This document shows positions 1-64,000 of a stretch of DNA of 64,000 nt, piece by piece. The position numbers and the translations under genes are program-made. Every line of letters begins with the position of its first letter. Position 1 is the stretch's first letter. This DNA is from Octopus sinensis (Eukaryota). Location: positions 100,440,001 through 100,504,000 of the forward strand of contig NC_043003.1 in NCBI RefSeq assembly GCF_006345805.1, read 5' to 3'. The notes under the pieces were generated by a model, which was given only the letters and a program-made list of their open reading frames with translations, was not told the origin of the DNA and did not search any database.

Positions 1-1030
1 TAAAGAAAAGGATATTTATTTTATCCGTTAACCGAAAGCAGCGATGGCAACAGCAAGACGATTTTACATCGGAATGAAGTAAAAAACTTTAAAAATGTTT
101 TTATTAGCAATTTTTCTGAGGAGATAGTTTATCTATAGTCTTTCTTAGGAAGCGAAACCATTAGACTTTTATTTTTTTCAGTATGCTAGTTTGAAGCAAT
201 CACTTTGGAAACAAATTTACGCAGATTGTAAACAAACACAAAATGGGGGATTCAAGTTTGGAAAATTTGTGAAGCAAATACTGGGTACTGTTGCGGATTT
301 AGTTTTTATACAGGGAAACTAATGTTAGTCAGACTGGCTTAGGGTATGATGTGGTCTGGAAGTTATTGTTTGAAGCGATCAATGCGGAAACAAATTTACG
401 CAGATTGTAAGCAAACACAAAATAGGGGATCAAAGTTCGGAAAATTTGTGAAGCAAATACTGGGTACTGCAGTGGATTTAGTTTTTATACAAGGAAAATA
501 ATGTTAGTCAGCATGGCCTAGGGAACGATGTGGTCTGGAATTTATCACTTCCATACCATAACCAGGGCCGTATATTATTTTTTGACCGATTTCTTTAGTT
601 CGGTCAAACTTGCGGTGGGTTCCGGTATTTCAGTTTATTCCACCTTTATGGTACACCTGTTGTGCATTAAATTCAACTGATGATCTAGTGATGTGCACAA
701 TTCTTCTTTATCAAAATTTTGTTGCATACCCATTTAAATATTAGCTGATGATTCATTTTCTATGGTGATGTTTAAACAAAATTTTAATATTTTTACCTTT
801 TGCTCAATTTACCTGGATTTACTTGTAATTAAAGTCATTTTGAGACAAAAGTTATGCAATAGGATTGATTAAGAACCCTTTCTTTAATTATGTTCCAAAT
901 ATCACATTGATATGTTGATAAGTAAAAAAGTTAGTTATTTAATGAAACAAGCCTAAATTCATGATTATTTTAGAATTTAATTGAAACTCATGAGGGGGGT
1001 ATTTTGGTCAGAAATATAGTAACGAAAGGG
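1..1030. mobile_element. Probable right end of a piggyBac-like non-autonomous DNA element; left end not in window
   Basis: Ends ...AGTAACGAAAGGG followed by TTAA (1031-1034), i.e. a CCCTTTCGTTACT terminus with a TTAA target. A related terminus (TTAACTCTTTGTTACT) occurs near 18288. No ORF. Confidence 0.4.
190..547. repeat. Tandem dimer of a ~179-bp unit
   Basis: TTTGAAGC...GGAAACAAATTTACGCAGATTGTAA...GATGTGGTCTGGAA starts at 190 and again at 369, with scattered substitutions. Confidence 0.85.
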
Positions 1031-1039
1031 TTAACCAGA

Positions 1040-1260
1040 CAGCTTTCATATGAGATGCCTGAGAAAAATATGCAAAATAAAATGTGAGTGAGGGACAGTG
1101 ATATCTTGTCTATGTATAATATCCCATAAAAACTTTCCTAATCAGGACTCAACTGAGATGGTGTGGCCATGTTTCACAAATGAATGATGGTAGAGTTCCA
1201 AAAGCAAGTCTTTTATGGACAACTAAAAAAACTCATAACACAAGGTTGGCAGACCATTAC
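1040..1260 (+). mobile_element. RTE-like LINE RT C-terminal fragment
   Basis: Encodes LRWCGHVSQMNDGRVPK..FYGQL, the typical RTE C-terminal motif; heavily decayed. Confidence 0.45.
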
Positions 1261-1499
1261 TAGCATAAAGATATAGTTAGGAATAATTTAAAATGTGTCA
1301 ACATAAGTAATGACTGAGAGGGTATTGCAAAAAACTGAAAACTGAATAGAGAAGATTCCATCACCATGACCAGTTGCATGAAAAAAAGAAAATGAAAGTC
1401 AGAAAGCAAAATTATCAAAATATAAATTTTCAAGAGAAGAGATGAATCAATGGCCAGACACGTAAATGTGTAAATACACATATATACATAATAACTCAA

Positions 1500-2950
1500 A
1501 ACCTTGAGAGGAAAACTATTACTGAAAATGACAGATTAACAAGCCATCATTAATAAATTTGCATTTAATCTCTAAGCGATATTATTACTCAATGACAGAA
1601 AACATCAGTGAAAAGAGCTCCTTTTCAAGAAGAATTTAAATCATTTTAGCCTAAGACCTGGAGAAACAAGGATTCTAATTATAATACATTATGGATCAAT
1701 AGAATAAAGAAGGAATACTGTGCTAACAGCAATAAAACATACTACTAATTGCAAAACTTTTACTAAGGCTGAAAGAAGACTGCATAATTTGGAAGCAGAA
1801 ATTGAATAGTTGGATACTGATAAAAAATACTAATATTCTACAGAATGCCACAATCTGTAGGACTATTTTCCATAGTTCTGCAGAACTATGGAAGGTGAAA
1901 TTGAAATATATAAACTAGCTTGCAAATAGTAGGGATAAATACTGTATCCAAGAATAAAAACACTGACTTGTAAGATAAAGAAATATGATAGTTTAAACAA
2001 ATATTATGGAGAAGTGTTATACATAATTTTCTTCAAAAACCATTATGAGTTCATTAAAGCACTGACTAATGAGCAGACAGGTTTTAAAAAGAGAGTGCAA
2101 TGATGTGTGGAGGAAATTTTGATTAATAAAGCTATGGTTTAAAAGAAAAGGTATCTGATTACTCCTCACTTATGACTGCTACAATCACTGCATTTTACAA
2201 AATATTAATATACACTTACACAATACACGGGAAAATAAGCCAATACAGATTTTGATGCAAAATAGTATCGCTAAAAAAGCCCCTACCAAACAACAGCAAA
2301 AACAATATCTCAAATAAGTGCTCAAAAATGAAGAGAACAACATCTTATGATAACAGTCTAACAACCCAAAACACTGCTAGATTAACATACATCAAGAAAA
2401 AACACAAGGGCAAACATTATGCAAGGTTGAAAATAATGCCAATATCAGCAGGAAGCTTGGATTTGTAACCAACATGTCAGACTCAATAACCATACATTTT
2501 GCATCCCAAAAACTTACTAAATGTTACAGTTCTGTGGAAAACATTACATCTGATCAACAGCTGTCTTCTCCAAAATGAAGGCATGACACCCTTGCTAAAA
2601 TAATATAATACACCACCTGTAGGAAAGTCTGTACTCAAGCATAAAAATATATTATTGGTGCTGAGTATATTCTTAAATTCCAATACTATAAATATTGGTG
2701 TAATATTCTCACCAAAACTTCCACATCAGGTCTGAGAGTTGATTGTGACAGAAAACAAAAACTAGATACTGCCTGGTCTATGTGAACACAAATACTTGAT
2801 ATTGCCAGTTGATGTGAACATTTAATTCATTCAAAATTAGTAAGAAAGGGAACTTCTTCAAAACTTAAAATTATTATAAAACTACATTTGTACTCAGAGA
2901 CACACTTGGTTATGGCACTAAGTACTTTAATAATCTGGAAAACTGAGGCT
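1500..2950 (+). mobile_element. Highly decayed R4/Dong-like RLE non-LTR retrotransposon
   Basis: Remnants EQTGFKK..CVEEILINKAMV (~2070-2140), RHDTLAKII after the zinc-knuckle region (~2580) and RLE-like IP.DVNI (~2800-2830), broken by many stops and frameshifts. Confidence 0.45.
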
Positions 2951-3142
2951 TTCAAGTAAATGAAGAGAAGATTTAACTTGTATTCTGAAAATTCAATATG
3001 TAAGTAGAACACTGAAAATATCCAGTATTAGTTAAATGTTTATGAGGAAGCATTGTTTCTTCGCCAGCAATTCTTTCTTTATTGGAAAAATGTAAAGAAT
3101 TAAAAATACACACAAACACAGATAAATGTAAAATATACTTAC

Positions 3143-3249
3143 ACTATTCTGTTGTTACTCAGAAGTAGGCACTTTAGGCGCTTCAAGAGAGGAAATCCAT
3201 CCAGTTTTCGAATTTCGTTATCAGAAAAATCTATGGTATCAAATTGATC
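3143..3249 (-). CDS. SNRPA1: U2 snRNP A' coding exon 3 (107 nt)
   Basis: ttgtag|GATCAATTT...AGAATAGT|gtaagt encodes DQFDTIDFSDNEIRKLDGFPLLKRLKCLLLSNNRIV, nearly identical to the U2A' leucine-rich repeat. Phase matches exon 2. Confidence 0.97.
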
Positions 3250-3445
3250 CTACAAGTAGTTCAAACATGTTAAAATAAAGTCAGACAAAAAAAAAGGACA
3301 AAAATAAAAAAAAAATAATACAATATTCAACTAAATTTTATTAAATTAACAGTGCTTCCCAGGTAGACAAACTGTTATTAAATTTCCAGGAAATTATTGT
3401 CCAACTAGTCACAGCAATTTTACTGTTGTATGTTATGAACCTATT

Positions 3446-3714
3446 TGTATACAGTTCTATATTTGCGAGATGAGGAATTATGTACATTATTTACATTTGA
3501 CGGATATTTGTCCTCACCTTGTTTGTTGTTAACACATTTCGGCTGATATACTCTCCAGCCTTCTTCAGGTGTCCTGGGGAAATTTCAAACCTAGGTTCTC
3601 ATTCCTAAGGTATTTTTCAATATTATTATTATTATTATTCAGGTCACTGTCTGGAATCAAACTCGGAATCTTGGGGTTAGTAGCCTGCACTCTTAACCAC
3701 CACGCCATATACCC
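3446..3714 (-). mobile_element. tRNA-headed SINE-like element carrying a hammerhead relic
   Basis: Minus strand: A-box TGGCGTGGTGG, B-box GAGTTTGATTCC, a (TAA)n spacer, then GACAC-CTGAAGA-A-GGCTG..CAGCC-GAAA-T-GTGTT and an AT-rich tail. Confidence 0.7.
3531..3573 (-). ncRNA. Degenerate minimal type-I hammerhead ribozyme motif (stem III and cleavage triplet missing)
   Basis: Stem I GACAC/GTGTT, core CTGAAGA, 5-bp stem II GGCTG/CAGCC, then GAAA. Only one nt lies between GAAA and stem I, so this copy is predicted inactive. Confidence 0.6.
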
Positions 3715-3945
3715 AACAATCTTCCTAGAACTGCCTATCTGAAATGGGAAGTGGAGTAAGTCCTCTGCACATATTTCATGAACATAGCTGTTGTAATCAA
3801 CAGCTGTGCAGTGGCTCATCCCCAGCTCTTCAACACAAAACTGGATTAAAGTCAACGCCTTGATCCATGAATAAAGGGGGGAAAAAAAGCAGTGCATTCC
3901 TAAGAGGAAGGGTGTTACATTCCAACATGTATCATTAACAGACAT
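3715..3945 (-). mobile_element. Merlin (IS1016/IS1595-like) transposase fragment truncated by the SINE
   Basis: YSWIKALTLIQFCVEELGMSHCTAVDYNSYVHEICAEDLLHFPFQIGSSRKIV matches the Merlin segment that precedes the IGG.G..VEIDES motif. Confidence 0.6.
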
Positions 3946-4861
3946 TCATTGCATCCTTTTTGGGAGCACTGCTAGTAAATTTTCCCACAAAGTATCTTGT
4001 TCATGTAGTGTCTTTTTGTACATAGTTTTCTTTTAGGGATAACACCTTTTGCATCTTTCTTGGTTTTCAGTTTCTCCATCATATTTGAAAGGTTAAATGA
4101 GTTGGCTGCAGTCAGGAAAATACATGAGGTAATGATAGGACAGACACTGAAAATTTCTGTTTGTTTTGGAAAAAGACACAGGTGAAAATGACAAAAATGA
4201 GGTAGTACAAATGTTCAATAAATAGGCATGTGTCAAAGAAAATAGACAGATAAAGACAATGCACATGGTTGGAGTACAGCAGACTATACTTTGGCTTGTT
4301 ACTCTGGAAACAGGCATCAACATGTCAGTTGCTTTCAAATGGCTAAATTTACACAAAATTTACAAACTTTAAAAGTTATCAACTCTTTATTTATTAATTT
4401 GTTGCAAAAATAAATTTTGTTTCCATAAGTAGCATACAAAACTACACCAGAACACGAAAATTGGAAACAATTGGAACAAAACTTCAAGACTTGAAAACTG
4501 TGACAGCAACAGGAAAGATCCCATTGCTTGTATGACACAGGTGCTTGTTTACAACCATCATGTGATGTCACAAGGGTATACACAAACACACATACATTTA
4601 CATATACATATGTAATCTGTAAAAATTATGAGGTATGAGAGGTAAATGTATACATACCAAATTTTCTCTTTATATATACTTATATAAAGAGAAAAAATTA
4701 GTTTATTATGATCAGTAACAATAAAGACATATTGTTTCATATCAATTAAGGTGCTAGATTGAAGTTCAGGGAATTAACCATCCTTAATGTCAACAAAAAG
4801 CAAGGGATAAAAAAAGAAGTAGTTAAAGTAAATATAAAAAAATAATTAGCTTAACCCTTTT

Positions 4862-7036
4862 CATGGTAAAGAACTTCTTCCTGATTTACAAGGAATTCTG
4901 CGAAGGTGGCGAGAACACTTTAATGAACTTTTGAATCAGCAGTCTGTAGTTAGTGAGGATGTTCTCAAACTCGTCCCTGGATTACCTGTGAAGGCGGCTC
5001 TCGCAGAACCACCAAAGTTGGAAGAAGTTGCAGTGGCTGTCTCAAGGATGAATAATGGAAAGTCTCCGGGTATGGATGGCATACAAGCGGAGTTATTACA
5101 GTATGCTGGTAAGAAACTTCTGCAGCAATTCACTCTTTGTTTGGTAGGATATGGGCTAATGAATCTGTACCTGAAGACTGGAGAGATACAGTAATGGTGG
5201 TCTTATATAAGGGAAAGTGCAACAGGAATGATTGTGGTAAGTACAGGGGAATATCATTGATTTCTGTTGTAGGAAAAGTTTTATGCAGGGTACTTCTGGA
5301 TCGTCTGCTGAAACACGCTGCAGATTTTGTGTTCTTCCAGAAAGTCAATATGGCTTTCATGTGATCTTTTCAGTTAGACAGCTTCAGGAGAAGTGTGTGG
5401 AACAGGGTCTAGATCTATATCAGGTTTTTGTCGATCTGACAAAAGCCTTTGATACTGTTAATAGAAATGCACTGTGGAAAGTCCACAAGTAACTTGGTTG
5501 TCCTGAAAAGTTCCTTGCTTTGGTTAGGTCTTTTCATGAAGATATGAAGGGTAGGGTTAATGTTAGAGGTAAAATGTCAGAGCCTATCCCAATACAAAAT
5601 GGAGTGAAACAGGGGGATACTTTGGCACTATTTGCCATATATTTTGCGATGGTCTTCTGTATTGCATTCAGAAACTGCAGATATGGTGTTTACATCCATT
5701 ATCGAACCTCTGGCAGCATATTTAATATCAGGCGCTTTGCTGCAAAAACAAAGGTATTTACCTCTATCATAAGAGACCTTTTGTATGCAGATGATTGTGA
5801 GCTAGTAGCACACACGGAGATTGATATGCAACACATTTTGAATGCATTCTCTGATGCTTGCACTGCCTTAGGATTGAAAGTCAGTCACAAGAAAACTGTT
5901 GTCATGTACCAACCTGCCCCTGGTAAGCAGTATAGTGAACCAAATATCTATATGTAAATGACATGATGTAGTTGATCAGTTTGTCTACCTGGGAAGCACT
6001 AGTAATAGATATAGCAATTTGGATGATGAAATTCCATACAGAATTAGGAAAGTAAGTGATGCCTTCCGAAGGCTGGTAAGACGCCTCTGGAGTTGGCGAG
6101 ACATATGCAGGTATTCAAAGATAAAAGTGTACAAGGCATGTGTGCTCTCTTCTCTTCTTTATGCCTGCGAAACGTGGGTCACATATCGATACCACCTTAA
6201 ACTGGAACGTTTCCATCATATGTGTCTCAGATGGATCTATGGCACTAAGTGGGAGGACCGCATCAGTGATCTTGAAATATTGGAAAGCTCTCAGTGTGTA
6301 AGTATAGAAGCTCTTGTGTTAAAGCAAAGGCTCAGATGGAGTGGTCATCTGGTCAGGATGAAGGATTCAAGGATGCCAAAACAACTCCTTTATAGAGAGT
6401 TAGCTAAAGGAGAATGACCTCCACATAAACCGAAACAGAGGTATAAAGACTTGCTGAAGGCTTCCTCAAAAGATGCTTGCATCTCTTTTGACACATGGAA
6501 GGGCATAGCTATTGACCGTAGTAGGTGGAGAAGGATTGTGTATGAGGGGACAGCTACATTTGAGAAATATCGAGCTGCACATGAGAAAGTAAGGAGGGAT
6601 GTCAAGGAGGGCATCGCTGTTGCACTTCCAGATGGTAGGGGTCTTCCTATGATGCTGACATGCAGTGTCTGTGCAAGACCCTGCCTCAGTAAAGCTGGAC
6701 TCAAGAGTCATCTTTGTAGTCATAAAGCGAAACAGATGATTGACAACCAGGTCACTGATAGTGGTGTTACACACCATACTAATCATATCTGTCATGTATG
6801 TAGAAAGGAGTGTAATTCGGCAGGTGGACTTAAACAACATGCAAAGGTACATGAAGCCCAGTTACAACTACAGCCGGCTATTGCCAGTAAAGGTTTTAGC
6901 TGCCAATTCTGTACAAGACATTGTAGATCTTTAGCTGGACTAAAGAGTCACATTCAATCACAGCACCAACAGTTAAGCCTTGTGCAATGGCCATACTCGA
7001 CAACGAGGGGTCAGCCATCATGTATTTATGTATGTA
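4862..7036 (+). mobile_element. 5'-truncated RTE (BovB-like) LINE with three C-terminal C2H2 zinc fingers; in the SNRPA1 intron
   Basis: Frameshifted RT (KSPGMDGIQAE, FVDLTKAFDTVNR, GVKQGD, YADD, LRWSGHLVRM), then CxxC-x12-HxxxH repeats at ~6655-6723, 6784-6852 and 6895-6966, and a (TGTA)n-like tail. Confidence 0.9.
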
Positions 7037-7232
7037 TAGTTAATCCAAACATGAAAACACAAAGACCAAGCACAACAATGCCAGGGCATGGAACAAGTAT
7101 AGTGTTACTGGATGCTCAGGAAAGAAAAGAAAGAGGATTTAACGTTTCGGGCAGAGCTCTTCATCAGAAACATAGAAAAAGGAAAGATCCAAGAAAGGAA
7201 GACGGAGAAAGAAAATCGCCAACGATACACAC

Positions 7233-7405
7233 GTGGTCACATAGTGGTAAGTAGCTTGCTTACCAACCACATGGTTCTATGTTCAGTCCCACTGCATGGC
7301 ACCTTGGGCAAGTGTTTTCTACTAAAGCCTCGGGCTGACCAAAGTCCTGTGAGTGGATTCAGCAGACGGAAACTGAAAGAAGCCCGTCGTATATATGTAT
7401 ATGTA

Positions 7406-7447
<42 letters not shown>

Positions 7448-7966
7448 GAGGCCCAATGGCCCAGTGGTTAGGGCAGTGGACTTGCAGTCAGAGGATCCCA
7501 GTTTCGATTCCCAGACCGGACGTTGTGTGTGTTTATTGAGCGCAAACACCAAAAGCTCCATGAGGGTCCGGCAGGAGGTGGGGGCGACCCCTATTGTACT
7601 CTTTCGCCCTAACTTTCTCTCACTCTTTCTTCCTGTTTCTTGAGTAATGCTGCGATGGACTGGCGTCCCGTCCAGCTGGGGGGGAAACACATGCCATAGA
7701 AACCGGGAAATCGGGCCCATAAGCCTGGCTAAGCTTGAAAAGGGCGCATAAATAAAATATGTGTGTGTTTGTGTATCTGTGTTTGTCCCTCCCAGCATCG
7801 CTTGACAACCGATGCTGGTGTTTACGTCCCTGTAACTTGGTAGTTCAGCAAAGAGATCGATAGAATAAGTACTAGGCTTACAAAGAATAAATCGTGGGGT
7901 CGATTTGCTCGACTAAAGGTGGTGCTCCAGCATGGCCGCAATCAAATGACTGAAACAAGTAAAAGA
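7233..7966 (+). mobile_element. tRNA-derived SINE (head, (TA)/(TG) spacer, body) split by a nested SINE
   Basis: Same head and body as the uninterrupted copy at 30108-30530 (GTGGTAAGTAGCTTGCTT..., CGCTTGACAACCGATGCTGGTG..., GACTGAAACAAGTAAAAGA). Confidence 0.85.
7445..7757 (+). mobile_element. Second tRNA-derived SINE family, nested in the (TA)n spacer of the first
   Basis: A-box TGGCCCAGTGG, B-box-like GTTTCGATTCCC, internal CTGCGATGGACTGGCGTCCCGTCCAG domain, A-rich end. Confidence 0.75.
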
Positions 7967-8183
7967 ATATATACACACACATATGTATGTATGTGTGTAT
8001 ATATATATATATATATACACACACACATATATATAACTTTTCATATCCACGCTAATTTACACCAGTAAATTCAAAGTAAAGTATGAAGAAATAACAATAG
8101 AAATGTTTTGGAAACTACTCCAATTAAAGGAAGAATTCGCATTCAACCTTTTAAAAAATATATATCAACATGTACACATTCAC

Positions 8184-8233
<50 letters not shown>

Positions 8234-8690
8234 TTATATTAAGTATGAGTTAGAAATTAGACAACCATCTAAGGGATAATAAATATCCAATATACTAATG
8301 GAGGTATACCTTTTTATATCCAAATGCTTACTGTTGCAAGGCAATAGTACGAGTGAATAACAGGTATAAGTGGAGGTAAACAAAAGTTTATCCAGAATTT
8401 ATAAGACAAGGAAGAAAATGGAGAAGAGATTCAATTGACAAACATCAGCAATCATAGGAATAAATAAATACAACTCTTACAACTGTTTCTACTTTGGGGG
8501 TCTAGTATGCGAAAGTTGACACATCATACAAAAATTGAATACCAAAACATCATAAGAGAGTCCCTAATGGCAAGAAGTAAAAACGTAAAGTCCAAGGTTA
8601 TATCCAGAAGTTGTGAGATCACGTCTTATTTCAATTTGATGGAGGAGATAATAAAGATAAAGTAAGAGAGAAGAGGGAAAGAGAGTAGGG

Positions 8691-8772
8691 GTGAAGAGAA
8701 GTAGGAGTGAAGAGAAGTAGGAGTGAAGAGAAGTAGGAGTGAAGAGAAGTAGGAGTGAAGAGAAGTAGGAGT
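8691..8772. repeat. 16-bp minisatellite GTGAAGAGAAGTAGGA x5
   Basis: Five perfect units read directly. Confidence 0.95.
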
Positions 8773-9534
8773 CGGGGCAAGGGGAGGAGGTTAGATGAAG
8801 AGGGGAGGAGAGTTGAGCCCAAATGGCGTAAAGGAGCGAAGAGAGAAGATATATATATACCCACAAGCATACACACATGTAAGTCTGCACGCACAAGTAC
8901 ACACCCATATGTATAAATATCATTATACATATGAATATATGAATAAACACTTACAAATAAGGGTTTAGTTATTTGGGAAGCAATATGCTAGAGAGGACTT
9001 GTAGAATAAATAAATTTGGCATTAAAAATAAAGTTAAGGTTAATTGTAATTATAGAGAAACAATGAGTGTTCAGGTAAGGATAGAGATGAAAGGAATGAA
9101 ATGCTATGTGTGGTAGTTTGCTATAAGAGTTATAAGAATACACCTACATATATAAATAAATATCAATAAGTATACACTCACAAATAAATCTTATTTGGGT
9201 TTTATATTTATACAGAGTTTGGGTTGAGCCTCAAGGCTTCTTCAGAGTACAAATGTTAGGAAATTAACGTGGGGAAACTCAGTTAAAATAATAGGGTAAG
9301 GTCAATAAGATAAGAGTAAAATAGGTAGAAAATAAAAAATAATGTCATGTAATGTAATAGACATGGTAAGGAAAAGTAAGAATTTCATTTCAAGATGTTA
9401 TTATAATCCATGGTATTCCATCCTGTAGCAAGTAAAGTCACTCTCTGGAGATATATCCGTAGGCTGCGGATTACATCATGTTTCCATTATACTGAGGGAA
9501 AGAGTGAAGGTAGTATGCTATGTGGTGAGTTGAA

Positions 9535-10435
9535 TGGTATGAGCGGTTTCCGTTCGGGTATCCAGTATCTGACACAGCTCAGACTGTAATAAAGTGTCTT
9601 ACAGATTTGTTCTCAGTTTTTGGTATGCCCAGTTATGTACATTCAGATCGTGGAACTGCCTTTATGTCTACAAGATTGAGAGAATGGCTCCTCGGTAAGG
9701 ACATTGCAATGAATAGGATGACACCATACAATCTCACTTGGAACAACCAAGTAGAAAGATATAATGGTATTATTTGGAAGTCAGTACTACTCTCTTTGAA
9801 AACCCGCGCCCTTCCAGTATCTTCATGTGAAACAGTTCTTCCAGATGCGTTGCATTCAATCAGATCTCTACTTTGTACGTCCACTAACACCACTTCTCAT
9901 GAACGTCTTTTTAACTATCAAAGACGTTCAGTAACAGGAACATCTATGCCAACATGGCTTCTTAACCCAGAACCTGGCTTGTTCAAAGGAACAATCACAC
10001 TAACAAGTATGACCCTATCGTGTACCAAGTTGATTTAATCGAAGCCAACTTCCAATACACTCACGTTCATTATCAAGATGGTCACGAAACCACAGTATCC
10101 ACAAAACAATTGGCATCACCAGGGAAGATTAACCCAAACATTTGTCACTCAACAGCCAGACAGAGAACCAACTGAAATTTCCCCTCCTCCAAGAGATAAC
10201 CGTCAAGAACAAAAAGAATCCCCTCAGCTGTGTCGATCACAAAGGATTTGGAAAGCTCCAGAAAGGCTTAATCTATGATTTTTTCCCTTCTTTTTCTAGG
10301 AGGGGGTGAATGTTATGCAAATAACATTGATATGAAGAGCATGCGCATTTGACAGGAAGAGGAAGAGAGAACGGTCATTCAGAATAACGTACAGGACTAT
10401 GACTAAAAATTAGTTTCTTTGAACCAGGAATTACA
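9535..10435 (+). mobile_element. Ty3/Gypsy 3' fragment: integrase, polypurine tract and short LTR (10311-10435)
   Basis: Integrase core PSYVHSDRGTAFMS...QVERYNGIIW, PPT AGGAGGGGGTGAA, then TG...CA LTR. Confidence 0.8.
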
Positions 10436-11329
10436 TGTTTATTGGTAATTTAACTTATTTTGCAACAATTGTGCATATTTATTCATCAGCTATGTTTTTG
10501 TAGATAAGAATTATGAACAACTTTTCCTGTGATTGTGATTTGAGAAGATATACAGAAGTATGCTAAAGATCGGCATAATCTCTTATGGGCAAGAAATGTA
10601 AAATACAGTTTATTATAAACACAAACACTTCATAATTTAATAGCCTTCAATGTGATGCCTGTTAAACAGAAATTATTTTTATTTAATCAAAATTTAATAA
10701 AATCTAATCATAAGTAAGTGAAATTATGCTAAATACAACTAAATAAAAAAAACTTTTTTCCCCAGGCCCTATCGGCAATTCTGAAAACTTTTGGGTGCGA
10801 ATTTGACACGAGTAAAAGCTTTTTTTAATCATTTTTATCCTGAAAATTACCTGTGTAAATTACACAGGTGTGCAAATTATATGAATGGTTCTGTCTATGC
10901 CACTTCCATTAATACAAACTGAATTATCTGGGAATGCTGAAAAAGACCAGCATCCTTTCCATGTAACAATGTATCATCCATTTAATAACATGGAAATAGA
11001 GCTAAGTATCAGTCCTTAAAATATCTCCATCAATCTTGTTTATGAAGAGATTTCTAAGTTAAACCCACTGAAGAGAGAGACTGTGGAAGATATAGGCTGA
11101 AGTAATAAAGAGTGAGCTGAAGATGTTGCACATCACAGAAGATATGACAAAGGACTGTCCTGATGAGTGATATGCAGTACAGGAAAAGACCTGACCACTC
11201 ATAGTGAAACATGCATTGAAATGATGGTAGTGACAAAAGCTGGTGATATATACAGATGTGCATCCATTCATGTGCACACATACCCCTACACATATGCATA
11301 TATATATAAATATATACACATGCACATCT

Positions 11330-12790
11330 TCATTTAATGTCTGTCTTCCCCAGGCTACTGTGTCTGTTTTGAGAGGGATTTTACAGCCCTTCCTAACACC
11401 AACAACTCTGCAAAGTGGACTCAGTGCCTTTTACATGGCACTAGCACAGGTGAGGTTAGTTTTGGCATGATTTTTACAGCTGGATGCCCTTCCAAATATC
11501 AGCCATTTTACAGTGTGGACTGGATGCTTTTTACGAGGCATCAGCACTGGCAAGGTCACCAAGTAACTTGCAAGGAATTTTGGGAGGGAACTTGTGTCAG
11601 AGGATGAAAAGTTAGAGTGTAACAGAGAGACAGAAACGGGTGTCTTGCTATAATGGAGGGGGTATTGGAAACAGTGATCTAATGTCAAATGATGAAAGGT
11701 TAGAGCAAGATAGAGAAATAGAGATGCAGAAACAGGTATCTTGCTATAGAGGAGGTACATGGTTACCCAACAAGTGAGAGAGAGAAAGAGAGAGAAGAGA
11801 AAGGTACAAGAAAGAGGATAGAAACAGGTACACAGATATAAAGAAGATATTTGGTTATGTAGTCAGAAAGAAATGCAAGAGGAACCAGAGTGATCAAGAA
11901 TGAGGGCAAAAACAGGTGTGCTACTGTAGAGGAGATATACGGCTACCCAACCAGAGGAAAGAGTAAGGGAAAGAGAGAAAGAGTGGGAAACAGCAAAAGT
12001 GCAAGAGAGAGCAGGAAGGAGATGATGAAGTGCCAAGGATCCAGGAAGGAGATGAAGTAAAAAGGATCAGAGCATAGATGTGATGGTAGAATAAGGAAGA
12101 GAGAGGTATAGAGGTCATAATATACATGGTCAGGTATTGTGAAGAAGGTATAAGTAGGGAGTAGAGATTGTTGTGACTTGCAAAAACTTGGGTATAAAAA
12201 TGGGGTGGGGGAAAGCAGCAATACAGTGAGCAAGAAGGGCAGAGAAGGGGATTGGAAGACAATCATAGTTTATGGAGAGGAAATGTAAGAGAAAGATGCA
12301 GTTTAGATAAGATGTAGTTTGGGTCCTTGGGGTAAGGTGTGTGAAAAGTTTGTTGTTACATGTGGGTGGGACACAACGCTTCTAGCTCTCAGTTTTGCTG
12401 ATGTGGGTGGGTCTTCTCTAGAACATACTATCACCAAACATCTCAGTCTATTGTCATTTCCTTTGTGAGCCTAACAGCCTAAGATCAGTCCTCACCACTT
12501 CATCTCATTTCTTCCTGGGTCTCTCTCTTCCACAGGTGCTATTAACTTTCAATGACAGGCACTTCTTTATACAGCTGTCTTTACTCATATGCATCACATG
12601 TCCAAACCAACACATTCTCCTCTCCTGCATGCCACATTTAATCCCTTTCATGTCTAACTTTTCTTTTAACACAGTTATGCTTTGTCAGTCATGCACACTG
12701 ATGTTGCAAATTCAACAGGGCATACTACCTTCATTCCTCTCCAGAGAGGCATAAGAGGAATTGGTTATTGTGTGCAAGCAAGAAGACTGC
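11330..12790 (-). mobile_element. RTE LINE 3' fragments (RT C-terminus and 3' UTR)
   Basis: 12480-12620 resembles 20590-20720; it carries the family 3' motif TACAGCTGGATGCCCTTCC also seen near 20075. Confidence 0.55.
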
Positions 12791-12977
12791 GCTGGTTTGA
12801 TATACATGTATATATCATTTTATTTCAAAGTCTACTTTTTCATGCTTGCATGAATCAGGCAAGAGTATGTTGGGGCAGAGATTTCTATGGCTGGATGCCA
12901 GTTCAACAGCTAATATTTAAAAACTTAAATCAAAAAGAAAATCAAGTTCGTATGTAGTTAGAAAATTAGATATTCAC

Positions 12978-13018
12978 CAAAGTAGTGCCCAAATTTTCAA
13001 TAACAGGAATTTTATAGC
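12978..13018 (-). CDS. SNRPA1: U2 snRNP A' coding exon 2 (41 nt)
   Basis: tatttcag|GCTATAAAATTCC...ACTACTTTG|gtgaat encodes (G)YKIPVIENLGTTL. Confidence 0.97.
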
Positions 13019-13327
13019 CTGAAATACAATAAGACAATTTTATTAGGAGAGTTAAATTTATAACATTTACTCAAATGACACTCATGTTTATTCAATGTAA
13101 AGCAGTAAAAATGTAGTTCATTGTTAATAACTGTATAAAATTAGAGAAAATACGGGAGTTGTTTGTGCTATTTGAAATAGCGACAAAATTTTAGAATATG
13201 TTGTCAGTCAAATTAACTGAAAATACAGGCCTGACCACTGAAATGTTGCGACATTTGGGCTAGGAACCAGTTGTGTGTCTGAAACGGTTTATTTACCATT
13301 GTCTGTTGTTAATATTTAAAAGTCATA

Positions 13328-13531
13328 GGCGGCGAGCTGGCACAACCGTTAGCACGCCGGACAAATTTTTTAGCGGTATTTCGTCCTTCTTTACGTTCAA
13401 ATTCCGCTGAATCTACATTGCCTTCCATCCGTTAGGAATTGATAAAATAAGTACCAATTGAGAAGTATTGCCAATGTAATCGACTTACTCCAGCCCCCGA
13501 AATTGATGGCTTTGTGTCAAAATTTGAAACC
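13328..13531 (+). mobile_element. tRNA-derived SINE in SNRPA1 intron 1
   Basis: GGCGGCGAGCTGGCA...CCGTTAGCACGCCGG...TTCAAATTCCGC...GATAAAATAAGTACCA; homologous to 44146-44356. Confidence 0.75.
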
Positions 13532-13858
13532 AATATTTAAAACTCGTACATATTGTTTAAAAAAAAATTTGTCAAAGCTTCAAGTTAAAACAACAAATTT
13601 CATTAATCCAACTTGTCTATATTGATTTTTATTCAAATTGTACGTAACAGAATTTGAAAATGCACAAAAGTTTCATTTTTCAGCTAGTATTAAGTCGTTA
13701 ATTTTTTTAATTTCATGACGCATAAAGAGAGTTATACAGGTATGATAATAATAATATTCTTTTGGGATAATAACTAGAATATAAATTTATTAAGCGATAT
13801 CATTGGAAATTAGAAAGTTTGATGATTAAAGAAAAGATCAAGAAGGAAACATGATTAC

Positions 13859-13940
13859 CTCGCAGATCTAATTCACGGTCTCTAACCGGGTTGGTATATT
13901 GAGCTGAATGTTCTATTAATTCAGCAGATAGTTTAACCAT
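13859..13940 (-). CDS. SNRPA1: U2 snRNP A' coding exon 1 (82 nt)
   Basis: acaacaATG...CTGCGAG|gtaatc encodes MVKLSAELIEHSAQYTNPVRDRELDLR(G), the conserved U2A' N-terminus. Confidence 0.97.
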
Positions 13941-14282
13941 TGTTGTTTGTTTAAGCCAATAAATTATTATTTTAACCACTCTAAATATAATAATAATAAT
14001 ACACAGTCAGGTTGGTGAAGAGTATCTAACAACACACTCGTAAGTTTCAATTCGCGATCAAAGAGAGATGAAACACATGGAAGATTAATGGCGAATGGCG
14101 CATGCGCGAAATAAGGGAGATAATTCTGGTGAATTGTTGTTGGGGGCGCTGCTGAGTTTTTAGCGTCTTCCTCTCGTCTTCACCTTTATAAGCAGACGAC
14201 AGGCATTCAGTTGTTATCGCACTTCAATGGAATGTTAAATACTTTCATATAAAAAGAAACCAGTTCAAGCATTGCGTACACG
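13941..14282. promoter_or_regulatory. Shared bidirectional promoter and 5' UTR region of SNRPA1 and SYCP1
   Basis: 342 bp between divergent ATGs; locally CpG-rich; palindromic GCGCATGCGC (NRF1/Ewg-type) at 14098-14107; two ATGGCG (YY1-like) cores at 14088 and 14095. Confidence 0.7.
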
Positions 14283-16949
14283 ATGCAAAGTACTTTAGCA
14301 TCGATGTCTCAAGTCTATGAGAAGACTGATCAAAATTTGGCGAACAGTTCTGAGTCTACAAACTATGGTCTCGGTTTAACAAAAAAACTTAAAATGCCTC
14401 TTATTATGCATAAAAGTACAACTCTGCTTCAAACGCTCCAAGAAAATCTTGTCTCTAAAGAAAAACCAAAACATGAGAAACAATCATTAAATACCCAAGA
14501 TGTAGAATGCAAACTATTTTCCTTGCATAGTCGACTCCGACAGGAAGCTGAAAAAATAAGGGAGTGGAAACTTTCCACAGAAGCTGAAAGCAAACAAAAA
14601 GAGAAAAAAATAGGGGAATTGACCCAAACTATTGAGAATCTTAGAAAATCTTTCATAGAATTGCAAATAGAAAATGAAAACTTAAGTCAAAAGATGCAAG
14701 AAGAAATTAGCAACAGAGAAGAAATTTTGAAAAAAATTGATTTTACTCGAAAAATGTGTAACATTGTCAAAGAACATTCTCAAACTGTAGAGAATAAAAT
14801 GATGCAATGTGAAGCAGAAAGCAATGAATTAAAATATAAAGAAAGAGAACATTTTGAAAAATTTGAAGAACTTTCAGTAAAATTCAATGATTTAAATATT
14901 TCAGCCAAAGACGAAGAAAATAAATTAAAAAATGAAATTAATAATATTGTTCAGGAGAAGGAAAAGCAGAGAAAAGTTTTAGAAAAGAGGATAGCAGATA
15001 TGCAGAATATCAATAAGGAGTTACAGAATGAAATTAGTTGTAGAAATGAAAAGTTGGAACAATTAAATAAAGATTTACATGATGCTAAAGAGGAGAAAGA
15101 TCAACTAAAGTTTGATTATGAAGAATCTAAGAAATGTCTTTCAGAAGTGGAATTTAAATACACAACCCTTAAATTTGAAACAACTGAGAAAAGTAATGAA
15201 GCTTTATTAATAATGGCTTCTTCAGAAAATCTTTTAAAAGAAGCAAATGAAGCTTACGAAAAACTAGAAAAAGAATGTGGAGAATTAAATGTTAAATATA
15301 CATCAGCAAATAAAATGATTGAAGACTTGAAGAGTGATAAAGATATCTTAGTTTTAGAGAATGCAGAGTTGAGTGAAAATCTAAAACAAGAAATAAGCTA
15401 TAAAGACAATCTACTGGCCCAGTTAAATTCCAAATCTGCCAAGATAAATAACCTCAATAGCAACATTATACTGTTAAATGATGAAATAGTCAATGCAAAG
15501 GCTTTGAATGTGGATGCTGCTGATATGCATGAAAAAACAAAAGAAAAACTTAAAACTTTAGAAGAAAAATACAAAACCCTAAGCAATGAGTCAGAAGTAC
15601 TAAAAGGCAAATTTCAAGAAAAAGTGGAACAATTAAATGAGGCCTTGAAAAACATTGAAGAACTTAAAAAAACATCTTCAGTTGAATCTAATGAACTGAC
15701 AAATATTATATCAGAGCTAAGAAATGAAAATAATCTGCTGGAAGATGAAATATCTAATCTAAAAACACAAATGAAAAATCATGAAAGTAAATATTCTTCT
15801 CACATTGGCAAATTAAATAAAACAATTGAAGAAAATGCAATTTCATTTAGTAAATATGCAGATATAGTGAAGGCAAAAGAAACAGAAATTGAAGAATATA
15901 AAGATAAACTTCAAACGATACAAAAAGAAATTGATGAATGTCAACAAGAAAAAGTAGTCTTAATGGGTTATCAAGAAGAACTTAAACAAATGACAATTTT
16001 GAAAGAAAATGCAGTTCAAGATAAGGAGAGAATTTTAAAAGTAAGTGAAAATCAAAAAGAAGAAATGGTGAATACTCTTGAAAAGTATAAAAAAGAAAAT
16101 CAGAAAATATTTGACATTAAGACTAAAGAAATCTACGCAAAGAATGAAAGTGAAATCAAAGAACAAAAATTGAAACATGAAAATGATTTGAAAGAAAAAA
16201 CAAGTGAATTTGAGAAAGAGATCTTACAGTATAAAAGTGAAATTTCTGAGCTAAGACAGAATGTTCAATATCAAATGGAGAACAATATCCAACTTGAAGA
16301 AAAAATAGATATAATGCTAAAGGAGAAAGAAAATATGAAAAAGGAAATGTATGAAAATACCATGCAAACAGTGTTTCCAACAAGAAAACAACCTCAAGTG
16401 GCAGTCCTGATGACACCACAACATCCAATTAATATGACACCTTCAAGAATAAATGTAAATTCCTTTAAATCAAACTTCTTAACTTCCAAGAAGAGAAAAG
16501 TGGTGTTTAATTCTGATGATATGATGCTTGTGTCTGATTCAGACTCCTCAGTATCTGAATGCCAAAGGAACGATAAAATCACAATAAGGACCCCATTATT
16601 GAAACAACACCAGAAGAACATAAATTCACCCAAGAAAGATAATGTTTCTGATCATAAGTTAGAAGAGGTGGTCCTTACTACTGGGAATCAACAAAATCTT
16701 GAAAATAACATTTCAGCAAGAAGTAGGAAAACCAGAACTTTGACTGGAAATAATAAGACAAAAAAAAGTCCAGTGAAACAAAATTTAAATACTGTTAAAC
16801 CAAAGAGAGCAAATGTGAAAAAATCTGAAACTCAACCTGTAAAGAAGTTTTTCAAATCCCCAAAGTCTAAGAGATCACTAGCATCTTCAATTGACAAATA
16901 TGCTTGGTTTGATATGGATTCTGTGTTTGGGTTTGGATCTGATGATTAA
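14283..16949 (+). CDS. SYCP1: Synaptonemal complex protein 1, single-exon 888-aa ORF
   Basis: aa ~78-166 (LFSLHSRLRQEAEKIREWKLSTEAESKQKE...TRKMCNIVKEH) align without gaps to the conserved SYCP1 N-terminal motif as recalled (LSRVYSKLYKEAEKIKKWKVSTEAELRQKE...TRHLCNLLKET). A long coiled coil and a basic, S/T-P-rich tail follow. No stops or frameshifts. Confidence 0.92.
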   Translation: MQSTLASMSQVYEKTDQNLANSSESTNYGLGLTKKLKMPLIMHKSTTLLQTLQENLVSKEKPKHEKQSLNTQDVECKLFSLHSRLRQEAEKIREWKLSTEAESKQKEKKIGELTQTIENLRKSFIELQIENENLSQKMQEEISNREEILKKIDFTRKMCNIVKEHSQTVENKMMQCEAESNELKYKEREHFEKFEELSVKFNDLNISAKDEENKLKNEINNIVQEKEKQRKVLEKRIADMQNINKELQNEISCRNEKLEQLNKDLHDAKEEKDQLKFDYEESKKCLSEVEFKYTTLKFETTEKSNEALLIMASSENLLKEANEAYEKLEKECGELNVKYTSANKMIEDLKSDKDILVLENAELSENLKQEISYKDNLLAQLNSKSAKINNLNSNIILLNDEIVNAKALNVDAADMHEKTKEKLKTLEEKYKTLSNESEVLKGKFQEKVEQLNEALKNIEELKKTSSVESNELTNIISELRNENNLLEDEISNLKTQMKNHESKYSSHIGKLNKTIEENAISFSKYADIVKAKETEIEEYKDKLQTIQKEIDECQQEKVVLMGYQEELKQMTILKENAVQDKERILKVSENQKEEMVNTLEKYKKENQKIFDIKTKEIYAKNESEIKEQKLKHENDLKEKTSEFEKEILQYKSEISELRQNVQYQMENNIQLEEKIDIMLKEKENMKKEMYENTMQTVFPTRKQPQVAVLMTPQHPINMTPSRINVNSFKSNFLTSKKRKVVFNSDDMMLVSDSDSSVSECQRNDKITIRTPLLKQHQKNINSPKKDNVSDHKLEEVVLTTGNQQNLENNISARSRKTRTLTGNNKTKKSPVKQNLNTVKPKRANVKKSETQPVKKFFKSPKSKRSLASSIDKYAWFDMDSVFGFGSDD

Positions 16950-17009
16950 GGACACAAGTTAACAATCAGATTATTAAGAGAACAAAAAGAAAAACAGAAC
17001 CAAATTAAA

Positions 17010-17015
17010 AATAAA
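17010..17015 (+). terminator. Candidate SYCP1 polyadenylation signal AATAAA
   Basis: 60 nt after the stop codon and followed by T-rich sequence; common hexamer in AT-rich DNA. Confidence 0.4.
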
Positions 17016-17692
17016 GAATATTTTATTCCTATGGATATTTTATTAATTCAAATATTGAAGACTGCCACTTGTGGTAATAATTTCTATATTTCGTTATTCT
17101 GTTTTGGTTTTATTTAAACAATTTATTTTTCTCTAAAAAGTAGAATTTTAGCCAAAATCAAATTATTTGGATAGTTGTTAAAAAGTGTTTTTATTAAAAG
17201 TTGTTATTACATAAATGTTATTAAGTCTTATGTTAAGGTTACAAATAGAAAATTAAGTTCTTAATGCATAAGTTTATATATACTTTAAAGTACTTTTAAT
17301 GACAAAGTTTTATGAGGGCTGTTAACCTCATATTTCATGTTCCTATTTTCATACACAATCATCTATTCACAATGCCCAAAGGCTGGGTTTGAAACTGAAA
17401 ACTTGTATTTCTTGAAAATTCAACATTTCAACAAGCATAACATCAAAGATGCAGTCACTGTCGAGCTAACTATTTGTAACTGTTTGAGACATTTAAATTG
17501 ATTGCAGGAATGGCTGTCTTATTCTACCAAAGTCTACACTAGAGCATTAAATGGTTTGAACCTCTACATTAAAAATATAGGCCCTGAATTTGAAATTAGT
17601 CTTTATATATTAATAAGCAACCTAAAGTTATTTATATTTCGTTTTTGGATTTGGTTTGCAAGATTCTTTATATGAGTTCGTGTGTTGAAGCA

Positions 17693-17939
17693 TATTCTAT
17701 TGTGTCTGGGGAGAGTAATTTTCTTTTTGTGCCTTATTACGTAACACACTCACCGGTAAAATTTACACGTTTTTCTTATTTTTATTGTCCTAAAATTTTT
17801 GTTAAACTATTGAAAATGTTGCAAGATGCAACGAAAATTTTACGACAATAAAAATAAGAAAACGTGGAAATTTTACCGGTGGGTGTGTTACATAATAAGG
17901 CACAAAAAGAAAATGACTCTCCCCAGACACAATAGAATA
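17693..17939. mobile_element. MITE with ~95-bp terminal inverted repeats and TA ends
   Basis: TATTCTATTGTGTCTGGGGAGAGT...CCGGTAAAATTT mirrored by AAATTTTACCGG...ACTCTCCCCAGACACAATAGAATA. A related partial copy is near 48231. Confidence 0.9.
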
Positions 17940-19079
17940 AAGTTATTTAGTAAATAAGCAAATTGAAATGTGCAAAACAAAGAAAGGAAGAAAAGCAGAA
18001 TCACAAAAGATGAAGTGAATATTTAAAGAATCTCAAAATTCTCTGAATTCATACAGCTTCCATTTTTAGGTAATTTTTGTGTCTGTACCTCACTTTGTCC
18101 AATAAAGAAGTTTTGCCTGCTAATTGAAATATTTGTTATTAGATGTTAAATATGAGACAAATAATTATAACATCTCTACAAAATTTGAAGTGAATTAATC
18201 AGGTGTAATGGGTTTAATAGAATTTTTCTTATCAAACACAACTTAGTGTTCTTCTAGCATGTTTCTTTAAACACAGTCTTTTCTCTTTAACTCTTTGTTA
18301 CTCATATTTTTGTTGAAATATATCACCTTTGCTTTACTTAATTTTGAAAATAATGGAGAATGTAGTAAAATAATTTTGTTATTATTAAGTTGGTGTTTGA
18401 AACTCAAATTAACATGCAACTTTGATAGAAAATTTTAACTTTGATCATTTTAAAACAAGAAGTCTATTTCATAAAACCAGGGCAATCACAAGATGTGACA
18501 CTGAAATTTTTATCTGTCAATATTTGTAGATATGCATATAAAGTTGAACAGAAAATATCTATTTCAAATATTTGTTTAATCTATTATTTTTGGTGTCCCC
18601 AGTTTACAGATAGGGGAATGGCCAGTAGATACACAAAGAAGCTGCAACTACTCAATAAGCAATCCCAGACAAAATCACAGCTTGCCCTTTTGCAAGGCAT
18701 AGCACCCTGCCAAGTTCATGTTGAAATCCTGAAGCCCTAAAAAGAGAAGAAATGCCACTGTTGTTAAAATAGGAAATGGAATGCAAGACATAAAATACTT
18801 CGTTTTTAGATTTCTTTTCACTCCTCACAACAAATTACACTTTTGTGAAACTTAGTCTGGAAAACCCATCATTATAACTGACACTGTAATTGTCTATAGG
18901 ACCTTGAAAGACATTCCATAACTTGCATTAACTTAATAAAGTTATCCCACATCAGTTGTCATGTAGTCAAGCTAGGAGCACATCCTGCTGTAGTTCTGAT
19001 CTGCCTCAGAGTTTAAAAAATCAGCCACAAAGACAAATGTACATAAATTTTTGAAATGTAAGCAAAATAAATTTGTCTC

Positions 19080-19950
19080 CTCCTTCAATAAATGCACCCT
19101 CTGAAATTTGAACCAATTCCCTGAACTTGTTGTCTCAGCCATCAAGTACAAAATTGATGTTATCTGTGTGCAAGAACACAGGTTTTATCATGATGATGTT
19201 GAGCTGAAATTGCACAATACTGATAGAAGCTGGACTTACTTCTCAGCCTTAGCTTGGAAAGATTCAACCAATTCCACCATTGGCAGTGTGGGTATGCTAC
19301 TAAACCTACCAGCCCTCATCTTTAAACAGCATAATGAAAATTCATGCATAAATAGTAATAGCCGCTTACCAAGGAAATACAGAAACATCACTCATATCTT
19401 GCTTATTCACTAGCAAACACAACAGATAAGAAACTTCCAATTTTATCAGGCTCTCTTTCCTCATTAGAGCAACTAATATCAAAGCACTGTTCTCATAATT
19501 AGAGGTGATGTGGATGCTCATCTCAAAAGATCTGAAGTCATAAATACACATTCCACACAACCATGAATATAATCACTATCTAACTGAATTTATTCTTGAA
19601 AATCAATTAGTATATGTAAATGCCGAATACCAAAAGAAACTCTCCAAGCTATATACATTCAAATATACCAATGGCATGAATACCCAACTTGATAACATGC
19701 TAATCAACAAGAAATGGGTGAATAGTGCCTTAAACACAGTCTTACAATACTTTTGAGGGAGTTAGCAATGACCACAAAATTGCCACATAGAGCTAATAAA
19801 ACTAAATTACCCTCTAGACCTGCATATGATGGGTTAGTTTTTATCAGTAACAGAGGAACCTGTGATCAATACACCATTGCAGTTAGAAACAGATTTGAGC
19901 TAAAGCAAAATGAAAATGGACAAAACTCCTCCAATACAGCCTTACAATAT
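19080..19950 (+). mobile_element. RTE-X-like LINE, AP-endonuclease region; interrupted by the RTE at 19952-23450
   Basis: IDVICVQEHRFYH...AWKDSTNSTIGSVGMLL, followed by GDVDAH and a QLDNMLINKKW-like segment. Confidence 0.7.
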
Positions 19951-19951
19951 C

Positions 19952-22900
19952 ATCAGCATCATCATCATCATTGTTTAACGTTCGCTTTCCATGCTAGCAT
20001 GGGTTGGACAATTTGACTGAGGACTGGCGAACCAGATAGCTGCACCAGGCTCCAATCTGACCTGGCAGAGTTTCTACAGCTGGATGCCCTTCCTAATGCC
20101 AGCTACTCCAAGAATGTAGTGGGTGCTTTTATGTGCCACTGGCATGAGGGCCAGTGAGGCAGTACTGGCAACAACCACGCTCAAATGGTGTTTTTTACTT
20201 GCCACCTGCAGAGGAGCCAGTCCAGTGGCACTGGCAATGACCTCACTCAAATGTTTTTTAACGTGCCACCGGCACAAGTGCCAATGAGGCGATGCTGGTA
20301 ACAATCATGCCCAAATGGTGCTTTTTACGTGCCACCGGCATGGAAGCCAGTTAGCTGCTATGGCAACAATCATGCTCAGATGGTGCTCTTAGCACTCCAC
20401 TAGCACAGATTCCAGTCCTTAAATTTGATTTGATTTCATTTGCCTCAACAGGTCTTCACAAGCAGAGTTTAGTGTCCAATGAAGGAAAGGTACACATAAG
20501 TGGGCTGGTTGCTGGGTCTTCTCAAGCACAGCATATTTTCAAAGGTCCCAGTCACTAGGCATTGCCTCGGTGAGGCCTAATGTTCAAAGGTCGTACTTCA
20601 CCACTTCATCCCAGGTCTTCCTGGGTCTACCTCTTCCACAAGTTCCCTCAACCGCTAGGGTGTGGCACTTTTTCACACAGCTATCCTCATCCATTCTCAT
20701 CACATGACCATACCAGCACAGTTGTCTATCTTGCACACCACATCTGATGCTTCTTAGGTCCAACTTTTCTCTCAAAGTACTTACACTCTGCCGAGTATGC
20801 ACACTGACATTACACATCCATCGGATCATACTGACTTCATTCCTTGCGAGCTTACGCATGTCCTCAGCATGGCCCATGTTTCACTGTCATGTAGCATGGC
20901 TGTTCGTACACGTGTCATGCATTCTACCTTTTACTCTGAGCGAGAGGCCCTTTGTCACCAGCAGAGGTAAGAGCTCTCTGAACTTTGCCAAGGCTATTCT
21001 TATTCTAGCAGCTACACTTTCAGTGCACCCACCCCTGCTACTGACTTGGTCACCTAGGTAATGAAAGCTGTCTAGTTTTTCTCCCTGGAATGTGGCGGAA
21101 GTTGTTCTCTGCACATTTTCAGTGTTTATTGCTCCTGAGCGCCACATACAAAAACTATCTTCCCAGATAGCCTTCCTTTGATATTGCTGCACCTCTTATG
21201 TGTCCATAGCTTACATCTTATAGAGTTTCTACCTACGCCTTTTCTACAGATTGAGCAGAACCATCTACCTGAAGGGATTTGTGGTTTGCCTGCCTTCCTA
21301 CTTATTAGGACTTTGGCTTTAACTAGGTTGGCTCTAAGACCCTTCGATTCTAATCCTTGTTTTCACACCTGAAGCTTTTCCTCTAGTTCTGATAGTGACT
21401 CAGCAATTAGAGCAAGGTCGTCAGCATAGAGGAGCTCCCAGGGGCATCCTGTCTTGAATTCCTCTGTTATTGCCTGGAGGTCTATGATAAATAGGAGGGG
21501 GCTGAGGACTGAACCTTGGTGAACCCCTACCTCTACCCAGAATTCTTCACTGTATTCGTTGCTAACTCTCACCTTACTGACAGCGTCCCTATACATGGCT
21601 TGCACAGCTCTCACTAACCATTCATCTATCCCAAGTTTCGTCATTGTCCACCAGATAAGGGATTGGGGGACCCTGTCAAAGGCTTTCTCCATGTCAACAA
21701 AAGCCAAGTACAAAGGTTTATCTTTGGCAAGGTATTTCTCCTGCAGCTCTCTTACCAGATATATAACATCAGTGGTGCTTTTCCCTGGCACGAACCCAAA
21801 CTGCATCTTATCTAAACTGACTCTCTCCCTAATTAGTTGGGCTATGACCCTCTCAGTGACCTTCATTACCTGATCCAACAACTTGATACCTCTAATTATT
21901 TGTATCTAAAGTGTCACCTTTACCTTTGTAGCAGTTGACTATAGTGCTGCTACACCAGTCGTTGGGTATGACTCCTTTGTGTATAACCTGGTTAACTATA
22001 CAGGTGACTAGGCTATAGCTGACACTGCCAGATATTTTGAGCATCTCTGTCTTCATATTCTTAATTGCTTTATCTACCAATGTACTGTCAACTCAGATAG
22101 CTGGTCCCTCTGTTGGGTCGACATTAGGCAAACTCTCTTTCTCCCATTCATTTTCTTTATTTAGCAACCTTTCATAGTGGTGTCTCGAACTCTCTTTCTT
22201 TGCAGCCTCATTTAGTGCAAGTGAACCATCATCCATGCAGACACATTTCTCTTTTACAACATCTCGATTCTCTCTCACACACTGTCTTGCAACACAAAAC
22301 ACCTCAAGTCTTTGGTTTTCACGGTGCACAACATTGGTAAATTTTTCCTTATCTGACTAAATAAACCTGTCTCCTAGCTTTCTTTCTGGCAGTCTGATAC
22401 AATTCCCTGCTACCACCATTCTTCCAGTCCTTCCAAGCCTGTTTCTTTTCTCTAATAGCCCTGTTGACAACATTGTTACACCACCACGTTATTTTGGGTC
22501 TTGAGGGGACTTTGTACCATCCACAGCTCTGGTCAGTGGCCCTCAGCAGTTTGTCTTCTATATCGTGTGAAGCTATATCCCCTTCTATTCCGTCAAAGGC
22601 TTTGAGTAATATGTCTCTAAATCTCTATCCATTTGCAGGATCTTCCAGACCCTTCTCCTCTATGCTGGTCGTCTTCTGGGTATCCACTTAGCCCTGATTC
22701 TGAAATCACTAACTACCAGTCTATGTTGTGGGGTACATTCTTCACCTGGGAAGGTTTTGGCATTTATAAGCAGCTGTCTTTCCCTTTTTCTGGCGAGGAT
22801 GTAGTCAATTTAGCTTGTGTGTTTGCCAGATCGGTAGGTGACTAGGTGACTGGCAGGTTTCCTGAAGTTAGTATTGCAAACCATAAGATCATTTGCATCA

Positions 22901-23450
22901 CAGAACTCCAGCAGCCTGGTTCTCTCCTCATTGTGGGAATCAAAACTGTAGCCTCCATGTACACCATGGAAGCTCCCTGTATGTTGTCCAACATGTCCAT
23001 TGAAGTCACCAGGCACAAAGAGAAGATCCCTGTCATTCATCAACGAGGTAGTGTGCAAGAGGGTGTCATAGAATCGGTCTTTCTGTCCATTGGGTAGCCC
23101 CGGCTGAGGGGCATAGGCCGAGATAACTACCTCGATTACCTTATCCACCCATTTCTCCACAAGAAGTATACCCACGCCCCCAACCCTGTCAGTGTTCCCT
23201 GCCCAGAAAATCCTGTACCTGTGTTCTTTGCCTGCGAGGAACCTAGCGGAACCTCCTCACCACCTTACTACTTGGATGCAGCACATATCGATACATCTCC
23301 ATTCAAGCATCTCAACAATCTACCTAGACCTACCTTTCAGTGTGCTGACGTTGAGAGTGCCAACACCGAGGGTGTGGGAGGTATGGACCCTTGAGACTCT
23401 GGGACAGGGGACAGCAGCGTCATGTACCTGAAAAGAAAGCTTGCATTTGG
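19952..23450 (-). mobile_element. Near full-length decayed RTE LINE (APE and RT) with (CAT)n tail
   Basis: ISAYAPQPGL..GDFNGHVG endonuclease; AFVDMEKAFDRVP, GVHQGSVLSPLLF and YADD RT motifs; ~60-bp imperfect repeats in the 3' UTR; tail at 19952-19971. Confidence 0.9.
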
Positions 23451-24439
23451 CAGAATTCATAAACAAACAATAGCCTTCAATTCAACCTGCATACACTACA
23501 TTATCATATTTTTGCACTATATGATCACTACCTTACCTAGTAGATAAACCCTAAGTAGAGGTGCAGATGGCGTAAAGCCTTTAGAAGTGTTCATGGGAGA
23601 CAACCAAAGGATGACAAAGTATAGGGACTTCTGGTACAGGTGGAGGGAGTGGGAGGGCGGGGGTACTGCGAACTAGCAAATTTAGATAAGAGCATCTTCT
23701 GGATACGTATTCTTTTGGTGGAGGTATTAAAAATCAAGTAGGGGAATCCGAGTGCATGCACTAGTTTATATAGGGTGGTGGTGGTGGTGGTGTGGTAATC
23801 GAAAGAGAGAGAGACACACACACACAGACATAGTGAGGCCGAGAGAGTGAGAGAGAGAGACAGACAAACAGACAGACAGAGAGGGGGTAGTGGTCAGAAC
23901 ACGAGGGAGAAAAATATTCTTTTGGGATTCGTGTGGCATAATTTAACAAGACAGCAAATGTTGATAATAGTAAAATAGAATTGAAAAATCTGAGAACCAA
24001 TCTAAGACAAAATTAGAGAAATAAGTGACTGTGTGATAAACTTTAATTGATGAATGAATGAATATGTTGCGGTTAAGGAAATGTGTGAACTAAGGTTATC
24101 TTAAGGCAACAACGAGGAAGATGAAACTATTGAAACTATATTTACATGATGACATGGTACGGAAATAGACAGAATAATGAAAAGAACTAATAAGGAGTTT
24201 ATGATCTGTGCAGAAATAGAAGAGTAGATGAATGAGGTTGAAATGACAAAACTTCTTATCTGAGCATCTTCTGGGATTCGTATTCTTCAGCTGAGGTATT
24301 GAAATAGAGTAATTTTGTAATATCCCACACAGAAGTAATCATATCCATAAAACCATGAACTAATAAATGTCTCATCCAAGCCCCTCGAATAAAACCAGTT
24401 TTAGAATATTATAGAAAGAACTAGTAGGCCTATATCACT

Positions 24440-24880
24440 CTCAATAACAAAGTTACATCCAAAGTAAAATAAATCAAATTAAACATGTTACAGCAAACAA
24501 GCAGACATCACCAGCCTGGAAGACAATAAACAAAATAAACATGCAAAAAGTCCAGTAATCAAAAATTAAAGCTAAAAGATCCACAAGAACACTTTGAAAA
24601 GTGGAGGGATCGTTTTTGAAAGTTGCTTTAGAACATATCCCAGTTTTCAATAGTGATGCATCATTAATTATTGACCACACCCTTGATATCATAACTGGTG
24701 ATTTCACCATTGATGAATTGAAAGAAGTCCTTCAAAACACCAAAAACCAAAAGGCTGCTTGACTGAACTAATAAATGTCTCATCCATTTCTCCTGAAGTC
24801 TGGAAAACAGGAGAATTCAATGACATTCTGACAGACTTCTGCAATACAGTCTACAATGGAGGTAACAATGACAAATGTAA
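24440..24880 (+). mobile_element. Probable continuation of the RTE-X-like LINE (linker to RT start)
   Basis: Remnants such as AWKTINK, ITGDFTIDELKEVL...KAA and PEVWKTGEFNDIL..FCN.VY. Confidence 0.55.
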
Positions 24881-25624
24881 ATCTAGTACTTAGTAACCTA
24901 AATGTATAGAGTGAGATGGGACACGATTGGGAATAGGCAACAGAGAGGTCAGAAATGGGTATCTGAGAGGGAGAATGTAGTGTTAATGTAAGTTTAAGGA
25001 GTACTCTATAATCTAGGATGTGTTCATTTTCTCATGTGATCAAAGAGAGGAATTGTGGGGAGAGAGAGAAAGAGAGCAATTATATCAGAAGGACTAGAAT
25101 TGGTAGGAGGGTGGAAGCAACCAGAGTACATGGGAAAAAGGCAGGATATGTGGGGTGATGCTGGGAGGATGGGTAGGTGAAAAAAGCCAGAATATGATGA
25201 AAAGAACATGACTGTCTGGCATGAAGTCAGAGGAGGAGTGATAAGAGGTGTATAAAAGTAGGGTTGTATGATGAGATAAAAGTAAGAGTTGGTGAGGAAT
25301 GGCAATAGAGGTGGTTCAGAGGAGAGAGAGAAAGAAAGTGGGTTTCACAGTGGGCTAAAAGGGTAATTTCATGGATTTTCACAGTGAAATTAATATTTTG
25401 AAAAATAAAAGCTATTGAAATAATTCGGAGTTATGTTTTTATAAGCAAAATTTATACAGGAATCCTCTAAATAAATGAATTTTTAAGTGGTTTTGACTTA
25501 TAATGAATTTTATGTCAGTTGTCAAGATAAGAATATAATATAAGATTTGAGATTATAATCCTTTTAAATAAATATCAGCAGTTACACTATAAAGCTTATT
25601 TGCACTGGATGCAGTGAGGTCTCC

Positions 25625-26019
25625 AATGATTATTCACATTTTATTCTTAACACATTTAGACAGGTTCAGATGCAAAATTTGCTGGTTGCTGTATGTCATA
25701 GGAGAATAACTTCTCTCTTTTAAAATAACAGTGTGTTGAACGCACGTGGCTGCCTGGTGCATGGCCGAAACAAAGCTGTTGGTTCTGTTTATACATACAG
25801 GGAACAAATTGTTGGCTGATTGGTGCTTATATCTGCCAACCAATAAAAAATTGTTATTTACCTGGTGCACAGCAACATCTGCAACAATTATTCACAAACT
25901 TATTCTTAACTGTTGTAAAATAGAAAAGTTATTCTTCTATGACATACACTACTGCAACAAGCATATTTTGCATCTGAACCTGTCCAGATGAGTTAAGAAT
26001 AAGCATGCAAATAATCATT
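25625..26019. mobile_element. MITE-like element with ~110-bp imperfect terminal inverted repeats
   Basis: AATGATTATT...GACAGGTTCAGATGCAAAAT...TATGTCATAG mirrored by CTATGACATA...ATTTTGCATCTGAACCTGTC...AATAATCATT. Confidence 0.8.
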
Positions 26020-26112
26020 AGTCATACTATATTTCTATGTTAAACTTCGTATAATTCTGAGCTTACACAGTTGCACCTTTACTAACAATTGAATGAGATT
26101 AAGATTGTTATA

Positions 26113-28012
26113 CGAGTGGGGTTCATTAAAGATTTCCCCTGACCCACTTCCCAAGGACTGAATTAACTGAAACTTGGCATAATTATTAGTCCTTTTCTAC
26201 ACAGCCACCACCAGTGGTGAGACACTTCTCCCCTCGCTTTATGCAACTGTGAAGACCTTGTAGTGACTTCATTTAGGCATAGATTCGAACCTGAATCGGC
26301 AAATTTCCCATAATATTTCAACAGTACTGAAAAGTTAGAATTAAGATAACAGGTCGACCCCCCAATGAAATCTATTGTTCTCAACAATATGTCTCACCTT
26401 CTAATTAGTTTGGATAATTATAAATACAAGAACTCTATAACTCTATAAGCCAAAGTCAGTTGGTGAGAATTGAGTTTGGCTGACCAGCTAAACAAAATGC
26501 CATCTCTGAAGGAACAACTATGGTAACTCACCAACGAAGCAGTTGTTTCATCCCACCTCTCTCCATTTTATTAGCTCACTTTCTGTTCTCTACCACATTA
26601 CCCTATCTCTATCAGTAGTTTACTACTACACAATGATAACACAAACATGCCTATACAAAGAAAATCTACAGTATCTCTCTTTACCTTGCATGTGTTACAA
26701 ATTTATCATACCAGCCCATCATGTTTGGCTATAACAAAGTAACGGTAAATAAATGTTTGTTTACAACTTTGATTACTATTCTTCTTTCATCTTGCACATC
26801 TGCAACAGCAACACCCGTTACAATTGCTAACTGCCAACAATCAACATGTATCACTGCACATACTGTTACAACTGGCAACCCTCGACAACAACAAATAACA
26901 ATACTGTTACAACATTGTCTTGCATCTGGAGCCAAAACTTTACCTTGGAAATAAGTTCATCATCATCTGAAAAGTGCATTCCCTTAAAAAACGAATTCAC
27001 GGTTGGAAAGAGGTGGAAATCAGATGGTGTGAGGTTGGGAGAGTAAGGGGCATGAGAAAGGATTTCATAGCCGCAAGAGTGTGCTTTCATCAGGGTAACA
27101 TGCGCATTGTGAACTGGGATGTTGTCTTGGAGGAGGCAGACTCCTTTGGTCAGCATGCTATGCCTCTTTGCTTTGATGGTGTCCCACAATTTCTGCAGCA
27201 GAGAAGCATGATATGCCCCATTAATTGTGTGCCCTTTGCCAAAAAGTCTATCACCACTACTCTGCGCTGATCCCAAAAGACTGTGAGCATCACCTTGCCC
27301 GCTAAGGGTTGGACATGAGCCTTCTTTGGAAATGGTGAGTTATCATGCTTCCATTACTTTGACTGAACTTTAGTCTCAGGATCATAGTAATGGACCCTTG
27401 TTTCATCCTGTATGATAAGTCTGCCAAAAAAGTCCTCTTCATTTTCTTGGAACATTTCCAAAAGTGCCTGAGAGCAATTTCTGCTTCTGAAAAGGTGCGA
27501 GCATCAAGAGAATCCATATTTCAAACAACTACTACATGTGTAAATGGTTGTGAATGATTTTTTCACATGGATCCTACACTTATCTTCACTTCTTGGGCTA
27601 GTTGCTGAATAGTTATGCGTTGATCCTCCAAAATGGCAGCTTCCACTTTATGGATAGTGTTGTCAACAGTAGTGGAATGTGGTTGTCCAGGAATAGGACC
27701 AATTTCCACCAATATCTGACCACATTTGAACTGGCGATGCCAGTGCATGACTACATTGTATGGTGGTGCATTGTCACCATAAATTTCTTTCATCTCATCA
27801 AAAGTATAAGAACCTGATCACTGATCCGCATTCAATTGCCTCCATTATAACATCTTAGTCCACTTCAGCAGCCGTAAAAGACAAACGAATACTAGTGGAA
27901 AACTGCAATTTACAATGTGACATGTAGGGACATGTATGTTTATACCTGTACAAGTTCCATTTCCTGCAATAACCGGAAGTGGGTCAGGGGAATCTTTAAT
28001 GAATACCCCTCG
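26113..28012 (-). mobile_element. Mariner transposon, defective, with a ~650-bp unidentified insert in the transposase C-terminus
   Basis: TA-flanked TIRs CGAG(T/G)GG..TTCATTAAAGATT(T)CCCCTGACCCACTTCC; LLQDNIPVH and APYSPNLTPSDFHLF motifs. The C-terminal GLHSCIKR..KC...VEKD* resumes at ~26260-26190. Confidence 0.9.
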
Positions 28013-28344
28013 TAATTGTGTTGATAAGATGTAAAAGTCTGTATGAATTCACTAGAGCCTGCTTATAAGTAATTTATTTAGAAAGCCAGCAAATGAATTT
28101 GTTTGTACATTATTATTGATTAGAATTTAGAAATGACAAGAAACTAGTTTTACAAACATTTTGCAAGTTAAACTTGAATTATATCCAATGAATGAAGTTT
28201 GGTAGTGTAGTATTATACAGTTTGACTTAAGTTGTTGGTTTGGGATCAAGCAAATTTATTTATGCTCAACATGAAAATTTCAGACAGAGATCTTCCTAAA
28301 GTATTTTCAATTCTGAAGATACAACTTATAGTATTGTAGTTGAG

Positions 28345-29812
28345 TTAGTGGAGAAGGAATTAGACTGTGTTCCAGCAAAAATAACCACTGATCGTGGACA
28401 CCAGTTTGAGGCTTCCCTATTTCGTGAATTATCACGAATCCTAGGCATTCATCACATTTGTACGACCAGCTACCACCCAGCCTCCAATGGGATGGTCAAA
28501 CGTTTTCACAGGCAACTGAAGGCCACTCTACACACCACACCTGATCCACAGTCTTGGACAGAATTCTTCTTGGTTGTTGCACTGCTGTTAAAGCAGACTT
28601 AGGTTTCTCCTCTGCTGAACTCCTTTACAGTACCACCCTGGCACTCCCTGGGGCAATGTTAGTGCCAGACAACTCATCACCTTCTGATCCAATGTTGTAT
28701 GTCATCAGACTTTGCTCATATTTTTCAAGTCTTCCATCCATGCATCCGCATGACCAGTCTATTCACTCTTATGTCCCACCAGACATTGACAAATGGACTC
28801 ATGTTTTTCTTCAGGATGATTTTGTCAGAGGACCTCTCATTTCTCCTTATAAAGGGCCATCTCATGTGCTATCATGCACACCCAAAACTTTTAGTCTCGA
28901 CATCAATGGTCGGGCAGAGACCATGTCGGTTGACAGACTTAAAAGGGCACATTTTGAGGTTTCAACACTCTTCGATGACACCCCAAACACGCCCCCCCCC
29001 TTTGATCCTTTATAACCACCTACACATCCACCTGCACCTTTGACCACACCATCACCTCCACCTCCACCTTCATTGCCACTACCTAACATGAACAAATCCT
29101 ATGTCACCAGGACTGGCCGCACTCTGCATTGGCCAAAAAAACTCACTAAAACTAATTATATCTGACCATCTCTTTTGTGTTTCCTGTGATAGACAACCAC
29201 TTTCTTGTGTTACTGGACAGTTCCAATACTCTGCCATTGAAAATTTTGTCAAATTTTGTGCATGCCAATTTATATTTATTTTTCTATTTGACTTGTCACA
29301 TTTTTGTACCATATCTTGTTGGTTGCGATCAGTTACCATCTTCGCTCTTTCTTGTGCCTGCTCCAATTATTCTGTTTTCACACTGCTGTACTCAGGGGGA
29401 AGCCCTTGTAGCGGCACAAGCAGTCAGTGCCATATTGGATGAGACCTCGCGGCAGCCATTGCCATCTCTGAGACTGGAGCGAGACCTCACCTGCATCCAT
29501 TTGCCATGCACAAGGCTCGTGATGGCAAACTGGATATAAGGGCCCAACAAAACAGATTCTATCTCTTCTTCACTGCAAGTGCTTGCTGAACACTCATCGC
29601 TGACTGGGTCTCCAGGCTAGTCCTGTCTGCATGTCATATCTCCAGAGGCAATGGACCTGCATTAATGGAGATACAACGAGATGCACACAGCTTGAGATGG
29701 AATACTGAGAGCAACACCCTTCATCTATTCTGTGTAACTTGTAAATAAACTGGTTGTTAATTGCATTTTTACTTAAGACTGCTTTCCTCACCTGCTGGAG
29801 CCTGACACAACA
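28345..29812 (+). mobile_element. Ty3/Gypsy 3' fragment: integrase, GPF/Y-type tail, PPT and LTR (29407-29812)
   Basis: [14 protein letters not shown]...[20 protein letters not shown]; PYKGP; PPT CAGGGGGAAG; TGTAG...CAACA LTR. Confidence 0.85.
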
Positions 29813-29921
29813 CAAAGAACAATTTTAATGGGAGAAGGCGATATTCATCCAATATCGCGAACCTTGCCTCCCATTTTATATATATATATCAAAATTTGAT
29901 ACTGATTAGAAGATCGAAAAT

Positions 29922-29965
29922 CCACCTGAAGATTGTCGGTAGCAGACATGAAACATTTGTAGTGG
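29922..29965 (+). ncRNA. Minimal type-I hammerhead ribozyme motif in a Penelope-like LTR remnant
   Basis: CCAC-CTGAAGA-T-TGTC(GGTAGCA)GACA-T-GAAA-C-ATTT-GTA-GTGG: stem I CCAC/GTGG, intact cores, GUA triplet, near-palindromic ACATTTGT stem III. The 10.1-11.1 pair is U.U. Confidence 0.65.
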
Positions 29966-30049
29966 CGGTTTATTTAATTTATATTAAAATTTTATGTATT
30001 GATTAAGTCTTTCCTTGTTTGGTTTTAAAATAGTGGTTTTGTCTCGAAT

Positions 30050-30098
<49 letters not shown>

Positions 30099-30107
30099 AT
30101 ATATATA

Positions 30108-30530
30108 GGCATAGGAGTGGCTGTGTGGTAAGTAGCTTGCTTATGAACCACATGGTTCCAGGTTCAGTCCCACTGCATGGCACCTTGGGCAAGTGTCTTT
30201 TACTATAGCCTCGGGCCAACAAAAGCTTTGTGAGGGGATTTGGTAGACAGTAACTGAAAGAAGCCCGTCGTGTATATGTATATATATATATGTATGTGTG
30301 TGTATGTTTGTGTGTCTGTATTTGTCCTCCCACTCCAACAGCGCTTGACAACCGATGCTGGTGTGTTTACGTCCCCATAACTTAGCGGTTTGGCAAAAGT
30401 GATTGATAGAATAAGTACTAGGCTTACAAAGAATAAGCCCTGGGATCGATTTGCTCGACTAAAGGCGGTGCTCCAGCATGGCCACAGTCACATGACTGAA
30501 ACAAGTAAAAGAGTAAAAGAGTAAAAGAGT
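30108..30530 (+). mobile_element. Complete tRNA-derived SINE with (GTAAAAGA)n tail
   Basis: A-box TGGCTGTGTGG, B-box GGTTCAGTCCC, (TA)/(TG) spacer and conserved body shared with 7233-7966. Confidence 0.85.
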
Positions 30531-30535
30531 ACAGA

Positions 30536-30573
<38 letters not shown>

Positions 30574-30575
<2 letters not shown>

Positions 30576-31726
30576 GATGTGCAGTGAATAAACTGTCATC
30601 TAAATTATACAAAAACGAAAATAACACTGACATCTCATTTTAACAGATATATTTACCAAAATTACATACAAATATCTTGAAATACTAAGAGTAAATTTAT
30701 TCAATAAAATTACCATAAGCTTCAACCATGGCCTCCGGATGACTTCAGAATCTCCTGCAACTCTTCTGAATGGTCTCCTTCTTTAAGTTGGTGAATGCTG
30801 CTATATTCCTTGCCTTCAGTTCATCTTTGGTGTTACAAGGAGTTTTGTTGGTCTCTCACTTAACTGCAAGAGGGTGTGATGGGTAAATTGTCGCCATTTT
30901 ATTTTTTTAATTTCGTGCATGCACATTATTTTTGAATTAGTTGACTACACAGTATTGTAGGGTCAGCTGGGCACCATCTGTGAGAAAAACAGCACCATGG
31001 CGCAATTCACTCTGCCAGAAATTTGGAAACAACATGCTGTACTGCTTGGCATTCATACTGGAAGCTCCAATACAAACATTTCAGAGTGTTTGGGGGTCCA
31101 TCTGAGGACAATACAATCTGAGTACATGTACTGAGAGTGATAAAAATCAAACATTCAGTCGACATGAAGTGATCACTAGTGATGGTGACATTCATCTTTC
31201 CATGTGACCTCAGATTCAACTCAAAGGCCTACATCAAGTGCCTGGAGGAGCTAGTGTTGCCCTGGTTCAAGACAGTGGCTGCTAGAAGACCCTATGTCTG
31301 GCAACAAGACTCTGCACCATGCCACACAACCAGGAGAACCCAGTCATGGCTGTCAGATAATTTCTGAAACCACATCATCCCTAACATCTTGCCACCTAAC
31401 TCTCTAGACTGCAACCCCTTGATTATTATGTGTGGGGTGCAATTGAGTGAGAAACTGACAAAACTCCTTGTAACATCAAAGATGAACTGAAGGCAAGGAA
31501 TACGGCAGCATTCACTAACTTAAACAAGGAGGCTGTCCAGAAAAGTTGCAGATTCTGAAGTTGTCTGGAGGCCATGGTTGAAGTCAATGGCAATTTTATT
31601 GAATATATTTATTCTTTAGTATTTCAAGATATTTTTGTGTCATTTTGATAAATATACCTGTTAAAATGAAATATCAGTGTTATTTTCATTTTTGTGTAAT
31701 TTAGACGACAATCTATTCGCACCCTG
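30574..31726 (+). mobile_element. Internally deleted maT (DD37D) Tc1/mariner element with ~290-bp inverted repeats
   Basis: ATG at 30997 opens an HTH-like N-terminus; QQD-x37-D catalytic spacing counted directly; 30578-30868 is an inverted copy of 31438-31726; TA follows the right end. Confidence 0.85.
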
Positions 31727-31979
31727 TATATATAATAATGGTGGTGGAAATCAACTCATGACCAATCCAAGAAGTTCCTATGTGTGACTTTTTTTTAAGA
31801 GAGTAAAGTGTTGCACAGTACTGAATCCAATTTTCAACACAATCAACTCTAAAATCAAGGGCACAACAGGAGTTCCAGGGTTTTTGAGGAGTGTGGAATC
31901 ACCTGTTTGTAACTATTGTTCCCAGGTCTACTCTGATTCAGAGTAGTAGCACCTGTTAGAGTCCCAGCTATGGTTTAAT

Positions 31980-32746
31980 TAGCAAGTAGACTACTGGAAG
32001 TGAAGGACCCCTAGTTCCCACGAGAACTTCCTTCTAGAAAAAGGTAAACTTGTACAGAAACCTGAACTGCAATGGAAGGGTCCCCTTTTCTATTTTACTT
32101 TCAACCTCATACTGGGAAATGCAAGTGGTCCTGAGGAGCAGGTTTTTCTTCTTAGACATCACTCCAACTAAACATGTTCCTGCTCTCTAAGAATGCAAAA
32201 ATCCCAAACAACCTTAAAATATAGGATCATGAAAAAGACCCATCCTATAAGCAGTGTAGAGCAACTTTTGCACCTGACCCATGTTTTGACCGGATGCCCT
32301 AGTGCACTGGGAGAAGGCCAATACAGGTGGAGACATGATAAGGTTCTTGCAGAAATTGCCAAGTGGATTGATCTGCAAAGGGTGAAGGCTAATAAACACC
32401 AGCTACCTCCACCGAAGAGTACCAAATTCCTAAAGGGAGGTGAAAAAGCTCCCAAGGCAAAAGCAATGGAAGGAGACCTATTTTCAATTTTGTGTTTAGC
32501 CTGAGAATGGGAGATACAAGTGGACCTGAGAGGCAGACTTGTCTTCCCTGAGGAAATGGTTGTAATCTCACTCCAATTAGACATGTTCCTGCTCTCCAGG
32601 AATACAAAGACAAGTATCATGACTGAACTCACAGTACCCTGAGAGGACAGACTTGGGTAAAAAAATTGAAATATCTGGTTTTAGTCAATGAGGTCCTTGT
32701 TAAACACTGACATGTGACCTCATTCCCCATTGAAGTTGGCTGCCAT
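31980..32746 (+). mobile_element. HERO-like RLE non-LTR retrotransposon 3' region, left part
   Basis: HVLTGCPSALGEGQYRWRHDKVL zinc-knuckle tail and RLE (ELTVP.E...FPIEVGC). Interrupted by the Gypsy element at EVGC. Confidence 0.75.
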
Positions 32747-35700
32747 TGTGGTGTATGCGGGAGATTTGAAATAGAGACACCTACCTTCTCTTCGTCAATG
32801 TAGACCTCTCCAGCAGTAACGCATCCTTCCATGTGGCCCAACCCGAAGGCTAGAAATAGCAACTGCTTTTCCCCTACCTTGACAAAGCACTCACACGTCC
32901 AGCTCTGTCCACTACCCCGATCAAAAGGGCCCAGTCCTCCCCTGCCTGCACGCACGTCACTCCTGTCCCTTCCTCTTCCAGTCAGCCCCAAGTTCCGGTC
33001 AGCTCCCCAACTGCTGATGTCATCCCAGACGCCACCCTGATCTTAAAGATCACATTCTCTCTACTCCACGTCGAAGTCCACCATCCAACTGGGAGGGCAC
33101 CTTGCATGTTGAGATCTTCTCAGGCTAGGCACCTCGTTCTCCTTCTCTCCACAATGTTCATTTGACAAAGCGACAATCCTGTGAAGGTCCAAGACATGTC
33201 GCAGCATTCCATCCATGGATACGTTGTTTCTGGAATTGACCGCCATCACCGTTCCTCTGCTCCATTGAGACGTACAGCGGGCCTTCGGTGGTTTACCCAG
33301 ACTTCCTCCCCAATTTTCACGCAAGCGGGTCCCTTCTCTTCCTCTTGGCCCTCCAGCACTTTACTCAGATGCCTCCATTCATATTTAAATACCGCTCTGT
33401 GCAGCACAGATTCTTCAGCTTGTCCAGATCGGGAAGACATGTTGTACCAAAAAATTGCTTCCAGTGGCAAAATGTGCCCTCTTTCTGCTATGGCCTTGAC
33501 TGTCCAATGGTGCCTATATGCTGCTCTGAACAAGCGATGCACTTTCCACCGGTCGAGCATATCCCTCAATGCTTCCGAATGAAATGCCGCCCCGTTGTCT
33601 ATTAGCAATTCTTCCACAGGACCCCTCTCTAAAAATATCCTGTTCAAAATCTGCGGCATCTCGTCAGCAATGCCCATTCTCAACTCACTCCAAATTCCCA
33701 GCCTGCATTCGACCATGGAAAGATACATTCCCTGACGGTAGTGCGTCATATCCACAGCTAGCCTCTTCCACTTGTGCTCCACCGAATGGTTTCCTTGCTC
33801 ATGCCCACATGGAGCAGGGTCAATGGACTGACACCTGTCGCAGCTCCCAACCACTTCCCGGATGCTTCTCCTAGTAACGTCATTATCAATTTTCTTCACA
33901 AGATACAGGGTCCTGTCCACACCTAAGTGATACATAGCGTGCCGTCTCTTCAGTTCCGAGTCATCCAACCGACACACCGCAGCTATCCCTTTCTGTGCCT
34001 CCTCTGGTTCCTCCAACCACGCCTTTTTCACCCTGGTCAGTGCGTCTGCCCTGTTTCTCTTCAAAGGCACGAAACCCACATTCAGCTTCAGTCCGAACTC
34101 GGCAATCAATTCTCCTAGAACTCCTAGACGGCACTTCACCAACATGTCCATGGCACCTTTCATCCGAACTCTCCTCTTACTGGTGATCTCCGATCCTACC
34201 CAGCCAAGCACAGTGGCCAAATCTGTCTGGATTTCGATTGAGTGCAGCCCCCATTTCAGGACCAAGTTCACCCCTTTCAGCACCGTGTCTAATTCGGCAA
34301 CATTGATGTGGTTAAAGTCATCAGCTTTCTGAAGCCAGATCGCGTCCTCCACCTCAGCGCCTTCGATCTCCAACACAACCCCTATCGCATGCTGTGCGCA
34401 GCCATCCAGCGATCAGGTAGTGACCGACCAACTTCCCACACACCGAGAACAGCTCTGTCCTGCTGATGCTGGAACTCAGCTCTGGGATTTCATTCCCTCT
34501 CCGTAACACCAACTCACCCAATCTATCTCTTTGCAGCTTCAGCCCCAGTGCAGCTCCCCCTTCCATCGACTCTGGTGGCTTAGCAATCAGTCCAAACTTC
34601 TCCAGATGTCTCACTACCTCGTTGGCTGGCACTACAGTTTCGTCCACCAAAATGTCGTCTATGTAGGAACTGGTGGCCTTTCTAATCTTGTCCTCGTTCC
34701 CTCTTAAGCACTGCCGCCATGATCTTCGGAGCAGAATTCAGTCTGAAACCCAGCCTGGTTAAACAGTACATCGGGCCCTTGTACCGCACCAGCTGATATC
34801 GCTACTGTTTGTCGCTCACACAGAGCTGCATGTATGCTGATTTCAAGTCGACAATCGACTCTGCCTGGGTTGACTGTCTCCATGCACGTAACATCTCGCC
34901 ACAAAAGTCGCCTCGCCTCGCCTCCCGTGTGGCACAATATATACTCGTTTAGCTCTCTGAAATCCAGCACTGCCTAACTTTTCCCTTCGTTGGCTGCACC
35001 ACCGCCATCAGAGGTAGCACTCCGCCCATTACCTCCTCCTCACACGAAACAAGGACCCCTTCCTCGATCCACCTCTCCACCTCGTCTTCAAACTCGACCC
35101 TGGCGTGACCTTTCAGGGTATGCTGGTAGCAGCTCACTCTGTTTTTCAGCACTGGGGGCTCGTCCTTCCATCGCCACTCTACCATCCACCACTGACCATT
35201 GAACGCCGCCTGAAAATCTTTGTCCTTAATGGTGTAAGCCTCACAGGGCTCTGCTCTCTCTGGCTATCCTGACTCACAGCACATGACGCCCCCACACTTC
35301 CGAACGTGACCTCATCTCCTACAATACTAACGCCATCGAGGCGGTTGATGGCATCCATCCCCATCTATCACGCGTTCAACCACAATTAACTGCAGCCTTA
35401 GCGTTGCGCCTCGCACCACTATCTCTACCTTGCTGATGCCTTTGCAACGGATTTCGCTGCCGTTGACTGCCCGGTCGCTACTTGCCCCATTCCATTTCTT
35501 CATCACCCTTGAAGTCACGAAGGTGGTCGTGCAACCCATATCCACGAGGGCCTTGAACGTCTTCCCCTCAGCCTCGACATCAATTAAGGGCAGCGTCTCC
35601 AAAAGCAACTCTACTCGTTTGCGGGGAGCGTTTGAGAGGCAGCAACTTCCCCATGGTTGTTTCCCTGGTCGCAATCATGGGCAATGTGCCCTGTCTTCCT

Positions 35701-36677
35701 GCCTTGAAAGCAGATGGGCCTTGGTTGCGTACACTCCCTTGCCATGTGCGACCCCTGACATCTAAAACACCGGCCTGAGATCGGCCGCTGTTGTTGCACG
35801 GTAGGCTTCTTCGTGTCTTTCTCCGGCCTCTGTTACCACCATCACTATCACCATTGCTATCGCCTTCCATCCAGTGTTTCGCGTCAACACACGGGTTTGA
35901 GTCACAAGTTCGCTCAGCGCCATCTTTTTACTTCCGGCCAATTGTTGTAGGTGAATCCCTACATCGTCAGGGAACCCACTTACAAACGCCAGTTGCACTG
36001 CTTTCTCCAGGCCTTCTCCTGTAAACCCAGCTAGCGTGGCTAGCCTTTGAACATCTGTCACGTATTCATCCACCTGTTCTCCCATCCTTCTAATCGTACC
36101 CAACTTAGCAAAGGCTGTGTACTCAGACTCAGTGTAAGCGTCTCTCAGACGTTGCTCAATCTTCTCGCTCAGACGTTCTTCCTCATCCAAGATATGGAGT
36201 CAACATGCTCCCTTCTAAATACAGTGCCAAAAAGGCTCGCTATGTCGCTTATGCCTTGCAGTCTCGCCACCAGCCTGATTTTACGAATCCTGGCCACTAC
36301 ATCGCCCTCACCATTAAAGGGTCTGATAATGTCGCTGGCGATCCTGATTTTCACTGCCATCATAGTGATGTCTTATATGGAGCGCCGAAATAGCTTGTGG
36401 TGTGTGCGGGAGATTTGAAATAGAGACACCTACCTTCTCTTCGTCGACATCGACATCTCCAGCGGAATGCGCCCTTCCACGTGGCCCGACCCGAACGCTA
36501 GAAATAACAGCTGCTTTTCCCCTACTTTGACAAAGCGCTCACACATCCAACTCTGTCTGCTACCCCAATTGAAAAGGCCCAATCCTCCCCTGCTTGCGTG
36601 TGCGTTATTCCTGCCCCTTCCTCTTCCGGTCAGCCCCAAGTTCCGGTCAGCTCCCTAGCTGCTGACATCATCCCACA
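32747..36677 (-). mobile_element. Compact (3.9-kb) two-LTR Ty3/Gypsy retrotransposon, decayed
   Basis: LTRs 32747-33029 and 36396-36677 with TGTGG...CCACA ends; TSD GCCAT/GCTAT. Internal order: gag with CCHC knuckles, protease (ALVDMGC), RT (YIDDILV), RNase H (HINVAELD..TD), integrase (LLIDNGAAF). Confidence 0.92.
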
Positions 36678-36900
36678 GCTATAGCCTTCCATCTGGGTCA
36701 GTGTACTGTTTCCTGAAGAAGATAGGTCTGGAACCTAGACAACTGAAGAAAGCCATCAAGGAAAAAGGCATGGCATCTGAAACTAGCTTAAGATGGTTAT
36801 AGTTGATAAGAGACTGCAAGTGGAACCTTTCCGTTATTGAAGACTTACTCAATCCTCACTGTTTCACTCAAGTGAAGTGAGGGACAAAATGCTTGTGACC
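36678..36900 (+). mobile_element. HERO-like element, right part (RLE C-terminus and 3' UTR)
   Basis: Removing the Gypsy element and one TSD restores EVGCHSLPSGSVYCFLKKIGLEPRQLKKAIKE...RWL. Confidence 0.7.
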
Positions 36901-37050
36901 CTGACATACCTGCTGACAATATGGAAACATTTCCAGTATTGCAATGGACTTAGAAGATCTTACAAAACCTCTGCCATGGGGCAAGGCATTTCTGACACTT
37001 ATTTCTCTCTCTCTTTCTCACACACATACACACACACACATACACACACA

Positions 37051-37111
<61 letters not shown>

Positions 37112-37499
37112 CGCATACACACACATACACACACACAGAGGCAAATCAAAAATTAAAAATAACAAAACAGCAATAGTCTAAAGGACATACATAGTAAATG
37201 TTTTAAGTTGATGCTCAGTACAAGATGGTAAAAAGAGTGGGTGTATAACGTTTTGAGCATAGTTCTTCAAGAGAAAAATGAGAAAGGAAAGGTCGGGAGA
37301 GAAGGAAAAAGTTCAAGTAAAGCATAAGTAAAGCCTATTGAAATTTAATTACAATTCAAGATGACAATTTTGATTTAGTCATTGTTTTTGAAAGCATCAC
37401 TCTCTCTCTCTTCCTCCCTCCTTTTCTTATATACATATTAACATGTTTGTAAATATATACATACACTCATATATACACACGCACAGTGCACCCCGTATG

Positions 37500-39240
37500 C
37501 AAAGCAATATATATATATATATATATAATCTGCAACACCAACTTCAGAAAGCCAGCCAGTCACCTAATAACCTTTCAATCAGGTGACCACACTAACCACA
37601 TTGATTACATTCTCTCCAGAAAGTGTGATACATGGTTACTCATAAATACAAAGACCTTCCCTGGCAAAGAATAGTCATTTGTGACTTTAAACTTCAGGCT
37701 AGAAGGGTTCCAAGTAGTAGACCTCTCTGGAGAAAATGGATTTGGAATCTTAAGGATCCAGAGATTTAGGGATGGAAACTTTAACAAAGAGGAGGATGAA
37801 CTACAGACTAGTAACATAGAACAGCTTGCTGAGCATCACAGACAAATCTGTGGCTGGTACAAAGTCCCAATCGAACCTAAGGTGATATGGTGGTGGAATG
37901 ATGTTGTAGACAAGGCCATTAGAACAAAGAAAGAGGCCTAGGAGGACAAGAAGAATGGTGGTAGCAGAGAGCTATATCAAGTAGCTAGGAGGGAGGCTAG
38001 AAGACAGGTATACTTTACCTGGGGAAAAGCAGAAAAGAAGGAGTTTGTCAATGCTTTGCGGTGTGAGGATCAGAAGTTTGAAGTGCTTCAGATTGCAAGA
38101 TTAGTGTGTCGGAGAAAACCATGATGTTGTAGGAGAGAAGTGTGTTTACATGGATGATTCTGCAAAGTTAGTTCGCAGTTAGTGATCTTGCAAAGAAAGA
38201 GGCTTGGAAGTGCCACTATGAAAAGCTGCTAAATGTAGAGAATGCATGGGAGAAGGAGACCCTACCTAATATGAACCCATCAAGGGGGGCAGTTATCAGA
38301 ATCAACAGTAGCTTAGTAGATAAACCTATGAAGGATATGAAGACAGGGAAAATTCCCAGCCCATCCGGAATCACTGCTGAGATGCTTAAAATATCTTATG
38401 GAATGGGATATGACCTAGTCACCTGTATAGTTAATCAGGTTGTGCATAAGTGAGTCATACCCAATGATTGGAGTAGTAGCATTATAGGCAACTGCTACAA
38501 AGGCAAAGGTGATGCCTTAGACAGAAATAATTACAGAGGCATCAAATTGCTGGACCATGGAATAAAATTTTCAGAAAGGATCATAGCTTAATTAATTAGG
38601 AAGAGAGTTAGCCTAGATGACATGCATTTGGGATTTGTACCAGGTAAAAGCATGACTCATGTTATATTCTTGGTAAGGCAACTGCAGGAGAAGTATTTAG
38701 CCAAAAATAAACCTTTGTAGTGGGATTTTGTTGACATGGAAAAAGCCTTTGGACAGGGTCCCCTGCTTCTTTATCTGGTAGTCAGTATAGAAACTAAGGA
38801 TAGATGAGTGGTTAGTGAGAGCTGTACAAACCAAGTACAGGGACGCTGTCAGTAAAGTGAAAGTCACCAATGAGTATAGCAAGAAATTTAGTGTACAAAT
38901 AGGAGTCCACCATGGATTGGCTCTCAGGTCCCTCATGTTTATCATGGTCTTTCAAGCTATAACAGAGGAATTTAAGACTGGCTTTCCTTGGGAGCTCCTC
39001 TACACTGGTGACCTTGTTCCTATTGCTGAATTACTACAAGAACTAGAGAAGAAAATTCAGGTATGGAAGCAAGGCCTGGAATCAATGGGCCCTAGAGTTA
39101 ATTTAGCAAAGAACAAAGTCCTAATAAGTAGGAAAACAGACAAGCTACAGCTCTTTTCAGGGAGATGACCCTGCTAAATATGGATTTATGCCAGACAGAA
39201 GTACCACCAATGCTATATTCCTGGTGCTCCCTTATATATA
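37500..39240 (+). mobile_element. Decayed RTE LINE fragment, same family as 19952-23450
   Basis: CNTNFRKPASHLITFQSG..NHIDYIL, FVDMEKAF and TEEFKTGFPWELLYTGD motifs with many lesions. Confidence 0.85.
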
Positions 39241-41321
39241 TCATGGTGATATATATATATATATCAGTGCCCATCAGTACAATGACAGAAGGCAGTGAGG
39301 GAAGAGTTAAACTTCAACTGGTTATAGTGGTGTTAGCTATAGAAGCATGTAATATTACTAATACAACTGAAAGCCCAACTTTAATGGGAACAAATAAAAA
39401 TAAATAAATGAAATATAACGTTTCATCAGGTTAGAGTAGAGTGAATTATATAGCACATGGAAATGAATAAAGTAATAATGAATAATAGATCCTGTAATAA
39501 ATGATAGAATAAAGTAGATAAATAAAAATGTTAGGTAAAGAAATCTGGTAAGGTAAAGAAATTTGGAAAGATAAGAATATGAAATTATAATAGCTGTTAA
39601 ATACATTATAAGGCAAATGAGATACAGAAACATGCCATAAGGGAGGAGTATATTCCATAAATTAGATAAAATAAAGGAATATGATGATGAGGTAGACATA
39701 GTATCCTAAATTAAAGTGAGTTTACACCTTATCCAAATAACATATTCATGAATATAAATTTTTTGCTAGTTAACTACATTAAGACCTGTCCTGGAGTAAA
39801 ATGTAAGAGATCTGAGGGAACAATGGACACTAGAAAAAAATGCTTGACATTAGTTATTTAATCATTTTGCTGCAACTGAGTATATATTACACAAGCTATA
39901 AGCCAGGTGAGGTGTAGAACTATGAATTAATAGACAAGAGTGGGGAAAGAATCTATGAAGAAATCTATGAAAAAATAAATGAATACAATAAACAAATATG
40001 ATGATATGTTAATAAACCATTTAATTAAGTGAACCTATCCCCTATCTGAACAACATATCAAAGAAAATAAATTGGAAGGTAGCTATATGGGGTAGTTATC
40101 CTACTTCATCTGTATTTGTGGTAAAATTTGCATGTTTTAAAGAATTTGTGTACATAATGCCTTGTGATGCTTTTTTAATAATTGTGCTGAGTTATGGGAC
40201 AGTATATACAAAGACTCTTTCAAACAAACCAACATGCATTGGCCCTGGTATAGAGGACAAGAGTGAATGATGGACCAAGCTATATTGTGTAGTATGTTTC
40301 TTTCCTAAGTTAGTGTTTGTATTCTGCCAGAGAAGTTGATTTACTATGTTTTTTGTGTCTAAATGAGTTTAAATGTGGTGTGTATCTTTGTTTAAAATTA
40401 ACAAAAGCTCCAATATAAATTTTAGTGGAGTTTTGGAGCTTATTTAGGACTGGACACTTATAATACTATGTTAGACCTTTTGCAGTGAGCTTGTAATGAG
40501 CATTTGTCCCATATGTTGAAGTTACACTAGAAGATATGTGATTCATTAATCTTTCTACTAAGTGTATTACAATTAGTATAATTAGAAAATATATGATGGG
40601 CTAAATTAGATCAATCTGATTCACTTGCCAAGTATATGCTATTTTCACTACTATCTATGCCTTTATCATAAGTATTGATGATAGTAGATATAGGTGTTCC
40701 TAACCCTTGAGAGGAGGTAAATGTGGTATTATTGACATGGCTAATGGTGTTATCCCTATTATTGCAACTAGTACAATTGTTGTTGTCACTATTATTATTG
40801 TACTTATTATTATTACTATTATTGTTGTTGTTGTTGTTATTTGTTATTGCAAATATCATGACACACCCTGTGAGAATGGACTAGCTGAACTTGTATAAGT
40901 AGCAGCATGTTTGACTGAGAGCAAGAGATGAGAAATTGCAGGAAGTCAAAAGATGCTGTCTGTGAGTTCGTGAAGTTGCAGGAAATTGTTGTAAAGTTCT
41001 TATAATTCACTGAGAGTTGTTTTGGATTGGTTACAGTTGTTGGCAGAGTATTTAGGAATACATCAAGTGGAGACAATTGGTGTCTCCATTATTAGTGCAC
41101 AATACTAAGGTGACATATACAGAAATCACATTATAAAATCATTACTCGTACCACTACTATTACCACTACCACCACTATTACCAGTACCATTCTCACTGTT
41201 AGTATTCTAATGAATATTATTATCATTTCCATTATTATTACCATCAATGATATTATTACCATTATTATTATTATCATTACTATTACTGGTATTATTATTG
41301 TTGTTTTTATTGTTGCTGTTG

Positions 41322-41359
<38 letters not shown>

Positions 41360-41371
41360 GTTATTATTATT

Positions 41372-44125
41372 AATTTTTAAGACATCACACAGTATCCAAT
41401 ATTGTGATGTTGTTATTTGGAGATATAGTGCCTACTGGGGGTTTGTACTGTCTGTCAAGTCACAACAAGGACCTCCGACTGACAATACTTTACACAATAT
41501 GCATGCAGTTCCAAGTCATGCTGATTTTTGCCATACACCTAGATTGTAGGGGATTTTGAAAGTTTCCAGATGTTTCTTCAGGTATTGAACCCAATGCTCC
41601 AATGACAATAGGGACAACCTTTATGTTTGACTCTTGTAGCTGCCACATCTTGGTGATCTCTACTCCCAGGTCTCCATATTTATCCATCTTTTCTCTTTCT
41701 TTCATGCCTGCACTTGTACTCTCTCTGTGCAAGACTTTCACAAGTACTAACAATGTGGATTACACTTTTGACCCTCTTCCCTCACATTCTGCAGAGATTC
41801 ATAGCAATTGTGTGGTACATATCCCTTTCCACTGAGTTGGTATTCAATGTCTGGTCCTGGGCAGAGAGGATTAGACTTTCAGTCATCTTTTTTAGGTCAC
41901 TCTTGCTAAGCCACCTCCATGATGCTCCCTGGTCTTTTAATTTGTTAGTTTCATGATGGAACTAACCATGTAAATCCATGCGAAGTAGAGTTTCTTCTCT
42001 CTCATTGACTATTCATGATCAGAATTCATTAGCACTTTCAAGTCCATTTTTGCTAAATCCTTCTACATTAGCAGTATACTGTAGCAGGTCTTGCTTGCTG
42101 CTTACCAAATATTCTTCTTTCACTGTTGATGCACTCCCATACGCTAATCAGCCCACATCCATCTTTACACCTCTTCATGTAGAGCCTATGTACATTCACC
42201 TTAGGGTGGAGGGCACCATGCATTGTCATTGTCTTTTGGGTAGTGTGATCGAGTTGGTTAATCTCTGCTCATGTCCATTTCAGGATGGGTGCACTATAGC
42301 AGACTGCAGCAACTTCCCATATGTTGATGGCAGTCACAGGGTTCTTTGGGTTCAGTTTTGATTTTAAAAGAAGTTTGGGGTGCTTCAAATATGCAGTGAT
42401 GACCTTGTCTTTCATTTCTCTGTGCAAGATATTGCCCAGCTCTAGGATCCCAGGTCTTCCATTCTCTCTCCATTTGGCAATTCTATGCCCCTGCAATCTG
42501 CTCTTTTCTCCCATTTCAAAGTGAGCACCACACACTTCGAGATACTGAATTCTATCCCTGTATCCTTGCACAGTCTCAGTCAGCCTCTCCATTTCAGGCT
42601 CTGTTTTTGTGAACAGTTTTACATCATCTATGAAGAGAAGGTGGTTGAGACATGGTCCATTCTTTCTCATCTCATAGTGTGCATTGACTACAGAAAGTGG
42701 GATAATGGCTATAACAAATAGCAAAGGTGAGCAAGAGTCTCCCTGGAAGATACTTCTTTTGCTTGTTACCTTGGCTAAGAGCTGGTTGTTGCAGAAAAGA
42801 TGTGTTTTCCAACTAAGCATGCTGTTCTTAATCAGTGCACACACATTCTCAGCTATTCTACACATGTCAAGTGTTTTTAAAATCCATGAATACAACAACA
42901 TATCGTAAGCTTTTTTAAAGTCTATCCAAGCTATGCACAAGTTTTTCTGGTATTAGTTGCAGTTCTTCATTACAACCTTGTCTATCACAAAGTGGTTCTT
43001 GGTGCCCTTGGATCTTTTTTTCATCCCTTTTGTTCTACTGGAAGGAGATCGCATTCTGCAAGTAATGTATATATTTTCCCTGTGAGGATGCCTGTTAACA
43101 CTTTCCATAAGAGGTCAAGGCAAGCAACGGGTCGGTAATTGTCAACCTCATTGCCCTTTGATCGATCTTTCATCAACAATGTTGTCTTTCTCTCTACAAT
43201 CCACTCTGGAACTGCACCACTCTGCAGGCAATTACCTAATTACAATGCAATTTGCTTGTGTGTTGAACTAAACCACTTGAACCAGTAGCCTTGAATTCCA
43301 TCAGGTCCTGCTGCTTTCCAGTTTGGCAGTTTTGAAATCTGTGAAATTACATCTTCCGTTGTTATGTGCATATGGTCCTGTCATGGAACCTCTGGGTGAT
43401 GGAATTCAGATCTCACAGAATGAATCTACTCAGCACTGTGATTGTGGGAAACTTCTTGTCTCCAGATGTTATTTCAAAATTGGTGGGTTTCCTCTGCTTC
43501 AGGAGTTATATTATCTTCTCTACCTCCTCCTAAGCCCTTAAAAAACTGCCTCTGTTTTGCTGGAACTATCATATGCAATCAGTGTAGCATTGCATATTTA
43601 ATGTTTTTGCCCACATACATTGTTTTAGGGTTTCAATAAGTTTTGAATCCTGCCTGTTCTATTTGGTATTTTGCATCAAGATATGCCCTTGCACCGTTTT
43701 TATCATTTTTCCATTGCCCCATTCTTCAGTGCAACTCAGATCTTTATGCAAAGTTTTAACATTGCCTCCAATTCTCTGCTTCCACCATGGTTCCTTCTGT
43801 CCATCTGCTCTCCTCTCTTTCTTTCCAACCAGTTCACCTACTAAAATTGAAGTGGATCTGAATCGAGTCCCTTGTTTCCATTAGATCTTTTCTCAGAATC
43901 TCATCAGCCTTTTGGGTTGTGCATTTCACATTATTATGGTTGAAGCTTCTTAAATTCACCAGCTTGGATTCTGTTCATGTACTTATTTTATACTTGGGTC
44001 TTATCCTGAGGCTTTTCTGTTCCTCAGTTATATCCTCTTGTAATACAAAGTTTTCTACATTATATTGACTCGGCCTCTCCTCTACTACAACTTTACTTTG
44101 CCTATGCATTCACTGATCTTCTAAT
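41372..44125 (-). mobile_element. 5'-truncated R4/Dong-like RLE retrotransposon ending in a (TAA)n microsatellite
   Basis: RT CIAWIDFKKAYD...IFQGDSCSPLLF...HLLFIDD; RLE EKMDKYGDLGVEITKMW..VVPIVIGALG; (TTA)n tract on the plus strand at ~41220-41371. Confidence 0.88.
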
Positions 44126-44145
44126 TATTATTACTATTCTCTAAC

Positions 44146-44356
44146 ACGGCAAGCTTGCAGAACTGTTAGTACACCGGGTGAAATGCTTAGTGGTATTTTG
44201 GCTGACACTACATCCTGAGTTCAAATTCCGCTGAGGTCAACTTTGCCTTTCATACTTACAGGGTCAATTAAATAAGTATCGGTTATGCACTGGGGTCGAT
44301 GTAACTGACTCAATCCCTTCCCCCAAATTTGAGGCCTTGTGCTTCCAGTAGAAAGA
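44146..44356 (+). mobile_element. tRNA-derived SINE, CpG-decayed paralogue of 13328-13531
   Basis: CTGAGTTCAAATTCCGCTGAGGTCAACTTTGCCTTTCAT...TAAATAAGTA. Confidence 0.75.
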
Positions 44357-44399
44357 ATTATTACTATTCTCCTTAGATGGGGTTGATGAGTTATGTCTT

Positions 44400-45000
44400 T
44401 TAAATTTGTGCTTATTAGATGCAACTATGATGGATTCGATGCTTGGTGTAGTGGAATAGAATAATTTAAGTGTGGATTAAAGATTGAGTGTGGTGGGAAG
44501 TTTGAATTGATAATGGTAAAGAATTGCTGGGTCAGGCCCTTAACATTTAAAGAGAAGTGGAGTTTATACTAGAGTATATTTCTCTCCCCACTTCTAATAA
44601 GAAATCTGGGGGGGGGGGTAGAATTCAAGTTTCCAGTGGGTATTTGGGATGTAACTCTATCTTTAGGATTATATTTTGCATGAGTTATTTTGAGGTGTGG
44701 CAGAAGCATTCAGTAAGTTATTTGTTGTGGTGCAGGGTATTGAGCTGAGGGTTCTTATTTCTAGTGGGGAGTGGTATCGTTATTGTTTTGGGGTACCTAG
44801 AATTAAGATTTAATTGCACTAGGTAGTTCTTAGGCTTTGTGTTAGACAAGATTGTAATAGGTGGTGTGGTTATTAAACTTTTCCTCATTTGCAGGCAAAT
44901 CATGAATCCTAATAAAAATACCTCTAATGACACTATTTAAAATATATCTATGGGGATTAGAGTGAAAATTGATGTAATTCAGGTATTTGATAGGTTTATG
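44400..45000 (-). mobile_element. Possible Penelope-like element relic
   Basis: Broken frames with TITIPLPTRNKNP-like segments reminiscent of the PLE RT-endonuclease linker; weak. Confidence 0.25.
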
Positions 45001-45244
45001 GTATGGGGATTATACCAGAGCATTTAAATCTAAGATTACATTGAGGAAGTCAGCTTTTTTAGTGCAGTCCTCAAATGTCATCACTGTATATTTGAAGCTA
45101 AAGTTAGCAAAGAACTTATGGAGGGCCTTTCTAGTTTTCTGAAGAGCTGATGTGGAGAGACCAGTAGTGACCAAGAGAGCGTTGTCTCCATGAAGGACTT
45201 TACAGAAATGATCATGATGATCATCATATTCTGAACATCAGCAT

Positions 45245-46105
45245 GATGGTCATGATCATGATCATGATCATGATCATTATCATTGTTCGACCGTGGTCGA
45301 GACAATGGAATTTACTATGTTACGCCAGACCTCACAGTCCATCATAGCATTACAGAGGTCCTGTTGCTGGATGCCTGTATCCCTGGAGATTACATCAGGG
45401 TAGGAGAGCGTGTGCCCTCTGGTATCGCGAGCAGATGGCTTCCAGAGGAAAAGAGTAGAAATTACCTCGTTTTCAGCTCTACAACAATGTCCAGCAAACT
45501 GGACTCTTCTACCTTTCACAAGAGATGACATAGGTGGTAGTTTCCCATATATTTGTACTTTGGTTGGATGACGCTTCCACAAGAGATTTTGAGCTCTCAT
45601 AATGAGGTGAGTGTAAGTTCCATCCAACCACCTCTCAAGCTTCTTTGATAACGTCCAGGTTTCTGAGCCATATAGTAGAATTGGTTCAACTGTGGCTTTG
45701 AAGATTTTAAGTTTGAAATCTCTACTTAGATTTGATGACCAGATCTTATGCATATCATTACAGGTTGTAGATAGGTACAAGATGTTTGAAATCCTTAAGC
45801 TCTATGGGATTGCAGACAAAATCATCTCTGCCATCAAGGTCCTCTACACAGATACGTCTTCAACCATCTTAACCCCTGATGGGAAAACATCATCATTCTC
45901 AAACAAAACCAGAATACTGCAGGGAGACACACTCGCCCCATTTCTCTTCATCATTGTCATTGACTATGTGCTACATATTTCAGTTGATACCATTTCTGGC
46001 AAGGGCTTTGAAATAAAACCTAGAAGTTCCAGACACCCAGCTGAACACTTAACAGACACTGACTTTGCTGACGACATCGCTCTTATCAGTGATTCTCTCT
46101 CCAAT
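45245..46105 (-). mobile_element. RTE-X-like LINE with an inverted 5' segment
   Basis: 45281-45765 (minus) encodes CNDMHKIW...VEPILLYGSETW...RVQFAGHC up to a (TGATCA)n tail; 45766-46100 (plus) encodes VDRYKMFEIL...LQGDTLAPFLF...FADDIAL. Confidence 0.85.
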
Positions 46106-49100
46106 CATCATCATCATTAACAACAATGTCATCATAATCTTCAATATCATTTTTATCATCAAATAGATAAATAAATAAAAAATAAGTCAGTTATAAATAA
46201 TTAAAAAAATATATTATAAAGACATTTAACTGTTGGACAAGTTTTATTACCTGAATTGAAAACCAACATGAGTTAGAAGAGAGAAATTTGAGTTCAAATT
46301 GACACTTTAAAATAAAAGCTTGAACAAAATCTTATAGTGACACTGAAATTGCAGTGAAACTATGTCTACATTTGGTTTAAATCAATGATGGCTTGACAGG
46401 TTTAATAACAAATGGAAACAAATTGATAAATGTTTAAAATTTACATCAGTTTCAAAACCTCTATCATTTATAATATACAACTTTTCTTTTTAATTCATCA
46501 ATGTCCATTGTTCAACAGACAAATAATCAACAACTTTTATAAAAAAAAAAGGATGGGGCCTGATTCTGTATAATAACAGCACAATCTAGCAACATCTACA
46601 AAAATAAATGCATCCATAAAACAATCCATAGGGTTTCTTTTTTAAAATAAAATAAAAATAAAATTGACTGTAAAGGGTGAAAACAGTTAACATTGATTGA
46701 AGATAGATTTCAGACAGAGAATAATAGTTTTGCTTCTAACAATTAATTAACCCATATTCAGACAAACTTATGTAAACTGATTATATTATTGGTTTATTTC
46801 AGAAATAGGGTTATATAAATCAAATAGTCAATATAATCTTTTTTTCTTTTTCCATTTTATATAAGAAAATCATTTTTTAATTGAAATTCTTTTCAAGAAG
46901 ACACTTAAATTTTGATTTACAAAAGGTTTTCCATGGAGGGAAAACAAAATTCTTCCCATATGTACATAGTAATAAAGTAAATTTTACAATGGACATATAT
47001 TACATTGATTGTTCTTTTTTTTAGCGACCATCGTTTTTTTTTTCTTTTGACATAATTTATTCTGTTTGAGATTTGACTTAGCTTCAATACTGTACAGTTT
47101 CCTTTGAGATGAATTATTCTGTTTGATTTTCATATTTAGTTTACTTAATTTTACTGTAATATACTATTTAAAAACTGTCTTATAATGTCACTAAAACCAC
47201 ACACATGTTAATAATGTAACTTTTATTTGGCAACATTTAGAAAATAAACACTAAATCATACAGAGAAAATCTTAAGACCTATAATCTAAACAAAGGTTAC
47301 ACAGCAATATATATCGTTGTAGTGTTTGGTAGGGATTGTTAAGTTTATCTCTTTTTTTTGCTTTGAGATCATTTATATTTGGAGTTTGAGCAAACTTTGC
47401 TTGTGTCACTATAAGAAATCACTATCATTATTTTTTATTACTATTTTTGTGTTTCTAGCATTTTACTATTCAGTTAATGTAAGAGATTTGATAGTAGCTA
47501 TAAGGCTTTGAACTAAACCGTCCCATTACATTGTTATTAATTATGGTGGGATGTATGAGGGTCAGAAAAAACCCATTTTCTCTAGTTAAATAAGTAAAAT
47601 AGTTAAGTGGAAACTATAACCTATAATATTATGTAATAATATTGAATTTTTCTCAAAACTATAAAATAGCAAGGTTATACTTGGATCTACTATGACAAAG
47701 AAATGCACTTCATGATAGACAACTGTTACTAAAACAAGTTTCTGTTAATGTACTCTACACATCTTATGATGCAGTCCAAAGGAACATCTCTCGGGAATTA
47801 TTTCTAGCCTAAACTTACTGTAAATATTTTGTAATAATATCATGTTCAATATAGTTTAAATTTCAATTGGAAGTAATATCAGTGAGTAAAGGCAACCAAA
47901 AGAACTGGTGTAAAATTGAAAAATAGCATGAAAAATAATAATGGGTAAGGTAGGATCTTTTCATGAAGAATTTTATAATGAAGTAAGAAATATTACAAGT
48001 GCTATAAATTATACATGATTTTCATTTCAAGGGAAAAAAATATTTAAAAAATCACTGGTATGATTTTAGTTAAATTGCAACAAGTTTTTATTTAAAAATT
48101 CATAAAATTGAAATTGATTTTATTTCTAATATAATTTCTATTCTGTCCTGATTACTCACAATTCTGTTTTACTTCAAATATAGTTGATGTTAAAAAAATT
48201 AATATACAAATAAAACAATAATATAATTTTGTTGTGTCTGGGAAGAGTCATAGTGCCTTAATATAACACACTCACTGGTTCAATTTCCACTCATTTAGTT
48301 ATTTATTTATTCCAGAAAGCTTTTTCATTGCTGCATTTGTGACTGTATCAATGAATTTTGACTCTGATTATCCAAAGTCAACATCCATTGATATGGTCAC
48401 AAATGTGGTGATGAAAAAGTTTTCTGGAATAAATAAATAAATAAATAAATGAATGGAAATTGAATTGGTGAGTGTATTATATTAAGGCTCTGACTTTTCG
48501 CAGACACAACAAAATTTGTTTCAATGCAAGAATTTACACAAGGAATCTTGCAAACCAGATACAAAAACAATAATATAAAGCTTTTTATATAATAATACTT
48601 TCCAAGCAATTAAGAAAATAAACTGAGAAGATTGTGTACAAACAGTTTTCTGTGAATAAGGAATAGTTTAACATAAGTATATATTACTATACATCAGTAT
48701 ATATTATTCCAGTAAAGTAGAACATCAGTATATCTTATTCTGGTACTTTTTAGAGCAGACATGTGCACTGTGGAAGTAGCAAATTGTAGCATCAGAAAAA
48801 TTCTTTGCAAAATTACTTTTGTGTCATTACATTCTAAGTGCAAATTCCACCAAGGGAAAATTCCTTCCACTCTGTCAAGGTTGATAAAATAATACACCAG
48901 TCCATAACATAATTGTTGCACAATTGTCACAACATTGAACAAAATATTTTAGGCATTTGTACTGGCTATACATTCTGAGTGTCAAGATGTTGCAGCCTTT
49001 ATTTAGCCAACAAAATGATGTCTTGTCAAAAAAAAAAAAAAATAGCTGACAAAGGACAATGGGAAACTATCTTTGTATTTGCCCATAGAAATCCATGGCA

Positions 49101-49519
49101 AGCACTTAATTTTAGTGAAGGAAGACACCAGCAGTCATTTGTTGACCAGATGCATAGGAAGAAGTAAAGTATGTACTATTGCTATGATTTAGCTAAATAT
49201 TTGTCTTAATTATACTGATAATCAAAGTGCTCAAGTCACGAACACCTTGTCTTCATATATTAAAGACTGCATTATCTTTATTTCAGAGTTGTGGTTGTTA
49301 TTTCTAACAGGGAGCTTAGCAATAAAGGCCTGAATTAGATTTATGTGACACAATATCTGTGTGTGTGTGTGTGTGTATGTGTGCATGCACACACACAGAC
49401 ACACACACACATATATAACTGAATCAACTATTGGATGTGGTTACATACCCCTGGTTACAATGTACTTCCTTGCAACCTAACCACTAGGCCACTTGCCATC
49501 ACATGTGTGTGTGTGTATA

Positions 49520-49550
<31 letters not shown>

Positions 49551-49599
49551 CATACATACATACATACATATAATGACAACTGGAAATTTCTATAAAATA

Positions 49600-49978
49600 A
49601 TCTGCTAAGGGCAATGGATCAGACATGAGGCTGGAGCAAGATTCTAGCTAAGCTAAAAGTAACACAGAGGTGGAATGATAAGGTTGATAGGGCAGGCAAG
49701 GCTAAAAGACAGACTTAGAAAGCCTGGAAAGAAGGTGGTAGTTGGGAGCATTATCTAATGATTAGAAAGGTGTCTAGGTGACATATATTTGATGGAAAAG
49801 TGAGGCAGAAAGTGAGGCAACATGAGGATCAGAGGCATAAAGTATTATGGATGTTGAAGGCACACTCATTGTTGATATGCAACAAATGAAACTGGTGGTG
49901 AAATGCTATTATGAAAGATTGCTGAATATAAAGAACACAAGCTAAACAAGGCCTGAATTAGATTTATGTGACACAATA

Positions 49979-50032
<54 letters not shown>

Positions 50033-50177
50033 CATGCATAGACACACACACACATATATAACTGAATCAACTAGACTATTGGATGTGGTTACATACCCCT
50101 GGTTACAATGTGCTTCCTTGCAACCTAACCACTAGGCCACTTGCCATCACATGTGTGTGTGTGTGTGTGTGTGTATA

Positions 50178-50215
<38 letters not shown>

Positions 50216-51430
50216 ATGCTGACTCAGTAGAAGGACCAGTAATTCAAATTGACAGCAGCGTGATAGATTAAATAAACAAAGATATAAAGAGAGGGAAATC
50301 TATGGGTCTAATCAGGGATACTTAAAATAGTTGGAGAGGTAGGATACAAGGTTACCACCTGGGTTCAAGTCATTTAGGAAGGTGTCATACCCAATGGCTG
50401 GTGTAGCAGCATCATCATAAACTACTACAAGGCCAAAGGAGATGCCTTAGAGAGAAGCAACTCTAGATTAATAAAACTACAGGACAAGGTTATGAAGGTC
50501 TTGGAGAGAGTCATAGCCCAACTGATTCATGACAGTGTAGACCTAAATGAGATGCAGTTTGGTTGTACCTCTTGAAGAGGCACCACAGATGCAATTTTCC
50601 TACTTAGGTAATTGTTGGAGAAATACTTGGCTAAGAATAAACCACTATTCTTGAATTTTGTTAAATTGAAGAAAACTTTTGACAAGATACCATGCTTAAG
50701 AATTTACTGGTCACTGAGGAAACTAGTGGGAGAGGAATGGTTTTGAGGATGATACAAATTGTGTACAAGGATGCAGTAAGTGAGTGTCAGCAATGATTTC
50801 AGTGACAGATTTAGTATGAAAGTAGGAGTCCATAAAGTTTCAGTTCTCAGCCCTCTCCAATTCATCATAGGCCTATAGGTCATCACACTCCTATATAATG
50901 ATCTAGTTCTCATAGCTGAGTCTATGAGGAAATTAGAAAGGAAATTCCAGGTATGGAAACTAACTTAGAATTGAGAATTCTTAAGGTAAACCTAGCAAAC
51001 ACAATGGTCTTAGTAAATAGGAAAGAAGACAAGACCTTGGTACCTTCAGGCAAATAGCTTTGTTCAGCTTACAGAAAAGGAGTAGGTATAAACTGCATAT
51101 GCTGTAGCTAATGCAAGCTATGAACACACAAGAGATGTTATGGAATTACAGGCAGGCTATTGAAGAATGTAAGCTTTGTATGTGACAGATGTATTGGAAC
51201 AGTGTGTAGGAGCACACTGGAAATAGTTTCTCTTAAATACCCAAATGGTTCACTAGAAGTAGTTGATACTTTTCATTACCAAGGAGATGTAATTAGCAAG
51301 GGAGATGGTTGCTCTAAGAATATAGTAGCCAGAGTAAGAACAGGTTATTGAAAGTTCACGGAGTCAATACATCTGCTAATGACAATGACATCTTCCTTGC
51401 TATGGATATGAGATGCACATGGATAAGGAC
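49600..51430 (+). mobile_element. Decayed RTE LINE fragments containing a duplicated local segment
   Basis: NADSVEGPVIQI, QDKVMKVLERVIAQL, GVHKVSVLSPL and LEVVDTFHYQGDVI remnants. Confidence 0.7.
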
Positions 51431-52229
51431 AACTGTATAAAGAACTATCAATCACTAAAGGTGGATGGAACTTGTGGAAGAGAGAGAGACACGCACAGAG
51501 GAAGACAAAGGACAAGGTGGTAAAGACCAATCTCATGACGTTCAACCTCACAGAGAAAAACACAAAGGACCAAGATGGCTACTTAATATGCAGTTTTTGA
51601 GAAGACCAGCCCACATCAGTGTAACTGAGCTCCAGAGAACTGAGTGTGTGTGTGTGTATAAGCACAATTCTTCCCAATTCCCTTTCGGCTAACTCTTCAG
51701 CCATCACTTTGCTAACTTTAGTTTCTCTTTGATACCACTTTTCTTACTGCCAGAACCAGTTCCCTCATTATCCATCATTCATCTATTAATTTTGATCTCC
51801 ACCCATATTTACAATGATCATCCCCTACCTTCCGCAGTGTCATCAAATTATCTCTCATTTCCTCTATCTTTCATCCCATCCTCTTCGTACACTAACTTTA
51901 CCCCACTCTTTATTCTTCTAGCATAAAGTTCAACAGAACTTTATAAGGAAATAAAGATAAAGAAGTTATAACTTCAAAAAAGAAATTATATTAAACTAGA
52001 TTAACACAATTATTTATCTATATGTATGTGAAATTTAATAGGACTCTTCTTGTATATACATTAGGAATTTATTATTAGTATATACAATAGTAATGAGCCA
52101 ACTTTATTAATTTCAATCACTGTGGCATAATTTATTGTTTGGTAGTAAAGAGAATTTGAATTCATGCTTTAATTTATAATTTCCCAATTTATAATTTCTT
52201 ATAACAGCACTTACTAAACATTGCTTGTC

Positions 52230-52860
52230 ACAGCAGATTAGTCTGCAGAATGTAGTTGGGACATCAAGACAATTTGGAAGCTTGCTATGCTATAAAGGTT
52301 TGTTAAACAGGCCAAAAACACTACAGAAACTTATGAAATGCTCCAGACTGGTCATGGATTAACTTGTATAAGCTGAGCGTCTGTTTCTTACTAGCAAAAG
52401 CGGCCAAACAAAGCAAGTCCACCAGGAGGATCAATATGAACCTTTTTTTGAGAATAAAGGTATCATCTACATCTACTGGGTTCCCTCTGGCCAAACGATC
52501 AGTAAAGACTACTTTGTAGCAGTTTTGAGGAAATTCAGGAAGTGATTTTGTCATGAAGGGCCAGAGCACCTGTACCAAAACAATGCATTGATAGACATTT
52601 CCATTCTGGTAACCAACTACTTGACAGAGATGGCCACTGAAACTATCTCTCACCCTTCCTACAGTCTAGACCTTGCTCCCTAAGCTGAAGAAAGTTATGA
52701 CAAAGGTCCTAGACACCTTCACTTTGGCAGACATCCATGGAGTCTTTACAAAGTGGATGGAGTGCATTGAAGTTAAAGGATTCTATTTTGAAGGAAATTA
52801 GAGTTTTGTACTTGTTTGAAATTGATGAATGTCTCTCCTGAAAAAGACTCAAAACTTCTG
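52230..52860 (+). mobile_element. Internally deleted mariner relic
   Basis: AKNTTETYEML N-terminus, GIIYIYWVPSGQTISKDY, HPSYSLDLAP and KWMECIEVKGFYFEG* remnants. Confidence 0.7.
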
Positions 52861-52905
<45 letters not shown>

Positions 52906-54699
52906 GCTTAATGTCAAACAAATGAAAAAAAAGTACTAAATACACATAGAGGATATGGTTTAAAAAAAATTTTTCATTTAAAGTGAGAGAGTTTATCTTG
53001 CAACTCAAGTCTCATGCCACTACAATCTTCATGTGAAACCTGAGGTTGCAATGGCATGAAACTTGAGTGATATGACAAACCTCAGCTTCGATTTTAATAG
53101 AAGACCGACCCTCACCAAACACTAATTTCATTTGAGTGTTAACCTTTCAGTTTAGCTAATTATGCTCATCCACTAGTACAGGCTATCCAACAGGTGAAAA
53201 TCTGGAGATTATATCAAACACCTGCCTGAAAATCAACAAATATCCACAGAGTTCCTATAATTATAACCATTCTCCTTGGTTGTAAATACACATAACACAC
53301 ACACATTTATCTATCTGTCTGTTTGTCTGTCTGCCTGTCTGTCTGTCTATCTAGCTATCTATTCAGCTGTGTGTGGGTGAACATCAGACCAAATGCTTTG
53401 TTCTGATTCTTTGTGTCTTGTGTTAAAGTTTCCATAGGTAGTAGACTTAACCTGTCTCCTGGTTTTAACACCAACAACTGGCACAGCTGTCTTTAGCAGA
53501 GTCTACTTTATTGCAAGCACTTGGTCCAAAACTTCAGTTTGAGAATATCTTCCTCCCATCAGCCTTGGAGCTCTGTAAGAGAACATGAACAATGCTTTCC
53601 TTCTTGAGTAAAGGATTTACAAAAAACTTATAACTAAAAAATTTCTTAGTTGCATTGATTTATAATATATAATTTCCTTGGCTGAAAGTAGTTCGCATTT
53701 ACATTGCATCTAGGTGGAACTCCCTCCCCCCATCAAACATCAGCATCACAAAAACTAATTTGATCCAATCTTTTTCCTTTCTGTCATGCAAATTTGTATC
53801 ATGAATGGTTTGTACATTTTGATGCAGATGACAAATTATATTCATAGAAAAAATATTTAACACACAGTCTATTGTTGATAAAATATGTAACAGTTTTCGA
53901 AGGTGGAAAAAAAGAAATAACCCATCAAAGACTAGTGTCTGATTCTAAAGAAGATTAATCATTAATATATTCATAACTATGAAGGAAACTGCAAGTAGAT
54001 TAAAAACACCAATGTTAGTATTATTTACAAAACACTTATCTTTACATAAAATTTATATAACATTCATATGAATTCTGTAATGCTGGATTTGTTTTATTCC
54101 ATTTAACAATGGTTTCTAGATTTTCATTCAAATTAATAATAAGTGGAAATGAAACAAAAAAACACTTTTGTTCTAAAAATATTTGAACATATATTTTGCT
54201 TTCTAAAATTTATGTAAAAAATATAAATACCCAATGCTGTTGCTATAGTATGACAATTAATTGCAATATAACTGACTTTACAATGACCAACCTTTATAAT
54301 ACTGATATTGTAAATATCACAACAATTCAGGGACTAGCTTACTGCTGCAATAGTACTCACAGTACAAAACTTCATGGTTGTAAAATAACTAACATCCTAA
54401 TAGGATCAACTCATTGCTAAGATAATATAAACAACATATGGTTTATGTTATTATATAACAGTTACAATATAATAGTCTACTGTTGTAAAATTAGGCATTA
54501 AGACAAGTTGCTGCTATATTATGACAGTTACTACAGTTATGTCATGATAAAGAAAAATTTTGATCATCCTAACAAGAAGCTAGGTACATTTGAAATCTAA
54601 ATAGATGGTGGGGAAAGGGGAAAATGTGCAGATTTTCCAAAGTAAAACAATAAACTGTAATGTTACATAGAGATAGGACATGAATATATATATAAATTT

Positions 54700-55090
54700 A
54701 TTTATATATGTATAAAAAACTGCTACTCAGTGTTTCATGCCCCTGTTTGTCAGGCAGTTGCGATCCTGAATGGAATAAGAATTAAGTTATACATATAATT
54801 TATATTATATTTTATATTGTGATGTAATTCACATTGACAGATACACATTTGAATTTGATTGGTCATGTCAACTAACGGGTTTTCAAAAGCATAGAAGCTG
54901 GGACAGTAAATGTAAATAATAAAATAAAAATAAGAAGAAAAATAAAAGGCATAAATATTGTGTTGTATAAAATCGAAGAAAACTTAGAATCAAAAAGAAA
55001 TTTCTAGGTTAAAAAGAAATCATACATGTTCAGAGTCAGTTAATTAGTGGTAAATGAATAATTAATAATAAATATAAGTCTGTTTTAAAT
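54700..55090 (-). mobile_element. Penelope-like LTR-type repeat with hammerhead relic (54719-54758)
   Basis: Inverted homologue of 57165-57490; ACTGC-CTGACAA-ACAGGGGCAT-GAAA-CACTGAGTA-GCAGT. Confidence 0.7.
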
Positions 55091-55348
55091 GGCAAATGTT
55101 GTATGTGTTAGATGTGTATTATGTATGTATTGTGTGTGTTAGATGTATATTATGTATACAAGTGTGAGTATTAACACATTTACGCACAGAGACATATTGT
55201 GTATATATGTTTATGTAGACATCTGTGTATACATTAGTATATATATACATATGTTTGCCTGTATAAGTTGTTATGTATGTATGAGCTTTTGTATGTGTTC
55301 ACACATATATGTATGTATATGTTTGGTTATAGTGTGTGCAAATATATA

Positions 55349-56629
55349 CGAGGGGCGTTCAATAAGTAATGCCCCTGACCCACTTGCAGTTGTTTGATCT
55401 AGCTGAAATTTTGTATGTGCAATTATTCATATCTCTATAGATTAAGTGGCAAATTACAGCTCTGAACTAATTGTGGTTTCTGATTTACAGGTGTTTGAAC
55501 TGAGTCAAGTGTGAAATGGAGCCTGTTGAGTGTCGAGCAGTGATCCGGTTTTTGTATTTGAAAGATCGCACACCACGGGAGACTTTTGATGAAATGAAAG
55601 TAACTTATGGTGATGATGCCCCATCATATGACCTTGTAAAACGATGGCATCGTGGATTCAAACATGGTTGGAACTCTGTGGAAACAGCTCCCTGATCTGG
55701 TCGCCCCCCCCTTCTGCCATTGATGAGGCATCTGTCCGTCAAGTTGAGGCTGCCATTTTGGAAGATCGACGCATAACTATTCGCCAAATAGCCCATGAGG
55801 TCAAGATTAGTACCGGGTCTGTGGAAACTATCATTCATGACCATTTGCATATGCAAAAGGTGTCTGCTAGATGGATTCCCATGTTGCTCACACCTTTCCA
55901 GAAGCAAGAACGCGTCGAGTGCTTGAGGATGAATTTGGAGATGTGCCAAGAAGATGAGTCAAAATTTTTCAAAAGACTGATTACACAGGATGAAACCTGG
56001 GTCCATCACTATGATCCATAGACCAAAGCCCAGTCAATGCAGTGGAATCACTGTGACTCACCTCCTCCAAAGAAGGCAAGGGTACAGCCCTCCGCTGGCA
56101 AGGTCATGCTCAGTCTTCTGGGACCAGGACGGAGTAGTGATGACAGATTTCCTGGCAAAGGGTACCACAATTACAGGAGCCTATTATGCTTCACTTTTGA
56201 AGAAATTAAGAGAAGTTATGAAAATCAAGAGGCGGGGCAAGATCAGCAAAGGCATCCTCCTCCTGCAGGACAACGCTCCGGTCCACAACTCGCGTGTCGC
56301 CAGATCAGAAGCACAGGCGTGCGGCTATGAACTCCTCCCATCCCCCTACTCTCCTGACCTTGCACCCTCTGATTTTCACCTCTTCCCAGCCATGAAGTTG
56401 TTTTTGAAAGGAAAGCGTTTCCCAGATGATGCAGCTTTGATTTCTGAAGTCATGTCGTGGTTGGAGGATCAAACTGGGGTCTTCTACAAAAACGGTCTCC
56501 AGAGCTGCATCAAACGATGGGAGAAATGCGTAACTCTGGGTGGTTCCTATGTAGAAAAAGACTAACAAGTTTCGTTGCTCTACTACTATGGGAAGTGGGT
56601 CAGGGGCATTACTTATTGAACACCCCTCG
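55349..56629 (+). mobile_element. Full-length 1281-bp mariner (DD34D); transposase inactivated by few lesions
   Basis: TA-flanked TIRs CGAGGGG(C/T)GTTCAATAAGTAATGCCCCTGACCCACTT (1 mismatch); ATG at 55516; DETW, LLQDNAPVH and SPYSPDLAPSDFHLF motifs; early TGA and frameshifts. Confidence 0.95.
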
Positions 56630-56749
56630 TATGATGCATGTATGCATACGTATGTGAAAAATGTGCCTATGTATTTATGTATAAAGATATCTGTAAGTGA
56701 ATATGTTTTTATGTGTGTATGTATGTTTACGTGTAAGTCTATGTGTGTA

Positions 56750-56798
<49 letters not shown>

Positions 56799-57164
56799 AT
56801 ATATGTACATATAAGTATGTATGCATATCTGTATGTGAATATGTGTTTGTAAATATATGTATAATTATGCATCAGTCTATTTGTATGTATGCCTATGTGT
56901 ATATATTCTTGAATTTGTATGCATCTGTGTAGGTACATGTATACTTATGTACAAGCAGGTGTTTATGTAGTTATGTGAATATATGCACATGTATTTCCTA
57001 TGTATGGGTATATAGTTTTTATATGTGTATCTTTTATATGTATGTGTGTGTATGAGTTGCTTATATAAAAATAAACCTTTACTGTTTTTAATCAATATCT
57101 ATGAGCTTTCCCAAATCAGAAGGTCAATTTTTTTAATTTAAAAAAAAATTGTTTTTAAAGTTTT

Positions 57165-57600
57165 TTTAAAGACAGACTGACATTTATTATTAATTACTTA
57201 TTACTATTAATTAATTTACTCAGAACACATATGATTTCTTTTTAACTAAGAAATTTCTTTTTGGTTCAAGGTTTTCTTCAATTTTATACGTATATTTACA
57301 TCTTTTGCTTTTATTATTTACATTTACTGCCCTAGCTACTATGCTTTTGAAAAACCATTAGTTGAAATGACCAATCAAATTCAAATGTATATCTGTCAAT
57401 ATAATATAAATTATACTCATAACCTAATTCTTATTCTATTCAGGATCACATCTGTCCGATGAACAGGAACGTGAAACTCTGAGTAGCAGGTTTTTTGTGA
57501 TATTTTTGTGATGTTTTTGTAGTTTTAATAATAATAAAGCATATTATTCTACCTCCGGTATACGAGTACTATTTTTTCCCACATCATCACACATTTATGT
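57165..57600 (+). mobile_element. Penelope-like LTR-type repeat, second copy
   Basis: Homologous (inverted) to 54700-55090 over ~330 bp; ends TATTATTCTACCTCCGGTATACGAGTACTATT before a (TA)(CA) tract. Confidence 0.7.
57452..57489 (+). ncRNA. Minimal type-I hammerhead ribozyme motif (one core substitution)
   Basis: CTGT-CCGATGA-AC(AGGAAC)GT-GAAA-CTC-T-GAG-TA-GCAG: stem I, palindromic ACTC(T)GAGT stem III, GUA triplet. U4 of CUGAUGA is C. Confidence 0.65.
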
Positions 57601-57615
57601 GCTTACTCTTGTGTG

Positions 57616-57653
<38 letters not shown>

Positions 57654-58826
57654 TAAGTATGCTAACATGTATATTTCTGTTTTAAGAGAAAATAGAGGTG
57701 AATACTTTCAACCAGCTTTAGAACAAAATTATTTTCTGTATAATCTACTAACAAATATATTTTTAAGTAAATATGGAGAGGCATGTACAATAGGAATTTT
57801 ATAGAAGCTCATGAGAAATGACACATGAAAAAATATTTATTATCAAAAATATGAACAAATCTCTAAATACATAAATTCTTCATTTTATAGCAATAAGATG
57901 GCCATATTAGTGTCTATAGCTTATAAATTTAACAAAGACCAATAGGCTAAATATTTTAGCAAAACAAGTGCTACGGATAATTGGCTCTGTAACGCAGAAA
58001 TTTAAACCAAGATTTTGTCATGTGTTTTCATTTTTACAGATAAATAAAAACATACTTATTGCAATAAATATTCAATATTTTGATAATGAAGTTTTGAATA
58101 TTATGACGTCTTCAACTAAATTTTTGTGGCAATAAAATAAGATTTTATCAATATTCAATAATTTAATTTTCTTTGTTTTAAATTCAGTTCTAATTTGGAA
58201 ATTTTAAAAATATACAGTATTAACTCTAAAAATTAGCTTCTCTTCTTCTTTATTTGACATTTAAAAAAAATGAAATGAAATGAAAAAGAGAATCAGAAAA
58301 AATAGCTGGAAATGATGTTGAGCAAACAGCTTCGAAATACTTAAAAGGAAGTTTCAGTGTACAATACTGATTTCCACAAGGCACTGAAAATATTTATGTA
58401 ATATTTTCCATATATATATAAAACGTTGGACTAGTTGATAACAGCCTGACATTCTCGATGTGGTGGCACCAACAGATTTTTAACGGAAGTACGAAGGCTT
58501 GGTGAAGATCTGAAATAAAAAATATAATATTTGTAACAACAGTATATGTAATAGTAAAATTAAGAAGTAAAAAAAGCATATATTTTATCCCATTTCTGAT
58601 CATCTGTATATTATGTGTTAAATGTCCCCTTTAATCTTTCTGTAGAATATCAATGGAAAGTGAAGCTAGTAGAGGTTAGTCTTCACAAAATAAAATTTAT
58701 AGGAGAATATGAACCTAGTATTGAAGCAAGTAAAATAGTTTGAAAGTCATTTTTAACAGCTTACAGCTTTTAGAAGTAGCTTAATTTCATTTCATGGTAT
58801 CTATATGTAACTAGATGAATATAGTA

Positions 58827-60121
58827 TTAAGTCATCAAGTATGAAATTTGCAGAAAAGAAAAAAGCTTGCTAATGCTTTATAAATACAAGAAATAGTTTT
58901 ATTCATCAAAGTATGCACACTTTGTCAATACACTTTTGCCATTTCAGCGGTAGCTTGTCCAGCCTGGCAGTCTAGAGTCAATAAAATTTTGGAAGACCTA
59001 TTTTACAACATCGTCAGAATTAAATTTTTTTCCTATCAAAAAGTTATCCAAATTCTGGAAGAAGTGGTAGTCAGTGGGGGCAAGATCAGGAGAGCATTTT
59101 CGAAGCTGTTTGCTCAACATCATTTCCAGCTATTTTTTCTGATTCTCTTTTTCATGGTGGATGATGGAGAACTTCCAACTCCAAATCCTGTAATTTCACC
59201 AATGTCATTTTTGCGATGTGTAGTCTGGCATTGTCTTGAAATAAATTAGGAGTAGGATCTGTTGACTAATCTAGGCTGTTTTTTGTAAGTTTCATTTAGT
59301 CCAGTTGGCTGTAGTATACTTTGGCTATGATTGATGAGCCAGTTTAATGAAATCATAATGGATCACACCTGCGTCAGATCACCAAACATACACCATCAGC
59401 TTCTTTTGATGAATTTTGCGTTCTGGACTGTGTTTTGGTGGTTCATCTTTGTCCAACTATTGTGCTGAACATTTATGGTTGTTGTATTGGATCCATTTCT
59501 CATCACATGATACAATTCGATTCAAAAATGATTCCTTTTTGTGGCAAGAAAGTAGCATAATGCAGGCTTCCAAACGTTGCTGTTTCTGATTTTCATTGAG
59601 TTCATGTGGAACCCACTTATCCAACTTTTTCACTTTACCAATTTGAACTAGGTGAGTCAATATTGTTTGCTTGCTAACACCAAACAACAATGATAATTCA
59701 CGGGTACTTTGAGATGGATCTCACTCGATGGTGGCTTTCAGATTGTCATCATCCACCTTTGTTTCTGATTGACCGCATTGCTCATTTGTGAGGTCAAAGT
59801 TACCAGAACAAAATTTTGCAAACCAATTTGATACTGTCTGCTGTGTATTAGAATGAAATACTCCATTAATATTTTGAGTTGTCTGTGATGCTGTATTTCC
59901 AAGAAAAAACTCATATTTCAAAACTGTATGAATTTCCGACTTATTCATCTCTAAACAAAAGTAGCAAAAAACAATTTACAAATACTTTATAAAGTACAAA
60001 ATGAGTTAGAATAAAGAAATAGATGTGTCAGCTAGCTTTCTAGCAAAAAATAAAGATTGTCCAAATATAATGATGGCACAAAATGAGCAGCTGTCTACAA
60101 ATTTCATACTAGATGACCTAA
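58827..60121 (-). mobile_element. Full-span 1295-bp mariner, decayed, with internal templated insertion
   Basis: TA-flanked TIRs TTA(A/G)GTCATC(A/T)AGTATGAAATTTG(C/T)AG; WVPHEL, CDEKW and HPP.SPDLAPTDYHFF motifs. Confidence 0.93.
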
Positions 60122-60680
60122 TAATTGAGAATTAAACATCCTAGTCTAGTAACAGGGTACCTTAAACATTCGATTTCATTAAAATTGAATGAAAAAATAG
60201 ATGGTAGTAAAAAGAAAAAAATTTTGAATAAATGTCACTTTGGAAAATAATGAAAAGAAAGAAACAAACACTAATATATATTATACATTAGCATATCCTA
60301 TTAAATACAATTGGATATAATTTTGAGTAGGAGGTTCAGATTAAAGTGTAATCTATAAATAAGGGTTTCTTGGGTAGCTTTGTTAGAACAGTACAAAATT
60401 GTGTTTATATTGTCAGTGAGTAGGATGAAAGCCTTATATGCGTAGTTTTAAACACTAGACAACATGAGACCAAATTAATGTATTTTGTCCATTTTGAATC
60501 TTAGTTAATTCAAATGAATTCTTTTGGTAATCTCAGAGTTTTGGGATTACAAGTTACATTACTTTATGTACATTTCCATCTCACAACATTACTTATCTAC
60601 ATTCATTCTCATTGTTGGACCCCCCCCCCCACCATAAATATCTTGTAGTTAACATGCCAAAACCATAACTGTGGAACTTG

Positions 60681-61576
60681 TCAACAGATGATAAAAGAAA
60701 AATTGTGTTCATTCTTGTGTTTTACAATACCCATTTCATTTGGTTTATTCTCTGCACTAAATTTTTCTGTTTTGATTGTAACAGAACACTGATTTCTTTG
60801 ACTAACATTGTTTATGGTCTCTCTGACTACCATTCATCATTTTCTCTTTCTTTATCCATTCTTCTGTCACACTCACTGTCTTTCTCTCTCCTATTGCCTC
60901 TCCTTCTCTGCCTGGTATTTCTTCTGTCCCAGTATTCCATCTTCATTTCCATAATTCTCCAGCCTACACTCTGTTCCTTTTCAAACTCAGCCATACTTAA
61001 TTCTAATTCTTTATTGTTACCTTCTTCACTTCTCTTCATTGAAAAGTTAATGTTCAGAATCAATTATTTCTTTTCACTCAGCCTCCCCTGCTGGTTTGTT
61101 CTGTTCTGTTTTAACAAAAAGACTTTAACTGGTTGTTTAGTATCCTTATTATTTTGTCCCTTGTCTTGTTTGACGCAGCTGAAAAATTTATTTTCTCTTT
61201 GTCCTTTTTGATTTGTAGGATGTTATTTTTTTTCATATTTTCTCTTATATTCACAAATATCTGTTGCCATGTCCTGTGATACTGTAAACACAATGTCTCA
61301 GTTCATTGTTATTGTCCTATCTTCACTAAACCATTCCACAGTAAAAAGTTTCTGCAAATTTATTGACATACTGAAGCTAACAGTACTGTTGTTAATGTGC
61401 TAAAACTGCAGGACTTCAGTCAACAGCTGATGACTGGATATCTTTGTTTTTGTTTGCATTTTCTCTATGCTTAATTCCTGTCTTCAGAGTTTACATTTCT
61501 GTAAAATTTCTTTACTTTCAATGGCAACTATTGAGCAAATACTGTTCCAGATTTTTAAGAGATACTCTATTTTTAC
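60681..61576 (-). pseudogene. Decayed reading frame of unknown origin (K/E/Q/N-rich)
   Basis: One frame from 61576 to 60827 has 5 internal stops in ~250 codons; a second frame takes over near 60960. No recognisable domain. Confidence 0.35.
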
Positions 61577-61780
61577 TTATAATGTACAATAATAAATGTC
61601 CAGTTAATTTTAGCAATAATTTTGCATAAGGGTAGTATACATTTTAATTAAGTATTCTGCATAATTTTAAAGTTTACATAGTTATTGAAAAAAGAGCTAG
61701 CATTAAGTATTAGAAGAAATACTGTAAAGCATTTTACCAATGCAACAATAAAAATTAAAATAATAATAATGATAATAATG

Positions 61781-61825
<45 letters not shown>

Positions 61826-61828
<3 letters not shown>

Positions 61829-62382
61829 GCCCTGATGCAGTACCAGGCAGTGGCTCTCATGGCTTCTGATCTTAACTGATTGGAAGTGTTATCATGTACA
61901 TTGTTTTGTCTTGGTATAAAAGATGGGCTACAGCAAATATTCTGCTCAATACCACAGATTTGCTTGTCAGTTGTTTGACCTTAACCAGTTGAGCATGTCC
62001 CTTAGTGGCTGACGATATGTGCATCTCTGATCACGAGCAGATGTAGTGGGGGAGCATCATAGCCATGTGTTGAGAGGGATTCTTTGGGGTTTGGATGATT
62101 CACCTCTGGAAACATGGGTGGTTCTTTCAACATCCTTAAACAACCCTTATGCAGGGACCTTTTGAGCGGGATGGGCTACTCAACCTGAAGAAAATTCTAA
62201 CTGGGCCCCACCTGCAAGGTCATGTGCTGTTTATCCTGATATGAGATCACCATGTCGCGCACATATGGTTGTGATGCATGTGCCTGGTGTACCCTTATCA
62301 GACAGGTAGTCATGATGGGTATATTGGGCTTCGTATATTTTACCCCAGTGTCACTTTGATGGCATGAACTGCTCTCTCACTC
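61826..62382 (+). mobile_element. ~557-bp non-coding element embedded in (TAA)n, copy 1
   Basis: Flanked by (TAA)n on both sides; near-identical to 63305-63787; no ORF. Confidence 0.85.
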
Positions 62383-62427
<45 letters not shown>

Positions 62428-62428
<1 letters not shown>

Positions 62429-62596
62429 GTGGGCAGTGAGGAAAGTAACTGTTATCCCAATAGTTGTAGGGGCAATTGAAGCACTAACAACCAAGTTTGA
62501 AAAATATGTTGGAGAAATTGGAATTGACATGAAGGCAGAGCAGGCCCAAAAAAACTACTCTATTGGGGAGAGTTAAGATTTTGAAACTGGAGATTG
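62428..62596 (+). mobile_element. Short 3' RLE fragment of an R4/Dong-like element
   Basis: WAVRKVTVIPIVVGAI...AQKTTLLG; starts in (TAA)n. Confidence 0.7.
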
Positions 62597-62780
62597 GGTG
62601 TTGAGAATCTTCCATGATAGTTAACATCTAAGTACCAAGTCTTATAATTTGTGGACAGAGACACAGTGAGACCTCTGACAAAAGGTCACTGTCCACTCTC
62701 ACAGAATCAACCAAAGCAAGTAAGACCAAGAGCTTTGAGAAGTAAAATACAACAACAACAACAACAATAATAATAATAAT

Positions 62781-63250
62781 AACATGCCTCCTCATTGATA
62801 TGACTGTCCCAATCGATATAAACGTATCTGTCAAGACCTACCAAAAACTGAGCAAATATAAAGATCTTGAAATAGAAATCAGCAAAATGTGGAACCTGAA
62901 GACTCTAAACAATACCTGTTGTCATAGGTGCCCTGGGAATGATAGCAAAAGGGGCTGATTGCAACCTAACTCAGATACCAGGAAACCCAAAAATGGCAGA
63001 AAAAAAAAAGATAGTGCTCATGGGAACTGCTCATATCCTACGCAAAATACTTTCTATGTAATCTCAAGTTTTAAAACATACATAATTTTTGTTTTTTTTT
63101 TAGACATTCACTAGTACAACACTAAATACAAAACCAAATATATGGCACACTAGACATAACAACATCACGAACTTCCAACCTGTTGTCTCTTGAGGTCTCT
63201 GGGTGAGACTTGGAGCCAACTTGTACAAATGTAAAGCAAAAGTCAAACAT

Positions 63251-63252
<2 letters not shown>
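62781..63252 (+). mobile_element. 5'-truncated R4/Dong-like 3' end between (TAA)n tracts
   Basis: CLLIDMTVP.D.NVSVKTYQKLSKYKDLEIEISKMW...PVVIGALG...LMGTAHILRKILSM*, then 3' UTR and (TAA)n. Confidence 0.88.
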
Positions 63253-63290
<38 letters not shown>

Positions 63291-63304
63291 TAATAATAAT
63301 AATA

Positions 63305-63787
63305 AAGTATAAAAGATGGTATAAAAGATGGGCTACAACAAATATTCTGCTCAATACCACAGATTTGCTTGTCAGTTGTTTGACCTTAACCAGTTGAGCA
63401 TGTCCCTTAGTGGCTGACGATATGTGCATCTCTGATCACGAGCAGAAGTAGTGGGGAAGCATCATAGCCATGTGTTGAGAGGGATTCTTTGGGGTTTGAA
63501 TAGTTCACCTCTGGAAACATGGGTGGTTCTTTCAACATCCTTAAACAACCCTTATTCAGGGACCGTTTGAGCGGGATGGGCTACTCAACCTGAAGAAAAT
63601 TCTAACTGGGCCCCACCTGCAAGGTCATGTGCTGTTTATCTTGATATGAGATCACCATGTCGCGCACATATGGTTGTGATGCATGTGCCTGGTGTACCTT
63701 TATCAGACGGGTAGTCATGATGGGTATATTGGGCTTCGTATATTTTACCCCAGTGTCACTTTGATGGCATGAACTGCTCTCTCACTC
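63305..63787 (+). mobile_element. Copy 2 (left-truncated) of the (TAA)n-embedded element
   Basis: Same right end (...GAACTGCTCTCTCACTC-(AAT)n); lacks ~85 bp at the left and has a small junction duplication (GTATAAAAGATG x2). Confidence 0.85.
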
Positions 63788-64000
63788 AATAATAATAATA
63801 ATAATCCACTTTAGTATTATTATTATTATTAGTGTTGTGGTGAGAGTCATGACACCCCCGCGTAAACAGACTTGGCCAAATGACTATAAATAATAGTGGT
63901 CCGAGTGAGAGAGAGAGAGTAGGCATTAATCACAGAAAGTCATAAGGTCTCATTTTGATAGTTTGTCAGAATATCATTTGTTGGTTCATGTATAGTTCGT

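What the first reader, a model, noticed from the sequence alone, without database searches (positions are those of the whole stretch)
13859..16949. Intronless SYCP1: a probable meiotic retrogene that captured the SNRPA1 housekeeping promoter
Seen: a 2667-bp uninterrupted SYCP1 ORF starts 342 bp from the SNRPA1 ATG in divergent orientation. The neighbouring SNRPA1 is spliced with a ~10-kb intron, and the ORF is intact among decayed TEs. Established: vertebrate SYCP1 has about 30 exons; retrocopies lack introns, often become functional by landing at existing bidirectional promoters, and are enriched for germline expression. Inference: this is a retroposed copy of a core synaptonemal-complex gene, possibly a replacement of the parental gene. 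The A-rich stretch at ~16981-17015 could be a decayed poly(A). It raises the question of how meiotic specificity is obtained from a promoter shared with a ubiquitous spliceosomal gene.
Basis: partly seen in the sequence, partly recalled or inferred. Interest (0 to 1): 0.8.

Follow-up and report, generated by a model that had tools for sequence, protein, structure and literature searches.

The report
Cephalopod SYCP1 is an old retrogene
Octopus carries its core chromosome-pairing gene SYCP1 as a single intron-free exon set head-to-head against the housekeeping splicing gene SNRPA1, whereas abalone and scallop keep a 25-33 kb many-exon SYCP1 elsewhere; it is therefore an old, functional retrocopy, repeating what is already known for amphioxus.

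Summary
An 888-codon ORF (14283-16949, +) encodes a bona fide SYCP1, and it starts 342 bp from the ATG of SNRPA1 exon 1 (13940-13859, -). The window is Octopus sinensis chromosome CM016865.1, and the gene is already annotated as SYCP1 in three Octopus genomes, each time as one coding exon.

The retrogene reading is supported. Abalone SYCP1 has at least 25 coding-exon blocks over 33 kb and scallop at least 18 over 24 kb, and neither lies near SNRPA1. Published counts give 21 introns in Aplysia and Lottia.

The event is old, not recent. A second lineage (ENA contig L001, 35% protein identity, probably a squid, cuttlefish or bobtail relative) has the same uninterrupted ORF, the same head-to-head SNRPA1 (about 386 bp) and a shared promoter motif block. 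dN/dS within Octopus is about 0.24 with no indels. No second cephalopod-type SYCP1 turned up in the protein collections, so replacement of the parent is likely but not proven.

Two details fail. The A-rich stretch holds ATTAAA and AATAAA and is better read as the gene's own polyadenylation region. The GTAAGT at 14040 lies upstream of the inferred transcript start.

This is a new instance of a published kind, the amphioxus SYCP1 retrogene replacement with a co-opted bidirectional promoter.

The parts
14283..16949 (+). SYCP1 coding sequence, a single uninterrupted exon (888 codons plus TAA)
   Evidence: ORF. Pfam SCP-1 61.5 bits. Modelled as one 2667-bp exon in O. sinensis, O. bimaculoides and O. 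vulgaris. dN/dS 0.24-0.26 with no indels.
14517..14819 (+). CM1 / alphaN-end region (residues 79-179), the family's diagnostic conserved motif
   Evidence: Aligns to human SYCP1 6f62 residues 6-106 at E = 1.3e-15. In a holothurian-like genome (L009/L010) this same region is split into several exons.
14505..16334 (+). Central alpha-helical rod (residues 75-684), in two long helices: 75-347 and 366-684
   Evidence: AlphaFold2 secondary structure, pLDDT 70-88 over most of the rod. No proline between residues 63 and 698.
16428..16946 (+). Disordered basic C-terminal tail (residues 716-888; net charge +17; six S/TPxx motifs), ending in WFDMDSVFGFGSDD
   Evidence: Composition. Predicted disorder. 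The terminal motif is shared with abalone, mussel, scallop, amphioxus, acorn worm and crinoid SYCP1.
13941..14282 (.). 342-bp spacer between the divergent SNRPA1 and SYCP1 start codons; the putative bidirectional promoter plus both 5' UTRs
   Evidence: Direct reading. 100% identical in O. vulgaris and 92.4% in O. bimaculoides. The equivalent spacer in L001 is about 386 bp.
14068..14131 (.). Conserved promoter block. Contains ATGGCG x2 (14088, 14095), GCGCATGCGC (14098-14107), GCGCGAAA (14104-14111) and AAGGGAGATAATTCTGGTG. On the SNRPA1 sense strand it reads TTTCGCGCA-TG-CGCCAT-T-CGCCAT.
   Evidence: Alignment with L001. CGCATGCGC is unique in 64 kb, with 0.03 expected by chance. The composite TTTCGCGCA...CGCCAT is unique in the window. 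It also occurs once in L008, upstream of an SNRPA1 that has no SYCP1 neighbour.
14190..14201 (+). AAGCAGACGACA, a 12-mer in the inferred SYCP1 5' UTR that is identical in every cephalopod locus
   Evidence: Exact match in L001, L002, L003, L005, L006 and L007. The 5' ends of the mRNA-like contigs L002-L004 map about 35-45 nt upstream of it, corresponding to about window 14150-14160.
17004..17015 (+). ATTAAA followed by AATAAA inside the A-rich stretch, 55-66 nt after the stop codon; the probable polyadenylation signals
   Evidence: The first 150 nt after the stop are 96.6% identical between O. sinensis and O. bimaculoides, against 92.7-93.5% further out.
13859..13940 (-). SNRPA1 (U2 snRNP A') coding exon 1, followed by a GT donor at 13858-13857
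   Evidence: NCBI gene models with Pfam LRR_9 end here in O. sinensis and O. vulgaris.
12978..13019 (-). SNRPA1 mini-exon 2 (YKIPVIENLGTTL); boundaries approximate
   Evidence: L001 has the same layout.
3145..3249 (-). SNRPA1 exon 3 (DQFDTIDFSDNEIRKLDGFPLLKRLKCLLLSNNRI). The intron between exons 2 and 3 is about 9.7 kb and full of transposon relics.

Best explanation
This is the functional SYCP1 gene of Octopus, the transverse-filament protein of the synaptonemal complex. It originated as a retrocopy. A spliced SYCP1 mRNA from a germ cell was reverse-transcribed and inserted a few hundred bases upstream of SNRPA1, in the opposite orientation. The copy thereby lost all of the roughly 20-30 parental introns and gained a ready-made, germline-active promoter.

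The insertion happened before Octopus diverged from a distant second cephalopod lineage, probably the squid, cuttlefish and bobtail side. The copy has been kept under purifying selection since then, and it most likely replaced the multi-exon parent.

Shown here: the intron-free ORF, its family identity, the conserved head-to-head arrangement, the multi-exon and unlinked state in abalone and scallop, and selective constraint.

Inferred: the retroposition mechanism itself, loss of the parent, use of the shared promoter, and meiotic expression.
For: 1. Family identity. Pfam SCP-1 and human SYCP1 crystal fragments match. The architecture is as expected: a disordered N-terminus, a helical rod of about 600 residues and a basic S/TPxx tail.

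2. Intron-free in four genomes. O. sinensis, O. bimaculoides and O. vulgaris each have 2667 bp modelled as one exon. L001 has an uninterrupted ORF at 35% identity.

3. The ancestral state is multi-exon.
- Haliotis: 1088 aa over 33,090 bp, at least 25 blocks.
- Ylistrum: 1126 aa over 24,475 bp, at least 18 blocks.
- A holothurian-like genome has CM1 split into several exons.
- Published counts are 21 introns in Aplysia and Lottia, 25 in Capitella and 23 in sea urchin and sponge (PMC5803294 Table S1).

4. New location. There is no SNRPA1 within 10 kb of abalone or scallop SYCP1; their neighbours are OSTMP1 and a MutS_I-domain gene. There is no SYCP1 within 9.6 kb upstream of SNRPA1 in another invertebrate, L008.

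5. Age. SNRPA1 exon 1 lies head-to-head in L001, with the same SNRPA1 exon layout and a shared motif block plus a shared 12-mer in the spacer. Octopus, L001 and the Logan sequence form one clade among lophotrochozoans.

6. Constraint. dN/dS is 0.24-0.26 with no indels, while the flanks carry gaps.

7. Transcription. Contigs L002-L004 come from three runs and have ragged ends within 50 nt of each other at both ends. An AATAAA lies about 20 nt before the 3' end, and they run collinear with L001 genomic DNA through the 5' UTR. Cephalopod transcriptome accessions are listed in PMC5803294 Table S3.

8. Sole copy. No second cephalopod-type SYCP1 appeared among 55 word-search hits or 150 exhaustive-search representatives.

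9. Precedent. [quoted passage not shown]
Against: - No classical retroposition scars were found. There are no target-site duplications, and the A-rich tract is better explained as poly(A) signals. This is expected for an old event, but it leaves the mechanism inferred rather than seen.
- The species behind L001 and L002-L004 could not be identified, so the dating rests on sequence distance and tree position.
- Only 10-kb flanks of two non-cephalopod molluscs were examined, and Nautilus was not examined.
- No whole-genome search for a parental copy was possible.
- The statistical support for spacer conservation is modest: local alignment score 33, against a shuffle maximum of 32 and non-coding controls of 28-31.
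- The GCGCATGCGC palindrome is broken in O. bimaculoides.
- No expression data for octopus tissues were available.
Confidence: 0.8

Rival explanations
1. Intron loss in place. The ancestral multi-exon SYCP1 was converted to an intron-free gene at its original locus, by recombination with a reverse-transcribed full-length cDNA. The adjacency to SNRPA1 arose separately, either by rearrangement or because it was ancestral near the cephalopod stem.
For: No poly(A) relic or target-site duplications can be shown. Only two non-cephalopod mollusc loci with 10-kb flanks were inspected. Mollusc genomes are rearranged relative to cephalopods (background knowledge).
Against: All of the at least 25 coding introns are gone at once, with no 3' bias, while the adjacent SNRPA1 keeps its introns in both lineages. 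Abalone and scallop SYCP1 have different neighbours and no SNRPA1. The ORF sits exactly at a promoter in divergent orientation, the pattern typical of surviving retrocopies and seen in amphioxus (PMC5803294).
Confidence: 0.08
2. A retrogene that is an extra copy rather than a replacement. A multi-exon parental SYCP1 still exists in cephalopod genomes, unannotated or very divergent, and does the canonical meiotic job. The SNRPA1-linked copy has a subsidiary or new role.
For: No whole-genome nucleotide search was possible. Protein collections depend on annotation, and multi-exon genes in unannotated assemblies would be missed.
Against: Three independently annotated Octopus genomes each give only this SYCP1, and no other cephalopod-like representative was found. 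The intron-free copy retains every family feature, including CM1, the rod, the basic tail and the terminal FGFG motif. It has stayed intact across a deep split. PMC5803294 recovered one cephalopod clade from octopus, blue-ringed octopus and cuttlefish transcripts.
Confidence: 0.1
3. A non-functional processed pseudogene, or a chance ORF, that happens to lie near SNRPA1.
For: The locus is surrounded by decayed transposons.
Against: It is an 888-codon ORF in roughly 30% G+C DNA. It is intact in four genomes spanning 35-100% identity. dN/dS is about 0.24 with no indels. mRNA-like contigs exist.
Confidence: 0.01

Closest known systems
Amphioxus SYCP1 retrogene replacement with co-opted bidirectional CHIC promoter (Garstang & Ferrier 2018, PMC5803294)
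   Same: It is the same gene family. Both have a single coding exon, against more than 20 introns in relatives. Both inserted head-to-head with an unrelated, broadly expressed gene. Both are conserved across species of the clade, and in both no parental copy is detected.
   Different: - The phylum differs, so this is an independent event.
- The partner gene is SNRPA1, not CHIC.
- The spacer is 342-386 bp, against about 3.3 kb in amphioxus.
- There is no sign here of the multi-exon de novo 5' UTR seen in amphioxus: the mRNA-like contigs are collinear with genomic DNA.
- The amphioxus case has cloned transcripts and in situ expression data.
Ciona intestinalis SYCP1 (0 introns; Table S1 of PMC5803294)
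   Same: SYCP1 is intron-free in a lineage whose relatives have many introns. The authors also note that cephalopod and tunicate CM1 sequences group together as long branches.
   Different: Tunicate genomes are compact and have lost introns widely. Cephalopod genomes are large and intron-rich, and the neighbouring SNRPA1 has a 9.7-kb intron, so a gene-specific event is needed here.
Multi-exon mollusc SYCP1 (Haliotis XP_071115241.1, Ylistrum XP_060067799.1, Mytilus VDH92807.1)
   Same: These are orthologous proteins. They share CM1, the rod and the basic tail, and have an identical terminal motif WFDxDSVFGFGxED.
   Different: They have at least 25 and at least 18 coding-exon blocks spread over 33 and 24 kb. 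Their neighbours differ and they are not linked to SNRPA1. They share only 27-37% identity with the octopus protein.
Mammalian testis-expressed retrogenes (e.g. Pgk2, Pdha2; background knowledge, PMC12377818 for Pdha2)
   Same: They are germline-expressed, intron-free copies of multi-exon parents that became functional.
   Different: Those coexist with an X-linked parent and compensate for its silencing. Here the copy appears to be the only SYCP1.

Membership tests
SYCP1 (synaptonemal complex transverse-filament protein, Pfam PF05483) | Conserved CM1 / alphaN-end motif near the start of the rod | tested here: met
   Pfam 61.5 bits against a cut-off of 23. 6f62 matches at E = 1.3e-15 over residues 79-179. 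48 invariant columns with squid-like, urchin and mouse proteins, concentrated in this region.
SYCP1 (synaptonemal complex transverse-filament protein, Pfam PF05483) | Long central alpha-helical (coiled-coil) rod of about 600-700 residues | tested here: met
   AlphaFold2 helices at 75-347 and 366-684. No proline at residues 63-698. Oligomeric state was not modelled.
SYCP1 (synaptonemal complex transverse-filament protein, Pfam PF05483) | Unstructured basic C-terminal tail with S/TPxx DNA-binding-type motifs | tested here: met
   Residues 716-888 have net charge +17, six S/TPxx motifs and pLDDT below 50.
SYCP1 (synaptonemal complex transverse-filament protein, Pfam PF05483) | Orthology: groups with SYCP1 of related phyla rather than with other coiled-coil proteins | tested here: met
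   All named hits are SYCP1. An NJ tree places it among lophotrochozoan SYCP1s (no bootstrap was run).
SYCP1 (synaptonemal complex transverse-filament protein, Pfam PF05483) | Meiotic prophase expression and localisation between synapsed axes | not testable with these tools
   No octopus expression or cytology data were available.
Retrogene (functional processed retrocopy) | Lacks the introns of the parental gene throughout the coding region | tested here: met
   0 coding introns, against at least 25 (Haliotis) and at least 18 (Ylistrum) exon blocks, and 21 introns in Aplysia and Lottia.
Retrogene (functional processed retrocopy) | Sits at a locus unrelated to the parental one | tested here: met
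   In cephalopods it is SNRPA1-adjacent. In abalone and scallop there is no SNRPA1 within 10 kb and the neighbours differ. The test is limited to 10-kb flanks and two outgroup species.
Retrogene (functional processed retrocopy) | Poly(A) tract at the 3' end | tested here: inconclusive
   A 74%-A stretch lies 32-66 nt after the stop, but it contains ATTAAA and AATAAA, and it has no counterpart at the same place in L001 or L002.
Retrogene (functional processed retrocopy) | Flanking target-site duplications | tested here: not met
   Only chance-level 74-79% repeats flank the ORF. This is expected to be erased at this age, so it lowers direct proof but not plausibility.
Retrogene (functional processed retrocopy) | Functional: intact ORF under purifying selection, and transcribed | tested here: met
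   dN/dS 0.24-0.26 with no indels. The ORF is intact at 35% identity. mRNA-like contigs come from three runs. Transcription in Octopus itself was not tested here.
Retrogene replacement (parent lost) | No parental multi-exon copy remains in the genome | tested here: inconclusive
   There is none in the protein collections, but no whole-genome nucleotide search was possible.
Bidirectional promoter pair | Divergent genes with start sites less than 1 kb apart | tested here: met
   342 bp between ATGs in O. sinensis and O. vulgaris, 345 bp in O. bimaculoides, and about 386 bp in L001.
Bidirectional promoter pair | Shared, conserved regulatory block between the two genes | tested here: inconclusive
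   The motif block and the 12-mer are conserved in order and position, but the alignment score only just exceeds the shuffles. Naming the motifs E2F-, NRF1- or YY1-like is a resemblance recalled from memory.
Bidirectional promoter pair | Mapped divergent transcription start sites and co-regulation | not testable with these tools
   This needs CAGE or RNA-seq.

The most novel reading that the evidence does not exclude
SYCP1 has been replaced by a retrocopy independently in at least three animal lineages: amphioxus, tunicates and coleoid cephalopods. An unidentified lophotrochozoan (L013) may be a fourth. In both amphioxus and cephalopods the surviving copy docked onto the bidirectional promoter of a broadly expressed gene.

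That would make SYCP1 a recurrent and predictable target of retrogene replacement. It would also mean that a core meiotic gene can run from a housekeeping-type promoter of the TTTCGCGCA/CGCCAT kind, either because germline specificity comes from somatic repression at such elements, or because strict meiotic specificity is not required.
Probability: 0.45. Interest if true: 0.6.

Novelty: new member of a known kind. Interest (0 to 1): 0.45.

Why it matters
This is a second well-supported case, in another phylum, of an essential meiotic structural gene being wholly replaced by its own retrocopy and then surviving for a very long time on a borrowed bidirectional promoter. Such convergence suggests a rule rather than an accident: genes highly expressed in germ cells are copied often, and copies landing at germline-active divergent promoters can take over.

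It also provides a compact system for asking how a meiosis gene is regulated beside a ubiquitous spliceosomal gene. The spacer is only 342 bp and holds a handful of conserved motifs.

For annotation and phylogenetics, it helps explain the long cephalopod SYCP1 branch noted in earlier work.

Tried and rejected
1. A CM1-profile word search meant to reach mollusc SYCP1 loci returned only a sea-cucumber protein and a short fragment.

2. A word search with the 76-aa SNRPA1 N-terminus returned only short fragments and no named mollusc locus. Mollusc loci were reached later through the exhaustive HMMER job, the name look-up and the contig look-up.

3. A literature search for the run and assembly accessions (SRR82816.., ERZ21867824) found nothing relevant, so the species of L001 and L002-L004 remain unidentified.

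4. The bacterial-type promoter and terminator scan of the spacer is irrelevant for a eukaryote and was disregarded.

5. A repeat search for target-site duplications around the ORF found only chance-level matches.

6. Decayed poly(A) tail: rejected as the simplest reading, because the tract carries two canonical poly(A) signals and the insertion is far too old for a neutral tract to persist.

7. GTAAGT at 14040 as a 5'-UTR intron donor: rejected as unsupported. It lies upstream of the conserved block and of the inferred transcript start. It is absent from L001, and the mRNA-like contigs are collinear with genomic DNA.

8. 'NRF1 palindrome' as the key conserved element: downgraded, because it is broken in O. 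bimaculoides (GCGCAGGCGC). What persists is TTTCGCGCA plus CGCCAT.

9. P0249/L014 and P0202/L015 as possible Nautilus-like, SNRPA1-linked copies: rejected. Both come from compact, intron-poor genomes with other neighbours.


Full report
**1. The observation**

The window holds an ATG-to-TAA ORF at 14283-16949 on the + strand: 888 codons, 2667 bp with the stop. It is by far the longest ORF in the 64 kb. The next is 376 aa, and the other long ORFs are reverse-transcriptase, integrase and mariner-transposase relics.

On the minus strand, 13940->13859 reads MVKLSAELIEHSAQYTNPVRDRELDLR+G and is followed by a GT donor. This peptide matches residues 1-28 of human U2 snRNP A' (SNRPA1) in 1a9n and many spliceosome structures (E = 2e-9). 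Exactly 342 bases separate the two start codons.

**2. What the ORF encodes**

Pfam SCP-1 (PF05483) scores 61.5 bits against a gathering cut-off of 23. Residues 79-179 align to the human SYCP1 alphaN-end crystal fragments 6f62 and 6f5x at E = 1e-15 and 4e-11. All named hits in the protein searches are SYCP1.

The architecture is that of the family:
- Residues 1-74 are predicted disordered.
- Two long helices span 75-347 and 366-684.
- The rest is disordered (AlphaFold2, mean pLDDT 61.9 and 70-88 along the rod).
- There is no proline between residues 63 and 698.
- The tail 716-888 carries net charge +17 and six S/TPxx motifs.

**3. Where the window comes from**

The protein is encoded on Octopus sinensis GCA_006345805.1, chromosome CM016865.1. 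Its 90% cluster also contains O. bimaculoides XP_014790593.1, named 'synaptonemal complex protein 1', and an O. vulgaris protein.

In all three genomes the public gene model is a single 2667-bp coding exon with SNRPA1 head-to-head 343-346 bp away. The gene is therefore already annotated. What is not described in the searchable literature is its intron-free, SNRPA1-linked state.

**4. Constraint**

Nei-Gojobori estimates give dN/dS = 0.24 for O. sinensis against O. bimaculoides (dS 0.066, dN 0.016) and 0.26 for O. vulgaris against O. bimaculoides. There is no indel in 2667 bp, while the flanks carry many gaps. The ORF is a functional gene.

**5. A second, distant lineage has the same arrangement**

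Two relatives were found: P0003 on a 148-kb ENA genomic contig (L001), and P0002 on roughly 3-kb Logan contigs from three runs (L002-L004). They are 68% identical to each other and 35-37% identical to octopus over 96-98% of its length.

In L001 the whole protein is one uninterrupted ORF. The automatic gene call over-extends it upstream, and the real ATG is at about 10274. SNRPA1 exon 1 lies on the opposite strand at 9887-9804, which gives a spacer of about 386 bp. L001 also shares the octopus SNRPA1 layout, with a separate 13-codon exon 2.

A quick NJ tree of the CM1 region puts octopus with (L001 + Logan), inside the lophotrochozoan SYCP1s (no bootstrap was run). I could not identify the species. 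From the distance and tree position I infer a cephalopod far from Octopus, most simply a decapodiform. This is an inference.

**6. The ancestral state is multi-exon and elsewhere**

The exhaustive HMMER search found 354 family representatives. Name look-ups identified abalone, mussel, scallop, sea-slug, pond-snail, whelk, annelid, echinoderm, hemichordate and amphioxus SYCP1s.

| Species | Protein | Genomic span | Coding-exon blocks found | Neighbour |
|---|---|---|---|---|
| Haliotis cracherodii | 1088 aa | 33,090 bp | at least 25 | OSTMP1-domain gene downstream |
| Ylistrum balloti | 1126 aa | 24,475 bp | at least 18 | MutS_I-domain gene head-to-head, 1,068 bp away |

The block counts are lower bounds, because short exons escape tblastn. 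Neither locus has any SNRPA1 signal within 10 kb on either side.

Holothurian-like genomic contigs (L009, L010) show the CM1 region itself split into several exons. Garstang & Ferrier (PMC5803294, Table S1) list 21 introns for Aplysia and Lottia, 25 for Capitella, 23 for sea urchin and a sponge, and 0 for Ciona and amphioxus. Octopus is not in that table; it appears only in their phylogeny.

Conversely, an unidentified invertebrate contig with a compact SNRPA1 (L008) has no SYCP1 signal in the 9.6 kb upstream of it.

The cephalopod state therefore combines two derived features: loss of all coding introns, and a new genomic address. That is the signature of retroposition.

**7. The spacer**

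Octopus and L001 share a block at window 14068-14131: ATGGAAG..AATGGCG..CGCATGCGC.AAAT..AAGGG.AGATAAT.C.GGTG. They also share an exact 12-mer, AAGCAGACGACA (14190-14201), which is present in every cephalopod locus fetched. CGCATGCGC occurs nowhere else in the 64 kb (0.03 expected).

Read on the SNRPA1 sense strand, the block compares as follows:
- Octopus sinensis: TTTCGCGCA-TG-CGCCAT-T-CGCCAT, at -171 to -148 from the SNRPA1 ATG.
- O. bimaculoides: TTTCGCGCAGGCGCAATTCGCCAT, so the palindrome is not strictly kept.
- L001: TTTTGCGCATGCG...CCGCCAT.
- L008, where SYCP1 is not a neighbour: TTTCGCGCA...CGCCAT at -208 to -185.

The composite pattern is unique in the window and unique in L008. This suggests the block is an SNRPA1 promoter element that the retrocopy came to share.

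The caveats are real. The best local alignment of the two spacers scores 33, against a shuffle maximum of 32 and 28-31 for non-coding controls. L008 is a single unidentified species. Calling the motifs E2F-, NRF1- or YY1-like is a resemblance from memory, not a test.

**8. Transcript ends**

L002-L004 come from three runs and end within about 50 nt of each other at both ends. They carry AATAAA about 20 nt before the longest 3' end, and they lack SNRPA1 exon 1. I read them as mRNA. If they are DNA instead, they are simply a further intron-free genomic copy.

Their 5' ends align just downstream of the conserved block, equivalent to about window 14150-14160, and they run collinear with L001 genomic DNA to the ATG. 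That lineage therefore has no 5'-UTR intron.

The GTAAGT at 14040 lies upstream of the block. It is conserved within Octopus but absent from L001. Nothing supports it as a splice donor.

The A-rich stretch 16981-17015 is real (74% A) but contains ATTAAA (17004) and AATAAA (17010). The first 150 nt after the stop are better conserved between Octopus species than the sequence further out (96.6% against about 93%). It is most simply the gene's polyadenylation region. No target-site duplications were found.

**9. Is it the only copy?**

Neither the word-based search (55 hits) nor the exhaustive search gave a second cephalopod-type SYCP1. When its 150 best representatives were compared with a reference panel, the only two whose best match is a cephalopod were 25-27% identical. 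One of them, P0249, sits on a contig from a compact, intron-poor genome; the other, P0288, was not examined further.

This argues for replacement of the parent. It depends on annotation, however, and is not a whole-genome search.

**10. Mechanism and rivals**

Best explanation (0.8): an old retrogene. It very probably replaced its parent, it is driven from the promoter region it shares with SNRPA1, and it is retained as the cephalopod transverse-filament gene.

Rivals:
- CDNA-mediated intron loss in place plus rearrangement (0.08).
- A retrogene coexisting with an undetected parent (0.1).
- A pseudogene (0.01).

**11. Comparison with what is known**

The closest precedent is this same gene in amphioxus: a single coding exon, the parent lost, and a bidirectional promoter shared with CHIC (PMC5803294).

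The octopus case differs in several ways:
- The phylum is different, so the event is independent.
- The partner gene is SNRPA1.
- The spacer is about ten times shorter.
- There is no evidence of a de novo multi-exon 5' UTR.

It is a new member of a known kind. Interest is moderate. The convergence, in both retrogene replacement and promoter sharing, is the notable point, and the small spacer makes the regulatory question experimentally tractable.

Noticed in passing
L013:6849-10298 (ENA ERZ25070167, 12.4-kb contig): Another uninterrupted SYCP1 ORF (1149 aa, 3450 bp) on a genomic contig from an unidentified organism. Its protein is closest to scallop, mussel and abalone SYCP1 (28-30% identity). 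It is not next to SNRPA1 and has no poly(A) run downstream. A polypyrimidine-AG acceptor-like site lies just upstream of the ORF. This may be a further independent single-coding-exon SYCP1 in a lophotrochozoan.
   Followed up: partly
window 16905-16946 (residues 875-888); panel: The extreme C-terminus, WFDMDSVFGFGSDD, is a motif (W-F/V-D-x-D-S/A-V/I-F/Y-G-F-...) shared by abalone, mussel, scallop, L013, amphioxus, acorn worm and crinoid SYCP1. It is absent from mouse, alligator, sea urchin and the Ridgeia model. I did not check whether it has been described before.
   Followed up: partly
L001:12917-12961: The L001 SYCP1 ends ...FWFDTDFPKI*, so it lacks the terminal S-I/V-FGFGxDD that octopus and the 68%-identical Logan sequence both have. 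No FGFG-coding sequence was found in the next 10 kb. This is either a real truncation or an assembly error.
   Followed up: partly
L014:10001-12745 and L015:10001-12682 (ENA ERZ25072740, ERZ25067903): Two more full-length SYCP1-family ORFs (914 and 893 aa) lie on large contigs from compact, intron-poor eukaryotic genomes. Their neighbours, such as ribosomal protein S6e, UNC-50 and a 1018-aa C2-domain protein, are also single ORFs. Neither is SNRPA1-linked. The organisms are unidentified.
   Followed up: partly
window 3250-12977 (SNRPA1 intron 2) and 17000-64000: The 9.7-kb SNRPA1 intron and the 47 kb downstream of SYCP1 are filled with transposon relics:
- RVT_1 fragments at 5520-5954, 21366-21881 and 42272-42940.
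- An integrase/RNase H-like ORF at 33249-34376.
- A mariner Transposase_1 ORF at 55990-56562.
- A 267-aa ORF with C2H2 / SUZ12-like zinc-finger matches at 6451-7251.
No other long-ORF host gene was seen.
   Followed up: partly
window 12978-13019 and 3145-3249; L008:10076-10222: In octopus and L001 the 13-codon SNRPA1 exon 2 is separate from exon 3, by 9.7 kb in octopus and 1.7 kb in L001. In the unidentified invertebrate L008, and in many short database fragments, the two are one exon. This is a cephalopod-side intron gain or a loss elsewhere.
   Followed up: no
L006:1-2655 (O. bimaculoides CM046607.1): The O. bimaculoides annotation gives the gene upstream of SYCP1 an 836-residue product with no Pfam hit on record. 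The O. sinensis and O. vulgaris annotations give a 157-residue LRR_9 (SNRPA1) product at the same place. The O. bimaculoides model is probably fused or mis-modelled.
   Followed up: no
window 14283-16949 vs L007:3001-5667: O. sinensis and O. vulgaris SYCP1 differ at only 4 of 2667 positions (dS 0.002), and the 342-bp spacer is identical. O. bimaculoides differs at 2.4% of coding positions.
   Followed up: yes
L001:4755-4895 and 19854-19961 vs window 52212-52350 and 52574-52681: L001 and the octopus window share about 72%-identical stretches of a repeat. Mariner-type ORFs (Transposase_1, HTH_48) are called a few kb away in each source. This is consistent with related transposon families in the two genomes.
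   Followed up: no
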